Assembly (NCBI GenBank): GCA_050251945.1
Contig: JBFWLW010000003.1
Location: forward strand, 192,001-256,000
Direction of reading: 5' to 3'
DNA: 64,000 bases
Source of the DNA: Deferribacterales bacterium
GTDB taxonomy: Bacteria; Chrysiogenota; Deferribacteres; Deferribacterales; Geovibrionaceae
Shown: in pieces, positions 1 through 64,000 of the stretch
Numbering within the stretch: position 1 is the stretch's first letter
Layout: each line of letters begins with the position of its first letter
Made by a program: the position numbers and the translations under genes
Notes under the pieces: generated by a model
Told to the model about the DNA's origin: nothing
Database searches by the model: none
The model's input: only the letters and a program-made list of their open reading frames with translations

Positions 1-1267
1 GCGCCGCACGCACAACACTTCTTCTGTATTCCACAGCCCGCATTATGTCCGTTGCCATGTGCTGATAAGGTCCCTGCGTGTCCCCGAACCAGCTGTCGTT
101 CGTAACAACGGCTATCATGTTGGCGCCGGCTTCTATCTGTGAGCGGACAAGTCCGCTGTATGCGCTTTCATAACATACAAGGGGAGCCGCCTTTATCTTT
201 TCATGGTCAAAGACCACAGGCGTCGTTCCGGCGGAAAAATCCTCCGCTCCCTTGAAGAAATAGTAATCTATCGGTTTAAACAGCGCCCCAAGCGGAAAAT
301 ATTCCCCGAAAGGCACAAGATGTCTCTTGTCGTACGTCTGCACATTCTTACCGTCAAACAGATATACGCTGTTGTAGTATTTTCTGTCCTTCACCTTTCC
401 GTCGTTTCGTATAACCCCCGCCAGAACGGGTGTTACTTCGGAAACTATGCTCATAAGCCTGTATCCGGTAAAATCTTTGTCCATCATATTCGGATAGACG
501 CTTTCAGGAAGCATCAGAAGTTCGTAATTCTGAGGCGATGAGTTGCGTATAAGTTCACTCACCTGCAAAATAACCTCAAGTTCCTTATCCATATTCCATT
601 TATCGTTCTGGCTGTAGGCGGGCTGTATTATCCTCGTTTTCAGTATCTCGTGGTTATATTCCCTGTGCTGTGCCAGAAAACCGTATGAAAACACTGCAAC
701 AATGACAACCGACGCTATAGCAAACGAATTTCTGTTCCTGTCTCTGATAAAAGACGCCAGCGCAAGGTTGAAATATGCGACGACAAGGCTTATCAGAAAT
801 TCTCCGCCAAGATCAGCTGCCTGAACCGCCGGCGCAAAGGATGTCTGAGTATGCCCCAGATAAAGCCACGGAAAACCTGTGAAAAGATTGGCGCGCACTA
901 TCTCAAGGGCGACTATCGCCGTAGCCCCGAGAATATTTGCGGAGGGACGGCGCATATATATCCAGCCGAACAGCGCCCAGAACAGTGCAAGGACAGCGGC
1001 AAACACCGCCACAAGCAACATTCCCACAATGGCGGGCGCACCGCCGAAATGGGAAACGGACGTTTCTACCCATCTCAGGTTGTAACAGTAGTAAAGGAAA
1101 GCGAAAGTGAAGAAAATAAGCCATGGACGTCTATTATCTGAAGCCGACAGAATAACCGGAACCAGCGCGAAATACGCCAGAAACCAGAGGTCGATGCCGG
1201 GAGAGGCAAGGGTCAGCAAAAACGCTGATAATAAAGCCGACAGGTATGGAATGAGTTTCTCTTTCAT
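1..1267 (-). CDS. lnt: Apolipoprotein N-acyltransferase (3' end runs off the window)
   Basis: Manual translation from ATG at 1267 (MKEKLIPYLSALLSAFLLTLASPG). Hydrophobic N-terminus, then CN-hydrolase motifs KRHLVPFGEY, LCYES and TNDSWFG. Confidence 0.9.
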   Translation of the reverse strand, partial: MKEKLIPYLSALLSAFLLTLASPGIDLWFLAYFALVPVILSASDNRRPWLIFFTFAFLYYCYNLRWVETSVSHFGGAPAIVGMLLVAVFAAVLALFWALFGWIYMRRPSANILGATAIVALEIVRANLFTGFPWLYLGHTQTSFAPAVQAADLGGEFLISLVVAYFNLALASFIRDRNRNSFAIASVVIVAVFSYGFLAQHREYNHEILKTRIIQPAYSQNDKWNMDKELEVILQVSELIRNSSPQNYELLMLPESVYPNMMDKDFTGYRLMSIVSEVTPVLAGVIRNDGKVKDRKYYNSVYLFDGKNVQTYDKRHLVPFGEYFPLGALFKPIDYYFFKGAEDFSAGTTPVVFDHEKIKAAPLVCYESAYSGLVRSQIEAGANMIAVVTNDSWFGDTQGPYQHMATDIMRAVEYRRSVVRAA

Positions 1268-1314
1268 TGGGGAATAATAATATAAGAAGCTGAGAACTGC
1301 AATCTAAAGAAAAG

Positions 1315-1659
1315 TCAAATGCGACAGCCTATCCCGAATCTGCGGCAGAATCTGCCCAGTCTGCTGTCGTCCAGAAGCTCGCCTGTGACCATCTGCACGA
1401 GTATCTTGCCCGCCATACCGCGACCTATAACCATCTTTGTTCCTTCACAGGTGATGATAAGCTCGCCGCCGCCGTCGTTGCCGGATACTTCTACAGAAGC
1501 CCCTTCATAGATGCCCATCTCTTTCAGACGTTTCGCAAAGCGACAGTGGGCGTGGTCTTCACAGTCAATGACCAGCTTTTTGATGATACCGCGGCTTCCC
1601 GCTTTCATCATCACCAGAGGAACTGTCGTAATTACGTTTTCACAGCATGTATTTGACAA
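1315..1659 (-). CDS. feoA: FeoA-family SH3-like protein with Cys/His-rich extensions
   Basis: KRLKEMGIYEGASVEV...IGRGMAGKILV is a typical FeoA pattern. TTG start with GGAG RBS. Confidence 0.8.
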   Translation of the reverse strand: MSNTCCENVITTVPLVMMKAGSRGIIKKLVIDCEDHAHCRFAKRLKEMGIYEGASVEVSGNDGGGELIITCEGTKMVIGRGMAGKILVQMVTGELLDDSRLGRFCRRFGIGCRI

Positions 1660-1687
1660 TTAAATTCTCCTGTTGGGCGAATATACA

Positions 1688-1706
1688 GCAAATGAAACTC
1701 ATTATC
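1688..1706. promoter_or_regulatory. Fur box between divergent feoA and fur
   Basis: GCAAATGAAACTCATTATC matches GATAATGATAATCATTATC at 15/19 and lies about 30 bp upstream of feoA. Confidence 0.65.
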
Positions 1707-1824
1707 AATATCAAACTTGTACATAAAATATTAATTTTCAACTGACAAATCAATCATTATTAAAAAAATATATGGAATAAACAGAATTATCGGGTTATTC
1801 TGTAAGTAAGAAAACCAGTCGGGG

Positions 1825-2274
1825 ATGTGTATGCACTATAACACAAAAGACACTCACAACTTATTTTCTCAATACCTGAGCGAACAGAACCTGAGGATGA
1901 CAACGCAGCGCGAACTTATCCTTAAGACCTTCTGCAAACAGAAGAAGCACGTCACCGCCGAACAGCTTTACGAAGTATTGAAAAAAGTCGACCCCACTAT
2001 CGGACACGCAACTGTTTACCGGACAATGAAACTCCTTACCGAAGCGGGAATAGCACGGGAACTCAACTTCGGCGAGGGTTCGGTGCGCTATGAACCGGAC
2101 ACCAGCAAAGAACACCACGACCACCTTGTCTGCGTTAAATGCGGCGAGAACATAGAGTTCCTTGATGAAGAGATTGAAAATCTTCAGAAGAGGGTGGTGT
2201 CAAAATACGGATATGAGCTTGTCGACCATTCGCTGAATCTTTACGGCATCTGCCCGAAGTGTCAGAAAAGTTAA
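1825..2274 (+). CDS. fur: Fur-family transcriptional regulator
   Basis: RMTTQR, ATVYRTM, HHDHLVCVKCG and CPKC motifs. Confidence 0.92.
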   Translation: MCMHYNTKDTHNLFSQYLSEQNLRMTTQRELILKTFCKQKKHVTAEQLYEVLKKVDPTIGHATVYRTMKLLTEAGIARELNFGEGSVRYEPDTSKEHHDHLVCVKCGENIEFLDEEIENLQKRVVSKYGYELVDHSLNLYGICPKCQKS

Positions 2275-2323
2275 TATCGGAAATAACTTCCTGTTATTTT
2301 TGATTAACGCTCCAGCTACACGT

Positions 2324-2607
2324 TCCGTCTTCGCGAGGAATGAAATGACGACGCGATCTGATCACTTCAGCAACAATAAAGGCATCGGTAATTCTATGCG
2401 GTTCAGACTGCTTCACCCCGATGGGGTTCGCAGAGACAAATAGGAAAGTTACAAAATAATATAAAGAAGATAACCTGACATTTCTGTTTCCGTCTTCGCG
2501 AGGAATTAAATGACGACGCGATCTGATCACTTCAGAAACAATAAAAGCACCGGTAATTCTATGCGGTTCAGACTGCTTCACCCCGATAGGGTTCGCAGAG
2601 ACAAATA
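2324..2607. repeat. Two tandem REPIN-like units (period 165 bp)
   Basis: GTCTTCGCGAGGAA..GACGACGCGATCT ... AGACTGCTTCACCCCGATRGGGTTCGCAGAGAC starts at 2327 and again at 2492. Confidence 0.85.
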
Positions 2608-2649
2608 AGAAAACTGACGCAGGAATGCGAAGCAGATAAGCAGCAAAAA

Positions 2650-4038
2650 CTACTGCATCAGGTCGGTTACGGGAACAATCTTCACACCCATCTTTTCTAT
2701 CTCCGCCAAAGCATCAGGCAATGCACTGACCGTTCCGTCACGCAAATGTCCGATGGCTATTGAACTGCCGTTTGAAAGCGCTTTTTTCGCCGCAGACAAA
2801 AGCTGAACGTGAACGTGGTTCTCTTTGTCGTTCTTTGTCACAAGCCCCGGTTCCTCATTATCAAGGAACGTACTGTTAGCCGCGCATTTCATGCCTGCTT
2901 TGCGGCACTCGTCATACGCCTTGGAAGCGGGTGATGTGTGGCTGTCCAGAAATCTTCCGGTGTACAGCTTCATATATTTCAGCGCCTGTTCCATCTTTCC
3001 GGCATCCTCAGTATAGGCGGAACCTGTATGGTTGTTAGCACCGTCAAGCTGCATTCCGAAATATGCAAAATTCGCTCTGGTGACAGCTCCGATGAGCGCA
3101 TCCGGCATGTTGAGAAGCAGAGCGCCCTTGCCCGGATCAAAATCCGGATATGCTTTGGGCTGCATGGGGAAGTGTATGAAAACAGTGTTAGAACTTCTTT
3201 TGGCTATTTTCGCGGTCTCCACGCCGTAAGGGGTATATGGAATTATTGCGAACGTAACCGGATAACCGATATTTGCCAGCTGTTTTGCCAGCGGTATGCT
3301 GTATCCGCAGTCGTCTATTACCACCGCGAGTTTTGCGGTATATTTTATAGGTTTCTTCACTGCAGGTTTGGGTGCAGGTAAAGGAACGGGCGCAGGTTTT
3401 GGTTTAACCGTTTGTTTCGGCGGTTCCGGTCTTTTCTCTGCAACTTTTTTCTCTTCCGCTTTCGGCTTAGTTTCAACTTTAGGCTTTTCCGTAACTTTCG
3501 GAGCCTTCGGCACAAAGAAACCGATTGAATATTCGCCGTGGGTGTCTTTTACCACCAGAGGGGATTTCGAGGCTATCTCAAGTCCGTTCTCTTTCATGTA
3601 GTCTCTGAGACCTGCGGAAAGTTTTTTCGCATCTCTGTCGCTGTCCGCCTGAATAGTGATGGACATATCGGTACGGCTTATTCTGTCCTGACTTAAACCT
3701 TTGTCGAACATGAACAGTTTGACAGCGTTAACAGCGCTGACCACTTCAACGGGTTTTTCAACCGTCTTCTCTATGGTCTTTTCGACTATCTTAACTTCCG
3801 GTTCCGGTTTCTTTTCCGGTTTCGGAGCTTCCTTTTTCTTTTCAACAACAGCCTTTTCAGGTACGGCAGGCTTTTTCACCGGGGATTTTTCGTCATCCTT
3901 CATCATATAAAACAAAGACGCAATGAGAAGGGGCATAAAGATTATCAGTATACCGATGGGAAATTGCTTTTTGTTTCCGCCTTTCTGTGTGCGTCTGGGT
4001 CTTGCTGCGGGTTTTCTTACGTTCTTTCTGGGAGGCAT
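2650..4038 (-). CDS. Divergent polysaccharide deacetylase (YibQ-like) with N-terminal TM and Pro/Lys-rich linker
   Basis: AVVIDDCG, HFPMQP, NNHTGS, FLDS, FLDN and AIGH motifs. Confidence 0.85.
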   Translation of the reverse strand: MPPRKNVRKPAARPRRTQKGGNKKQFPIGILIIFMPLLIASLFYMMKDDEKSPVKKPAVPEKAVVEKKKEAPKPEKKPEPEVKIVEKTIEKTVEKPVEVVSAVNAVKLFMFDKGLSQDRISRTDMSITIQADSDRDAKKLSAGLRDYMKENGLEIASKSPLVVKDTHGEYSIGFFVPKAPKVTEKPKVETKPKAEEKKVAEKRPEPPKQTVKPKPAPVPLPAPKPAVKKPIKYTAKLAVVIDDCGYSIPLAKQLANIGYPVTFAIIPYTPYGVETAKIAKRSSNTVFIHFPMQPKAYPDFDPGKGALLLNMPDALIGAVTRANFAYFGMQLDGANNHTGSAYTEDAGKMEQALKYMKLYTGRFLDSHTSPASKAYDECRKAGMKCAANSTFLDNEEPGLVTKNDKENHVHVQLLSAAKKALSNGSSIAIGHLRDGTVSALPDALAEIEKMGVKIVPVTDLMQ

Positions 4039-4039
4039 A

Positions 4040-4402
4040 TCACCACGACATTATAGCTGCTTCATCAGACAGCAGAATATTGAAAAAGTATTTGGATTCC
4101 GCCTGTTCGCATCCGGCGATGAGATCCAGCGCGCTTATGTTCAGGCTTTTCATATCGTCCACACCCACAAGAACACGTCCGCCCTCTTTAAGAAATTCTC
4201 TGACAGCGTCCAGAGATTCTGTCTGGGTTGTGGGAACGATAAAAGAAGGTTTAGATTTATCTGCGATGAGAACCCCTTCGGCAGACAGCAGTAAAAAGAC
4301 TGTGGCTGAATAGTCGAATGCAGATTTTGCAAAGCGGAGCGCCTTGCCCGCCTTTATAGGTTCGCTTGATGTGAGATGCACAACTATGATTTTATCCGGC
4401 AC
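4040..4402 (-). CDS. DsrE/DsrF-like small protein
   Basis: 120 aa with the KALRFA...VFLLLSAEGV pattern of the DsrE fold. Confidence 0.55.
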   Translation of the reverse strand: MPDKIIVVHLTSSEPIKAGKALRFAKSAFDYSATVFLLLSAEGVLIADKSKPSFIVPTTQTESLDAVREFLKEGGRVLVGVDDMKSLNISALDLIAGCEQAESKYFFNILLSDEAAIMSW

Positions 4403-4467
4403 GGCGTATCCTCCGTAGAATAATATTATACAGCATAGCCGTTAAATGTGAAGAGTTAAAAGAAATT

Positions 4468-5232
4468 TCAGGAGGCTGTGAAATATACCGCTTCTATGAG
4501 TTCCTGTGCGCGGCGGGTGATATATTTTCTGTCATGTTCAAGACTGCTCATACCCTCCATGAAAGAAACGTCGACATCCGTTCTGCGCACTGAGGCAAAA
4601 CGGGAAAAATGTGGAGCAAAGCTCATATCTCCGTACCAGCATACAAAATCGCAGTTTTCCGGTGAAAAGCTTTCGCCGTCTATCTTTGAATATTTCAGGC
4701 AGACCGGAACAACGTCCACACCCGCTTCGGAAGCGCCCGCCAGAAAGGAGGAACGGAACGGAAGTATCTGCGAACCGTCGGTTGATGTTCCTTCGGGAAA
4801 AAGCACAACGTTGAATCCCTGCGATATTATCTTTGTGATGCCGTCAAGCTCCCCTTTGATGTTCCGCACGTTTCGCCGCTCAACAAAAAAGGTACCGCCT
4901 ATCTTTGCCAGAAAACCCAGAAGGAAGGTTTTTTCAATTTCCACGGAAGATATAAAAACGGATGGTTTTACAGACGACAGAACAAGTATGTCCAGATACG
5001 ACATATGATTGCACACCATCAGTCTGCCGCGTCCGTCATTTTCAAATGCTTCATCCGCGTGTACGCGAACGCCGAGAAATCTGCCGCCTATGCGGCACAT
5101 CACTGAGGTCCACCACACGGACACTTTGCGGCGGTTCACATCCGTAACGGCATAAAGCCGCAGCACCAGCGCACCGGCGATAAACACACAGAACAGAAAA
5201 ACAGCTCCTGTAAGTTTGTAAGCTTTAAACAT
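4468..5232 (-). CDS. PlsC-family lysophospholipid acyltransferase (OlsA-like)
   Basis: NHMSYLD (HxxxxD), FFVER and FPEGTS motifs. Directly downstream of an OlsB-like GNAT gene. Confidence 0.85.
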   Translation of the reverse strand: MFKAYKLTGAVFLFCVFIAGALVLRLYAVTDVNRRKVSVWWTSVMCRIGGRFLGVRVHADEAFENDGRGRLMVCNHMSYLDILVLSSVKPSVFISSVEIEKTFLLGFLAKIGGTFFVERRNVRNIKGELDGITKIISQGFNVVLFPEGTSTDGSQILPFRSSFLAGASEAGVDVVPVCLKYSKIDGESFSPENCDFVCWYGDMSFAPHFSRFASVRRTDVDVSFMEGMSSLEHDRKYITRRAQELIEAVYFTAS

Positions 5233-5233
5233 A

Positions 5234-6106
5234 TTACTTCAAAAATTTACGAACGAACGCAGGATCCATTTTTTTGCGGTCGATGAGCGTAAGATAATCG
5301 TAACACTTGAACGCCTTGTCATATGCCGGCTTTCCGCAGACAAAACCGCCCGCTTTCAGATATGAAAGAAGGAGCGGCGGAATGAGGTTCACGGCGGCAT
5401 CGCGGAAGGGTGCAAAACGCTCCTCGCCAGTCTTTTCTATCATCCTGTCAAATTTTTTGTCCCTGAACTTTCCACGGGGGCTTATGCCATCGTACTCTTT
5501 CGGCAGATATCCGCTGTTTCCCAGCCAGTGGTGGATAAGCGCCGTCTGGAAAGTATCGTCGGAGTGAATTGACGAACAGCCGAACATATATCTTGAATCG
5601 GTGATGGACATGTAAGCGCCAAGCCCTTTCCAAAGAGCCGCTATTGTCGCTCCGTTGCGGTAGTCGGGGTGTACGCACGCGCGTCCCAGCTCTATCTTAT
5701 GTCCGGAAAGCTCTTTTATCTCGTCCATGTGGAACTCTTTCTCGGAATAGAATTTTTTATTGAATCTTGTACTGTTCAGCCTGTAAGTGCCCACAGGTCT
5801 GCCGCTTTTTTTGTCAATGATGGCAAGGTGGTCGAAGAAAGTATCAAACTTGTCAACATCTATGCCGTAAAGGTCGGTTTTGTACGCGTATTCACCGTAA
5901 AACACCTGATAACGCAGGCGTAAAACTTCCATAAGCTCTTCGCCGTTCTCAATTATCTTGATAATAAATCTGCTGTTGTCCTCACAGAAATTAGTGTTGG
6001 GGCGATATGTGCGTATACGAAAGCGCAGAGTTTTTGATACGTCTCTGATAACTCCGACAGCTTTTTTCACATTCGCTGGAGCCAGCTTTTCCTTTAGAGC
6101 ATTCAT
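5234..6106 (-). CDS. GNAT N-acyltransferase, OlsB/N-acyl amino acid synthase-like
   Basis: LRYQVFYGE, DVDKFDTFFDHL, VGTYRL, ELGRACVHPDYRNG, FGCSS and PPLLLSYLKAG motifs. Start placed at ATG 6106 after a GAGG RBS. Confidence 0.85.
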   Translation of the reverse strand: MNALKEKLAPANVKKAVGVIRDVSKTLRFRIRTYRPNTNFCEDNSRFIIKIIENGEELMEVLRLRYQVFYGEYAYKTDLYGIDVDKFDTFFDHLAIIDKKSGRPVGTYRLNSTRFNKKFYSEKEFHMDEIKELSGHKIELGRACVHPDYRNGATIAALWKGLGAYMSITDSRYMFGCSSIHSDDTFQTALIHHWLGNSGYLPKEYDGISPRGKFRDKKFDRMIEKTGEERFAPFRDAAVNLIPPLLLSYLKAGGFVCGKPAYDKAFKCYDYLTLIDRKKMDPAFVRKFLK

Positions 6107-6292
6107 AGACACCTCACAGTATATGTCTGAAAAATAGCAACCAAATGTCAAAAAACGGTGCGGGTTTTGCAATATATCCATCAAATATTTCACGGCAGCG
6201 GGCATTTATAACAAATATCTGACATTTCAGGGAAATTATGCTGACAAGGCAGGCATATATATTAGTCCATACATAATATGAGAGGTCGGCAA

Positions 6293-8677
6293 ATGGCACA
6301 GGCGGACTTGCACTGTCACTCGAAATTCTCAAAACACCCTTCGGAATGGTTCCTCCAGCGGATCGGCGCGGCAGAGTCATACACAGAACCGGATTTCATC
6401 TATCAGACGGCGAAAAGCCGCGGGATGGATTTCGTAACGGTGACAGACCACAACTGCATTGACGCTTCCGTATACCTGAACGAGAAATACCCGCAGGACA
6501 CCTTTACAGGGGTGGAATCCACTGTCTACTTCCCCGAGGACGGATGCAAAATGCACATCCTCGTATACGGGCTGAACCACAAACAGTTCGACATGATACA
6601 AAAAATCAGACGGGACATATATCAGTTCCGCGACTATATAAAAGAACAGCGGCTGGCATACTCCGTCGCCCACGCAACGTTCAGCGTTAACGGCAGACTG
6701 GCGATGAACCACCTTGAAAAGCTGATGCTCCTTTTCGATGTTTTCGAGGGAATAAACGGCGGACGGGGCAAGCTCCACAACACAACGTGGGTGCGCACTC
6801 TGGAAAACCTTACACCGCTTGCCATGGAAAACCTCTACTCGCGCTACCGCATCGAACCCATAAGCGACACTCCGTGGATAAAAGGCTTTACAGCGGGTTC
6901 CGACGACCACGCCGGACTTTTCCTCGGCAAAACGTATACCCTCACCCGTGCGGCAACCCCGCAGGAGTACGTTGAAGGCATCCGCAAAAAGGAATGCCGC
7001 CACGCGGGACGCTACAGTGACTTCCACTCGCTGGCTTTCACTGTCTACAAGATAGCCCACGATTTCAGCCGCACAAAAAAGAGCGTCCACTTTGCAGGCG
7101 GATTTTTCAGCAAGATAACCGGATACATCTTCGAGCAGGAGAAACCCTCTCTGATGGAGCGCATAAAGCTTACAGGCTTTAAGATGAAGAACACCGGAAA
7201 GATAAATCAACTGATTGTCGAGATGATTCAGGAGATGCAGAACGAATCTTTCAACAACATAGAACGCAAGCTGAACATGGTCTACCACAAAGCTTCCGAC
7301 ATCTCCGACGAGTATTTCCGCATGATGTTCTCACATATGGCAAAGGACATTGAAAAGATAAACATGGACGACCTTTACCAGAGCGTGACAACAGCGCTTC
7401 CGGCGGTCTTCCTATCAATCCCTTTTTTCAGCTCTTTCAACCAGATATACAAGGACAGAGAGCTTATAAACCAGCTCAATGAAAGCTATAACTACGGTTC
7501 GACACCGGTGCGCAAGCGTATCCTGTGGTTCACGGACACCATAAACGACCTGAACGGTGTTTCGGTGACCCTGCGTACCATAGGCAAAATGGCGCACGAC
7601 AAAGGCTATGACCTGAAAATTGTGTCATGCCTTACCCCCGAAGAGATAGACCACCGCCTCCCGCCGAACCTCATAAACCTGAAACCCATAGAGGCGTTCA
7701 AACTGCCTTACTATGAAAAGATAACCGTAAAAGTACCTTCGGTCATACGCGCCCTTGAAGAGATATACGACTTTGAACCGGATGAGGTCTTCATATCAAC
7801 CCCCGGTCCCGTGGGACTCATGGGTCTTTTGGCTTCAAGACTGCTTTCCGTTAAATCAACGGGCATATACCACACTGACTTCACAAAAGAGACTAAAGAA
7901 ATCACCCACAACGACTCGCTGACCAACCTTGTGGAAGCGTACACCAGATGGTTCTTCGATTCCGTTACGGAGCTTAAAACCACGTCTGCACAGTACCTTG
8001 ACTATCTCGAAGACAGAGGCATCAACAGAAACAAAATGTCCGTGTTCAAACGCGGCATAGACGCGCGCCTGTTCTGCCCAATGGACAAGCGACCGGACAA
8101 CGTTTTCACCCTCTGCTACGCAGGAAGGGTTTCGCAGGATAAGAACCTTGATTTCCTTTTGAATCTCTTCACCGACCTTGAGAAGAAATACAAATTGAGA
8201 CTTATCATCGCAGGACACGGACCTTACAGCCCCCGCGTTGAGGAGTTTGCAAAAGGCAGGGACAACGTTATCGTAAAGGGCGAGATAGAGCATACGAAAA
8301 TGCCGGAAATATATGCCCAGAGCGACCTGTTTGTATTCCCCAGCAACACCGACACCTTCGGCATGGTTGTTCTGGAATCACAGGCATGCGGCATACCTGC
8401 CATCGTCTCCGACATGGGCGGGCCCAAAGAGATAATTGAGGACAAAGTGACCGGCTTCGTCGCAAAGGCAAGCGATTATTCAGACTGGACGCATAAACTC
8501 ACATACATGATAGAACTCTGGCAGACCGACATTGCCGCATACAGGGACTTCGGACGCAGCGCCCGCGAGCGTGTGCTTGAGCATTTCAACTGGGACAAGG
8601 TACTTGAGGAACTGTTTATCCGCAAACCCGACATGAACGCCCCGCAGCCGTCAATATCAAGAAGACTTGCCGTCTGA
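6293..8677 (+). CDS. Fusion of a PHP-family phosphoesterase domain and a GT4 glycosyltransferase
   Basis: N-terminal DLHCHS, TDHN, GVE and GSDDH (PHP). C-terminal NGVS, YHTDF, GRVSQDKN and PSNTDTFGMVVLE (GT-B/GT4). GAGG RBS before ATG 6293. Confidence 0.88.
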   Translation: MAQADLHCHSKFSKHPSEWFLQRIGAAESYTEPDFIYQTAKSRGMDFVTVTDHNCIDASVYLNEKYPQDTFTGVESTVYFPEDGCKMHILVYGLNHKQFDMIQKIRRDIYQFRDYIKEQRLAYSVAHATFSVNGRLAMNHLEKLMLLFDVFEGINGGRGKLHNTTWVRTLENLTPLAMENLYSRYRIEPISDTPWIKGFTAGSDDHAGLFLGKTYTLTRAATPQEYVEGIRKKECRHAGRYSDFHSLAFTVYKIAHDFSRTKKSVHFAGGFFSKITGYIFEQEKPSLMERIKLTGFKMKNTGKINQLIVEMIQEMQNESFNNIERKLNMVYHKASDISDEYFRMMFSHMAKDIEKINMDDLYQSVTTALPAVFLSIPFFSSFNQIYKDRELINQLNESYNYGSTPVRKRILWFTDTINDLNGVSVTLRTIGKMAHDKGYDLKIVSCLTPEEIDHRLPPNLINLKPIEAFKLPYYEKITVKVPSVIRALEEIYDFEPDEVFISTPGPVGLMGLLASRLLSVKSTGIYHTDFTKETKEITHNDSLTNLVEAYTRWFFDSVTELKTTSAQYLDYLEDRGINRNKMSVFKRGIDARLFCPMDKRPDNVFTLCYAGRVSQDKNLDFLLNLFTDLEKKYKLRLIIAGHGPYSPRVEEFAKGRDNVIVKGEIEHTKMPEIYAQSDLFVFPSNTDTFGMVVLESQACGIPAIVSDMGGPKEIIEDKVTGFVAKASDYSDWTHKLTYMIELWQTDIAAYRDFGRSARERVLEHFNWDKVLEELFIRKPDMNAPQPSISRRLAV

Positions 8678-9933
8678 TGAGTTTTCAGTTCATTAGAGAA
8701 CTCACCACCAACCTGCCCGCACTTATGCGCGGCAGAACGGCTGGACAGCTCATAATACAGACTACGGACATGTGCAACGCAAAATGTCCTCAATGCGGTA
8801 TGCGCACGCAGGAGCAGTTTAAACGCTCAAAGCTGGACGGCGACAGCATCAAATCAATAATCGATCAGGCGGCTAAGAACCGCGTTAAAGCGCTCTCTTT
8901 CACCGGGGGCGAGCCGTTTCTTTTTCAGGACACACTTCTTAACTGCATTTCATATGCACACAGCAAAAAGATACCCTACATCCGTACGGGAACAAACGGT
9001 TTCATGTTCATAGGCGCGAATAAGCCCGGATTTGCAGACCGCATGCGTGAGTTTGCAAAGCTTCTTAAGCAGAGCGGACTTTACACCTTCTGGATAAGTC
9101 TGGACACATGGGACATCATGGAGCACGAAAAGAACAGAGGGCTGTCCGGCGTAACGGACGGCATACGCATGGCGCTTCCCGTTTTCAGGGAAGAGGGGAT
9201 ATTTCCGTCCGCCAATCTCGGCATAAACAGGACGATAGTCAGAGGCGAACTGACGGTTGACAAAGACAGCAGCGAATTTGAAAAAGCTCGTTTTTATGAG
9301 GCATACAGAGAGGGATTTGCGAAGTTTTACGGCTTTGCCGAGGCTATGGGGTTCACCATCGCAAACGCCTGCTACCCAATGAGCATGCAGGAGGGCGCAG
9401 TATATAAGGCGGAATCGTCCGACAATATGGTCTGTTACAACGAAACTGAAAAATATCTGCTCTTTAAGGCGCTTTACGACACAATTCCGCAGTTTCGCGG
9501 TAAAATACGCATATTTACTCCGAGAAATTCGCTGAAAATGCTTATGCGTCAGTATTCAGGAGACAATGAAGCAGGATTTGCCTGTTACGGCGGCATAGAC
9601 TATTTCTTTGTGAACAGCGTCAACGGTCACGCGTACCCATGCGGATTCCGTTCGGACGACGACCTAGGCGAATACGCTGGTCTGAACACTAAAGATATCC
9701 GTATCAAACCTTATTGCCGCGAATGTGACTGGGAATGTTTCAGAGACCCGTCAAACCAGACGGGAGCAATCACGGAGATTTTCCGCAAACCGCTGAAAAC
9801 CGCAATGATCTTCTTGAAAGACCCGCAGTTCACGCGCGATTGGTGGAGCGATCTTTTTTACTATTTTGCCTGTTCAATGTTCAATTTCAAAACGCCGCCC
9901 AATTACGGAAGAATGAAGAAATTTCAGAAATGA
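8677..9933 (+). CDS. Radical SAM protein with C-terminal SPASM/twitch-like Cys cluster
   Basis: CNAKCPQC and SFTGGEP. C-terminal CYGG, YPCG and CRECDWEC. Start overlaps the upstream stop. Confidence 0.88.
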   Translation: MSFQFIRELTTNLPALMRGRTAGQLIIQTTDMCNAKCPQCGMRTQEQFKRSKLDGDSIKSIIDQAAKNRVKALSFTGGEPFLFQDTLLNCISYAHSKKIPYIRTGTNGFMFIGANKPGFADRMREFAKLLKQSGLYTFWISLDTWDIMEHEKNRGLSGVTDGIRMALPVFREEGIFPSANLGINRTIVRGELTVDKDSSEFEKARFYEAYREGFAKFYGFAEAMGFTIANACYPMSMQEGAVYKAESSDNMVCYNETEKYLLFKALYDTIPQFRGKIRIFTPRNSLKMLMRQYSGDNEAGFACYGGIDYFFVNSVNGHAYPCGFRSDDDLGEYAGLNTKDIRIKPYCRECDWECFRDPSNQTGAITEIFRKPLKTAMIFLKDPQFTRDWWSDLFYYFACSMFNFKTPPNYGRMKKFQK

Positions 9934-9988
9934 AGCACAGAGACATTAAGGCGTATCCAATAATTGTTGGCACATTTATTTGAGAATG

Positions 9989-10114
9989 AGATCGCTTCTG
10001 GCATAAAGCCCTCGCGAAGACGGAATAAAAACCATGTCTCTGCGAGGAATATCAGCCAAAGGCTGAATGAATCAACTTTCAGGCTAATTGTTGAATAAAG
10101 TGACGAAGCAGTCT
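9989..10114. repeat. REP pair, second unit with an expanded loop
   Basis: AGATCGCTTC..CCTCGCGAAGAC followed by GTCTCTGCGAGGAA-(about 50 nt)-GACGAAGCAGTCT. Confidence 0.75.
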
Positions 10115-10154
10115 CGTCTTTCAATATACATCATCGTCAATTTTGTTAAGTACT

Positions 10155-11027
10155 CTAAAAACTATGTTCGTACCCGACGTTTGATATATCCGTGAACTGT
10201 CCGTCCTTTTCAAGCCATACACCTGAACCGGATTCCACACGCCCGATACATATTACCGCAGGATAAGCCGCTTTCAGTTCATCCGCTTTTTCCGCAGGAA
10301 CAGTGAACAGCAGAGAAAATTCCTCACCCGAACCAAGGGCATATTCAACTGTATACCCATCACGGGGAACCTTTGAATGTTCAACCACGATCTTAACGCC
10401 GCTTCTGTCTGCTATGTGGGATGCATCCCGTCCTATACCGTCGCTCACATCTATGCAGGAATTCGCTATGCCTGTCCTGCCGAGGAAATCACCAAGAGCA
10501 GTTTCAGCACGCACAAGGTAGTGATTATAGTTGTCCTTTGAACCAGCTGTCTCCCTGTCAAGAAGCTGTCTGACACGTCCGGCGGGTCTGGAAAGAAACA
10601 GCAGGTCGCCTGCCTTAGCTCCTGAACGGGTAAGAACGTATTCGTTGCGCTCACCCACTATGGTCAGCGATAAGAAAAGCCCCGAAGCTGACGATGTGGT
10701 ATCCCCGCCGATGAGCCTGACTCCGTATGATTCAAACGGTCTGACGATATCTTCCGCGGAAATCTCCCTGCCTTCGGGAACAGCTATCCCCAGAAGGGCA
10801 TATTTCGCCACACCGCCCATGGCGGCTATATCGCTGACGTTTGCAGTAAGAAGTTTCTGCATGATATGACTGAACGGAGCGTCGGAAGTAAAATGGACCC
10901 CCTCCGCCATGATGTCTTTGGCAATAAGCGTCGTGCCGAATAAGGCGGCATCGTCGCCTACCCCTAGGGCGATGCCGCTGTTATCCAGCATATGTGACAA
11001 ACTCTCTATGAGAGAGAATTCTTTCAT
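10155..11027 (-). CDS. thiL: Thiamine-monophosphate kinase
   Basis: MKEFSLI, GVGDDAA, NVSDIAAMGG, GGDT, DVSDG and GEEF motifs. Confidence 0.93.
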   Translation of the reverse strand: MKEFSLIESLSHMLDNSGIALGVGDDAALFGTTLIAKDIMAEGVHFTSDAPFSHIMQKLLTANVSDIAAMGGVAKYALLGIAVPEGREISAEDIVRPFESYGVRLIGGDTTSSASGLFLSLTIVGERNEYVLTRSGAKAGDLLFLSRPAGRVRQLLDRETAGSKDNYNHYLVRAETALGDFLGRTGIANSCIDVSDGIGRDASHIADRSGVKIVVEHSKVPRDGYTVEYALGSGEEFSLLFTVPAEKADELKAAYPAVICIGRVESGSGVWLEKDGQFTDISNVGYEHSF

Positions 11028-11641
11028 AACTTTTCCGCTTTTTCGCGCAGTTCTGCCGCCGCCCTTGCGGGGTCATCCGCCGCGCATATGCAGGAGGACA
11101 CAGCAACACCCGACAGCCCGCAGCCGTAAAGAGTGTGTATGTTCCGTGCGTTTATCCCGCCTATGGCAATGGCGGGCTTTGATGTGAGCTTTATGAGTTC
11201 CGCTATCCCTTCGGGAGCTATAACAGGGCGCAGGTCTTTTTTGGTGCCAGTCATAAAAGCGGGTCCCACGCCGATGTAGTCCGCCAGCTTTGCGGTCTCT
11301 ATATCCTCTTTAGTGTTGCACGAATAGCCGTACAGCATGTCGGGAAACACCTCTTTCGCCCTTTTAAGCGGCACGTCCTTAACGCCGATATGCACAGCCT
11401 GCGCGCCAAGGCAGCGTGCAAGGTCTATGCGGTCGTTAACGACAAACAGAACGTCCTTACCTGTCAGAAGTTCCGTAAGCTTAAGCCCTGTCTCATACTG
11501 CTCTTTCGCCGACATCCCCTTGTCCCGAAGCTGAACCGCAGTTACGCCGTTCTTCACCACTTCGGGTATAAAAACCTCAAGAGGCTTTTTAAGCATGTGC
11601 GTTTCAAGAACAAGATAGAGCTTTAAGTGTTGTTTCATCAC
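11024..11641 (-). CDS. thiE: Thiamine-phosphate synthase
   Basis: QLRDK, VNDRIDLA, HIG, DYIGVGP and AIGGI motifs. Confidence 0.93.
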   Translation of the reverse strand: MMKQHLKLYLVLETHMLKKPLEVFIPEVVKNGVTAVQLRDKGMSAKEQYETGLKLTELLTGKDVLFVVNDRIDLARCLGAQAVHIGVKDVPLKRAKEVFPDMLYGYSCNTKEDIETAKLADYIGVGPAFMTGTKKDLRPVIAPEGIAELIKLTSKPAIAIGGINARNIHTLYGCGLSGVAVSSCICAADDPARAAAELREKAEKL

Positions 11642-12903
11642 AGTTTCTTATCTATTTTTACCGCGCAGAGTTTTCCGCACATGGAGCATGAACCCATGTC
11701 GTGGTTGCGTTTGAATTTTTTACGCGCAGTTTCGGGGTCGAGAGAAAGCTCGAACTGCTTCTCCCAATCCAGCTCTTTTCTGGCTATACTCATCAGCCTG
11801 TTGCGTTCAACGGCTCCGGGTACGCCCTTTTCCATATCGGCAATGTGTCCTGCGAGGCGCGAAGCCATAACACCCTGATAAACGTCGTCCTCGTCAGGAA
11901 GACAGAGGTGTTCGGCCGGTGTTACATAACAGAGAAAATCTGCGCCTGCGGCACCTGCAATAGCTCCGCCGATGGCAGCCGTGATATGGTCGTATCCTGC
12001 ACCGATATCTGTGGGGAGCGGTCCCAGAATATAAAACGGAGCATCGTTGCAGAGACGTTTCTGAAGCATCATGTTGGATGCTATCTGGCTCAGCGGAACG
12101 TGTCCGGGACCTTCTATCATAACCTGAACGTTCTTCTCGTAAGCGCGTTTTGCAAGCTCGCCGAGGATGATAAGTTCGTCTATCTGGGGTCTGTCAGTGG
12201 CGTCTGCAGTAGCTCCGGGACGGAAACCGTCGCCGAGACTCAGAGTGACGTCATATTTGTATGCTATTTTAAGAAGTTCGTCATAATATTCGTAAAGAGG
12301 GTTTTCTTTTTTATGAACCCTTATCCAGTTGGCAAGGATTGAACCGCCGCGGGAAACTATACCGCAAACGCGGTCGCTGTTGTCCATTCTGGCAACTGAC
12401 TCCTTCGTTATGCCGCAGTGGACAGTGATGTAGTCCACACCCTCGCGGCACTGTTTCTCTATGTTGCGAAGAAGCACCTCTTCGTCAATTTTATCTGTTG
12501 TGAGATCCTTCATGGCGAGTTCCGCCGCAACTGCATATATCGGAACCGTGCCGAGCATGACGGGGCAGTTCTTTTCTATCTCAACGCGGATAGCGTTCAG
12601 GTCGCCGCCTGTTGAAAGATCCATAACGCTGTCAGCACCTGCACGGATTGCTGCATCAAGCTTTTTAAGCTCGACATCAAGGAACGGGCAGTCGCCAGAC
12701 GTACCGATGTTCGCATTGACCTTCGTCTTAAGTTTTTTGCCTATGCCGCGCACGTCAAAATTTCTGTTTATATTCTTCGGGATAACAACCTTGCCTTCGG
12801 CAATTAAGGTGACAAGCTCATTTACGTCAATGAGTTCATCCTTCGCTACCTTCGCTATCTCCGGTGTTATTATGCCTTTTTTCGCCGCCTCAAGCTGTGT
12901 CAT
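11638..12903 (-). CDS. thiC: Phosphomethylpyrimidine synthase
   Basis: KVNANIGTS, MDLSTG, SRGGS, EGPGHVP, PAEHL and CSMCGKLC. True start MTQLEAA at 12903 after AAGGAG. Confidence 0.96.
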   Translation of the reverse strand: MTQLEAAKKGIITPEIAKVAKDELIDVNELVTLIAEGKVVIPKNINRNFDVRGIGKKLKTKVNANIGTSGDCPFLDVELKKLDAAIRAGADSVMDLSTGGDLNAIRVEIEKNCPVMLGTVPIYAVAAELAMKDLTTDKIDEEVLLRNIEKQCREGVDYITVHCGITKESVARMDNSDRVCGIVSRGGSILANWIRVHKKENPLYEYYDELLKIAYKYDVTLSLGDGFRPGATADATDRPQIDELIILGELAKRAYEKNVQVMIEGPGHVPLSQIASNMMLQKRLCNDAPFYILGPLPTDIGAGYDHITAAIGGAIAGAAGADFLCYVTPAEHLCLPDEDDVYQGVMASRLAGHIADMEKGVPGAVERNRLMSIARKELDWEKQFELSLDPETARKKFKRNHDMGSCSMCGKLCAVKIDKKL

Positions 12904-12917
12904 GTTTATCTCCTTAA

Positions 12918-12954
12918 CAAAAAACCCCGTTCCGGACAAATGCCGAAACGGGGT
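12918..12954 (-). terminator. Riboswitch expression-platform terminator
   Basis: Minus-strand ACCCCGTTTCGG..CCGGAACGGGG hairpin plus T-run, between the aptamer and thiC. Confidence 0.75.
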
Positions 12955-12973
12955 CATAAAGCCTTGCTAAATG

Positions 12974-13048
12974 TCCGTTCCCTACGTCGGCATTACCCGA
13001 ATCAGGTCTTAGGGGTATATCTCAGCCGCACCGGGCACCCCCACGGTT
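12974..13048 (-). ncRNA. TPP riboswitch
   Basis: Minus strand GGGGTGCCC..GGCTGAGATATACCCCTAAGACCTGATTCGGGTAATGCCGACGTAGGGAA, upstream of thiC. Confidence 0.95.
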
Positions 13049-13090
13049 TTAAAACTATATTACTTTTTACATACGTTCGCAAGAACGATT

Positions 13091-13363
13091 TTATCTTTCT
13101 ATGACAAACTCCGCATAGCCGGAATCGCCCTGAATCTCCTCTGTCTCCATGCGCTCAACCGACGAAAAAGGGGATCCTTCATGCGCTTCCAGAAGAGCGG
13201 CGTCAACAGCCTCTTTCTCACCTGTGATATCAAGCTCGACAGAACCGTCGGGCATATTCCGCACATAACCTGTCACAGTAAGGCGCGAGATACGCCTGTG
13301 GACAGACGCGCGGTAGCCCACGCCCTGCACACGTCCATATACTCTGGCGCGGATGCGCATCAT
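13091..13363 (-). CDS. acyP: Acylphosphatase
   Basis: GRVQGVGYR and GYVRNMPDGSVE motifs. Confidence 0.92.
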   Translation of the reverse strand: MMRIRARVYGRVQGVGYRASVHRRISRLTVTGYVRNMPDGSVELDITGEKEAVDAALLEAHEGSPFSSVERMETEEIQGDSGYAEFVIER

Positions 13364-14868
13364 TTCATTTTCACCCAGAATTTCGCTGTCTCCTGCCTGT
13401 CCTGTGTTACAACGACAGGATAGAGCATTTTTGCAGTGTCTTCCGCATATTTTTTCATAAATCTTTTGGGCTGGAGATTGATAACATAGCCTCTGTCATC
13501 GCCGTCGTTCACCATGGAGAAGGATGGAACATAGCCTTTAAGGTTTATGGGAAGTCCTGTTATCTCACCGTCGAGAGCGAGTGAAACAAGTTCAAGCTTT
13601 GTTCCCACAGAGAGATTTAGCGTCTCGCCGTTTGCAACTGTCAAAGGTTTGCCGTTCACTTTCACGTTGAACACATAGCCTGCGGCGGGTGTCTGAACAG
13701 CAGGAGCGGCGGGCTTAACAGGTTCGGCAACAGGTTCCGCTTTCGGCGCTTCCGCCACAGGCTGAACCTTCGGAGCCTTTGCAACAGCGATGCTGATATT
13801 TCCTATCTTTATGTTGTCCTTGCGGAACTGGAGAACGGAGTTGTTCTTTATTATAAATTTTGAATTGAGGTCGTTCAGCGTGCCGTATCCTAGAAGGTCG
13901 CCGGAAACGCCCCTTTCATAGTTGGATTCTATGTGACGGAGTTCAACAACGTCCCCTCTGTTGACGTAAAGTGTCTGACCTCTGTCAATCTTTTTCGGTT
14001 CGTCGTTAACTGCAATTATGGCGTAGTCGAATCTGGGTTTATCGATGATAATAGAGGGAACTTCCGGAACTATTCCGTATATTTTCATGAACTCGTTAAC
14101 GGCGTAGTTATGATAAAGCACTTTCAGCTCCACACTGGGCAGATTCTTAGAAGATTCTATACCGTACGCGGGAATGCAGTATTGCCTGACAGCGTAGTAT
14201 GTGGCTGTTTTGCGCATATCGCTGAACGGAGTTTTCGGATTTGCGGTATCGGTATTAAAATAGTGAAGGTGATATCTTTCATCGTCTATTTTGCCGTTAA
14301 CCGTTTTGAGAACGTCCATGGCATGACTTTTCAGGTCGATAGTCTTTCCGTTTCCGCATTTATACATGTCGGCATCGGTGATAACTGACTGGCCGAATCT
14401 ATTGGGATTCCGGTTGCTGTCCACGTAAACCGGACTGTGGTAGCCCCAGCCGTCGTGAAGGTTAAGGAATACGTTAGACTCACTCATCAGTTTCTTGACG
14501 ACGGATACAACTTTGTCCATCTCAAGTCTTTCAGGCTCGTCCAGAAATCTGCGGTTCATATCGCCGTCGGGTCCTCTGTCGTAAAGGATTACCGATTTGA
14601 AATTTGCTCTGGGGATAACTATCAGGTTTCCTTTTTCAAGGCGCAGGTCGGAATAGAGATCCGCCGAAAGAAACCCGCCCGGCTCGTCCCCCTGAATACC
14701 GCCGAGGATAAGCATGGTGGGACCGTTCTGCCTTCCGTATATCTTATACACCTGAAGTTCATAGTCGGTGCCTTTAAAATAGTTCTCAACCTTCGTATAG
14801 GGTCTTGTCTGGGCATATGCGGAAACAACCGTCAAAACAAGCATGATCGCCAATAAAAATCTTTTCAT
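13360..14868 (-). CDS. M14/M99-type peptidoglycan DL-carboxypeptidase (Csd4/Pgp1-like)
   Basis: Signal peptide, GGIQGDEPGG (Gln zinc ligand), DMNRRF, LNLHDG and IESSKNL. Confidence 0.8.
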   Translation of the reverse strand: MKRFLLAIMLVLTVVSAYAQTRPYTKVENYFKGTDYELQVYKIYGRQNGPTMLILGGIQGDEPGGFLSADLYSDLRLEKGNLIVIPRANFKSVILYDRGPDGDMNRRFLDEPERLEMDKVVSVVKKLMSESNVFLNLHDGWGYHSPVYVDSNRNPNRFGQSVITDADMYKCGNGKTIDLKSHAMDVLKTVNGKIDDERYHLHYFNTDTANPKTPFSDMRKTATYYAVRQYCIPAYGIESSKNLPSVELKVLYHNYAVNEFMKIYGIVPEVPSIIIDKPRFDYAIIAVNDEPKKIDRGQTLYVNRGDVVELRHIESNYERGVSGDLLGYGTLNDLNSKFIIKNNSVLQFRKDNIKIGNISIAVAKAPKVQPVAEAPKAEPVAEPVKPAAPAVQTPAAGYVFNVKVNGKPLTVANGETLNLSVGTKLELVSLALDGEITGLPINLKGYVPSFSMVNDGDDRGYVINLQPKRFMKKYAEDTAKMLYPVVVTQDRQETAKFWVKMK

Positions 14869-16376
14869 TTTGCTCTCCAGTTTTCGGAGACTATACGGAG
14901 TCCGCTGTCACCGTTTTCAAGTATAAGTGTTTTGATACCCGTATCGCTGTATTTGTCGCCTGTGTACTTCTGTACAAATGTAACGACAACCGTGTCATCT
15001 TTACCCATTTCAACTTTGATGTCTTCCATTTCAACTGTGATAGAGGCGATCCTTGCGAATTTGCCGCCCTTATCTTTTTTCCATGCGTCAAAACCCATGC
15101 GTCCGCTTTTGAATCTGTCGGAATAGTATGACATATATCCGTCGATATTTCTGCTTTCCCATGCCGCTTCCCATGCGTGCAGAAGGTTTGCGGTGGCTTC
15201 GTGGATATCGGATATGTTGTCTTCGAGTATTGTTTCCGGTTCTGTCTGTTCAGTTTCCTGAGCTTTCGTTTCAGGTTCTGCGGGTTTTGTTTTTTCCGGT
15301 TCAACCTGAGCTATGATCTTTTCGGAAACAGGTTTCGCAGGTTCTTTTTTGGGTTCTGCCTTGGCAACAGCCACATGAGCAGGTTTCTTAGGCTGTTCTT
15401 TCGGTTTTTCAACCAGTTCGGGCAGAACAGGTTTGCTCTCCTGCACTTTTGAGGCAAGTTTTACGTTTCCGCCTTTCATCTGTTCAAAGTCTTCCGCAAC
15501 TATCTTGAGCTGTCCGCCCTCGTTGCGTAAATAGAGCGTTTTACGCCCGAAAACTGTCATATTCGATGCCGAATAATACTGGTCAAATTGTGCAACCACT
15601 TCGTCCTTAGACTCGTGGAAGATACGGAAGTTGTCCGCCGCTATCCTCCTGTCGGGGTAAGCACTCATAAGATATTTTTTATAGTTCAGATACGCATTAA
15701 GACTTTTGCCGTCTTTGGAACGAAAGCCTTTGCCGTATGAGTTTTTAAATCTGTCGAAATTATTGGAGCGCCATGCGTCTATAAATTCGTTAACAGCTGC
15801 CCTTGCAGTGTCGTAAGACTGTCTGTAGGTCTGGGGCGAGCCGAAAAGGGCGCTTCTGGTGATAATGACAGGAGTTCCGGCAGTGAAATACTGCGAGAGC
15901 CCGCGAATGTCGGGGTTATCGAGAGCAACGCATCCTTTTGTTGCGGGATCCTGTCTGTTGTCCTCTTTTCCGTGGAGCCAAATGCCGCCTCCGGTCTTTC
16001 CGTTGAGAGTATCCAGCAGGTTCGGATAGCTCAGGGGAAACGCGCCGAATCCGTATATTTTTGCGGTTTCTCTCCCGTACATCTCAATAAGACGCTGACC
16101 GGAGAGGAAACTTGTTATCCTGTAAACGCCTTCCGGTGTTTTGAGGTCGCCTCTCGAAGATTTATCGCCGTTTCCTTTGCCCACAAGCACATTAACGGTC
16201 TTGATGATGGAAACTCCGTCGCCCGTGACCCGCACGACGTGCAGTTTTCTTTTGTCCTTTTCAACAATAACTGCGGTGAAGCTTTCGCCTCTCTGCGCGG
16301 CAACGTTAAGTATTGTGTTCGCAGCAAAGGCATATGACACAGTGAGAAGCAGAAGAATAACCAGAAACTTTTTCAT
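14865..16376 (-). CDS. YkuD-family L,D-(carboxy/trans)peptidase with NTF2-like domains (Csd6/Pgp2-like)
   Basis: GDLKTPEGVY, LSYPN, GGGIWLHG and TKGCVAL. Two NTF2-like segments. Start MKKFLVI at 16376. Confidence 0.82.
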   Translation of the reverse strand: MKKFLVILLLLTVSYAFAANTILNVAAQRGESFTAVIVEKDKRKLHVVRVTGDGVSIIKTVNVLVGKGNGDKSSRGDLKTPEGVYRITSFLSGQRLIEMYGRETAKIYGFGAFPLSYPNLLDTLNGKTGGGIWLHGKEDNRQDPATKGCVALDNPDIRGLSQYFTAGTPVIITRSALFGSPQTYRQSYDTARAAVNEFIDAWRSNNFDRFKNSYGKGFRSKDGKSLNAYLNYKKYLMSAYPDRRIAADNFRIFHESKDEVVAQFDQYYSASNMTVFGRKTLYLRNEGGQLKIVAEDFEQMKGGNVKLASKVQESKPVLPELVEKPKEQPKKPAHVAVAKAEPKKEPAKPVSEKIIAQVEPEKTKPAEPETKAQETEQTEPETILEDNISDIHEATANLLHAWEAAWESRNIDGYMSYYSDRFKSGRMGFDAWKKDKGGKFARIASITVEMEDIKVEMGKDDTVVVTFVQKYTGDKYSDTGIKTLILENGDSGLRIVSENWRAK

Positions 16377-16380
16377 AACC

Positions 16381-17703
16381 CTACCATTCAATATTTTTTC
16401 CATAGAGAAAATAACGATCAAGCTTGTTTTTCAACATACCCTGAACAGGTTTCGACATTCCGATGGGTATATCATAATAGAAAACAGCCCCGCCATGATA
16501 ATCAGCAGGCATGTCGATGTCAAACCCTTTCAGGTAACGCAATGCATTATTATAATCAGTCTGCGACTTAAGCTCATCCCTGATGCAATCAGCAAGCTGC
16601 CAGAAAGCCTGCGAGGTGAGTTCGCCCTCCCTTTTAAACAGCATTATGCCGTTGCTTTTAAAGTTTATGCTTCTGTCCATGCGGCTTGTAAGGTATTTTG
16701 AGCCGCCTTTTTCATAAACCTCTGCAAATTCGGGAAAATCGTCAAAGAAGGAGTTTATCTCCTTATCCGGCTTGAAACGTACGAAGCTCCCGCCCTCCGA
16801 AGGCTCGCCTTTTTTGCGTATGGCGGCGATGAAAAATCCGTCGTATTCGTCCAGATGAGGCAGGAAACGGATAACCTTTTCGTCCAGCGCGCTGTCGCCG
16901 CTGATACCTTTCGTATATTGACCTTTATTTATATCTATGAGCTCACAGTCGAAGGATTCAAGCAGATGGCCGACCACCTCTTCGTTCTCCTCTTTGGCAA
17001 AAGTACAGGTGGAATAGACCATCACCCCGCCTTCTTTAAGCGAAACAAAGGCGGAATCGGCTATCTCCTTCTGCAGCTTTGCCATGCGCTCCGTAAGTTC
17101 CTGCGTCCATTCCGCATTGACGGTCTTATTGCGTCCTATCTTGTTTTCGTTACTGCACGGCGCATCCAGCAGGATGCCGTCGAAAAAGCCGTCGAATACC
17201 TTATGGAGGCTGCGCCCGTCCATGCTCACAGTGCGGACGGAATAGCTTCCGTATTTTTCTATATTGAAATGTAATGATTTAAGACGTTTCGGCGAAGGTT
17301 CATTGGCGATGATTGCACACCGGTTTTTCAGAATATCCGCAATGGCGCATGTCTTGCCGCCCGGCGCGCTGGCAACATCCAGAATATATGGGTAATCAGG
17401 CATAAGCGACGCAAGCACCCTTGCCGTGAAAACGGAGGAGGGGTTCATAATATAAAACCCGCCTGTCTGGAAACCAATGGTATCCGTCAGCTTTTCGGCG
17501 TTCTCCGTCACCTTGTAAACATACGGTATCACGGAAGTTTCCATACCTATGCAGATATCGTTAAGTTCTTTCAGATAATCAGCTTTTCTTGCGGAAGCAA
17601 GCCTTATGTGCCTGCTTTTTTCGCGCAGGAGGGTCTCGAAAAACCTTTCGGCATCGTCCCCGAAAACAGTGGTGTATTTGGCAATAAAATCCTTATTCAG
17701 CAT
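16381..17703 (-). CDS. RsmB/RsmF (NOL1/NOP2) RNA m5C methyltransferase
   Basis: ASAPGGKT, LLDAPCS, YSTCT and EENE motifs. Confidence 0.9.
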   Translation of the reverse strand: MLNKDFIAKYTTVFGDDAERFFETLLREKSRHIRLASARKADYLKELNDICIGMETSVIPYVYKVTENAEKLTDTIGFQTGGFYIMNPSSVFTARVLASLMPDYPYILDVASAPGGKTCAIADILKNRCAIIANEPSPKRLKSLHFNIEKYGSYSVRTVSMDGRSLHKVFDGFFDGILLDAPCSNENKIGRNKTVNAEWTQELTERMAKLQKEIADSAFVSLKEGGVMVYSTCTFAKEENEEVVGHLLESFDCELIDINKGQYTKGISGDSALDEKVIRFLPHLDEYDGFFIAAIRKKGEPSEGGSFVRFKPDKEINSFFDDFPEFAEVYEKGGSKYLTSRMDRSINFKSNGIMLFKREGELTSQAFWQLADCIRDELKSQTDYNNALRYLKGFDIDMPADYHGGAVFYYDIPIGMSKPVQGMLKNKLDRYFLYGKNIEW

Positions 17704-17762
17704 GGACTAAAGGATAAAACAATTATGTTGAGTTTACAACTGTAATATAGTAGGCTTCAAAT

Positions 17763-19106
17763 ATGAAAATAGTGGTTGCAGGCGCAGGAGAGGTCGGTTT
17801 TCACATCGCATCCTCCCTTATCAAAGACGGGAAGGATGTTGTTCTGGTGGAAAAAAATCCCGCACGGGCAAAGTACGCCTCTTCCCACCTCGATTGCCTC
17901 GTTGTCGTCGGAGAGGCAACCAATCCCGATATTCTTAAAGAAGCGGGCATCGACAATGCCGACGCCTTCATCAGCGCAACCGATTATGACGAAGTCAATA
18001 TGATCACTTGCTTCATAGTCGCAAGCGAATTTGACGTTCCCGTAAAAATTGCCCGCGTGCGCAATGTCAGCTATTCCAAACGCAGGATGCAGGGAAAGGC
18101 TCTCGCCGGAGTTGACTACGTCGTTAACCCTGAAATTGAGGCGGCAAAAACCATAGTTTCAACCGTTCAGCACGGCGCAACAAGCGATATCTTCCTTTTT
18201 GAGGATCTCAACATACAGCTTCGCGACATCATCGTTGACGAGGACGCTTTCTTTTGCGGAAAAACACTTAAAGACATCAAACGTGACCTGAAAGAGGAAT
18301 TTCTTATCGCAGGCATAATGCGCGACGACGAAATAGTTATCCCCGACGGCGATACCGTTATCCTCGATAAAGACCATATTTATCTTGTCGCATCCTCCAG
18401 AAGCTTCGTGAGAATGCTGAAGAAAGTAGGCATGCACGGCAAAAAACTCAAATCAATCGTCATTCTCGGCGGTGGCAACATCGGGCATCATGTTGCGGAG
18501 ATGCTTCTGCAGCAGGGCAAGAGCATAAAAATAATCGATAAAGATTACGAAATATGCAAGACCCTCACTGCGGATTTCCCAAACGCACTGGTTCTGAACG
18601 CAGACGTTTCGGACGAAAGTATTTTCGAGGACGAACAGCTTTTTAACTGCGATGCCATCATCTGCACAACCCACAACGAAGAACTGAACATACTTGCCGC
18701 CATATACGGCAAATCGAAAGGCATAAAGCGCGCGGTGGCACTTGTTAACAAGAGCAACTACATAACCATATCGGACGATCTGGGCATAGATTCCACCGTA
18801 AGCCCGAAGATAAGCTCCGTTAACGCCATCCTGAAATACATCAGGAAGGGCAACATAAAAAGCGTTATGAAGGTTCTGAACGGCATGGCGGAAGTTGCGG
18901 AATTTTTCGTTGCCCACGGAGCGGAAGTGACCACAAAAACCCTGAAGGATATAAAACTTCCGAAAGGAAGCCTCGTTGTCGCAGTCGCGAGGAACAACCG
19001 GACTTTCATCCCGGACGGAAATTTTGTCATGCAGTCGGGCGACATAGCGCTGACATTCTCCGCAGACAACACAGCCGAATCGTTACAGCCCTATTTTTCA
19101 GAGTAA
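17763..19106 (+). CDS. trkA: Trk potassium uptake NAD-binding subunit
   Basis: Two RCK domains (GAGEVG and GGGNIG). Confidence 0.93.
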   Translation: MKIVVAGAGEVGFHIASSLIKDGKDVVLVEKNPARAKYASSHLDCLVVVGEATNPDILKEAGIDNADAFISATDYDEVNMITCFIVASEFDVPVKIARVRNVSYSKRRMQGKALAGVDYVVNPEIEAAKTIVSTVQHGATSDIFLFEDLNIQLRDIIVDEDAFFCGKTLKDIKRDLKEEFLIAGIMRDDEIVIPDGDTVILDKDHIYLVASSRSFVRMLKKVGMHGKKLKSIVILGGGNIGHHVAEMLLQQGKSIKIIDKDYEICKTLTADFPNALVLNADVSDESIFEDEQLFNCDAIICTTHNEELNILAAIYGKSKGIKRAVALVNKSNYITISDDLGIDSTVSPKISSVNAILKYIRKGNIKSVMKVLNGMAEVAEFFVAHGAEVTTKTLKDIKLPKGSLVVAVARNNRTFIPDGNFVMQSGDIALTFSADNTAESLQPYFSE

Positions 19107-19109
19107 TCC

Positions 19110-20561
19110 ATGCACTATAAAGTTATCATAAAGACCATCGCCATTCTGCAGGTGATAATTGCCGCCTTCCACCTTTTGTGCGGCGGTATGGCTGTATGGT
19201 TCCACGAATTCAACGCCACTAACAGTTTTTTTATATCCGGCAGCCTGCTCATCAGTGTGGGCGCTGTCGCACTTTACTTTCTGAAAGATGAAAGACCGAA
19301 AAACCTGTCCACAAAGGACGGATTTCTCCTTGTCACGGCGAGCTGGGTCGCCGCCGTTCTGATAGGCGCTCTGCCGTACCACATATCGGGCGTTGTACCG
19401 ACGTATGCGGATGCAGTTTTTGAAACTATCTCCGGTTTCTCAACAACAGGTGCGACAATAATGACGGACGTTGAGTCACTGCCGAAATCCATCCTTTTCT
19501 GGCGGTCGCTTACGCACTGGCTGGGCGGTATGGGCATTGTCGTTCTGGCTGTTGCGGTTCTGCCCCTTTTAGGAATCGGCGGGATGCAGCTCATTCAGGC
19601 GGAAGCACCCGGACCGACTGTTGACAAGCTGACACCCAGAATAACAGAAACGGCGAAGTATCTTTGGTTCATCTATCTTTTCTTCACCGCCGCAGAAACG
19701 ACTCTTCTGATGCTCGGCGGCATGAATCTTTTCGATTCGCTCAATCACACATTCGCCACTGTGGCAACAGGCGGATTCGGAACGAAAAATACCAGCGTAC
19801 AGCATTACAACTCAGCATATATAGACTATGTAATAACCGTGTTCATGCTCCTTGCCGGACTGAACTTCTCGCTCCATTTCAGGCTTCTGACGGGAAATTT
19901 CAAGCATCTGTTTGTAGATTCGGAGCTTAAAACATACTTCTTCATAGTAACCGCGGCCACACTGATTGCGACTTTCTCCCTCACTGGGACAGTTTATAAC
20001 GATTTCATGACCAGTTTCCGTTATGCGAGCTTTCAGGTGGCAAGCTTCATAACCACCACAGGGTTTGCAACTGACGATTATGAAAGATGGCCTGCTGTGG
20101 CACAGATTGTTCTTTTCCTGCTGATGTTCGTCGGAGGGTGTTCGGGTTCCACAGGAGGCGGCATAAAGGTCATAAGGATAATTACACTGCTGAAACAGGG
20201 CTTGAACGAGATGAAATACCTTATACATCCCCGCGCAGTTTTCGCACTGCGCATCAACGGGCAGCCTGTTAAAAAGAATATCGTCTACGCTATCAGCGGT
20301 TTCTTTTTTTTATACATTACCACGGCTCTGATCGTTACCGTTATAGTCTCAACCTCCGGCGTGGATATCACCACCGCTTTCACTGCGGCGCTGACCACAC
20401 TGGGCAACATCGGTCCAGGATTCGGACTTATCGGTCCCACCGAAAATTTCGCATTCTTTCCCGAATATGTGAAATGGGTGCTGAGTGCCGCAATGCTTAT
20501 CGGCAGGCTTGAGATATACACGGTGATCGTTCTCTTCACTCCAATGTTCTGGCGGAAATGA
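19110..20561 (+). CDS. trkH: Trk potassium uptake membrane subunit
   Basis: SGFSTTG, WLGGMG, GGCSGSTGGGIK, GNIGPG and GRLE motifs. Confidence 0.94.
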   Translation: MHYKVIIKTIAILQVIIAAFHLLCGGMAVWFHEFNATNSFFISGSLLISVGAVALYFLKDERPKNLSTKDGFLLVTASWVAAVLIGALPYHISGVVPTYADAVFETISGFSTTGATIMTDVESLPKSILFWRSLTHWLGGMGIVVLAVAVLPLLGIGGMQLIQAEAPGPTVDKLTPRITETAKYLWFIYLFFTAAETTLLMLGGMNLFDSLNHTFATVATGGFGTKNTSVQHYNSAYIDYVITVFMLLAGLNFSLHFRLLTGNFKHLFVDSELKTYFFIVTAATLIATFSLTGTVYNDFMTSFRYASFQVASFITTTGFATDDYERWPAVAQIVLFLLMFVGGCSGSTGGGIKVIRIITLLKQGLNEMKYLIHPRAVFALRINGQPVKKNIVYAISGFFFLYITTALIVTVIVSTSGVDITTAFTAALTTLGNIGPGFGLIGPTENFAFFPEYVKWVLSAAMLIGRLEIYTVIVLFTPMFWRK

Positions 20562-22777
20562 AAACATTTATCATATATATCAACGGAATAGTGCAGGGAG
20601 TCGGATTTCGCCCGTTCGTATATAACCTTGCGGTTTCAAAGGGCGTCAAAGGCTCTGTGGTCAACAGCGGACGCGGCGTAGAGGTGCGTATGAACGCAGA
20701 GGATATGGAGGAAGCGGAGGCGCTCCTGCATGACATCAAAATATTCGCCCCTCCTCTGGCACACATAACAGAAAGCTCCGTCAGAGAGACTGAATACACT
20801 CAATACGAATCATTCACCATAGAAAAATCAATACATTCCGGCGGACTGTCCCTTGTTCCGCCCGATACGGCGATGTGCCCCAACTGTGCAAGGGAGATCA
20901 GCGACCCGGCAGACAGGCGGTTTGAGTACCCGTTTACCAACTGCACTGACTGCGGTCCCAGATACACGATCATGCTTGATATGCCCTATGACAGACCCCG
21001 CACGGTAATGTCGGAATTTGCAATGTGTCCGCAGTGTCAGACGGAGTATGGAAATCCCGCAGACAGACGCTTTCATGCACAGCCCAACGCCTGTCCGGTA
21101 TGTGGTCCTGAAGTCTCCTACAGAGATATCAGAGGCATTGAAGCAATAAAAAAAATTGCCGGACTGATAGACGACGGCGAGCTTGTTGCCGTTAAAGGGC
21201 TTGGCGGATATCATCTCATATGCGACGCGACAAACGACGCTCCCATCACAAAACTGCGCGGGCTGAAAAACCGCCCTGATAAACCACTGGCAGTAATGGC
21301 ATTGCCCGAAACCATAGAAGCATTGAATATATCGCAGTCTGAAAAAAATCTTATATTCAGCCAGTCGGCACCTATTGTGGTTCTTGAGTGCGACAATCCG
21401 GCGCTCAGCCGGTTCGTCTGCCCCATGTCGAAAGCTGTGGGGTATATGACAGCTTACACTCCGCTGCACATGGTGCTGATGAAATATCTGAAAACAAAGT
21501 TCATCGTCGCCACCAGCGGCAATTTGAAAGATGAACCCATAGCAAAGGACGCACATGAGGCGGAAACTGCGCTTTCGTCGTTCACGGAACATTTTCTGCA
21601 CCATAACAGACCCATCCACAACAGATGCGACGATTCACTGGCGGCAGTTGTCGGCGGTTCTCCATATATCATGCGCCGCGCAAGGGGATTTGCTCCCTAT
21701 CCGGTAATAATGCCTTTGGCATCTGACAAGTGCGTTCTCGGTGCGGGCGCTCATCTTAAAAGCAGTATAACCATCGCAAAGGATGGTTATGGATTCGTAA
21801 GCCAGTACATAGGCGATCTGGACAATCCGGAAACCTGCGCCTTTTATGACGAGACAATAAAAAAGATGGAGTCACTTTACGGACTGACACCCGAAACGGT
21901 TGTCTGCGACCTCCACCCAAACTATCACAGCACGCAGTATGCGCAAAAACTCGGCATAAAGGTTGTTCAGGTTCAGCACCACGTCGCCCATATGCTCGCA
22001 TGCATGGCGGAAAACGGGCTTACCGGCAACACGCTTGGCATCATAATGGACGGAACGGGGCTTGGCACAGACAACACCATATGGGGCGGAGAGTTCTTTG
22101 TTATGAAAGACACTGAAATAACCCGCGCCCTGCACCTGCCCTCTGTACCGCAGCCCGGCATGGACGCGGCGGCAAAGAATCCCGCACGGATGCTGATTTC
22201 ATACCTGCACAGCTTCGGGCTTCTGTCGGACAGCATAGATATACTCACAGCCAATACAGGGCTTTCTGAAAAGGATATTCAGCTCATCACAACCATGACG
22301 GACAAAAACATAAACTGCATCCCCACATCCAGTACCGGAAGGATGTTTGAAAGCGTTGGCGCGCTCGTCACAAAAACACCCGTAAACCTTTTCGAGGCAC
22401 ATTCCGCCATGAAATTTGAAGGATTCTGTAAAAACACAGATAGATCTTACCGTGTATCCTCGACTGATGAGCTTTTCGGATGCGTTCTTGACGACCTGCG
22501 CAAAGGCACTGACAGAACCGAGATTGCATCCGCGTTTCACAACGGGTTCGCAGATTGGGTGTTCAATGAGGCAATCAGGCTCTGCAGTGAAAATAACATA
22601 ACAGACACCGTTATTTCCGGCGGCGTATTCCAGAATATATTTATTGTACGCAGGCTAAAGGCTCTTTTCGCCAAAAGCTCCGTCAGACTGCACACACACT
22701 CGAAAGTTCCGCCCAACGACGGGTGCATATCACTTGGGCAGTCGTTCTTTACAAACTTTCACAGCCTGAACATTTGA
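20558..22777 (+). CDS. hypF: Hydrogenase maturation carbamoyltransferase
   Basis: GIVQGVGFRPFV, CTDCGPRY, RFHAQPNACPVCGP, QHHVAH and PPNDG motifs. Confidence 0.95.
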   Translation: MKTFIIYINGIVQGVGFRPFVYNLAVSKGVKGSVVNSGRGVEVRMNAEDMEEAEALLHDIKIFAPPLAHITESSVRETEYTQYESFTIEKSIHSGGLSLVPPDTAMCPNCAREISDPADRRFEYPFTNCTDCGPRYTIMLDMPYDRPRTVMSEFAMCPQCQTEYGNPADRRFHAQPNACPVCGPEVSYRDIRGIEAIKKIAGLIDDGELVAVKGLGGYHLICDATNDAPITKLRGLKNRPDKPLAVMALPETIEALNISQSEKNLIFSQSAPIVVLECDNPALSRFVCPMSKAVGYMTAYTPLHMVLMKYLKTKFIVATSGNLKDEPIAKDAHEAETALSSFTEHFLHHNRPIHNRCDDSLAAVVGGSPYIMRRARGFAPYPVIMPLASDKCVLGAGAHLKSSITIAKDGYGFVSQYIGDLDNPETCAFYDETIKKMESLYGLTPETVVCDLHPNYHSTQYAQKLGIKVVQVQHHVAHMLACMAENGLTGNTLGIIMDGTGLGTDNTIWGGEFFVMKDTEITRALHLPSVPQPGMDAAAKNPARMLISYLHSFGLLSDSIDILTANTGLSEKDIQLITTMTDKNINCIPTSSTGRMFESVGALVTKTPVNLFEAHSAMKFEGFCKNTDRSYRVSSTDELFGCVLDDLRKGTDRTEIASAFHNGFADWVFNEAIRLCSENNITDTVISGGVFQNIFIVRRLKALFAKSSVRLHTHSKVPPNDGCISLGQSFFTNFHSLNI

Positions 22778-22835
22778 TTCCACAATCTCTTTCCAAATCA
22801 TAACAAATGTTCTATACTTGGAAAAGAGAGGATAT

Positions 22836-24026
22836 ATGATACACCCTGATGTTTCACTTCTGATACTATGCAATAACAGCCGTGCATGTATGGATGTTAA
22901 AGAGGTTCTGGGCAGCCTCAAATTTGACATGACCATCGCAGTCAGCACAGAAGAAGCATATGACCTGCTCACCAAAAAAAGCTTTGACATAATAGTTTCC
23001 GAATTCGATCTGGACGGCACTGACGGTATAAAATTTCTTCAGTACGCCGCATCAATGAACAGCTTCTCCACGCGGCTGATTGTCGGCAGCAGTTCAAACG
23101 AAGACTCGATAATCAAAGCTATCATAAAAGGCATCGCATGCGCCTATATAGACTCATCGTCAAACAGACACATAATAACTGCTAAACTTGCCGACATGGC
23201 GCGGGTGCAGACCAGCATGGACAACAGAAGGCTGCGCCAGATACAGAACGGTTCAAACACCTTTCCCATAGTCATGAGCATCTATGAAGCGCTTATGAAC
23301 GCCATAAATAACGACCTTCCGATCGGAAAGATAGCCCAGATAGTGTCCGGAGACGTTACGCTCACTTCAAAGATAATCCATGTGGCAAACTCCGCATTCT
23401 ACGGCAGTTTCGCCGGAACCTCCGTCGAAAAAGCCATAATGTTCATGGGGCTTAACACTGTTAAGGACATTGTGCTGATGCATTCCCTTTCGGCAAACCT
23501 GAATATGACCGCGGAACAAAACCAGTATTTTGAAACGACAGTGCGGCACTCAGTTGAAACGAACTATTACCTCAACTGCATAGCACATATTTACAGAGAC
23601 TGTTCTCTTTCACCGCTGAACAATTCCGTGGGGATAATCCACGACATAGGAAAGATAATACAGCTTGTTTTCTTTCCGCTCGAATTCCGTGCTATTGCGG
23701 AATTCAGAGAGGAACACCCAAATACGGACTATTTCACATGTGAGCTTGAATCGGGTAATTTTTCTGTAAACCACGCGGAGGTCGGGGCATATTTTCTTAA
23801 GATGTGGAACTTTAACCAGTATGCGGTAGAATCCGCTCTGTTTCACCATACGCCGGAACTGTCTTCAGCCAACACAAGAGCATGCGTAGAAGCGCTCTAT
23901 CTGGCAAACACCCTTTCAGATATCCGCGACGGATACAATCAGTCTCTTGAAGAAGCTGTAAAAAGATGCGTAATAGTTAAGGCTGATCCGCAAGTGCTTA
24001 TGAACATTGAGCCGCCCGAACGTTAG
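22836..24026 (+). CDS. Degenerate receiver + HDOD domain protein
   Basis: REC-like N-terminus. ANSAFYG, GIIHDIGK and HAEVGAYFLKMWN (HDOD). ATG 22836 follows GAGG. Confidence 0.82.
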   Translation: MIHPDVSLLILCNNSRACMDVKEVLGSLKFDMTIAVSTEEAYDLLTKKSFDIIVSEFDLDGTDGIKFLQYAASMNSFSTRLIVGSSSNEDSIIKAIIKGIACAYIDSSSNRHIITAKLADMARVQTSMDNRRLRQIQNGSNTFPIVMSIYEALMNAINNDLPIGKIAQIVSGDVTLTSKIIHVANSAFYGSFAGTSVEKAIMFMGLNTVKDIVLMHSLSANLNMTAEQNQYFETTVRHSVETNYYLNCIAHIYRDCSLSPLNNSVGIIHDIGKIIQLVFFPLEFRAIAEFREEHPNTDYFTCELESGNFSVNHAEVGAYFLKMWNFNQYAVESALFHHTPELSSANTRACVEALYLANTLSDIRDGYNQSLEEAVKRCVIVKADPQVLMNIEPPER

Positions 24027-24853
24027 TTCTTCGGATCAAGAATATCTCTCAGACCTTCACCCAGAAGGTTATAACCCAGAACAGTTATAAATATGGCAAG
24101 ACCCGGAAACATCGACAGCCACCATGCGAACATGATGTTGTCCTTGCCTGCTGTCAGAATATTTCCCCATGACGGGGTGGGGGGCTGAACGCCCAGACCA
24201 AGAAAACTCAGAGAACTTTCGGTGAGAATAGCTCCCGCAATGCCAAGCGTCGCCGTTACGAATATCGGCGTCATTACGTTAGGCAGTATATGTTTGAACA
24301 TTATTATGTTTGTGGAAAGCCCCTGCACCTGCGCAGCGGTTATATAATCGCGGGTCTTAACACTCATTACCTCAGCCCGAACCAGACGGGTTACGCCCAT
24401 CCAGCCCGTTAGACCTATCACAGCCATAACGTTGAACACGGAAGGATTAAGAAACGCTATCACAGCAAGTATAAGGAAAAAAGCGGGAAAACAGAGCATT
24501 ATATCCACAATGCGCATTATGATTATATCAGTCCAGCCGCCGAAATATCCGGCAATAAGCCCAAGAATCACACCTATCAGCAGCGATATCCCTACCGCAA
24601 CAAAACCCACGAACAGCGAGATACGGCTGCCGTAAACTATGCGGCTGAAAACATCCCTGCCCAATTCATCCGTTCCGAAAAAATTCAGCTCAGAAGGAGC
24701 CGCAAAGATATTATTAAGATTAATAGCCGTCGGGTCCTGCGTCGCTATGAACGGCGCGAAGACGGCAACCATAATGAAGAACAGCACGACGGCAAGCCCC
24801 GAATAGAACAGATAGCTCCCCTTGACCTTGCTCAGAAGTCTATTTTTTGCCAT
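24023..24853 (-). CDS. oppC: Oligopeptide/dipeptide ABC permease (C subunit)
   Basis: [27 protein letters not shown] and GEGLRD motifs. Confidence 0.9.
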
Positions 24854-25820
24854 ATCGTATCCTCGGGTCCACCAGACCGTAGCAGATATCCGCTATCAGG
24901 TTGCCGATAAGCGTCAGCACCGCGCCCATCACAAGTATACCCATTACAACCGGATAGTCGCGCATCATAACCGCCTGATAAAAAAGCTGACCCATTCCTG
25001 CTATGCCGAATATTGATTCAAAGATAACACTGCCCCCGATAAGACCCGGAACGGAAAGTCCCAGAATTGTGACAACCGGAAGCATTGCATTTTTAAGGGC
25101 ATGTTTGAAAACGACCTTGTTCTCTGACAGTCCGCGCGCTCTTGCGCTGGTGATGTAGTCCTCGCCCAGAACCTCAAGCATGGAGTTTCTTGCGAATCTG
25201 CTCAGTCCCGCCAGTCCGCCGAAAACGGACAAAAGAACCGGCAGAAACGAGTGCCAAGCGAGATCCCAGATTTTACCTGCAAAAGAAAGCTGATCGAAAT
25301 TATATGATGTAAGACCGGATATGGGGAGCCAGCCTTTGATGACGCCGAAATAATACATGCAGAGAAGTGCCAGCCAGAAAGTAGGCACCGCAAAACCTAT
25401 GAAAACAAAGACAGTTACGCTCTTATCAAAAAGACTGTTCTGCCTGTACGCCGACCACACACCCAGTGGCAGTGCGATGAGGAAGATAAGAACCATTCCC
25501 GCTACGTTCAGATAAATCGTGACAGGCATACGTTCCAGAATCTTTTCTGTGACACTCTTGCCGTCCTGACTGAAGGACTCGCCGAAATCAAGCACAGCGA
25601 CGCGCTTAAGCCACATGACATACTGTTCCGGCAGGGGTTTATCCAGCCCGTACATCTTTTCAAACTTCTGATATGCCGTTTCCGAGAACTTCGGATTCAT
25701 GGACGCAAGAAACTGCGCGGGATCACCCGGTGCAAGATGGATCACAAAAAAGCAGATGAGCGTGATGCCGAAGAGCAGGGGTATCATCCCTGCCAGTCTT
25801 GCGGCTATGTATCTGAGCAT
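24840..25820 (-). CDS. oppB: Oligopeptide/dipeptide ABC permease (B subunit)
   Basis: [22 protein letters not shown] and DPRIR motifs. Confidence 0.9.
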
Positions 25821-25829
25821 TTACAACTC

Positions 25830-27473
25830 TTATTTCTGGAAGCTGTATTTCTGCTTGTCCTTGGCAACCCACCAGTCTTCCTGATTATATCCGATGCCTG
25901 CCGGTGCGGGCTTAACTTCATTGAAGCGTTTGCTTATCGCAACCAGAGCGTTCGGAACCGTGAGGAAAGTGTAGGGCTGGTCTTCAGCCAGAATCTCCTG
26001 AGCTTTAAAATAATATTCTTTGCGTATTTCCGGATTAAACTCTTTGCGCCCTTCAATGAGCAGTTTGTCCAGCTCTTTATTTTTGTAACAGATAAAGTTG
26101 AGCTTTTGTCCGCCGCAGTTGCCGGAATACCAGACATCATAGAGGTCGGGGTCGTTTGTGATGTTCCAGCCGAGAACAACCGCATCGTATTTCTGTTTGT
26201 TGATGTATTCGTTTATAAATGTAGCCCATTCAAGAACCCGGATATCTACCTTAACGCCTATCTTCTCCCAGCTTTTCTGTAATACTTCGCAGATGCTGGT
26301 TCGCACCGAATTGCCCTGATTTGTTATCAGTTCAAATTTCAGCGGCTTGCCGTCCTTTTCAACTATGCCGTCGCCGTTTGTGTCTTTGTATCCCGCTTCG
26401 GCAAGGAGTTTTTTCGCCTGCTCAATGCTGTAATCGTATCTTTTAACGTTGGGGTTATACCAGACGGTACCCGGTTTATAGGGTCCCGTAGCTTCAACGC
26501 CCAGACCGAACTGGAGACCGTTTATGATATCCTTTTTCGGTGTTGCATACGAAAGAGCCTGACGGACACGTTTGTCCTGAAACATCGGCTTTTTCTGGTT
26601 ATAGCCGACATATTCGTAGCTTGACGCCAGATACATGTGTTTGTTGTACTGACTTGTGAATCTGGGGTTGCTGTCAGTCTGTTTTGACCATTGAAGAGGA
26701 GAAAGCGATATAAGATCTATCGAACCGTTCAGAAGTTCAAGGAAAGTCGTCGCGGTATCGGGGATTATACGGAAAATATATCTGTCGATATAAGGTCTTC
26801 CAAGGAAATAGTCGTCGTTTGCCACAAGCGTGATGGAATCGCCCGCCTTCCACTCAAGGAATTTATAGGGACCTGTACCAACAGGCTTTCTCAGCAGAGG
26901 GGATTTTTTTACATCCTGACCCTGTAAAAGATGCTTAGGCAGCATAGGCATTCCCCAGCTGATGAGCGCCGGGGCGAAAGGTTCGTCATATGAAACCTTT
27001 ACGGTGTACTTGTCGATAACCTCAAACTTGCTGACAAGTCTGAAATCCGCATCGTAAGAGGTGGGGGTTTTGTCGTCTATCATGAATTTGTAGGTGAATT
27101 CAACGTCGTCGGCAGTAAAAGGTTTGCCGTCGTGCCACCTGACATCCTGATTCAGGTGAAAGATGATGCCTTTGCCGTCGTCAACTATCTCCCAGCTGTC
27201 TGCCAGATCACCCACAATATTCAGGTTCTTGTCATACTTAACCAGACCGTTGTATATCTTGTCTGCAACGTCGTGCGAAGCCGAATCCGAGGTTATATTG
27301 TATATAAGCCCCGAAGCGTCGCCAAGCATTGAAACAACAACTGCGTCACCGTAAACGGCATTAGGGATATCACGTTTGCGGGAAACCTCCGGCTCAGAGC
27401 CGCTGTCCGATTTTTTCTGTCCGCATCCGAAAACGGAGAGGACAAGCAGTACGGCAAGAAACTTTTTAATCAC
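25830..27473 (-). CDS. oppA: Peptide ABC transporter substrate-binding lipoprotein (family 5)
   Basis: Lipobox VFGC. WHDGKPFTADDV, GTGPYK and RVRQAL motifs. Confidence 0.88.
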   Translation of the reverse strand: MIKKFLAVLLVLSVFGCGQKKSDSGSEPEVSRKRDIPNAVYGDAVVVSMLGDASGLIYNITSDSASHDVADKIYNGLVKYDKNLNIVGDLADSWEIVDDGKGIIFHLNQDVRWHDGKPFTADDVEFTYKFMIDDKTPTSYDADFRLVSKFEVIDKYTVKVSYDEPFAPALISWGMPMLPKHLLQGQDVKKSPLLRKPVGTGPYKFLEWKAGDSITLVANDDYFLGRPYIDRYIFRIIPDTATTFLELLNGSIDLISLSPLQWSKQTDSNPRFTSQYNKHMYLASSYEYVGYNQKKPMFQDKRVRQALSYATPKKDIINGLQFGLGVEATGPYKPGTVWYNPNVKRYDYSIEQAKKLLAEAGYKDTNGDGIVEKDGKPLKFELITNQGNSVRTSICEVLQKSWEKIGVKVDIRVLEWATFINEYINKQKYDAVVLGWNITNDPDLYDVWYSGNCGGQKLNFICYKNKELDKLLIEGRKEFNPEIRKEYYFKAQEILAEDQPYTFLTVPNALVAISKRFNEVKPAPAGIGYNQEDWWVAKDKQKYSFQK

Positions 27474-27474
27474 G

Positions 27475-27792
27475 TTATTTAGACTCCATGGGAACCACAG
27501 GTTTTTTGTTTTCGGCGGGTGCCTGCTGACCTGCGGGATTGCTCTGCATGATGCTGCTGGTTGTTTTCTGTGTGGAAAGAACAGCCAGAGTGAGCGAAGT
27601 TATCATGAAAACGATAGCGATAACAGTTGTGACCTTGTTCATTATGTTAACCGGAGCGCCGGGACCGAAAACGTCGCCCGCACCGCCGCCGAATGCAGAA
27701 CCAAGGGAAGAGCCTTTACCGGACTGGATAAGTACGGCAAGGATAAGCAGGAAGCAGATAACAATATGAATCGCAAGAATTACAGTGTACAT
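27475..27792 (-). CDS. secG: Preprotein translocase subunit SecG
   Basis: VLIQSGKG..LGSAFGGG; follows tpiA. Confidence 0.93.
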   Translation of the reverse strand: MYTVILAIHIVICFLLILAVLIQSGKGSSLGSAFGGGAGDVFGPGAPVNIMNKVTTVIAIVFMITSLTLAVLSTQKTTSSIMQSNPAGQQAPAENKKPVVPMESK

Positions 27793-27807
27793 TAAATGAT
27801 CTCCAGG

Positions 27808-28569
27808 TTATTTGTAAAAATTGATTATTTTTATAAAGTCCTCGGCTACAAGGCTGGCTCCGCCAACCAATGCACCGTCAACGTTCTCTCTGAGCATCAG
27901 CGCACCGATGTTGTCCGGCTTAACGCTCCCGCCGTAAAGTATGCGTACCTTGTTCGCCACGACAGGTCCGTATATTCTGGACAGGAACTTTCTTATGGCG
28001 ACGTGCATCTCTTCCGCATCCGCTGGCATAGCTGTTTCGCCTGTTCCTATCGCCCAGACAGGTTCGTATGCAACCGTAATGTTCTGTAAACGGTCAACGC
28101 CCACGCCGCTGAGTCCCATGCCAAGCTGGTAAAGAACTCTGTCTATGTATACTCCCGCTTCTCTTTCAGCAAGCAATTCGCCAACGCAGAGGATGACGTG
28201 GAGTTTGCATCTAAGAGCAAGACGCACCTTTTCGTTGATAAGTTCATCAGTTTCTCCGAAAATTGTCCTTCTTTCGGAATGTCCGATGATAACGGTATCG
28301 GCTCCGGCTGTAAGAAGCATGTCTGCGTTCACATCTCCTGTGAAGGCTCCCTTCTCATGCTGCGAAACGTTCTGTCCGGCAACAGATATAGGCACACCCA
28401 TATCTCTTATGGTTTTGGACACTGTCGAAAGGCTGCAAAAATCCGGCGCAACGCCGATGTCAACTATTCCGTAGTCCAGTTTAACAGAGAGCAGCGAACG
28501 GACAAGGTCATCGGACTGCTTCACATCAAGGTTCATTTTCCAGTTACCGTATATAAGCGGTTTTCTCAT
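27808..28569 (-). CDS. tpiA: Triosephosphate isomerase
   Basis: GNWKMN, HSERR, AYEPVWAIGTG and YGGSV motifs. Confidence 0.97.
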   Translation of the reverse strand: MRKPLIYGNWKMNLDVKQSDDLVRSLLSVKLDYGIVDIGVAPDFCSLSTVSKTIRDMGVPISVAGQNVSQHEKGAFTGDVNADMLLTAGADTVIIGHSERRTIFGETDELINEKVRLALRCKLHVILCVGELLAEREAGVYIDRVLYQLGMGLSGVGVDRLQNITVAYEPVWAIGTGETAMPADAEEMHVAIRKFLSRIYGPVVANKVRILYGGSVKPDNIGALMLRENVDGALVGGASLVAEDFIKIINFYK

Positions 28570-28575
28570 GGGGAA

Positions 28576-28941
28576 TTACTCCTCTTCTGTGGTCACGCTT
28601 CCATCGTCGCCCATCTGACAGCTTCCGTTGAAAACGACTCCCTCTTCAACCTTGAAAACCGGTGTGATTATCTTTCCTGTCACATAAGCGGGTTTGTAAA
28701 GCTCAACCTTTGTTTTTGCAGTTATAACGCCGTCAAAGCGTCCTGAAATCTTGATATCCCCCGCTTCAATCTCCGCCTTAACGTTGCCGGAGTTTGCAAT
28801 AACCAGAGTGTCCTCTGTCTTTATATTCCCTTCAAAGTTTCCGTCTATTCTGACAAGTCCGTCGAATATAAGGGTTCCCTGAAACGTTGTGTTCTTGCCG
28901 AGAAATGCGTCTATGCCGCCTGTGTCTTTTCCCTTTATCAA
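28576..28941 (-). CDS. Bactofilin (polymer-forming cytoskeletal protein, CcmA/BacM-like)
   Basis: Beta-helix pattern FQGTL..VRIDG.FEGNI...VEEGVVFNGSCQM. Confidence 0.9.
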   Translation of the reverse strand: MIKGKDTGGIDAFLGKNTTFQGTLIFDGLVRIDGNFEGNIKTEDTLVIANSGNVKAEIEAGDIKISGRFDGVITAKTKVELYKPAYVTGKIITPVFKVEEGVVFNGSCQMGDDGSVTTEEE

Positions 28942-29780
28942 CTTAATTCCCCTCTGATGGTCTTGATTATCCTGTCAAGCTCATCATTGTTGGTATATTT
29001 TATTTCAATAGTTCCGCCGTCTTTTCTGGACTTTATCTCAACCTGAGTTTTGAAAAACTCTTCCATCTCGCTTTTCAGGCTTAAAAGGAAAACGTTCTCA
29101 TTCTTTTCAACCTTCTCCGGTTCGGGCTTTTCCTTTTTCGAGGCAAGCTTTTCCACTTCACGGACAGAAAGGTTATTTTCTATTATTTTAATGAGTATTT
29201 CAACAGCCTTTTTCTCATCCAGACCAATGAGACACCTTGCGTGCCCCTCTGTAATCTGTTTAAGCTCCAGCGCTTCTATAACACGGGCGGGCAGCCCCAG
29301 AAGGCGGATTGTGTTCGCAACAGCGGAACGGCTTTTACCGACGACGTCCGAAACGTCTTCCTGACGATATCCGTGCGTGTCCATAAGGTTTTTGTATGCC
29401 CGGGCAAGTTCAAGAGCGCCAAGGTCTTCCCTCTGAATATTCTCAATAAGGGCAAGCTCCATCTGCTCTGATTCCCTTGTTATCTCGCGGACAACGGCGG
29501 GAACTCTGCGCAGACCAGCCAGACCTGCCGCACGCCAGCGCCTTTCTCCTGCGATTATAACGTAGCCTTCTTCTGTATTTGCCAGAACAATAGGCTGGAT
29601 GATACCGTTTCTGCGGATGGATTCCGTAAGTTCCGCAAGAGCCGCCTCGTCAAAGACCTTTCTGGGCTGGTCGGGGTTGGGGTAGATATCTGTGATATCT
29701 ATCTCGCTGACCATGGCTCTGGGCTTGTCAGCTTTTGGAATTAGCGACTCAAGTCCTTTACCCAGTGAGGTTTTTTTCAT
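28938..29780 (-). CDS. parB: Chromosome partitioning protein ParB/Spo0J
   Basis: LGKGL, PNPDQPRK, AGERRWRA, ENIQREDL and HTH KSRSAVAN. Confidence 0.96.
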   Translation of the reverse strand: MKKTSLGKGLESLIPKADKPRAMVSEIDITDIYPNPDQPRKVFDEAALAELTESIRRNGIIQPIVLANTEEGYVIIAGERRWRAAGLAGLRRVPAVVREITRESEQMELALIENIQREDLGALELARAYKNLMDTHGYRQEDVSDVVGKSRSAVANTIRLLGLPARVIEALELKQITEGHARCLIGLDEKKAVEILIKIIENNLSVREVEKLASKKEKPEPEKVEKNENVFLLSLKSEMEEFFKTQVEIKSRKDGGTIEIKYTNNDELDRIIKTIRGELS

Positions 29781-30541
29781 GACATCCTCTCCAGCATCTC
29801 TTTTGCGAGTTCAATATAGCTCGCGGCACCTTTTGATTTCAGGTCGTATTCTATTATGGACTGCCCGAAGCTCGGAGCCTCGGCAAGTTTAACGTTTCTG
29901 GGAATTATGGTTTTGAACAGGCTTTCACTGAAATATTCCTCCACCTGTTTCTGAACCTCTTTTGAAAGATTGTTTCCGGGGTTGTGCATGGTGAGCAGGA
30001 TACCCTCCATCTCAAGTTCTTCGTTCAGGCTTTCGCGTATCAGCCCGATGGTGTTAAGAAGCTGACCAAGCCCCTCCATTGCGTAATACTCGCATTGGAG
30101 CGGTATCAGCACAGAATTTGCCGCCGTAAGGGAATTCACGGTGAGAAGTCCCAGAGATGGCGGACAGTCGATTATTACCAGAGTGTATTCGTCAGAAACC
30201 TTTGCCAGCACCTTTTTGAGCTTGGTCTCTCTGGATATCTCCGTGACAAGCTCAATTTCAGCCGCGGAAAGGTTTATGTTCCCCGGTATTATGTCCAGAT
30301 TCTCCACGCTTGTGTGGATTATTGAATCCTTCGCTTCGGCTCTGCCTATCAGCACATCATAGATAGAAGGCTGACCCTCTTCGAGGGACACACCGAGACC
30401 GCTTGTGGCGTTACCCTGAGGGTCCATATCCACAACAAGCACTTTTGCCTCGGCAAATGCAAGCGCCGAACTTAAGTTTATCGCGGTGGTTGTTTTGCCA
30501 ACACCGCCTTTTTGGTTTGCAATAGCGATAATTTTTCCCAT
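29777..30541 (-). CDS. parA: Chromosome partitioning ATPase ParA/Soj
   Basis: NQKGGVGKTT, DPQGN, DCPPSLG and IPRNVKLAEAPS motifs. Confidence 0.96.
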   Translation of the reverse strand: MGKIIAIANQKGGVGKTTTAINLSSALAFAEAKVLVVDMDPQGNATSGLGVSLEEGQPSIYDVLIGRAEAKDSIIHTSVENLDIIPGNINLSAAEIELVTEISRETKLKKVLAKVSDEYTLVIIDCPPSLGLLTVNSLTAANSVLIPLQCEYYAMEGLGQLLNTIGLIRESLNEELEMEGILLTMHNPGNNLSKEVQKQVEEYFSESLFKTIIPRNVKLAEAPSFGQSIIEYDLKSKGAASYIELAKEMLERMS

Positions 30542-30703
30542 TAGTCTCACAGCCTAATAAATTACAGTATAAAAATCAAGACAGTTTATTATCAGAAGCC
30601 TTTCAGTATACATCATGCGGAGTAAACTTAAAATCGAATTTTTGATATAGTAAATAAAACAAACTCTATTAAACGCAGCCGTTTATTATAAAGTGAATAA
30701 AAA

Positions 30704-31519
30704 TCAGGAGCGCAGCATCCCTCTGATCTTTTCATATACGATGAAAAGAAAAAAACATACGGAAGAAACCGCTATTATACTTGCTCCGGAAGTAAGATTG
30801 AATACATACGCGCAGTAAAGTCCGACAAGGGTGAACACCAGCGACAGTATGCTCGAAAGTATCATCATGCCCTTCAGCGAACAGACCTTCTTCTCCGCTA
30901 TGTAGGGCGGAATAGTGAGCATCGCAATGACCAGAATAAGCCCCACAACTCTTATCAGAAGCACAACAGCCAAAGCGGACATCACCAGCAGAACAGTATA
31001 GATAAGCCCTGAACGAACACCCATGCTCGTTGCGTATTCCATATCGAAGCTTACGGCATGTATCTGGCGGAAATAAAGCAGTACATAGGCTATGATGAAA
31101 ACATCCAGCACTCCCATATACACAAGATCGCTGTCAGGCACCGCAAGGATGCTTCCGAAAAGATAACTCATAAGATCAACGCCGTATCCGGGCGTGAGGT
31201 CAGCCAGAATTATACCGAACGCCATGCCGCATGCCCACATAACACCTATCACGGTATCGGAACGGTTCTTGTCCTTAAGCGTTATAAGCGCCATTATCAC
31301 AGCGGCAACAACTGCGAATATTCCGGCACCAAGAAGTGGGGATATACCCAGAAAGAACGCCAGACCTATGCCGCCGTATGCCGTGTGTGCTATGCCGCCA
31401 GAAATAAAAACTATACGGTTAACGACAACCAGCGTGCCGATTATCCCGCACGCTATTGAGGCAAGTACGCCCGCCCAGATCGCATTCTGTATAAATCCGT
31501 ATGAAAGTATGTCGGTCAT
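30704..31519 (-). CDS. znuB: Zn/Mn ABC transporter permease
   Basis: GGIAHTAYGG, YLFGSIL and VVGLILVIAMLTIP motifs. Confidence 0.85.
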   Translation of the reverse strand: MTDILSYGFIQNAIWAGVLASIACGIIGTLVVVNRIVFISGGIAHTAYGGIGLAFFLGISPLLGAGIFAVVAAVIMALITLKDKNRSDTVIGVMWACGMAFGIILADLTPGYGVDLMSYLFGSILAVPDSDLVYMGVLDVFIIAYVLLYFRQIHAVSFDMEYATSMGVRSGLIYTVLLVMSALAVVLLIRVVGLILVIAMLTIPPYIAEKKVCSLKGMMILSSILSLVFTLVGLYCAYVFNLTSGASIIAVSSVCFFLFIVYEKIRGMLRS

Positions 31520-32280
31520 TTATGCTCCATGAGAACCCTGTGGGGATGTCCGTGCGCCACCAGCTCGACAGGACACTGCGCGTCCGCACCGTATGACATC
31601 TGCATCATCTCTTCCGTAACCTCCGCCTCGTCATGCTTGTGCAGGGTTGTGCTGACACACGCGACGGACGTTGCAAATTTGGGTATTATGGTAAGGTCGT
31701 GGCTGACAACCACGATGGTCATTTTCTCGTTAAGTTTGGCAAGTATGTCGTATATGCGGGTCTGTCCCTCCATATCGACGTTTGAAGCCGGTTCGTCCAG
31801 AAATATAAGTTCCGGTTCGCCTGCAAGTGCGCGCGCCATAAGAACACGCTGACGCTGACCTCCGGAAAGGTCGTCCATCCGGTTTTTCGCTACATTGCTT
31901 ATCTGGAGTTCATCCAGCACCATGCGAACGTAGTCTCTGTCGCTTTTTTTTGTGAAGCCGCCTTTGGAAAGCATCCTGCCCATAAGCGCAGCGTCTTCGA
32001 CGGTTATCGGAAATCCGCCGCCGGATGTAACATTCTGCGGAACGTATCCGATCCTTTTCACTGTTCCGGGCTTCTGCCCAAGAACTTTTATATCGCCGGA
32101 CTGCGGTTTGAGTATCCCCAGAAGTATTTTCAGAAGCGTGCTTTTCCCGCCGCCGTTGGGACCTATCACAGCAAGGAATTCGCCTTTCTTTATGTCGAAT
32201 GTGATATCGCGCAGAACTTCATTGGAACCGTAGGAAAAATTCAGATTTTTAACGCTGACAGCGTTCTCGGTTTCCGACAT
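31516..32280 (-). CDS. znuC: Zn/Mn ABC transporter ATPase
   Basis: GPNGGGKST, GYVPQ, LSGGQRQR and VSHD, plus a His-rich C-terminus. Start MSETEN at 32280. Confidence 0.85.
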   Translation of the reverse strand: MSETENAVSVKNLNFSYGSNEVLRDITFDIKKGEFLAVIGPNGGGKSTLLKILLGILKPQSGDIKVLGQKPGTVKRIGYVPQNVTSGGGFPITVEDAALMGRMLSKGGFTKKSDRDYVRMVLDELQISNVAKNRMDDLSGGQRQRVLMARALAGEPELIFLDEPASNVDMEGQTRIYDILAKLNEKMTIVVVSHDLTIIPKFATSVACVSTTLHKHDEAEVTEEMMQMSYGADAQCPVELVAHGHPHRVLMEHK

Positions 32281-32345
32281 TGTGCCGCCTGAATGAAAAG
32301 AGGGCATCAAAGATGCCCCCTTAAAATCTTATATTAAAGCTAAAT

Positions 32346-33113
32346 TTAAAGACCCATTATGTTATAGCCGTTGTCGACGTATATGACCTCACCCGTTACA
32401 GCGGATGAAAGGTTGCTGGCAAGATAAACGGCTGTTCTGCCCACGTCCTCCTGTGTACAGTTGTCATGCAGGGGTGCGTGTTCCGCTATGTGGTTGAATA
32501 TCTTTTTGAAATCGGATATTCCGGCAGCAGCGAGGGTTTTTATAGGTCCCGCAGAGATAGCGTTAACGCGTATCTTGTTGATGCCGAGGTCTGCCGCAAG
32601 ATAGCGTGTTGACGCTTCAAGCGCCGCCTTGGCAACACCCATAACGTTATAGTTCTGAATGACTCTTTCCGCACCGAGGTACGACATACAGATAATGCTT
32701 CCGCCCTCGTTCATAAGGGGTTCCGCATATTTTGCAATTGCGGGCAGTGAATAAACGCTGATGTCCATTGCCATTGCAAAGTCGGCTCTTTTTGTGTCAA
32801 CGTAGCGGTCTTTCAGAGCGTCGCCGGGTGCATACGCAACCGAGTGAACGAGTATATCAAACTTGCCCCATTTTTCCTTAACAATGTTGAAGCAAGTTTC
32901 TATCTCTTCATCCTTCGTAACATCGCAGGGTACAAGAAACTTCCCTCCGAGTTCTTCGGAAACTTTTGCCACTCTGCTTTCCAGTTTTTCTCCGGCGTAG
33001 CTGAAAGCTACTTCCGCGCCCTGTTCAATGAAATTTCTGGCGATGGCATAAGCGATGCTTTTGTTATTCGCTACACCGAAGACCAATGCCTTTTTACCGT
33101 CGAGAAGTCCCAT
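32346..33113 (-). CDS. fabI: Enoyl-ACP reductase (NADH)
   Basis: GVANNKSIA, YNVMGVAKAALE and ISAGPIKTLA motifs. Confidence 0.96.
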   Translation of the reverse strand: MGLLDGKKALVFGVANNKSIAYAIARNFIEQGAEVAFSYAGEKLESRVAKVSEELGGKFLVPCDVTKDEEIETCFNIVKEKWGKFDILVHSVAYAPGDALKDRYVDTKRADFAMAMDISVYSLPAIAKYAEPLMNEGGSIICMSYLGAERVIQNYNVMGVAKAALEASTRYLAADLGINKIRVNAISAGPIKTLAAAGISDFKKIFNHIAEHAPLHDNCTQEDVGRTAVYLASNLSSAVTGEVIYVDNGYNIMGL

Positions 33114-33135
33114 ACAATCTCCTTGTTAAAACATT

Positions 33136-33164
33136 CTTAAAAACAGCGTCCTGCTGTTTTTAAG
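33136..33164. promoter_or_regulatory. Perfect 12-bp inverted repeat upstream of fabI (terminator or operator)
   Basis: CTTAAAAACAGC-gtcct-GCTGTTTTTAAG. Confidence 0.5.
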
Positions 33165-33262
33165 CTAACGCCGCCACATGCAGAGCCTGTTCCGGCTCAC
33201 ACTTTGCAGACCGTCCGCGGAAAAACCGCAGCACCCTGCACCGTGAGCCACATCCTGTATCA

Positions 33263-34600
33263 TCAAAACATATCAAGAAAGCCTGATATGTCCCTAGTTA
33301 AAACGATTTCTATTTTTTTGTCAAACTCGACTTTTTCAGGGAGATAAAATTTCCTCACTCCCATTTTATAACACTCGGCGATACGGCTCTTCATATTGGA
33401 TACCGGACGCACTGTTCCGGTAAGCCCGACCTCGCCTATGAATGTGGTTTCAGGCGATATCGCCTGCTCCCTGTATGAAGAAACTATCGCGGCGCACAAT
33501 GCAAGGTCTGCGCTGGTCTCAGTTATTTTCATACCGCCGGCGACATTTATATATACGTCACTCCCGGCAAGATTAAGTCCGCCTTTCTTGTCCAGCACCG
33601 CCAGCAGCATGTTCATACGGTTAACGTCTATCCCCATGGCATTACGCTTGGGAAACTGATAAAAAGTCGGCGCAACAAGCGCCTGTACCTCAACCAGAAA
33701 AGCCCTTGTACCCTCTATCACGGGAACGTTCACCCTGCCGGAAACACTTCTGTCCGCATCGTCCGCAAAACTGTAATTTTTAAGCTCTATCAGCCCCTTG
33801 TCGCTCATTTCAAATATGCCGACTTCATCCGTGGGACCGAAACGGTTCTTCACCGAGCGCAGGATGCGAAGCCCGCGGCTGTAGTCCCCTTCAAAGTAAA
33901 GCACTGTGTCAACAAGGTGTTCCAGAAGCTTCGGACCGGCGATATAGCCGTCCTTTGTAACCTGACCAACGATAAGAACCGTTATGGCACGGCTCTTCGC
34001 CACTTCCACAAGTCTATACGTAACGTGCCGCACCTGACCCACAGTTCCAGCCGCCGAATTAAGCTCGGCGGATGCCACCGTCTGGATGGAGTCCAGTACA
34101 ACATAATCAAATTTTTCTGAATCCAGTGCCGAAAGCACGTCCTCAAGGCTGTTGGTCGGCAGTATGCTTATATCCGCAGCGCCGATGCCCAGTCTTTCCG
34201 CCCTCAGCTTTATCTGCGCCGCTGATTCCTCTCCGGAAACATACAGCACTTTTCTGCTTTCAACAGACAGGATACCCGCTGTTTGAAGCATTATTGTCGA
34301 TTTTCCTATGCCCGGCTCGCCGCCCACAAGTATAACGGAACCTTTTACAAGTCCTCCGCCCAATACCTGATCAAGCTCGCCGATACCGGTTTTTGTGCGC
34401 TCTGTCTCAAGTCCGCGCACGTCTCTGAGATTGACCGCGGAAACATAAGGTTCATGGTTTTTTTTGCCCGCCGGGGATGACGGTTCTTCAATCTCTTCAA
34501 CGAAGCTGCTCCAGCTTGAACATTCGGGGCATTTGCCTATCCAGCCCGGCGAAACGTATCCGCAGCTCTGGCAGACAAAGCGGCTCTTCTTTTTTGCCAT
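33263..34600 (-). CDS. radA: DNA repair protein RadA/Sms
   Basis: C4 zinc finger, GEPGIGKST and KNRFG, with a Lon-like C-terminus. Confidence 0.96.
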   Translation of the reverse strand: MAKKKSRFVCQSCGYVSPGWIGKCPECSSWSSFVEEIEEPSSPAGKKNHEPYVSAVNLRDVRGLETERTKTGIGELDQVLGGGLVKGSVILVGGEPGIGKSTIMLQTAGILSVESRKVLYVSGEESAAQIKLRAERLGIGAADISILPTNSLEDVLSALDSEKFDYVVLDSIQTVASAELNSAAGTVGQVRHVTYRLVEVAKSRAITVLIVGQVTKDGYIAGPKLLEHLVDTVLYFEGDYSRGLRILRSVKNRFGPTDEVGIFEMSDKGLIELKNYSFADDADRSVSGRVNVPVIEGTRAFLVEVQALVAPTFYQFPKRNAMGIDVNRMNMLLAVLDKKGGLNLAGSDVYINVAGGMKITETSADLALCAAIVSSYREQAISPETTFIGEVGLTGTVRPVSNMKSRIAECYKMGVRKFYLPEKVEFDKKIEIVLTRDISGFLDMF

Positions 34601-35629
34601 CTATCCGTTCTCGTCCAGAAAATCAGCTACCGACACCCGGTTGGGAGCAGTGAGCCTCAGATGCTCATAAGCCATGGCTGTCGCCATGCGACCTCTGGGT
34701 GTTTTTTTGATGAATCCTCTGTATATCAGATAAGGTTCGATAACGTCCTCGATAGTGTCCCGTTCCTCACTCAGAGTTGCGGCGAGAGTATCCACGCCGA
34801 CGGGACCGCCCTCGTATTTCTCAATTATTGAAAGCAGAAGCGAACGGTCGGAATTATCCAGTCCTTCACGGTCTATCTCAAGCCTTGAAAGCCCCTCGCG
34901 GGCAATTTCAATAGACACGAACCCGTTGTTAAGCACGTCCGCAAAGTCTCTGATACGTCTCAGTATCCTATGGGCTATACGGGGAGTGCCGCGGCTTCTG
35001 GAAGCTATCTCTTTCGCGGCGGCATCCTCTATTTTTGTTTCAAGTATGCCGGCTCCGCGCAGTATTATACTGGTGAGTTCATCTATACCGTAGAATTCGA
35101 GTTTAAGAATCATCCCGAACCTGTCACGAAGAGGGGAGGTGAGAAGTCCTGCGCGGGTTGTCGCACCCACAAGGGTGAAAGGCGGCAGGTCTATCTTTAC
35201 TGTTCTTGCCGCAGGTCCCTGACCTATCAGGATATCGAGTTTATAGTCCTCCATCGCCGGATACAAAATCTCCTCAACATTTGAGTGAAGCCTGTGTATC
35301 TCGTCGATGAACAGTACGTCACCTTCCTGAAGGTTGGTGAGCAGAGCCGCAAGGTCTCCCGCACGCTCTATGACGGGACCGCTGGTGGCGTTTATATTTA
35401 CACCCATTTCGTGGGCTATGATATTTGCGAGGGTAGTCTTCCCGAGTCCGGGAGGACCGTGAAAAAGGCAGTGGTCAAGACTCTGTCCGCGCTGTTTTGC
35501 CGCCTGAACAAAGACCTTCAGATTCTCCTTAACCTTTGACTGACCGACATAATCGTCAAACCCTCCGGGTCTGATGTTCTGCGTCTGAAAGTCTTCCGGC
35601 TGCTTCTCTTTGGAAAAGATGTCTTCCAT
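34601..35629 (-). CDS. ruvB: Holliday junction helicase RuvB
   Basis: [24 protein letters not shown] and TPRGR. Start MEDIFS at 35629. Confidence 0.96.
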
Positions 35630-35700
35630 CCGTCCGCCTGTGGATTGATTTAATAGATATACTACAATAGCAGTTTTGCAGATAATTGCAAGGTTTGGGA

Positions 35701-35735
35701 ATAAAATGACGGTGCGGGGGGCTGCCCGCACCGTC
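35701..35735 (-). terminator. GC-rich intrinsic terminator-like hairpin
   Basis: 11-bp stem GACGGTGCGGG/CCCGCACCGTC followed by ATTTTAT on the minus strand. Confidence 0.6.
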
Positions 35736-35921
35736 CCAAGAGGTGGCATTCATGTTATGCCTTTTTAACGGGTGGTTTTGAGGATTAAAAGGGTGTCACC
35801 TTTTATCTAGCAGCTCTGAAAATTATAATAGGACTGTTTTTGTATTTTTAAAGGGGAAATTTCAATAATTGCAGATTTTTTTAGAGCATTTTTCATAAGT
35901 TATGCCGCATATCGGAATACC

Positions 35922-36245
35922 GGACTGCTTCACCCCGGACGGGGTTCGCAGAGACAAGATTTTTATTCCGTCTTCGCGAGGAATAACATGACGACGCGAT
36001 CTGCCACCTTTAGAAATCATATCTTGTTGAAGTACCTACGGTTCAGATTGCTTCGGGCTTTGCCCTCGCAAAGACGGGAAGGAGGCGCTCAAAAACTTTC
36101 TGCTTAAATGTTCGTCATTCAATTTTACGCATGTTTTCCGTCTTCGCGAGGAATAACATGACGACGCGATCTGCCATCTTCAGTGTTCATATGACGTTCG
36201 GGTACCATTGATTCAGATTGCTTCGGGCTTTGCCCTCGCAAAGAC
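35922..36245. repeat. Cluster of five REP units (two tandem REPINs plus one extra unit)
   Basis: Units start at about 35922, 35970, 36045, 36139 and 36215. GTCTTCGCGAGGAATAACATGACGACGCGATCT and AGATTGCTTCGGGCTTTGCCCTCGCAAAGAC each occur twice. Confidence 0.88.
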
Positions 36246-36268
36246 GAAAGGAAGTAGAGTATTAATAC

Positions 36269-36390
36269 TTTCTGCTTAAATGCGAGCAGAACAAGGAAGG
36301 CTTTGCCGAGAGGGCTGCGAGCATACAGATTTGTATGTGAGCAGTTCCGAGGAAAAACTGACGCAGTTATGCGAAGCAGATAAGCGGAAA
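36269..36390. repeat. Second MITE-like short element
   Basis: Imperfect terminal IRs TTTCTGCTTAAATG / CAGATAAGCGGAAA with an internal hairpin. Right-end copy at 2609-2645, left-end remnant at about 36096-36110. Confidence 0.55.
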
Positions 36391-36397
36391 TAAAGCA

Positions 36398-36432
36398 AAT
36401 CCACCCCGACCCTCCTTTACTAAAGGAGGGAG
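36398..36432. repeat. Third-class palindromic REP (CCACCCC.ACCCTCCTTT..AAAGGAGGG)
   Basis: The same motif occurs inside the long MITEs at about 51996-52030 and 56460-56495. Confidence 0.7.
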
Positions 36433-36447
36433 GGTGGAAAAGTAATA

Positions 36448-37698
36448 TTATTTAAGAAATGAGTAGGGGTATTCCGTATGATCCTTATAAGTACCTTCAA
36501 GTATAGCAACCACGTCTTCCACAAACACTAGTTCTTCGTTTGTGGGGATAACAAAGACCCTGACCTTCGATTCAGGAGTGGATATCTCCGTTTCACCGTG
36601 TTTTGCAAAAGTTTTAAGATTTTTCTCTTTGTCCACAATGATGCCCATCGGCTCAAGATTTTCAATAGCCATCTGGCGGATAACACCTGCATTCTCACCG
36701 ACGCCCGCAGTGAACACTATCGCGTCCACTCTGCCGAGCACGGCATAATATGCGCCTATATATTTGCGCAGTCGGTATGCCTCAACCTCAAGTGAGAGAG
36801 CACAGCGGTGCTTATAGTCGTCGTCTTCACAACCGATAACATCGCGTCTGTCGGTAAATCTGCCTGTCATGCCAAGAACGCCGGATTTTTTATTAAGCAG
36901 GTTGTCCATAGCCTTTGCGTCTATGTTCAGCTTCTGCATCATGAAAAGCGGAACGGCAGGGTCAACGTCGCCGCACCTTGTACCCATAACGGCGCCTTCC
37001 AGAGGCGTCATACCCATAGATGTGTCAACACTGATGCCGTTTTTGATAGCAGTGTGGGAAACACCGTTGCCTATGTGCATAGTTATGATGTTACACTCTT
37101 TCGCCGGTTTACGAAGGAGCGACGCCGCACGTTTTGAAACGTAAAGGTGGCTGGTTCCGTGGAAACCGTATCTGCGCACTCCGTATTTTTCGTACCATTC
37201 GTACGGAACGGGGTATGTGTATGCATAGTCCGGCATTGTCTGATGGAATGCCGTGTCGAATATCGCAACGTGAGGAACGTTGGGCATAACCTTCTGCGCG
37301 GCTCTGATACCCGCAAGGTTGGGCGGGTTGTGCAGCGGCGCAAGGTGCGCAACGTCTTCTATTGTTTTAAGCACTTCTTCATTTATAAGCACGCTTCTGG
37401 CAAAAACTTCACCTCCGTGGACAACCCTGTGTCCCACGGCGGATATCTGCTCCATACTGTCGATAACGGCAGTGCTGCCTCTGGAGAGTGTTTTAATGAT
37501 AAGACCGATTGCCGCGGAGTGGTCGTGGCACTCATATTCCTCGCGTACGGTATCCTTTCCCGGAACTTCATGCACAATGAACGAGTCACCGATACCGATC
37601 CTTTCAACCAGACCCTTTGCGACAACCTGTTTGTTGGTCCAGTCGTAAAGCTGATATTTAACCGATGAACTGCCGCAGTTAAGAGCGAGAATATCCAT
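36448..37698 (-). CDS. ackA: Acetate kinase
   Basis: NCGSSSVK, GHRVVHGG, APLHNP, YGFHGTSH and PTNEE motifs. Confidence 0.97.
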   Translation of the reverse strand: MDILALNCGSSSVKYQLYDWTNKQVVAKGLVERIGIGDSFIVHEVPGKDTVREEYECHDHSAAIGLIIKTLSRGSTAVIDSMEQISAVGHRVVHGGEVFARSVLINEEVLKTIEDVAHLAPLHNPPNLAGIRAAQKVMPNVPHVAIFDTAFHQTMPDYAYTYPVPYEWYEKYGVRRYGFHGTSHLYVSKRAASLLRKPAKECNIITMHIGNGVSHTAIKNGISVDTSMGMTPLEGAVMGTRCGDVDPAVPLFMMQKLNIDAKAMDNLLNKKSGVLGMTGRFTDRRDVIGCEDDDYKHRCALSLEVEAYRLRKYIGAYYAVLGRVDAIVFTAGVGENAGVIRQMAIENLEPMGIIVDKEKNLKTFAKHGETEISTPESKVRVFVIPTNEELVFVEDVVAILEGTYKDHTEYPYSFLK

Positions 37699-37711
37699 CT
37701 AAATAAACCCC

Positions 37712-38701
37712 CTAGTCAGCCTGAACGGCGGTTATTGCCGCCACATTGACAATGTCCATGTATTTACATCCTCTGGAGAGGTCGTTGACCGGTTTTGCAA
37801 GCCCCTGTATAACGGGTCCGATAGCCTCTGCGCCGGCTATTCTTTCTACAAGTTTATACCCTATATTTCCTGCGTCAAGCGTCGGGAACACAAGAACATT
37901 CGCAGATCCTGCCACGTCGCTTCCGGGAGCTTTCTTCGCGCCCACCGCAGCAAGCAGCGCAGCATCCGCCTGAAGTTCGCCGTCAATCTTAAGCTCCGGA
38001 GCAATTGACCTGGCTATTTTTGTCGCCTCGATAACCTTTTCAGTTTCGGGACTTTGTGCGCTTCCTTTAGTGGAGAAGGAGAGCATCGCCACTTTTGGCT
38101 CAACCTCAAGAAAAGCTTTGCAGCTGTCCGCAGTCGCCACGGCTATCTCTGCCAGCGTCTGCGCATCAGGATTCGGAATGACCGCACAGTCGGCAAAAAG
38201 AACAGCTCCGTCCTTACCGAACTCAGTTTTGGATGTCACCATAATAAAACAGCTTGATACTGTTTTCATTCCTTTTTTTGTACCTATCACACGGATGGCG
38301 GCGCGAAGTACGTCTCCGGTGGTGTGGCAGGCGCCTGTAACAGCTCCGTGGGCAATACCTTTCTGAACCAGCATGGAACCGAAATAGTTCACATCTTTCA
38401 TGCTGACCTTGGCTTCCTCAAGGGACATGCCTTTTGCCTTTCTGCTTTCATAGTATGTGTTTACAAAATCTTCCAGATATTCGCTGGTCTCAGGGTCTAT
38501 TATTTTGCAGCGGACCTCATAGCCTTTTGATTTGAAAAGCTCTCTGACAGCGTCCTCTTTGCCGAGAACGATGACGTTTGCCAAACCGTTATCCGCTATG
38601 GCGTTTGCCGCATCTATGGTACGTTCATCCCAGCCTTCGGGCAGGACGATGGTTTTGTTCCTCGCCTTTGCTATATCCCAGAACTTCTGCATCAACGACA
38701 T
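37712..38701 (-). CDS. pta: Phosphate acetyltransferase (short type)
   Basis: [34 protein letters not shown] and NDLSRG motifs. Confidence 0.96.
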
Positions 38702-39062
38702 AAAGACCTCCGAATAGACCAAAATGATACTACGTTTTACATTACATTATAAAAAACATCAATGCAAAATTTTGAATAGGCTATAACGCCCACACAACTG
38801 TTTTTCCTGATAGATTTTTGCATATAAGAATGTAAAATCAATAGTTAAATTCCGGAAATATTTACTGAAATTGGTTTCAACCTAAATATCTTACATATGT
38901 TCGGCGGCATGCAAAAACATAATAAGTACATTTTGACGAAAAATATAAATGCCGTTTGTCTTTTCCCTCCTCGTTCTAAACATATTCTCGGAATCAACCT
39001 TACTGCTTAAAAAAATAGCAACACACCATTGCATATCTAAAATTTTCGTTTTACACTGGGAA

Positions 39063-40448
39063 ATGGTTAAAAATTATGCACCAAATATTTTTGAACACGA
39101 AACTTTAGTGTGTGCAGATATTTCCACTGTTTTTGAATGGCACGAAAGGGAGGGGGCGCTGTTCAGACTTAGCCCGCCGTGGGAGAACATCTCCCTTATA
39201 AGGCGTGACGAAGGCATTCAAACAGGCGCTAAGTGCGACATAAGACTTAAGACAGGACCTATTCCCATGGTCTGGAAAGCTGAACATATTGGGTACGAAA
39301 AAGACTCATTCTTCAAAGACAGACAGAACAAAGGACCTTTTGCAAAGTGGGAACACTCGCATTATTTCGCGGAAGAGGACGGCATAACAACAATAAAAGA
39401 CTATGTTGAATATAAGCTTCCTCTGCATCCGCTTTCAACCGCCGCTGCCGGAAACTTTGTAAGGAACAAACTGGAAAAAATGTTCCGGTACAGAGAGAAC
39501 GTGTGTAAAAACGATATAGAATTTTATAAGGAATACAGCCCCGCACCCAAAACAATAGTGGTCTCCGGCTCATCCGGGGTTGTGGGTTCGGCGCTGATAC
39601 CCTTTTTACAGACGCAGGGACACAAAATAATCCGTCTTCTGCGCGACAGATCAAAGCTCTGTATAGGCGACGTATGCTGGAACCCGAACGCAGGAATAAT
39701 TGAAGACAAGTTTGAAAATGCGGATGCTGTCATACATCTTACAGGGGAACCAATCGGCGACGGCAAATGGACGGACGAGAAAAAACGCGAGATAATCGAC
39801 AGTCGCGTGCGCAGTACGGCTCTGCTGGCAGAAACTCTGGCAAAGATGAAAAACCCGCCGAAAACTCTTATCTGCGCATCCGCAATAGGCTATTACGGTG
39901 CGCATGGCGACGAAGTGATCACAGAGGCGGAAAAGGCAGGCAGTCACGATTTCATTGCCAAAGTATGTAAAAAATGGGAAGAAGCGGCAAAACCCGCCAT
40001 TGATAAAGGCATCCGTGTCGTTTTTCTGCGAATCGGTGTTGTGCTTACACCTGCGGGCGGTGCCTTGCAAAGGATGCTTACGCCTTTCTCCATGGGGCTT
40101 GGTCCTGTGTTTGGAAGCGGAAAACAATACCTTAGCTGGGTGGCAATGGACGACGTTCTGTATGCCGTGGGGCATCTTCTGGAACATAAAGAGATCGCCG
40201 GAGCGGTGAACCTTACATCGCCCAACGCCATGACCTCCGGAGAATTTTCCGACACACTGGCGCATTATCTCAAAAAACCCAGATTTATAAATATTCCTCC
40301 GTATGTTATTATGCAATTATACGGACAGATGGGCAGGGAAGTTCTGCTTTCGGGAGCAAACGTTTTCCCAGAAAAACTTATAAAAAGCGGATTCCGGTTC
40401 CGGTACCCCGATCTGACCGGGGCTTTCAGGCATCTTATGGGAGGTTAG
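39063..40448 (+). CDS. SRPBCC domain + TIGR01777-like NAD-dependent epimerase fusion
   Basis: RLSPPW, GPFAKWEHSH and FRYR (SRPBCC). SGSSGVVG, SAIGYYG, LRIGVVL and GFRFRYP (epimerase). Start uncertain. Confidence 0.82.
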   Translation: MVKNYAPNIFEHETLVCADISTVFEWHEREGALFRLSPPWENISLIRRDEGIQTGAKCDIRLKTGPIPMVWKAEHIGYEKDSFFKDRQNKGPFAKWEHSHYFAEEDGITTIKDYVEYKLPLHPLSTAAAGNFVRNKLEKMFRYRENVCKNDIEFYKEYSPAPKTIVVSGSSGVVGSALIPFLQTQGHKIIRLLRDRSKLCIGDVCWNPNAGIIEDKFENADAVIHLTGEPIGDGKWTDEKKREIIDSRVRSTALLAETLAKMKNPPKTLICASAIGYYGAHGDEVITEAEKAGSHDFIAKVCKKWEEAAKPAIDKGIRVVFLRIGVVLTPAGGALQRMLTPFSMGLGPVFGSGKQYLSWVAMDDVLYAVGHLLEHKEIAGAVNLTSPNAMTSGEFSDTLAHYLKKPRFINIPPYVIMQLYGQMGREVLLSGANVFPEKLIKSGFRFRYPDLTGAFRHLMGG

Positions 40449-40453
40449 GAACA

Positions 40454-41554
40454 ATGAGCGTCTCTCTTAAACTGCTTTTCCTCATAACAATGACCGCAGC
40501 GCTCAGCTTCGGGTTCATGCATCATGTTGTCGGCGGATATGACTTTGAGAGACTGCACATCTTCCTTTTCAACCTCTGCTCCGGCGGAACCATAATCCTT
40601 TATTTCACCATGCAGAAGGACAAAATGCCGAAACGGCTCATGCTGTTCTATATTCTGGCTTTCGCTTTCGCATTCTTCGCTTTTTTCAGGATGTATGTGC
40701 CGTGCATCATCATTGCGCTGGTGCTTTGTTTCATAACAGAATCGGTGCGCATAAAAAAATTCGGATTTTTTCCGCGTCAGTTCTTCACAACAAAGGACTC
40801 TGTGTCGGTAAAATTCCACAACGCAGCTCTGCTGTGTCTGTCCATAGGGCTGCTGATATCCGTTCTGGCGATACTAAACCACGAATATTATCACTGGCTG
40901 GACTTTGAAAAGCTGTCGCTGAACACCTTTTTTCTGGGATTTTCATTTCCCAGCTCACTCATAACGCTCAGCGTGCTTTTCGCAGCCATGCGCAAATACG
41001 GCACGGCTCGCATTATATTTTTCAAGACGGCACTGTTCTGGACTATCACCGTCGGCGTTATCGTCTTTTTCCTGTTCATACTTTTCGAGGCGGTCTGGCT
41101 TGAGCTTTCTATATCGCTCACCCTGTTCGTTGCAGTCTCGGCAGTTCTGCTCCTATATATTAAAACGGGATACATGGAACAGCAGAAGGCTTTTCTTACA
41201 TCGGGAATAGTGTTTCTGGTGATGACGGCAGTGTCAGGCGTTTTCTATATCCTTATATATGCGGTGGGCGAACCTTCGGAACAGATGCGCCAGCTCACTA
41301 TTCTTTACCACAGAACGCTCTCGCTTTACGGATGGAACATAAGCGGTCTCGCTGTCATATGCAGGCACAGAGATTTCCCTATAATGCTCCACTCAGGGAA
41401 AGTCATTGCGCTTCACTGGCTCATCGTCGCAGTGCTTGCGCCGATAGGTTTCTATATCCCATGGGTGGCACTGGCTGCAATCGCCGCGTATGCGCTCTTC
41501 CTTTATGAAATGTTCTTTTCAAAACCCACGGGAGCCAATCCGGCGGGAATATAA
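40454..41554 (+). CDS. Polytopic membrane protein of unknown function (about 11-12 TM)
   Basis: Highly hydrophobic 366-aa ORF 5 bp after the upstream stop, with several intramembrane His residues. Confidence 0.75.
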   Translation: MSVSLKLLFLITMTAALSFGFMHHVVGGYDFERLHIFLFNLCSGGTIILYFTMQKDKMPKRLMLFYILAFAFAFFAFFRMYVPCIIIALVLCFITESVRIKKFGFFPRQFFTTKDSVSVKFHNAALLCLSIGLLISVLAILNHEYYHWLDFEKLSLNTFFLGFSFPSSLITLSVLFAAMRKYGTARIIFFKTALFWTITVGVIVFFLFILFEAVWLELSISLTLFVAVSAVLLLYIKTGYMEQQKAFLTSGIVFLVMTAVSGVFYILIYAVGEPSEQMRQLTILYHRTLSLYGWNISGLAVICRHRDFPIMLHSGKVIALHWLIVAVLAPIGFYIPWVALAAIAAYALFLYEMFFSKPTGANPAGI

Positions 41555-41615
41555 AATTCTTGCCAATTTTTTCCGACAGTAATATTATCCTGTCTTGTCT
41601 GAAAAGGAGAAAACA

Positions 41616-42380
41616 GTGTCTATAGGAATCTTTGACTCAGGTGTGGGCGGACTTACGGTTTACAAAACAATCAGCGAATATTTTCCGAAACTGGATATGT
41701 ATTATCTGGGCGACACAGCCCGCGTTCCCTACGGAAACAAATCTCAGGAAACCGTCATAAACTACAGCCTTGAGTGTGCCGGATTCCTCGTTAAAAACTT
41801 CAAAATAGATACCATTGTCGTGGCATGCAATACGGCGTCGTCATATGCAATAGACTCAATTAAAAAACGTTTCGGCGTTAACGTGATAGGCGTGGTTGAA
41901 CCCGGCGCAAAAAGCGCAGTGGCTGTCACGCATAACAACAAAATCGGCGTTATAGGCACACGCGCCACAGTGCGCAGCGAATCTTATGTCAAAGCGCTGA
42001 AAGCTCTTAAACCGGAAGTTCAGGTATACCAGACAGCATGTCCTCTCTTTGTCCCAATTGTCGAGGAGATGCTCATAGAAACCGACGTTGCCAAACAGGT
42101 TGTCCAGATGTATCTTTCAGAGCTTGCAGGTTCAGGCATAGACACACTTATCCTCGGGTGCACCCACTATCCCCTTCTGAAAGGGCGCATACTGGAAAAA
42201 TTCCCTCATTTCAACATAGTCGATTCCTCACAGGCGGTGCTTGAATGTATAAGAGAACTCAAGATACCGACAGAACAGTCGGGAGTCCGCGAAATATACC
42301 TCACAGATGAATCACCCGCCTTTGAAACATTGAAAAATGTGCTGGCAGGCGGTCTGCAGTCAAAAAAAGTCGTACTTTAA
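41616..42380 (+). CDS. murI: Glutamate racemase
   Basis: FDSGVGG, PYGNKS, ACNTAS and LGCTHY. GTG start after AAGGAG. Confidence 0.96.
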   Translation: MSIGIFDSGVGGLTVYKTISEYFPKLDMYYLGDTARVPYGNKSQETVINYSLECAGFLVKNFKIDTIVVACNTASSYAIDSIKKRFGVNVIGVVEPGAKSAVAVTHNNKIGVIGTRATVRSESYVKALKALKPEVQVYQTACPLFVPIVEEMLIETDVAKQVVQMYLSELAGSGIDTLILGCTHYPLLKGRILEKFPHFNIVDSSQAVLECIRELKIPTEQSGVREIYLTDESPAFETLKNVLAGGLQSKKVVL

Positions 42381-42510
42381 AATGTTGATAGCTTTTCGCA
42401 TTTCATACAGGATAGATTTTTCCTGTCTCTTTTGGAAAAAAATTATTGACTAATTATCTTTTTCCATTTATATATGCTTTATCGAATATATAAATTCAAA
42501 GGAGAATAAC

Positions 42511-43215
42511 ATGGAAAACACTGTAGTATCAATACCCAGAATAGGCGAGCAGGCACCTGAATTTAAAGCTGTAACAACACAGGGCGAGATAAATTTTCCC
42601 GCAGACTATAAAGGAAGCTGGGTCATCTTTTTCAGCCACCCCGCAGATTTCACACCTGTATGCACATCCGAGTTTATGACATTTGCGAAGATGGAAAACG
42701 ACTTCGCGGCATACAACTGTAAACTGGTGGGTCTCTCTGTTGACGGACTTTACAGCCACATAGCATGGCTGCGCAATATCAAGGAAAAGATAGACTTCAA
42801 AGGCATGAAAGGCATGGAAGTCAAATTCCCCCTCATTGAAGATATCACAATGGAAGTGGCGAAGAAATACGGAATGATTCAGGAGGGCGAAAGCAACACA
42901 AAAGCTGTCAGAGCGGTTTTCGTTATCGACCCCAAAGGCGTGATACGCACTGTGCTTTACTATCCGCTGAGCACCGGACGCAACTTTGACGAACTTCTGA
43001 GAATCGTCGTTGCTCTTCAGACAGCGGACGCTTTCACATGTGCGACACCGGCAGACTGGAGACCCGGCGACGAAGTTATCGTTCCGCCCGCAGGTTCATG
43101 CGGCGTTGCAAAAGACAGGGTTGAAGGCAAAGAAGAAAACGTGAAGTGCTATGACTGGTACTTCTGTACAAAACCTGTCAGCGCACAGGAAATAGATTCC
43201 AAACTTAAAAAGTAA
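42511..43215 (+). CDS. Peroxiredoxin (Prx6 family with C-terminal cysteines)
   Basis: HPADFTPVCTSE, GRNFDE, ATPADW and CYDWYFC motifs. Confidence 0.93.
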   Translation: MENTVVSIPRIGEQAPEFKAVTTQGEINFPADYKGSWVIFFSHPADFTPVCTSEFMTFAKMENDFAAYNCKLVGLSVDGLYSHIAWLRNIKEKIDFKGMKGMEVKFPLIEDITMEVAKKYGMIQEGESNTKAVRAVFVIDPKGVIRTVLYYPLSTGRNFDELLRIVVALQTADAFTCATPADWRPGDEVIVPPAGSCGVAKDRVEGKEENVKCYDWYFCTKPVSAQEIDSKLKK

Positions 43216-43247
43216 CTTAACAGGGGGGCTGAAACGCCCCCCCCCCC

Positions 43248-43387
43248 CACGTTGTTGACAAACTAAATTTGCACATACTCACATTAGACTGCTTCGGGTT
43301 AAAACCCTCGCAGAGACGTTTTTTGTCTTCGCGAGGAGCGCATGCGACGACGCGATCCTCCATTTTCCTGACTTTGTCATCAGCCTG
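43248..43387 (+). mobile_element. MITE, short variant carrying a REP pair
   Basis: Terminal IRs CACGTTGTTGACAAA / TTTGTCATCAGCCTG. Homologous to three other copies. GC hairpins on both flanks. Confidence 0.8.
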
Positions 43388-43412
43388 AGGGGGCTTTTCA
43401 ACCCCCACAATT

Positions 43413-44843
43413 TTATAAATAACTCTTGGCTATCCCGCCCAGCTTGATTATTGATTTCTCAAATTTCGCATCCCACGGAAATCCGCAGTTTATCCGCATG
43501 AAGTTATTGTATTTCTGCTGGGATGAAAATATCCCGCCCGGCGAAAACGATATCTTTTCTTTCAGAGCTCTGGGGTACATGTCCAGAGTGTCCACCTTTT
43601 CGGGCATCTCCACCCACAGCACGAAACCGCCCTGCGGACGGGTGACACGCGTACCCTCGGGGAAATGACGCATTATCTGATATGTATACGTTTCCACCTG
43701 CGCCTTGAAACTGTTATTCATTTTGCGCAGATGTCTTGGGAATTTTCCTGATGCGAGGAAATGTGCAACCGTGAGCTGCGGAACTGTATTGGTCGCCATG
43801 CTGGAAGCTATCTTCTGGCGGAGTATTTCGTCGAAATATTTGCCCGGCTCTACCCAGCCCACACGGTAACCAGGCGCCAGACTTTTTGAAAAGGATGAAA
43901 CGTGTATCACGTTGCCGTTCCTGTCGTACTTTTTCAGGTTGCCGAGCCGTCTCCCGCCGAAATTGAAATCGCCGTTTATATCGTCCTCAATGATGGGAAT
44001 ATCCTTTTTATTGCAAAGCTCAACCATCTCTTTCCGTGCATCCTCCGGATAGGTGTGTCCCATAGGGTTGCCATAGTTCGGCTGAACCAGAACGGCTTTC
44101 ACATCGAAACGGCTTAGAGCTTCTTTGAAGTCTTTCATAAGAATACCGTTTTGAGGGCTGGTTGGCAGTTCCAGTGCATAGACCTTCGCCGTTTCAAGCA
44201 GATGCATGAATCCGAAATAGCTGGGCGATTCCATAAGCACAAGATCGCCGGGGCGCGTTACTGCCCGCATCGCCATTGTGATCCCTTCGGAAGCGCCGTT
44301 TGTTATTATTATATTGTCGCTGGTGACAGAATTGCCGTTCATGTTCATGTAATAGGCAAGTTGCTGACGGAAAAATTTATGTCCCTGAACGTCGCCGTAT
44401 TCCACACGCGCTTCGCTGTCGGTGGATAACAGTTTTTTCATTATGCTGTTCAGTTCTCTGTGAGGTAACAGTTCAGTTGCAGGCATCGCACAGCCAAGGG
44501 GAACGATATCCGGATTGGTGATGGCATACAGTATTTCCTGTATCAGACTGCTGTTCTTAACCTGCATCGGCTGGTCGCTGGGTTTTGTGACACGAACCGC
44601 CTCGCGGGGAACAATTGTTCCGCCGGACACATAAAACCCTGACTGGGGGCGGGCTTCAAGCATGCCCACACTTTCAAGTTCCATATACGCCTGCATCACC
44701 GTGGAGAGACTGACGCTCTGCTCCTCGCTCATTTTTCTCAGCGAGGGAACCTTGTCACCCGGGCGTAGAACTTCATTTTCCATCATGGTGACTATAACAT
44801 CCATAACCTGTCTGTACCGGAATTCCTGCTTAACTTTTGCCAT
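43413..44843 (-). CDS. MocR/GabR-family PLP-dependent regulator (YdcR-like)
   Basis: wHTH PSLR..VSLSTVMQAY..GFYV and aminotransferase domain SFSKSLAPGYRVGW. Confidence 0.92.
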   Translation of the reverse strand: MAKVKQEFRYRQVMDVIVTMMENEVLRPGDKVPSLRKMSEEQSVSLSTVMQAYMELESVGMLEARPQSGFYVSGGTIVPREAVRVTKPSDQPMQVKNSSLIQEILYAITNPDIVPLGCAMPATELLPHRELNSIMKKLLSTDSEARVEYGDVQGHKFFRQQLAYYMNMNGNSVTSDNIIITNGASEGITMAMRAVTRPGDLVLMESPSYFGFMHLLETAKVYALELPTSPQNGILMKDFKEALSRFDVKAVLVQPNYGNPMGHTYPEDARKEMVELCNKKDIPIIEDDINGDFNFGGRRLGNLKKYDRNGNVIHVSSFSKSLAPGYRVGWVEPGKYFDEILRQKIASSMATNTVPQLTVAHFLASGKFPRHLRKMNNSFKAQVETYTYQIMRHFPEGTRVTRPQGGFVLWVEMPEKVDTLDMYPRALKEKISFSPGGIFSSQQKYNNFMRINCGFPWDAKFEKSIIKLGGIAKSYL

Positions 44844-44852
44844 ACAGTCCTC

Positions 44853-44905
44853 AACTGTTATGTAAACATTTCTATTTTTCTGTATCTGTTATGGTAACTG
44901 TTATT
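44853..44905. promoter_or_regulatory. Putative MocR operator: three CTGTTAT direct repeats
   Basis: CTGTTAT at 44855, 44886 and 44898, in the divergent promoter region. Confidence 0.55.
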
Positions 44906-45056
44906 GCTGTATTTTACAATCAGAAAGTGGGCAGGAGACAAGCCTTTTGAAATTCAGAAGGCTGGCTTCCGAAAAGACCGATGGTAAATAAAGATTTTTT
45001 GTAATATAAGAATCACCATAGAGCGAACACTTAATTCCGAAACATGAGGTGGCATC

Positions 45057-45323
45057 ATGACGACTAAACAGGAGCTAAAACTAAAACGGTTTCAGACCAA
45101 AGGTTTTGAAAACGCAAAGTCACTCAGCATCTATTGCAGCGAAGGTTCATTATGGATAACAGCAGGCAACGCACTGGGCGACCGTGTGCTTTATGCAGGC
45201 AAAGAACTCCACATAATCGCATCAGACAAGGTTGTTGTTGAGGCTCTTGCAGACAGCGTTTCTTTTGTTACAGTCATGGCGGATATGCCACATCCCCATA
45301 CAATGACAGCAAATAACGACTAA
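45057..45323 (+). CDS. DUF2917-like small cupin protein
   Basis: CSEGSLWIT..GDRVLYAG..VVVEAL. GAGG RBS. Divergent from the MocR regulator. Confidence 0.75.
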   Translation: MTTKQELKLKRFQTKGFENAKSLSIYCSEGSLWITAGNALGDRVLYAGKELHIIASDKVVVEALADSVSFVTVMADMPHPHTMTANND

Positions 45324-45392
45324 GTTTAATATATGGCACGCATATGTGCCTTCTGAGGAATATATCCTCCTATCTCTTCAAGCGTAGAAAAA

Positions 45393-45416
45393 GGGCGGCT
45401 TCGTGCCGCCTTTTTT
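45393..45416 (+). terminator. Intrinsic terminator
   Basis: GGCGGC-TTCGT-GCCGCC-TTTTTT. Confidence 0.8.
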
Positions 45417-45426
45417 CAATTATATA

Positions 45427-45905
45427 CACTCTCAAACGACTTCCATGTCGTTTGTTCGCAACGCTTCGTGCGGAATGAATCCGCACTGCGCTCACGCTCC
45501 TCTCGACTCGACACCAAAGGCGCCTCGTCTCAATCCGCGAAGCACATCCATGTGCTTTTGACGCCTTTTTTCAATTAAGCACTCTTAAACGACTTCCGTG
45601 TCGTTTGTTCGCAACGCTTCGTGCGGAATGAATCCGCACTGCGCTCACGCTCCTCTCGACTCGACACCAAAGGCGCCTCGTCTCAATCCGCGAAGCACAT
45701 CCATGTGCTTTTTACGCCTTTTTTCAATTAAGCACTCTCAAACGACTTCCGTGTCGTTTGTTCGCAACGCTTCGTGCGGAATGAATCCGCACTGCGCTCA
45801 CGCTCCTCTCGACTCGACACCAAAGGCGCCTCGTCTCAATCCGCGAAGCACATCCATGTGCTTTTGACGCCTTTTTTCAATTAAGCACTCTCAAACGACT
45901 TCCAT
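45427..45905. repeat. 153-bp tandem repeat, three near-identical copies plus a 20-bp partial copy
   Basis: Units start at 45427, 45580, 45733 and 45886, with only 2-3 substitutions between copies. Confidence 0.95.
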
Positions 45906-45922
45906 ATGCTTTTGACATTTCC

Positions 45923-46762
45923 ATGCTAAAATCTGTAATGCATGATGAACTGAAATACCTGATTAAAAATTCAAAGACCTGCCTGTTTCTGACCGGAGCG
46001 GGAATGAGCGCGGACAGCGGTATTCCTACGTTCAGAGACCGCGACGGCTATTGGCGGAACTTTCCCATTTTCAAAGAAAAGGGACTCCTGCCGCAGGAGC
46101 TTGCATCTCCGGCTTCGTTCCGCAGACAGCCGCATCACAGCTGGGCGTTTTACGAATGGCGCAGGCGCAACGCACGTATGAATACCCCTCACAAAGGTTA
46201 CGAGGTCATAAACCGCATGGTTTCGGATATTTTTGAAGACAGTTTCGTCCACACCACAAACACGGACGGATATCATATAATTTCAGGTCTGCCCGCAGAC
46301 CGTGTGACAGAAATACACGGCAGTATGTGGCGGCTTCAATGCATGAGCGGCTCATCGTGCCGCTACGGTGTCCGGCACAATACCGACGTCCCGCTTCTGG
46401 AGATGGACGAAAACACAATGTCCGCACTTACGATGCCGAAATGTCCGGTTTGCGGAAACCTTCTGCGTCCCAATATATTAATGTTCAACGACCGGGAATA
46501 CATAGACAACGATGTTCAGCTAAACCATTTTGAAAATTTTCTGGAAAAGCACGACCGGATCGACCTCATTTTACTGGTAGGCTCCAGCAGTCAGATACCA
46601 ACCAACGACTATATTGCGAAACGTCTGAAACAATACGGAAGCAGAGTTGTCACCATAAATCCTGATCCATCATCGGCAAGGGTATGCAGTCCCGACATAT
46701 TTATAAAAGAACGTTCGCTCCCGGCTTTTGAAGCCATTGAAAAAATCCTTAACTCCTTCTGA
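45923..46762 (+). CDS. Sir2-family NAD-dependent deacylase
   Basis: GAGMSADSGIPTFR, TTNTDG, EIHGS, CPVCG, LRPNILMF, VGSS and INP motifs. Confidence 0.9.
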   Translation: MLKSVMHDELKYLIKNSKTCLFLTGAGMSADSGIPTFRDRDGYWRNFPIFKEKGLLPQELASPASFRRQPHHSWAFYEWRRRNARMNTPHKGYEVINRMVSDIFEDSFVHTTNTDGYHIISGLPADRVTEIHGSMWRLQCMSGSSCRYGVRHNTDVPLLEMDENTMSALTMPKCPVCGNLLRPNILMFNDREYIDNDVQLNHFENFLEKHDRIDLILLVGSSSQIPTNDYIAKRLKQYGSRVVTINPDPSSARVCSPDIFIKERSLPAFEAIEKILNSF

Positions 46763-46782
46763 CAAAACATACTAAAAAAGGC

Positions 46783-46811
46783 TTGACACAGGCAGGCTCA
46801 ACTCATATTGT
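46783..46811 (+). promoter_or_regulatory. Sigma70-type promoter of the hrcA operon
   Basis: TTGACA-N17-TATTGT immediately upstream of CIRCE. Confidence 0.75.
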
Positions 46812-46816
46812 AGGCA

Positions 46817-46843
46817 TTAGCACTCATGACATGTGAGTGCTAA
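46817..46843. promoter_or_regulatory. CIRCE element (HrcA operator)
   Basis: Perfect TTAGCACTC-N9-GAGTGCTAA. Confidence 0.97.
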
Positions 46844-46859
46844 CAAAACGGTGTGAGCG

Positions 46860-47897
46860 ATGAATTTCCTTAACGACAGAGAAGAAGCCGTTCTTAAAAC
46901 TATCATTGAAGAGTTTGTGCAGAGCAACGAACCCGTCGGCTCAAGGCACATTTCAAAAACAGGTCCGCTGAAACTCGGTCCCGCCTCCATCCGCAACATA
47001 ATGAGCGATCTGGAGGAAAAGGGATATATACTTCAGCCCCATACTTCTGCGGGCAGAGTACCCTCCGACGAGGGATACAGGTATTACATCGACAGACTGG
47101 TGACCTTCGGACTTTCCGACAAGGCTATTCTTGAACAGTTGAAAAGCGACTGCAGTGCAGAAAACATAAACGGCATGTTCAAAAAAGTAAGCGACAACCT
47201 GGGTCGTCTGACACGTTCAGTAGGTTTTGTTATATCACCGAAACTCAACACCATGCTTCTGAAACATATTGAATTCATAAGGCTGAACAGCTCAACCGTT
47301 CTGGCGGTCATCGTCGCCAAAACAGGCATAGTGCATAACGTTATGATCGATATTCCGCCTTCTGTGACAGACAGCGAACTGACACAGATAAGCAATTATC
47401 TGAACACCCACTTTACAGACAAAAGCCTTATGGAGGTCAAAACCTCAATTCTGGACGAAATGCGCCGCGACAAAAACCATATGGACGCACTGCTGCAGAA
47501 TGTTATGAACGTAACTGAAAGAGTTTTTCATAATACAGATTTCGGACAGGACATAATCGTAAGCGGAACCACAGGGATACTCGACCTGCCGGAATTCAGC
47601 GACGTATCACGTCTCAAAGGGCTTTTTCAGACGTTTGAGGAGAAGAAATTCATCTTTGACATTCTGGACAAATGCCAGAACGCAACTGGGGTAAACATCT
47701 TCATAGGCTCCGAAATAGGGCGCTCCGAAGTCAGCGAGCTTGGGCTTGTTACAAAAACCTATTCCAGAGGCGGAAACGTTATAGGGATGCTCGGCATCAT
47801 TGGTCCCAAAAGAATGCGCTACTCCGACGTCGTATCCGTTGTGGACTGCTCCGCCGAACTTGTTTCGGGCATCATGGGCAAGTTTTTAGAGAAGTAA
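46860..47897 (+). CDS. hrcA: Heat-inducible transcription repressor
   Basis: EPVGS, SIRNIMSDLE, HTSAGRVPS and IIGPKRMRY motifs. Confidence 0.96.
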   Translation: MNFLNDREEAVLKTIIEEFVQSNEPVGSRHISKTGPLKLGPASIRNIMSDLEEKGYILQPHTSAGRVPSDEGYRYYIDRLVTFGLSDKAILEQLKSDCSAENINGMFKKVSDNLGRLTRSVGFVISPKLNTMLLKHIEFIRLNSSTVLAVIVAKTGIVHNVMIDIPPSVTDSELTQISNYLNTHFTDKSLMEVKTSILDEMRRDKNHMDALLQNVMNVTERVFHNTDFGQDIIVSGTTGILDLPEFSDVSRLKGLFQTFEEKKFIFDILDKCQNATGVNIFIGSEIGRSEVSELGLVTKTYSRGGNVIGMLGIIGPKRMRYSDVVSVVDCSAELVSGIMGKFLEK

Positions 47898-47941
47898 ACA
47901 GGATGGCTGGCTTAAAACCCATGCCAGCGTCATATAAGACG

Positions 47942-48020
47942 GGATCGCCGCGTCGCTTCACTCCTCGCGAAGACGTACTTCTGTCTCTGCGAAGAAGCAA
48001 CAGGCTGACGAAGCAGTCTC
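47942..48020. repeat. REP pair between hrcA and grpE
   Basis: GGATCGCCGCGTCGC..CCTCGCGAAGAC and GTCTCTGCGAAG..GACGAAGCAGTCTC. Confidence 0.75.
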
Positions 48021-48056
48021 ATTTGTTTAAAAGGAAATAAGTAAAAGAGGACATAC

Positions 48057-48581
48057 ATGGAAGAAATGGAAAACAAAGAGCAGCAGGAAGAGACGCCGAA
48101 AGACGAACTTACTCTTCTGCGCGAACAGAACGAACGCCTCGCCGAGGCGCTCGCCGCCGCAAAAGACAGCGAACTGCGCTCTCTGGCGGAGATGGACAAC
48201 GTGCGCAAAAGGCTCACAAAGGAGTTTGACGACAAGCTGAAATACTCCAACCTGAACCTGATATCCGCACTGTTCCCCGTTATGGATAATTTTGAAATGG
48301 CGCTTAGCCACATCTCCGGCGAGAATCCGGTGGAAGGTCTTAAAGAGGGCGTTCATCTCACACTGAAGCAGATGAGTGAAACCCTTGAGAAATACGGACT
48401 GAAAGAGATAGAGCTTAACATCGGCGATGAATTCAACCCCCAGTTCCACGAGGCGCTGATGGTTGACTGTGACGAAAACTATGAAGACAACAAGATCCTC
48501 ATGGTGCTGCAAAAAGGATACACCCTCCACGGCAGAGTGGTTCGCCCCTCGAAAGTGAAGGTCAACAAAAGGAATAATTGA
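48057..48581 (+). CDS. grpE: Nucleotide exchange factor GrpE
   Basis: AEMDNVRKR, FNPQFHEA and QKGYTLHGRVVRP motifs. Confidence 0.96.
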   Translation: MEEMENKEQQEETPKDELTLLREQNERLAEALAAAKDSELRSLAEMDNVRKRLTKEFDDKLKYSNLNLISALFPVMDNFEMALSHISGENPVEGLKEGVHLTLKQMSETLEKYGLKEIELNIGDEFNPQFHEALMVDCDENYEDNKILMVLQKGYTLHGRVVRPSKVKVNKRNN

Positions 48582-48608
48582 AAAGATATACAATCTCAGG
48601 AGGAAACA

Positions 48609-50534
48609 ATGGCAACATCCAAAAAGGTCATCGGTATTGACCTCGGAACCACAAACTCATGCGTAAGCATTATGGAGGGCGGTCAGCCCAAAGTTATCGC
48701 TAACTCTGAAGGCGCGCTTACAACGCCTTCGGTTGTGGCTTTTACAGATTCTGACAGACTGGTCGGTATGCTGGCGAAAAGACAGGCGATAACCAACCCG
48801 GAAAACACAATATTCTCTATTAAACGTCTGATAGGACGTAAATCTGATGCCCCAGAAGTGGCAAAAGCAAAAAAAGTGCTTCCCTATCAGATAGTCGGTT
48901 CAGACAACAACGATGCATGGGTTGAAGTTAAAGGTAAAAAATACGCTCCTCAGGAAGTTTCAGCTATGATACTTCAGAAGCTGAAATCCACTGCGGAAGA
49001 TTATCTTGGCGAAACCGTCACAGATGCTGTAATCACAGTTCCCGCTTACTTCAACGACGCTCAGCGTCAGGCAACAAAAGATGCGGGCAAGATCGCAGGT
49101 CTTAACGTGCTTCGTATCATCAACGAACCCACAGCCGCAGCGCTTGCATACGGTCTGGACAAAAAGCACGACGAGAAAATCGCAGTGTACGACCTTGGCG
49201 GCGGTACGTTCGATATCTCCATCCTTGAACTGGGTGACGGCGTATTTGAAGTTAAGTCAACCAACGGCGATACTTTCCTCGGCGGTGACGACTTTGACAT
49301 GCGCGTAGTTGAGTGGCTTGTGGATGAGTTCAAAAAATCCAACGCTCTCGACCTTCGCAACGACAAAATGGCTCTTCAGCGTCTGAAAGAGGCCGCTGAA
49401 AAAGCTAAACACGAACTTTCAACAGCAGGCGAAACAGAGATAAACCTTCCGTTCATCACTGCTGATGCAACCGGTCCCAAACACCTTGTTGTTAAACTCT
49501 CCAGAGCAAAATTCGAGTCTCTGGTTATGGATCTGGTCGTAAACTCACTGGAGCCTTGCAAAAAAGCTCTTCAGGATGCAGGTCTTTCCGCAAGCCAGAT
49601 AGACGAAGTCATCCTTGTCGGCGGTATGACCCGTATGCCGCTGGTTCAGCAGAAAGTTAAAGAATTCTTCGGCAAAGAACCCCATAAAGGCATCAACCCC
49701 GATGAAGTTGTTGCAGTGGGTGCGGCAATTCAGGGTGCGGTTCTTTCAGGCGACGTAAAAGACGTTCTCCTGCTGGACGTTACTCCTCTGTCACTGGGTA
49801 TCGAAACTCTGGGCGGCGTTATGACAAAAATCATCCCCAGAAACACAACAATACCCGCACGCCAGAGCCAGACTTTCACGACCGCAGCAGACAGCCAGAC
49901 CTCTGTTACCATCAGCGTAATTCAGGGCGAACGTGAAATGGCAAACGACAACAAACATATCGGACGCTTCGACCTCGTTGGTATCCCTGCGGCTCCCCGC
50001 GGCGTTCCGCAGATCGAAGTTACATTCGATATAGATGCGAACGGTATCCTGCACGTTTCCGCCAAAGATCAGGGAACAGGCAAAGAACAATCCATCCGCA
50101 TCACTCCTTCAAGCGGTCTGTCCGATGACGAAATAAACAAAATGGTCAAGGATGCCGAACTCAACGCCGACGCGGACAAAAAGAAAAAAGAACTCGTTGA
50201 GGCAAGAAATCAGGCGGATACGCTTGTTTACTCAACTGAAAAATCACTGTCCGAACACGGCGACAAAGTCGATGGACAGACAAAAGAAGCCATCGAAAAA
50301 GCTCTTGCCGACCTGAAAGCAAAATCAGCAGGTGAAGACCCCGCAGCCATCAACGCGGCTATCGAAGAGCTTACAAAAGCTGCTCATAAACTTGCCGAAG
50401 AAATATACAAAGCGGCACAGGCACAGCAGCAGGAAGCACAGTCACCCGACGGCACAGAGCAGACACAGCAGGGTAAACCCGCTGACGACGTTGTTGACGC
50501 CGAGTTTGAAGAAGTTAAAGACGAAAAGAAATAA
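48609..50534 (+). CDS. dnaK: Chaperone DnaK
   Basis: [25 protein letters not shown] and DVVDAEFEE motifs. Confidence 0.98.
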
Positions 50535-50546
50535 TAATTTTCTATC

Positions 50547-50580
50547 AAAGGGGGCTGACGGACATCGGCTCCCTTTTTTT
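50547..50580 (+). terminator. Intrinsic terminator after dnaK
   Basis: AAGGGGGCTGA..TCGGCTCCCTT plus T-run. Confidence 0.65.
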
Positions 50581-50604
50581 GTTTTATTCTCTCTTTAAAG
50601 AGGT

Positions 50605-50706
50605 CAGGCAGTTGACAAACAGGTCAATTTATAATTAGACTGCCGCGTCAGCCTGCGGCTTCCTCGCAGAGACATTCATTCGTCTTTGAGAACGAAGTGA
50701 AGCAAA
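50605..50706. repeat. Degenerate MITE left end with a decayed REP pair
   Basis: CAGGCAGTTGACAAAC followed by ATTAGACTGCCGCG..CCTCGCAGAGAC. Confidence 0.55.
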
Positions 50707-50727
50707 CTGATTTTACGGAGCTTAACA

Positions 50728-51849
50728 TTGGCTAAAGATTACTATGAAACTCTGGGCGTTAATAAAAACGCCACAGAAACCGAACTGAAAAAAGCATACA
50801 GAAAACTCGCCATGCAGTATCACCCAGACAGAAATCAGGGCAACAAAGAGGCGGAAGAGAAATTCAGGGAAATTAACGAGGCATATTCCATTCTGTCAGA
50901 CGGCACAAAACGTGCGCAGTATGACCAGTACGGAAGGGTCTTTGACGATAAAAACGGCGGATTCGGCGGAGGCGGAGGATTCGGAAACGGAGATACCATC
51001 TTTGAAGAATTCTTCGGAGACGTTTTCGGCGATTTCTTCGGCACAGCCGGAAGCACCAGACGCAAACGCAGACCCCAGAAGGGCACAAATATACAGATGG
51101 GGCTTGAAATCTCCTTTGAAGAAGCGGCGTTCGGCTGCGAAAAGGAACTCAACGTACCCAAAACCGAAAACTGTTCGCGATGTGACGGAACGGGAGCCGA
51201 ACCGGGCGCTATGGAAACATGCCCCACATGTCACGGTTCCGGCACTATCCAGCGCAGGCAGGGTCTTTTCGCCATCAGCACCCCTTGCGGTACATGCGGC
51301 GGAACTGGACAGATAATCAAAGAACTCTGCAAAGAGTGCCGCGGTGAAGGCACAAAACGCGTCACAACCAAGCTGAGCGTCAAAGTTCCCGCAGGCATAG
51401 AGGACGGCATGACGATGCGTCTCTCAGGAAAGGGCAATTCAGGCAGCAACGGCGGTCCCGCAGGCGACCTTTTCATAGAGGTTTCGGTGTCCCCTCACAA
51501 GCTTTTCAAAAGAGACGGACGGGAAATATACATGGAACTCCCGATATCATTCGTTGACGCGATACTCGGCAAATCCATAGATATTCCGACACTGAACGGT
51601 GCAGAAAAAATAACCATCAAAGCCGGCTCACAGCCAGGTGACAAGATAGTTCTGAAAGGCAAGGGACTTCCCGACGTTCAGGGCATCGGCATCGGAAATA
51701 TGAACATTGAACTCAAAGTTCTGCTCCCCACACAGCTTACTAAGGAGCAGAAGGATCTTCTGGAACAGTTCGATCTTACGGTTACGGAAGAAACATATCA
51801 CTCCCAGAAAACCCTTTGGGACAGAATGAAAGAATTTTTTAAAGCGTAG
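50728..51849 (+). CDS. dnaJ: Chaperone DnaJ
   Basis: J domain HPD, G/F region and four CxxCxGxG repeats. Confidence 0.97.
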
Positions 51850-51877
51850 AAAACAGCGGGCGGCTTTTATGCCGCGT

Positions 51878-52115
51878 CAGACTTATGATAAAGTCAGGAA
51901 AATGCAGGATCGCGTCGTCGCGTGCGCTTCTCGCGAAGACAAAACAACGTCTCTGCGAGGGTTTCAACCCGAAGCAGTCTAATTTCCATATTTCTCCCTC
52001 CTTTAGCAAAAGGAGGGTTGGGGTGGATTTGATTGATGTTTAATCAAAATCCCCCTTATTCCCCCTTTTCTAAAGGGGGAGATAGGAACGTAAAATCCAG
52101 TTTGTCAACAACCTG
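51878..52115 (-). mobile_element. MITE, long variant in inverted orientation, with duplicated terminator flanks
   Basis: Ends CAGACTTATGATAAAG / TTTGTCAACAACCTG. GGGCGGCTTTTATGCCGC at 51858-51875 and 52117-52134. Confidence 0.87.
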
Positions 52116-52125
52116 AGGGCGGCTT

Positions 52126-52623
52126 TTATGCCGCCTTTTTTAATGCCTTCATGGCAGGGCATTTATTATCCACAAAGCTGACCAGAAGCGCCGCACAGAT
52201 ACCCAGCGAAACTTCCACGAACCTGTCGAACCCGATACGCCATGCAACCTCGCTGTGGTGCATCAGCAGGATGATTGCAAAAGTCACGCCGCCGAGCCTG
52301 TATGCGCTCACTGTCAGTTTCATCGCGTAGCAGATCATCCCCATTATGAATATCCCAAGACCGAAATTCAGAGTGTTCACTTCCGGAAAGACGTAGTTGA
52401 AGGCGCCGGCGAAAAGCGCGCCCGTTACCGTTCCGATAAGTCTTTGTTTGGAAGTGTCCCATGACTGACCAAGTGTAGACTGCATCACGATTATAGCTGA
52501 TATTGGCGCCCAGTAATATTCTGCAAGACCCAGCAGTTTTGCCGACGAAAGCGACAGCATCGCAGCAGCCGCAGTCCAGAAGGAGTGTCTCACCCACATG
52601 TTATTCAATAAATTCCTAAGCAT
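52126..52623 (-). CDS. FUSC/aromatic acid exporter-like membrane protein
   Basis: YWAPISAIIVMQ, QRLIGTVTGA and RFVEVSLG motifs. Confidence 0.82.
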   Translation of the reverse strand: MLRNLLNNMWVRHSFWTAAAAMLSLSSAKLLGLAEYYWAPISAIIVMQSTLGQSWDTSKQRLIGTVTGALFAGAFNYVFPEVNTLNFGLGIFIMGMICYAMKLTVSAYRLGGVTFAIILLMHHSEVAWRIGFDRFVEVSLGICAALLVSFVDNKCPAMKALKKAA

Positions 52624-52761
52624 TGTCTGTCACCTTTTATGTAATAATAATCATAACCTATACAAAAAATTATTCAATGACCGATGCTTTTTAAGTTTTA
52701 TCTGGATTAATTCATGCAAATTACCTATATATGAAGCTGTATGTAAAAGGAGAGCGGTATT

Positions 52762-54147
52762 ATGTCTGAAAAGATGTGGTCAGGGCGCTTTACACTGCCC
52801 ACCGACAAGTTTGTGGAAGAATTCAACGCATCAATCCACTTTGACAAAAGATTTTATAAATACGATATCAAAGGAAGCCTTGCCCACGCGCGTATGCTGG
52901 GCAGACAGGCCATCATCTCCGAAGCCGACGTTAAGGACATCGAAAGGGGACTGGCGCAGGTTCTGGACGAAATAGAAACAGGCAGGTTTCAATTCCGCAC
53001 GGAAGATGAAGATATCCACATGGCTGTGGAAAAACGTCTCACCGAGATAATCGGTGACGCGGGCAAACGGCTGCACACGGGAAGAAGCAGAAACGATCAG
53101 GTGGCTGTTGACTTCCGAATGTATCTGAAAGCGGAGATTGAAGAGACCATGGCGCTGGTGAAGCACCTGCTTGGCACCATTATAGCCAAGGCAGAGAAAA
53201 ACATTGATGTTTACATGCCCGGATTCACCCACCTTCAGACGGCACAGCCAATACTTTTCTCACAGTACATAATGGCTTATTTCCAAATGCTTAAAAGAGA
53301 CTACGGCAGGTTTGCAGACTGTCTGGAACGTATGGACTACAGCCCTTTGGGTTCCGGCGCTCTGGCAGGGACAACTTTTCCCATAGACAGACATTTCACA
53401 GCGAACGAACTGGGCTTTAAGGCGCCCACAGAAAACACTCTGGATTCAGTCAGTGACAGGGATTTCGCAATCGAATTTCTCTCCGCCTGCGCGATATGCC
53501 AGATGCACCTTTCCAGATTCTCCGAGGAACTGATAATTTATTCCACATCTGAATTCGCTTTTATAGAGCTTTCTGACGACTTCTGCACCGGTTCCAGCAT
53601 CATGCCGCAGAAGAAGAATCCAGACATGCCGGAGCTTATCCGCGGTAAAACAGGAAGAGTTTACGGAAGTCTGATAAGCATGCTTACAACCATGAAAGGT
53701 CTGCCCCTTGCATATAACAAGGACATGCAGGAGGACAAGGAGCCTGTTTTCGACGCTGTGGACACCATAAAAGCATCGCTTAAGATATTCGCACCCATGG
53801 TGGAAAAGATGAAACTGCGCACTCCGAAAATGGAACAGGCGGCAACAGCCGGATATTCCACCGCCACAGACTATGCAGACTACCTTGTGCGCAAAGGCGT
53901 GCCGTTCAGGCAGTCTCACCACATCGTCGGCTCAACTGTGGCATACGCCATACAGAAGGGCGTGGACATAAGCGAACTGACACTTGACGAGTTCAAAAAG
54001 TTTTCGGATGTGATAGAATCAGATATCTATGACGCTATCACCCTGCAGGCGTCAGTTAACGCAAGAAAAGCATATGGCGGCACTGCAAAAACCGCTGTTG
54101 AAACACAGATAAATAACGGGAAAAACTTTTTAAATGAAATACGCTAG
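52762..54147 (+). CDS. argH: Argininosuccinate lyase
   Basis: [26 protein letters not shown] and YNKDMQEDK motifs. Confidence 0.97.
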
Positions 54148-55009
54148 TCTTATTTTAGCTCTTTTTCTGATACTCGCCGGATGCGGAAAGAAAACCAATC
54201 CGGTTCCGAAATCCGCTCTTGCAGACATGACGCCGCCTACGGCTGTATTTGTTTCCGTTGATGATGCGGGTATCCGTATCGACAATCAGGAATCCGATCA
54301 GCTCTTTATCGAAAAAGGCGTTTCAGCGGACGACGAATGTTCTGTTTTCAACTTTTTAAAAGTGATAGATCCGAAATCAGTCTTCATAGACGAAGACGTT
54401 CAGTCCGGATTTAAATACTTTTACAGGCTGCGCAAAAGGTCTGTAAAATACGGCGTACTCTCAGAACCTTACATGGCGAAAGTAGTCTATGCGAAACCTA
54501 TGAAGGTTCAGAGCGCAAAATATACGAAAGAGGGCGGGATTTACCGCGTCTCCATTGAGACCGATGACAAATTCACCCGTTTCGACGTTTATTCCGGCGG
54601 AAAGACCATCGCGCAGACCGGCGGGAAAACGATAACTTTTCCGGAATCTTCTGTCGTTGATAATAAATTCTATCTGATACTGTCCGACTACGACGGTAAC
54701 AGAGGAACACCGTACACAATTGAGATACCTGTGCAGAAGGTGCTTAATCCGCCTCTGCCCGTTACAACTATTTCCGTGCTGAACATCGGAGCCGACACTC
54801 GCATCGTCTGGAGCGATTCCGAAGGCGCGGAAACATATAATGTTAAAGCGTGTGAAAATGTTTCATGTGAAACGTTTTCCACACAAAACACATCCGTGGC
54901 ATACCAAAAGACGATCAAAAGCTGTCTGGACATAACAGTTACCGCCGTGAATGCAGACGGCGAGTCCGCACCGACAAAGATACGCTACTGCAAACCGGAA
55001 GAGGAATAA
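54134..55009 (+). CDS. Lipoprotein with Fn3-like beta domains
   Basis: Lipobox LAGC followed by GKKTNPVP. C-terminal [10 protein letters not shown] is Fn3-like. Confidence 0.75.
54859..54874. promoter_or_regulatory. Candidate parS site
   Basis: TGTTTCATGTGAAACG, 14/16 match to TGTTTCACGTGAAACA. Confidence 0.45.
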
Positions 55010-56349
55010 TGTTTACCATAGGAATCATAGGACGCCCGAACGTGGGCAAATCCACACTGTTTAACAGACTGGCGGGAAAAAAAATTGCAATCGTTGACGA
55101 TATGCCCGGCGTTACCCGCGACAGAATAGAATTCGTTGCAGAATGGGACGGATACAGGTTCACCATAGTGGACACAGCCGGATTTGACCTTAAAGAAGAA
55201 TTGCTTAAAAAAGAAATGCAGGCTCAGTTCATGATCAACCTGAGCGAAGCCGACTACTTTATCCTTATGACAGACGGCGTTGAAGGAGTACATCCCCTTG
55301 ACGAAATAGTCATCGACCTGCTCCGCCAGACAGGCAAACCATATCAGGTTGTTGTCAACAAAGTAGACAGCGATGCAAAAGAAATTCTCACATACGACTT
55401 TTTCCGTCTCGGCGTGGACGAGATAATCGGTATCAGCGCCACTCACGGGCGGAATGTTGATGTGCTGCTTGATAAAATAGTTGAGCAGATACCTGAAGAC
55501 CATGACAAAACAGACCCCTACGAAGGCAGAATAAAGCTTATCGTGACAGGAAGACCTAACGTCGGCAAATCCAGCATGATCAACAAGTGGCTGGGACAGA
55601 ACAGACTTATCGTCACCCCCGTCCCCGGCACAACAAGGGACGCTGTTGACACCTTCTTTGAATATAATGATCAGAAATACGTCCTCATCGACACGGCGGG
55701 GATCCGTAAAAAGAAGATAATGTTCAAGGACAAGATAGAGAAATACGGCTATCACCGCTGGGAAGATGCCGTTGAGCGCGCGGATATCGCCGTGTGTATC
55801 ATAGACGCAAACGAAGGACTGACTGACAGAGACGTTAAGGTAATAGCGGACAACTGGGAAGCGGGTAGACCCGTTATCCTTGTTGCGAACAAATGGGATC
55901 TTATAGAAAGCAAGGACGAACGTGCCAAGGAATTCCTTAAGGATATTGACCATCACCTTCAGTTTCTGAATAAACCTTCGCTGATTTACACTTCAACTCT
56001 GACAAGTAAGAACATCTTTAAGGTGTTCGACGCTGCGAAAGAGCTTTATAAGGAATACAGCAAACGTATCTCCACCCACAAGCTTCAGGAGGTATTGCAG
56101 GAAGCCGTACAGCGCCACCAGCCGCCTGTGACACGCAACAGAAGGGTGAAGTTCTACTTCATCACTCAGGTTTCCACCTGTCCTCCGGAATTCGTGGTAT
56201 TCGTTAACTATCCTGACGCGGTGCATTTCTCTTACCAGCGATTCATAGTGAATATCATCCGCGCACACCACAGCTTTGACGGTGTACCTATCAAGATACA
56301 CTTCCGCCAGCGCGGCGAATCCAAAAACACTCCAATACCTGAATATTAG
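55009..56349 (+). CDS. der: Ribosome biogenesis GTPase Der/EngA
   Basis: Two G domains (GRPNVGKS, DTAG, NKxD) and a KH-like C-terminus. Confidence 0.96.
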   Translation: MFTIGIIGRPNVGKSTLFNRLAGKKIAIVDDMPGVTRDRIEFVAEWDGYRFTIVDTAGFDLKEELLKKEMQAQFMINLSEADYFILMTDGVEGVHPLDEIVIDLLRQTGKPYQVVVNKVDSDAKEILTYDFFRLGVDEIIGISATHGRNVDVLLDKIVEQIPEDHDKTDPYEGRIKLIVTGRPNVGKSSMINKWLGQNRLIVTPVPGTTRDAVDTFFEYNDQKYVLIDTAGIRKKKIMFKDKIEKYGYHRWEDAVERADIAVCIIDANEGLTDRDVKVIADNWEAGRPVILVANKWDLIESKDERAKEFLKDIDHHLQFLNKPSLIYTSTLTSKNIFKVFDAAKELYKEYSKRISTHKLQEVLQEAVQRHQPPVTRNRRVKFYFITQVSTCPPEFVVFVNYPDAVHFSYQRFIVNIIRAHHSFDGVPIKIHFRQRGESKNTPIPEY

Positions 56350-56373
56350 TAAAAGGACAGCTTCGGCTGCCAT

Positions 56374-56610
56374 CAGGTTGTTGACAAACTGGATTTTACG
56401 GTCCTATCTCCCCCTTTAGAAAAGGGGGAATAAGGAGGATTTTGATTAAACATCAATCAAATCCACCCCAACCCTCCTTTTGCTAAAGAGGGAGAAATAT
56501 GGAAATTAGACTGCTTCGGGTTAAAACCCTCGCAGAAACTTTTTTTTGTCTTCGCGAGGAACACATGCGACGACGCGATCCAGCATTTTCCTGACTTTGT
56601 CATCAGTCTG
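56374..56610 (+). mobile_element. MITE, long variant with duplicated terminator flanks
   Basis: CAGGTTGTTGACAAA / TTTGTCATCAGTCTG. GGRCAGCTTCGGCTGCC at 56355-56371 and 56611-56627. Confidence 0.87.
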
Positions 56611-56839
56611 GGGCAGCTTCGGCTGCCTTTTATTTTTACTCATTATTTCAATTCTGTCGTCTGAAAATAATATTCAGCCATGAGCAAATGCTGATTTTTC
56701 ACTGAGAAAAGCCACATTTTGCAGATTATTCTGGAAATATTGCGCCAGTTGTAATATAAGTCAAAACCTATACCCTCGTTTTTGCGTCGCAACAAAAAAG
56801 AGGCAGGCGTAAGCCAAATACTTATTTAGAAGGTGTTAT

Positions 56840-58150
56840 ATGCGTTATGACCTGGCCAAAAGCGGAAACGGCCTGACCTATGAGATCCGCAATATTGTCA
56901 ATGTTGCTAAGATCCTTGAGCAGCACGGCGTCGAAATCTGTTACGAGAATATCGGCGACCCGGTTGCAAAAGGCGAGATCATCCCCGACTGGATGAAAGA
57001 TACCATCGCTGATCTTGTCAGAAACAACAACATGACCTTTGCCTACTGCCCCACAAAAGGCGATTACGACGTCCGCGAATTTCTCGCGGAACGCACAAAC
57101 GCCAGAGGCGGAGTGCAGATTACAAAAGACGACATCATTTTTTTCAACGGACTTGGCGACGCAATAGCACGAGCGTATAGCTCAATCAGAGTGGATGCAA
57201 GGGTGATGCTGCCTGAGCCGACCTACTCAACACACCTTCTGGCGGAAGTTCTCCACGCATCATTTCCGCCCAACACGTACAGAATGAACCCTTATAACAA
57301 CTGGGCTCCCGATCTCAACGAGCTTGAGAAAAAAGTGGAAAGCCACAAATCTATAGTGGGTATTCTGGTCATAAACCCCGACAACCCCACAGGGTATGTC
57401 CACACTGAGGACGACCTGCGCAGGATCGTCAATATGGCAAAAGAACACGACCTGATGCTTATCTTTGACGAAATATACCTTAACATGGTCTATAACGGTA
57501 AGAAGACCATAGCCCTTTCCGACATAATCGGAGACGTTCCGGGCATCGCCATGAAGGGAATATCAAAAGAGTTCCCCTGGCCGGGCGCACGCTGCGGCTG
57601 GATGGAAATTTACAATGCAGACAAGGACGAAGCCTTCAAACGCTTCACAAACGCTATACTGAACCAGAAAATGGCTGAGGTCTGCTCAACGACTCTGCCC
57701 CAGATGTCCATTCCCCACATAATGACACATCCGATGTACACAACGTATCTGAACGAAAGGCTCAAACACTATGAAAAGCTGTCCAACATCGCATACAACA
57801 TGCTGAAAGACTGCCCATATGTGGTCGTTAACCGCTCAAACGGCGCTTTCTACATGTCTGTTGTGTTTAATGAAGCTGTTCTGAACAAAAACCAGAAGCT
57901 GAACATCGAAATTAAAGAGGTGCGCGACATCGTTGATAAGATGTGCGAGGACAAAATGAGCCACGACAAGCGCTTCGTATATTATCTGCTTGGTGCAACA
58001 GGCATTTGTGTGGTTCCGCTTACTTCGTTCTTTACATCTATCCCCGGATTCCGTATGACTCTGCTTGAAAAGAACGTTGAAAAATTTGAGCAAACCGTAA
58101 CCACCATCAAAGAAAAAATAGCGGAATACGTCGAATCAGGAAGCTGTTAA
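56840..58150 (+). CDS. PLP-dependent class I/II aminotransferase (AlaA-like)
   Basis: LTYEIR, ENIGDP, NPDNPTG, DEIY and GISKEFPWPGARCGW motifs. Confidence 0.88.
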   Translation: MRYDLAKSGNGLTYEIRNIVNVAKILEQHGVEICYENIGDPVAKGEIIPDWMKDTIADLVRNNNMTFAYCPTKGDYDVREFLAERTNARGGVQITKDDIIFFNGLGDAIARAYSSIRVDARVMLPEPTYSTHLLAEVLHASFPPNTYRMNPYNNWAPDLNELEKKVESHKSIVGILVINPDNPTGYVHTEDDLRRIVNMAKEHDLMLIFDEIYLNMVYNGKKTIALSDIIGDVPGIAMKGISKEFPWPGARCGWMEIYNADKDEAFKRFTNAILNQKMAEVCSTTLPQMSIPHIMTHPMYTTYLNERLKHYEKLSNIAYNMLKDCPYVVVNRSNGAFYMSVVFNEAVLNKNQKLNIEIKEVRDIVDKMCEDKMSHDKRFVYYLLGATGICVVPLTSFFTSIPGFRMTLLEKNVEKFEQTVTTIKEKIAEYVESGSC

Positions 58151-58177
58151 ACAATTAAGGGAGCCTTTCGGCTCCCT

Positions 58178-58318
58178 CAGGTTGTTGACAAACTAAATTT
58201 ACACAGACTCGCATTAGACTGCTTCGGGTTAAAAACCCTCGCAGAGACGTTTTTTTGTCTTCGCGAGGAACGCATGCGACGACGCGATCTCGCATTTTAC
58301 TGGCTTTTCATCAGTTTA
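58178..58318 (+). mobile_element. MITE, short variant with a 20-bp duplicated terminator
   Basis: CAGGTTGTTGACAAA start. AGGGAGCCTTTCGGCTCCCT on the left (58158-58177) and on the right, where it is split by IS3. Confidence 0.87.
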
Positions 58319-58425
58319 AGGGAGCCTTTCTGAACTGTCCCCCAAAAATTGGACACAAATAAAAAGAGCCCTTTAGCGCAAGCTAAGGGGCTTTTTTCGT
58401 GTAAACTAATTTAAAGGAGCAGCCA

Positions 58426-58812
58426 ATGAGACAAAGAGAATTTACACCAGACGAACGTCAGTCTTTGGAAAGTAACCCGAATGTACTCAAGGTAGGCAAC
58501 AGCAACATCACCTACACAGCAGATTTCCGTCAACATGCCTTAAATTGTTATTATGACGGAGAACCACCCAGAAAAATCTTCAAACAGGCAGGGATAGATA
58601 TATCCATCTTCCCCGAAGGTTACCCTGAATCCACCATAAGCCGATGGCACAACGCCGAGAAGAAACCACATAAAAGCTCTCGTAAATCAGGTAGTGGACG
58701 CCCCAAGAAGACCAGTAACATGACTACAGAGGAGATGGAGGCAAGAATAGCCTATCTTGAAGCGGAGAACGATTTCCTAAAAAAGCTACGTGCCTTGGAG
58801 AGAGGCGAATAA
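58426..58812 (+). CDS. IS3 transposase OrfA
   Basis: HTH-like region, GRPK and coiled coil LEAENDFLKKL. Confidence 0.9.
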   Translation: MRQREFTPDERQSLESNPNVLKVGNSNITYTADFRQHALNCYYDGEPPRKIFKQAGIDISIFPEGYPESTISRWHNAEKKPHKSSRKSGSGRPKKTSNMTTEEMEARIAYLEAENDFLKKLRALERGE

Positions 58813-59699
58813 GACCACAATCTAAATATGGACTGATATCCGAGGCATTAAATAAGAGTAATAACCTGTCAGTATCGCTTCTTTGTATGTGTGCCGCAGT
58901 CAGTCGCAGCGGATATTACTACTGGCAGAAGCACGAAGGGGAAGCTGCTCTTCGTGATTTGGAAGCATTGAGATTAGTTCGGTCTGTCCATAAGAGATTT
59001 CATGGCAAAGCAGGTATCCGGACAATCCGTATGTATCTTGAGTTTAAGTACGGAGTGGTGATGAATCTAAAAAAGATATCCTGCATAAAAAAGACTTACG
59101 GGATAGATACTAAGATACGACGTAAAAACAAGTATAATACCTTTAATCATGCTGTGCATGAGAACGAGACCTCTCCCAATCTTGTGGACAGAATATTTAA
59201 TGTTGTAGAACCGGACAGAGTGTACTCAACAGATATAACATACCTTCCCTATTATGGCGGTAAGCAGGCATATTTATCAGCAACTAAAGATTTATGCAGC
59301 AGGGAGATAGTGCATTACAATGTCAGCCGTAATATCAGAACAGACCTTGCGTGTGAAGGTCTTTGCGATGTATTTAAGAAATTACCTGATGCTGTCAGAA
59401 GTAACCTGATTATCCATTCGGATCAGGGAGGTCATTACAGGAGCAAAGAGTTCAGGAGTCTTTTAAATGAGTACGGCATAAAGCAGTCGATGTCCAGAAG
59501 AGGTAATTGTCTGGATAACGCACCGATCGAAAGTTTCTTCGGTCACATGAAAGACGAGATAGAGCTTGGAAAATGCATCAGCTTCGATGATGTAAAAGAG
59601 ATGGTAAGTAAATATATCCGTTTCTATAATGAAGAGAGATACCAATGGACATTAAAAAAGATGACGCCGATTGAATACCGACGTCATCTTGATACTTGA
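58785..59699 (+). CDS. IS3 transposase OrfB (DDE), expressed by -1 frameshift
   Basis: A AAA AAG slippery site at 58779-58785, with the -1 frame open into TDITY, HSDQG and DNAPIESFF. Confidence 0.9.
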   Translation, partial: ATCLGERRIRPQSKYGLISEALNKSNNLSVSLLCMCAAVSRSGYYYWQKHEGEAALRDLEALRLVRSVHKRFHGKAGIRTIRMYLEFKYGVVMNLKKISCIKKTYGIDTKIRRKNKYNTFNHAVHENETSPNLVDRIFNVVEPDRVYSTDITYLPYYGGKQAYLSATKDLCSREIVHYNVSRNIRTDLACEGLCDVFKKLPDAVRSNLIIHSDQGGHYRSKEFRSLLNEYGIKQSMSRRGNCLDNAPIESFFGHMKDEIELGKCISFDDVKEMVSKYIRFYNEERYQWTLKKMTPIEYRRHLDT

Positions 59700-59760
59700 A
59701 AACTTAAAGGGCTTTTTTACTGTCCGAAAAACAGGGGACAGTTCATTCGGCTCCCTTTTT

Positions 59761-61026
59761 TTATTCAGATACTGTATTTCTGCCCTTTGCTTTCGCGCGG
59801 AACAATGCGCTGTCAGCCGCCTTTAAGAACGCTTCCGCATCCTCGCCGTTGAACTGCACAACACCGAAACTGCACGTCGCCTCGCCGATATTCGCAAACT
59901 CATGACCTGATATACCGAGCCTGAGTTTCTCAGCAAGCTTCATTGCACCCTCCAGACCGACCTCAGGCGTGAGTATCAGAAACTCCTCTCCGCCGTATCT
60001 GGCAAATACGTCAGTCGTTCTGACATTTGCACCCACGAGCGAGGCAAGTTCCTTTAAAAGCCCGTCGCATGCCTGCTGACCGAACCTCTCGTTCATATCG
60101 CAGAATTTATCTATGTCAAACATGATGAGCGCCAGGCTGCCTTCATAGCGGCGGCTTCTGATTATTTCCCTGTTAAGTTCATCTAAAAATTTCTGTCTGT
60201 TGTATATATCCGTAAGGGGATCCTTCATCGCAAGGTTATGGAAGAACCGTTTCTGGGACTCCATCACCGTTACGTCTATGAATGAGATAGCGAACCCGTC
60301 CTCTTCCTCTATCCTTGTGACCCTTGCGATATAGGTCTTAGCATCACTTTTCATCATATCGCTGCGGATAAGGCTTACGATGGTTTCATATCCGTCCAGC
60401 CAGCGAACTCTTTTAAGCCAGACAGAAAAAGGCACCGTAGTGTCGTTCCTGCGATTTTCCACAACTTCAACATTCGCCATGCCCTCTGTGCAGACAACTG
60501 AACTGACGCCGAAAAAGTCGAGCAGTGATGAGTTCATATATGTTACAGTTTCGCCGTAACCCGCCATATACATTTCTCTGGAAGTGTCCAATATCCGTGT
60601 CAGAAGATTTCTGTTGCGCTCCACAGCCTTCTGCCTGTTTATCTTTTCCGCAGCGAGAGCTATATTTCGCTTCATTGTGCGCAAGTTGACAGGTTTCAGG
60701 AGATAACACTCAACATTGGCATCCAATGACCCCAGAAGAGTCTTTTCATCCTTGTTTCCGCTTATCATCATTACAGGTGTATCGTGGTTTATCTCTTTGA
60801 TTCGTCTGGTGAGCTCAACACCATCGGAGAAGGGGAGGACTGCCTCGGTTATCACAAGATCGGGGCGATGTGTTTTGAAATAATCAAGCGCATCTTCCGC
60901 CGTAGACATAACCGTCAGGCTTTTAAGAGAATTTTCAAACGTGAACCTCATCGCTTCCGCAGTTTCGGAGTTATCGTCGACATAAAGGACTGTTAATTCA
61001 CGAAAAAGATGTGTTTTGAGATGCAT
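59761..61026 (-). CDS. Receiver-(PAS-like)-GGDEF diguanylate cyclase
   Basis: REC (YVDD..LLKP), DPLT, FDID, RTTD I-site and RYGGEEF. Confidence 0.92.
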   Translation of the reverse strand: MHLKTHLFRELTVLYVDDNSETAEAMRFTFENSLKSLTVMSTAEDALDYFKTHRPDLVITEAVLPFSDGVELTRRIKEINHDTPVMMISGNKDEKTLLGSLDANVECYLLKPVNLRTMKRNIALAAEKINRQKAVERNRNLLTRILDTSREMYMAGYGETVTYMNSSLLDFFGVSSVVCTEGMANVEVVENRRNDTTVPFSVWLKRVRWLDGYETIVSLIRSDMMKSDAKTYIARVTRIEEEDGFAISFIDVTVMESQKRFFHNLAMKDPLTDIYNRQKFLDELNREIIRSRRYEGSLALIMFDIDKFCDMNERFGQQACDGLLKELASLVGANVRTTDVFARYGGEEFLILTPEVGLEGAMKLAEKLRLGISGHEFANIGEATCSFGVVQFNGEDAEAFLKAADSALFRAKAKGRNTVSE

Positions 61027-61094
61027 TGCCGGACCTCTGGAGGCTCTTTAAAAACAAAGTATACCACTAATTACACAGTTGGCAAATTTATTTG

Positions 61095-63344
61095 CTATTT
61101 TTTTGCAATGAGCTGTTCGATTCGTTTGATGAGTTCTTTGACAAGCAGAGGCTTAAGCAGAACCACGTGTTCGCTCTCGTCGAAGTTGTCCCTTTTATGT
61201 GTTTCGCCGACATAGCCGGTGGTGAATATCATCTTCACATCCGGATTGATGGCGCTCATTTGAGAATATGCCTCTATGCCGTCCATAACCGGCATCACGA
61301 TATCACTTATGACAAGGTCTATGCCGCTGTGCTGCTTTTTATATATATCGAGCGCCTCTTTACCGTTTGCAGCCTCAATGACCTTATATCCGTAGGCATC
61401 AAGTGCGTTCACGAGGCTTTCGCGCACCATCTTTTCATCTTCGATAAGGAGGATAACTGCGCTCTTTGTTGATTTGACGTCAATCTCCTCTTTAACTTCT
61501 TCAGGCTTCTGCTCTGTCACAGGCAGCTTTATGATGAATTCCGTACCGACCCCTATCTCACTCTGGCACTCTATCATGCCGTGGTGGCGGTTTATAATAT
61601 CGCTAACGATGTAAAGCCCAAGCCCGGTTCCTTTGCCTTCCTCTTTTGTGGTATAGAACGGCTCGAATATCTTTCTGAGCTTTTTCTCTTCTATGCCGCT
61701 TCCGTTGTCTTTAACACTTATGACCGCGTACTCTTTAAAGCCGCCGCCGGCTTCTTTGCTGCTAATCATAAGCCTGTCGGTGGATATGGTAAGTATCCCG
61801 TCTTTTGTCACGGCGTCCCTTGCGTTTGTGGCAAGGTTGATTATCACCTGTTCCAACTGTACGGGATCGCCGATTACATTTATCTCTTCCGGACTCAGTT
61901 CTTTCCGTATTTCCAGTTTATTACCTATCACCATGGAAAGAAATCCGCTGACGGTTTCAACAAGATCGTTCAGGTTAAGAACTCTTTCAGACTGCATCTG
62001 TTTGCGGGAGAAGGTAAGCAGGTTCTGCGTCAGGCTTTTCGCTCTTATTGTAAGCTCGACTATCTTATCGACGTATATATAAAAACTGCTTTCAGGTTCC
62101 ATTTTGCGTTTCATGATGGAAGCAAAACCACCTATCGCTGTGAGCATGTTGGTGAAATCGTGAGCGATACCGCTTGTAAGTTCGCCCACCGTCTCCATCT
62201 TCTGCGCATGCATAAGCTGGCTTTTGATACGCAGTCTCTCTGTGATATCCTCTTCAACGATTACAATATTCTGAAGTTCGCTTTTCTCGTTCAGAACAGG
62301 GGAAACGGAACCGAGAACAACGTATTCCTCGCCGTCTCTGCCAAGTCTGTTGTATTCACCGACCCAGCTCTGTCCGCCGACGCAGTTTTTCAATGCGTTT
62401 CTGAAATCGTCTTTTTTCTCATTGCTGACTATGTTGCCAAGGATTTCCGCGCCTATAGAGTCACTTCTTGATCTTCCTGTCATTGTGCAGTATGCCTTAT
62501 TCACATAGAAGATCTTGTAATCGTTGTCAGTTATGATTACAGACGAAGCGCTGGCGTCTATCGCTTTGTTAAGTATCATCGCCTGCTGTTTTGCAGATTC
62601 TTTTTCTGTTATATCGTGAATAATGCCGAGAATTGCGGTCTTTCCCTCTGTCTTAACGGACTGGAACACTGCTTCCGCAGGATATACTGTTCCGTCGCTC
62701 CTTTTCATGCGCGTGTAAAACGTTTTTCTTGATTTGAACTTGTCCCATCCGCTCATAAAGCCAACGGGCATTACGTCGGTCATTATATCGTTCATACACA
62801 TGCTCTTAAGCTGTTCTTCGGAATATTTAAGGTTACGCGCTGCCTTGCGGTTTGCAAATGTAACGCGGAAATCGGAACCGTTAAGCACATATATCTCATC
62901 CTCTGCGGAATTGATTATGTTTTGCAGTTCCTTTATCTCCTGTTTTGCTTTTTTCCCTTCGACTATCTCTCTGTATCCCTTGACCTCTCTTTTTATGACA
63001 GGGCAGAGACGTATGAGGTTGTCAGTTGTTACATAGTCAGAGGCTCCGGAACTTATGAATCCCGCTGCCTTTTCCTGTTTGTCTTTGTTTGTGATCAAAA
63101 TGAGAGGTAGATCCTGATCTATAGATTTCAGTATGGCAAGCGCCTGAGTGACGTAAACATCACCCAGGGCTGTATCTGCAAGAGCGATAAGCACATTTCC
63201 GGAAAGAAGTTTCTCCGAAAAAAAGCTCAGATCGCTGGTCATTTCAAAGATATGGTCACTGCATACAGTTTTAAGGTACTCCTGCACAGCGGTGCAGAGC
63301 TGTTTATCAGCAGTAAGAAAGATGATACCAGTGCGGTTTTTCAT
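61095..63344 (-). CDS. Hybrid histidine kinase (REC-like, PAS x2, HisKA/HATPase, REC)
   Basis: GIAHDFTN, NARDA, DNGSG, FYTTK and GTGLGL. C-terminal SDIVMP receiver. Confidence 0.92.
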   Translation of the reverse strand: MKNRTGIIFLTADKQLCTAVQEYLKTVCSDHIFEMTSDLSFFSEKLLSGNVLIALADTALGDVYVTQALAILKSIDQDLPLILITNKDKQEKAAGFISSGASDYVTTDNLIRLCPVIKREVKGYREIVEGKKAKQEIKELQNIINSAEDEIYVLNGSDFRVTFANRKAARNLKYSEEQLKSMCMNDIMTDVMPVGFMSGWDKFKSRKTFYTRMKRSDGTVYPAEAVFQSVKTEGKTAILGIIHDITEKESAKQQAMILNKAIDASASSVIITDNDYKIFYVNKAYCTMTGRSRSDSIGAEILGNIVSNEKKDDFRNALKNCVGGQSWVGEYNRLGRDGEEYVVLGSVSPVLNEKSELQNIVIVEEDITERLRIKSQLMHAQKMETVGELTSGIAHDFTNMLTAIGGFASIMKRKMEPESSFYIYVDKIVELTIRAKSLTQNLLTFSRKQMQSERVLNLNDLVETVSGFLSMVIGNKLEIRKELSPEEINVIGDPVQLEQVIINLATNARDAVTKDGILTISTDRLMISSKEAGGGFKEYAVISVKDNGSGIEEKKLRKIFEPFYTTKEEGKGTGLGLYIVSDIINRHHGMIECQSEIGVGTEFIIKLPVTEQKPEEVKEEIDVKSTKSAVILLIEDEKMVRESLVNALDAYGYKVIEAANGKEALDIYKKQHSGIDLVISDIVMPVMDGIEAYSQMSAINPDVKMIFTTGYVGETHKRDNFDESEHVVLLKPLLVKELIKRIEQLIAKK

Positions 63345-63395
63345 TTTGATAATCTAACCAGCTCCGGCAATACACCGGACGACAGCATCTGTTCG

Positions 63396-64000
63396 CTACT
63401 CTTCGTCTGTAAGCTCTCTATATCCGAATTTTTTCGAGAGAACTTTCGCAGCCTCAAGCACCATAGGGGCAACACTGTCCCTGATGGAATCCATAGGCAT
63501 CCTTTCCGCAGGGGCGGAAACGCTTATGCCTGCAATTATATTGCCCATGAAGTCTTTGATAGGTGCGCCGACACAGCGGACACCCAGTTCATATTCTTCA
63601 TTATCTACAGCATACCCGTTTCTTTTTATCTCGTCCAGCTCGTCTTTAAGCTGGTCAAAATTCTTTATACTGTTTGCGGTTATCTTTTTGAACTCGCCTG
63701 AGTAAAGCTTTTCAAGCTCCATCGGATCATAATAGGCAAGCTGAGCTTTGCCGGTTGCGGTTGCGTATGCCGGTCCGACATTTCCTATCCGCGGCAGAAC
63801 TCGCACAGCCTGTTCCGTTTCAATAACGTTCAGATACACAACGTTGCCTTCACGCAGTACGCTGATGTATGCAGATTCGTTTGTATCGTTTTTCAGTTGC
63901 TGAAGAACCTGTATGGATATTTCTATCAGGTTCAGCTTGTTTATGTACGCCTGCGATATCTGGAAAGTTTTAACACCCAGACGGAAGTTTCCGGTATATC
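63396..64000 (-). CDS. IclR-family transcriptional regulator (5' end beyond the window)
   Basis: Frame open to the window edge (FRLGVK..). ATATGKA, GYAVDNEE and GVRCVGAPI motifs. Confidence 0.9.
   Translation of the reverse strand, partial: YTGNFRLGVKTFQISQAYINKLNLIEISIQVLQQLKNDTNESAYISVLREGNVVYLNVIETEQAVRVLPRIGNVGPAYATATGKAQLAYYDPMELEKLYSGEFKKITANSIKNFDQLKDELDEIKRNGYAVDNEEYELGVRCVGAPIKDFMGNIIAGISVSAPAERMPMDSIRDSVAPMVLEAAKVLSKKFGYRELTDEE

Follow-up and report, generated by a model that had tools for sequence, protein, structure and literature searches.

Short non-coding elements with IS1182-type ends lie at terminator-like hairpins and are flanked by whole-hairpin duplications in a Geovibrionaceae genome

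The window, the whole 64,000-nucleotide stretch of Deferribacterales DNA that was analyzed, harbors four complete elements (e1–e4) that are very probably MITEs with IS1182-type ends, which target hairpins, duplicate the hairpin as a whole and are moved by a structure-reading transposase. They are a new MITE of a known hairpin-targeting IS1182-type family. The elements are short, lack a transposase gene, carry inverted repeats and are accompanied by target duplications and empty sites, and an autonomous element in sister species has the same ends.

All four elements that the original prediction had listed with shared ends are found at their positions. With up to three mismatches allowed, the window contains 13 instances of the 15-nt end motif, compared with a mean of 2.05 in shuffled windows (0 of 100 shuffles reach 13), and the 31-nt core occurs three times versus none expected. 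The inverted repeats, CAGGTTGTTGACAAA and the reverse complement of TTTGTCATCAGTCTG, match at 13 of 15 positions and are conserved over the copies. The 140- to 238-bp window elements have no coding capacity, and no ORF fits inside them. The starts of e1–e4 lie 5–9 nt past ORF stop codons, which agrees with the claim that the elements sit just after gene ends; the upstream ORFs match Pfam families for peroxiredoxin, DnaJ, Der/EngA-type GTPase and aminotransferase, respectively.

Element e1 (43248..43387, plus strand, 140 bp, B type) has the ends CACGTTGTTGACAAA and TTTGTCATCAGCCTG. Its left hairpin copy (43223..43247; no strand is assigned to any hairpin copy) consists of a G-run, CTGAAAC and a C-run and begins 7 nt past the stop of a peroxiredoxin-like ORF (42511–43215), while the loop of the right copy (43388..43408) runs inverted to that of the left one, and after this copy a convergent GntR/aminotransferase ORF ends at 43413. 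The flanks had been described as degenerate and seemingly inverted, and they are indeed two degenerate G/C hairpins, each loop being the reverse complement of the other. Element e2 (51878..52115, minus strand, 238 bp) is a hybrid of two MITE types, A and B, and lies between a left copy, GGGCGGCTTTTATGCCGCGT (51858..51877), 8 nt past a dnaJ-like stop, and a right copy, AGGGCGGCTTTTATGCCGCCT (52116..52136), that is followed by a T run. The second A+B hybrid, e3 (56374..56610, plus strand, 237 bp), is 94% identical to e2; its left copy, GGACAGCTTCGGCTGCCAT (56355..56373), starts 5 nt past a Der/EngA-like stop, and its right copy, GGGCAGCTTCGGCTGCCT (56611..56628), is followed by TTTATTTTT and scored terminator-like in a terminator scan. 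These two are the only A+B hybrids in the genome, and they are located at two different hairpins. A decayed fifth member of the family lies on the plus strand between dnaK-like and dnaJ-like ORFs (50605..50720, end approximate); it still has CAGGCAGTTGACAAAC as its left end together with a core-like part, and no right end is recognizable.

Element e4 (58178..58318, plus strand, 141 bp, B type) has a degenerate right end (TTTTCATCAGTTTA) and a left hairpin copy, AGGGAGCCTTTCGGCTCCCT (58158..58177), 7 nt past an aminotransferase-like stop. Only the 5′ arm and loop of the right copy, AGGGAGCCTTTC, directly follow the element (58319..58330). An IS3-family insertion sequence (58331..59745, plus strand, ends TGAACTGTCCCCC...GGGGACAGTTCA, ORFs 58426–58812 and 58887–59699) is inserted in the loop, where 3 bp (TTC) are duplicated. 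Its assignment is by NF033516 (254.3 bits, cut-off 160), and it is separate from the MITE family. The remainder of the hairpin (59746..59756, TTC and GGCTCCCT) continues from 59746 as TTCGGCTCCCT, followed by a T run and a convergent gene, a layout that matches the empty sites of the sister species G005, G006, G001 and G003. The prediction of a hairpin copy on both sides of three elements thus holds, with the amendment that the right copy of e4 is whole and split by the IS3-family element.

The same arrangement recurs throughout the 3.07-Mb genome, in which 90 end pairs with a spacing of 90–420 bp are found. For 70 of the 89 scored pairs, the flank repeat exceeds the 99th percentile of controls with shuffled partners, so that the majority of copies are flanked by a duplication. 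Of these repeats, 67 measure 16–30 bp (mode 20–21), and the remaining three are shorter (7–9 bp). Perfect repeats number 27, and in 59 of the 70 the repeat starts exactly at the element ends (offsets 0,0). Nearly all of the 89 elements are 107–267 bp in size, with modes at 140, 155, 185 and 232. Some of the 19 pairs with no clear flank repeat are decayed, like e1, and others are probably chance pairs of ends.

The repeats are GC-rich hairpins that differ from site to site. Of the 70, 65 fold with at least 5 bp, and the median DNA folding energy is −7.75 kcal/mol versus −0.1 in random 20-mers. Their boundaries coincide with the foot of the stem: no more than one nucleotide is left unpaired at the 5′ end of 52 of 56 repeats and at the 3′ end of 46. 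Beside 55 of the 70 there is an outer run of T or A, relative to which the elements are oriented 19 one way and 19 the other. Terminator-like palindromes that are unoccupied (n = 252) have a length mode of 20, as the repeats do. The notion that the repeat is part of the element, with the same hairpin at many copies, is contradicted by the diversity of the repeats: 55 of 56 are distinct, and the median pairwise identity among 20-mers is 0.40. Identical and 99.3%-identical copies of the element occur at different hairpins, which, together with the A+B hybrid at two hairpins, indicates recent movement.

Sister species provide the corresponding empty sites, which had been proposed as a check and are found for all four loci. 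One hairpin is present at the e1 and e2 loci of G005, at the e3 locus of G001 and G003, and at the e4 locus of G005, G006, G001 and G003; the e1 insertion is shared by the sister species G002. Three of the four window hairpins are independently occupied in a sister species, and the e2 hairpin of G002, anchored by synteny, holds a full IS1182-type element with a 20-bp repeat. Every orthologous empty site found has a single hairpin, which argues against repeats that were not made by insertion, the elements having landed between tandem hairpins already in place or the hairpin having been duplicated later by slippage. Tandem arrays do occur, as at C6:50982–51281 (hairpin-MITE-hairpin-MITE-hairpin). 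In addition, nine complete relatives on metagenome contigs have a hairpin abutting both ends, and the hairpins on the two sides resemble each other in just two of them (L175, L181) and differ in seven, for which chimeric assembly or recombination between copies could be the cause. Against the 27 perfect repeats, the exact start at the element ends in 59 of 70 cases and eight perfect repeat cases for the parent element, an origin of the repeats apart from insertion is highly improbable. Together, the census and the empty sites substantiate the earlier proposal of hairpin targeting with duplication of the whole hairpin.

The likely parent is encountered at contig ends of G002 and G004, which contain an insertion sequence with unlike ends, CAGGTTGTTGACAAAC and CAGACTGATGACAAAC. 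Its left end is identical to that of the MITE in 16 of 16 bases and its right end in 15 of 16; inward of these ends, no further sequence is shared. Seven left-right pairs of such ends are flanked by perfect hairpin repeats of 18–22 bp and, with the element in the e2 hairpin of G002, bring the parent insertions with perfect whole-hairpin repeats to eight. Both transposase fragments from G002 carry DUF772 and DDE_Tnp_1_6, as does a full-length homolog in G023 that is 66% identical over 108 amino acids and reaches 486.6 bits with the IS1182 model NF033551 (cut-off 270). The G002/G004 fragments score 143.3 bits (model positions 4–125) and 61.8 bits (435–486), their truncation at contig ends keeping them under the cut-off for the whole protein; the family call draws on these ~120 N-terminal and ~50 C-terminal residues plus the G023 homolog. 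The suggested relation to IS1182 is thereby made probable, and the IS4 alternative offered beside it is not needed. A transposase that is probably bounded by the ends is present in G002 and G004, as contig-end fragments, and absent from the assembly of the window (G000), in which no IS1182, DUF772, DDE_Tnp_1_6 or Y1 transposase is found, in line with elements that are non-autonomous. Judged from sequence, the enzyme that moves the MITEs is likely an IS1182-family transposase encountered only in the sister species; the enzyme source for the recent moves may be unbinned, lost or unassembled in G000.

A different parent could be sought in an IS630/Tc1-type element found beside the first 100 bp of the MITE, which would make the MITEs its deletion derivatives. 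At sixteen contig ends, MITE-like or other sequence runs into this element, and the 34 residues at its C terminus share 62% identity with DDE_3 transposases. Its relatives, however, are 1-kb elements with TA|GAGCAT... ends and a TA duplication, and its junction in G000 is always at CTAG/TAG, including CACTAGCC of the 185/232-bp MITE variant (both sides seen) and seven unrelated flanks. Because of these invariable junctions, the IS630-type element is regarded as nested in the MITE and without CAGGTTG ends. As its TA|GAGCAT ends differ and it lies either inside the MITEs or away from them, IS630/Tc1-mariner parentage is rejected as extremely unlikely.

Small conserved hairpins in the interior of the MITE, and the many related palindromic repeats in intergenic DNA of the genus, are also what would be expected of REP/REPIN-like elements that are moved single-stranded by a hairpin-recognizing Y1 transposase (RAYT or IS200-type). 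Such an assignment is very improbable given that Y1_Tnp (PF01797) has no match in the genome, that REPINs lack a target duplication while the elements here have repeats of 16–30 bp, and that the MITE ends are those of a DDE element.

In the preferred mechanism, the IS1182-type transposase would recognize its target by structure, in the form of a cruciform or hairpin that is extruded, and not by sequence. On each strand, a 3′ end of the transposon would be joined to the palindrome's 5′ foot, and the entire palindrome would then be copied as the gaps are repaired. With joining at the 5′ feet followed by gap repair, the length of the duplication would be set by the target and not by the enzyme. 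Since the T run is kept at the outer hairpin copy, transcription of the upstream gene would still end, now past the element. Precise loss through the 20-bp repeats would be possible too and would fit the turnover at the same hairpins. In the parent element, an inward-facing hairpin with a T run lies 16 bp inside each end; these internal hairpins would replace the beheaded terminator and shield the element's own gene. The fuller picture, in which the shape of the target dictates the cut spacing, the transposase docks on a cruciform, the parent's hairpins replace the terminator and terminators are a safe harbor that is hit and emptied repeatedly, may or may not apply, with the chances about even.

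The feet of the hairpins show a weak consensus. The first position of the repeat is A in 43 of 56 and the last is T in 44 of 56; positions 2 and 3 are G in 40 and 41 of 56, respectively, mirrored at the 3′ end. An AGG start is found in 21 of 56 repeats, compared with 60 of the 252 terminator-like hairpins that are unoccupied (p = 0.04). The original description of targets that share structure but not sequence hence stands for structure and is slightly overstated for sequence. Consensus and mild AGG enrichment lend some weight to a variant in which the same transposase, as a symmetric dimer with a flexible stagger, reads the palindrome as a B-form duplex with AGG...CCT feet and no extrusion occurs. 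Yet a stagger of 16–30 bp that tracks the stem from foot to foot fits poorly with a fixed active-site spacing on B-DNA, and the foot consensus is close to that of terminators in this genome generally, which leaves B-form reading a rather unlikely variant.

Target choice by IS1182-family transposases is an unsolved problem; IS1272, to our knowledge the only member studied, deletes its stem-loop. The genus offers a natural data set of ~70 MITE and 8 parent insertions with exact junctions, set against matched empty sites in sister species and ~250 unoccupied terminators. Its rules are readable: joining is foot to foot, stems measure 5 bp or more, loops are mostly 4–5 nt long and sequence preference is slight. 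The system can be tested directly with one transposase and a 140-bp substrate, and structure-guided insertion into terminators is interesting in practice too, as a landing site where little damage is done. Annotation is affected as well, as terminators are doubled, 3′ untranslated regions lengthened and short-read assemblies broken.

Among the closest known systems is an IS1182-family clade that comprises ISBspe1 of Alkalihalophilus pseudofirmus and unnamed copies on plasmids of Bacillus, Clostridium, Rhizobium, Aminobacter and Klebsiella. This clade has the same end motif (CAG..TG.TGACAAA), likewise targets the foot of a GC-rich hairpin beside A/T runs and encodes transposases 54–64% identical to the G023 homolog. 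Among seven relatives fetched from complete plasmids, six have whole-hairpin repeats of 16–23 bp (B. subtilis, A. pseudofirmus [ISBspe1], C. estertheticum, R. leguminosarum, Aminobacter and K. oxytoca). The clade differs in being autonomous, with elements of 1.55–1.65 kb, whereas the window elements are non-coding and measure 140–238 bp, share only 15–16 bp per end and lack a parent within the assembly they come from. Direct repeats of IS1182-family elements range from 0 to 60 bp in ISfinder, and the parent and plasmid relatives fit the family trait of long, variable repeats and palindromic targets. IS1397 and ISKpn1 of the IS3 family insert in REP palindromes and are alike in aiming at extragenic palindromes, as does the IS3-family element of the window in its terminator loop; their mode, with loop insertion, a 3–4 bp duplication and another transposase family, is not foot-to-foot duplication.

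MITEs related to ISMac2 in Methanosarcina acetivorans, as presented in PMC3852290, are also short (160–169 bp), multi-copy and non-autonomous and are tied by their inverted repeats to an IS1182-family element. They differ in having direct repeats of 4 or 0 bp and inverted repeats of 25–26 bp, and no hairpin targeting is reported for them. One review table lists the IS1182-family mechanism as “Unknown” (PMC6199540), and some members are stated to target palindromic sequences (Siguier 2015, cited in PMC4923244 and PMC5678879). According to the accounts in these two papers, the staphylococcal IS1272/TnSha1 of the IS1182 family has stem-loops as its targets; many of these are confirmed terminators, and no primary-sequence consensus is described. 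The same hairpin is hit repeatedly, independently and in both orientations (PMC4923244), and the hairpins of e2–e4 behave likewise. As described there and in PMC5678879, IS1272 deletes the stem-loop wholly or in part and produces no duplication, whereas the window MITEs duplicate the whole stem-loop; replacement of the IS1272 type is ruled out here by the stem-loop on both sides of the elements. In pathway b of Fig. 13 in PMC5678879, joining at the 5′ feet predicts that the stem-loop is duplicated in full, and this predicted outcome is the one seen in the window.

The four MITEs of the window, e1 (43248-43387), e2 (51878-52115), e3 (56374-56610), and e4 (58178-58318), lie at the originally predicted coordinates when the window sequence is read directly. 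As proposed, each sits just past a gene end, starting 5-9 nt beyond the stop codon of a housekeeping ORF (peroxiredoxin-like, DnaJ, Der/EngA-type GTPase, and aminotransferase). Allowing up to three mismatches, the window contains 13 copies of their end motif CAGGTTGTTGACAAA, compared with a shuffle mean of 2.05 and 0 of 100 shuffles that reach 13, and an internal 31-nt core is present three times against none expected. The elements e2, e3, and e4 carry the same GC-rich hairpin on both sides, with a sequence that differs by site, whereas both hairpins of e1 are degenerate, exactly as first described. The two e1 hairpin copies (43223-43408) have loops that are reverse complements of each other, which is likewise seen in the sister species G002. 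A loop flip also occurs in the e4 hairpin (58158-58177), which reads TTTC in this assembly (G000), GAAA in the sister species G005 (L147), and TGAAAG in G002 (L146). The RNA fold of e4 together with its left hairpin has a z-score of -3.8. No Rfam family reaches its gathering score in 43000-58600, and the six weak matches are at chance level. An IS3-family insertion sequence at 58331-59745 (NF033516, 254.3 bits) is inserted in a terminator hairpin loop and has duplicated 3 bp (TTC). Five G000 contig ends carry near-identical termini of this element, where each flank is a single hairpin arm plus loop; terminator loops may be the target of this family.

Genome-wide, the MITEs duplicate a structure-defined target from foot to foot, with no orientation bias and little sequence preference. 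The four elements return 604 blastn matches in the 3.07-Mb assembly of 26 contigs (window, C3:192001-256000). Pairing of end motifs with up to three mismatches at a spacing of 90-420 bp defines 90 elements, of which 89 could be scored and one has too little flank. The original prediction expected flanking duplications at most copies beyond the window, and these are present: the best ungapped left-right repeat exceeds the 99th percentile of 20 shuffled-partner rounds in 70 of the 89, with a median score of 14 compared to a control median of 0. The repeat is 16-30 bp long in 67/70 (mode 20-21) and 7-9 bp in the other three; it is perfect in 27 and abuts both element ends exactly in 59. At least 5 bp of pairing is found in 65/70 repeats, and the median folding energy is -7.75 kcal/mol versus -0.1 in random 20-mers. 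A T or A run lies on the outer side in 55/70, and the element is oriented equally often either way relative to this run (19 versus 19). The remaining 19 of the 89 elements lack a clear repeat; among them are decayed copies like e1 and, probably, a number of chance end pairs.

In 56 elements whose junctions are exact and whose repeat measures 16 bp or more, the boundaries of the duplication coincide with the stem foot, with no more than 1 unpaired nt on the 5′ side in 52 and on the 3′ side in 46. Most loops of the duplicated hairpins measure 4-5 nt. The targets are distinct in 55/56 cases (median pairwise identity of 20-mers, 0.40), and sequence preference at the feet (A-G-G...C-C-T) is only weak: 21/56 repeats start with AGG compared with 60/252 unoccupied terminator-like palindromes (p = 0.04), whose length mode of 20 is that of the repeats. 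Both 3′ ends of the element would be joined to an extruded cruciform at its 5′ feet, with gap repair as the next step, a route drawn as “pathway b” in Fig. 13 of PMC5678879. Reading of the weak AGG/CCT feet in B-form DNA remains a rival to this extrusion. A stagger that varies over 16-30 bp is difficult to fit to a fixed B-DNA spacing. The T run would be lost from the inner hairpin copy but retained by the outer one, so that transcription would cross the element and end at the outer hairpin.

By interior, the copies are divided into type B (~140 bp, 54 copies), type B with an internal insert (185 or 232 bp, 16 copies), and type A (~155 bp, nine copies), which combines another hairpin-rich interior with the ends of B. 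There are also two A+B hybrids (237-238 bp), two insert-only copies, and six copies without an assigned type. The two hybrids are e2 and e3, which are 94% identical, occupy two different hairpins, and point in opposite directions. At 88% identity, 50 copies of 136-146 bp form clusters of 20, 12, 8, and 5. One identical pair and one 99.3%-identical pair occupy different hairpins, and the movement was therefore recent (identical or 99.3%-identical copies at C5:47878-48017, C21:8943-9082, and C2:109273-109412). Duplicated hairpins are also re-targeted, as seen where two tandem MITEs have a common middle hairpin and three hairpin copies in total (C6:50982-51281 and C2:45095-45415). Among 21 sequencing runs listed, no usable RNA run contains the locus. 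Contigs of four DNA sequencing runs break at the repeats and none spans an empty site, which makes them uninformative on polymorphism and expression.

Single-hairpin empty sites, anticipated for related genomes, exist for all four loci. They are found in G005 for e1 and e2 (the latter as GGCGGCTTTCATGCCGCC plus a T run), in the sister species G001 and G003 for e3, and in G005, G006, G001, and G003 for e4. G002 has the MITE in common at e1. At e2 it carries a full-length parent element, described below, in that hairpin with a 20-bp repeat TGGCGGCTTTTATGCCGCCT, and at e3 and e4 another MITE sub-type in opposite orientation, each with a perfect 20-bp repeat. Three of the four hairpins, those of e2, e3, and e4, were thus struck independently in two species. 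No MITE copy is detected in G001 or G003 by blastn with e4. At the orthologous e2 site these two genomes (L140 and L139/L144, respectively) carry other palindromic repeats, GAGATTGCC...hairpin...CGCAATGAC, in the intergenic space, which resemble the MITE core (GACTGC-hairpin-CTCGCAGAGAC...).

The suspected IS1182 affiliation is supported by a presumed parent insertion sequence with corresponding ends. The end pattern occurs at 24-45 sites each in the same-genus genomes G002, G004, G005, and G006, compared with 0-3 for a reversed-pattern control, and many of the G002 and G004 sites are located ~120 bp from the end of a contig. Such contig ends consist, in order, of a hairpin, CAG.TTG.TGACAAAC, a subterminal hairpin with its T run, and coding sequence. 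One end type enters an ORF start with DUF772, and the other is a DDE_Tnp_1_6 tail. A full-length homolog of the transposase in G023, from another family of the order, is 66% identical, also adjoins a hairpin, and reaches 486.6 bits against the NCBIfam IS1182 model (cut-off 270). The left end of the MITE is identical to that of the G004 element (16/16) and its right end matches that of G002 at 15/16, with no similarity inward of the ends; this mirrored left-right asymmetry is the strongest link between MITE and parent. Matching the 20 fetched parent ends within each genome gives seven left-right pairs whose 18-22 bp hairpin repeats are perfect, and no left-left or right-right pair. In the parent (L104-L123), a hairpin with a trailing T run lies 16 bp inside each end, inward-facing and terminator-like for outside transcripts; it would block read-through. 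In G000, tblastn and the profiles NF033551, PF05598, and PF13751 give no match to the transposase of the parent; a Y1 transposase was not found either. Identical or 99.3%-identical MITE copies exist in the G000 assembly despite this lack of a matching transposase.

At sixteen G000 contig ends, either the first 100 bp of the MITE or DNA unrelated to it runs into a repeat that was not assembled and has at least two sub-types (e.g., C1:1-110, C11:1-125, and C17:46626-46735). Over its C-terminal 34 residues, this repeat shows 62% identity to DDE_3 (IS630-type) transposases, reached by phmmer with this segment (three matches, one useful 47-aa fragment). Relatives are 1-kb elements with ends TA|GAGCAT and a TA duplication, and all G000 junctions fall on TAG/CTAG. 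With this element, the CACTAGCC site in the 185/232-bp MITE variant is represented by both of its sides, and seven unrelated flanks are also seen. Exact-pattern scans of genome and metagenome contig collections reveal no junction between it and a MITE end. With its TA/CTAG target and nested position inside the MITE, it is rejected as the parent.

Further relatives were reached with the G023 protein, which matches 1186 complete plasmid records by tblastn. Six of the seven fetched duplicate the entire hairpin next to their CAG...CTG ends, with repeats of 16-23 bp (B. subtilis, ISBspe1 of A. pseudofirmus, C. estertheticum, R. leguminosarum, Aminobacter, and K. oxytoca); the ends of the B. pumilus copy (L205) were not resolved by the inverted-repeat script. 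Among 31 metagenome loci, all nine with both ends have a hairpin on both sides, and all 12 right-only ends adjoin one. However, in only two of the nine (L175 and L181) do the hairpins of the two sides look related; in the other seven they are unrelated, contrary to whole-hairpin duplication. Chimeric contigs or recombinants may account for this. In L175 and L181 the two hairpins are distinguished by a compensatory change of paired stem bases, and L181 additionally has a flipped loop.

Direct repeats in the IS1182 family span 0-60 bp in ISfinder. In PMC4923244 and PMC5678879, palindromic targets in this family are credited to Siguier 2015, and IS1272/TnSha1 is described as using terminator stem-loops without sequence consensus and deleting the target. 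No description of a MITE duplicating whole terminators was found in the literature searched, and “IS1182” is absent from a 2024 prokaryotic MITE review by text search; an earlier record in ISfinder, TnPedia, or Siguier 2015 is likely. The MITE family is an addition to a known hairpin-targeting transposon family and not a new kind of system, but it is well documented here and of use for mechanism. According to PMC3852290, IS1182-derived MITEs of M. acetivorans are tabulated with repeats of 4 or 0 bp, in contrast to 16-30 bp for 67/70 here. With IS1272/TnSha1, the MITE family shares stem-loop targeting without a consensus; it differs in duplicating the whole hairpin instead of deleting it.
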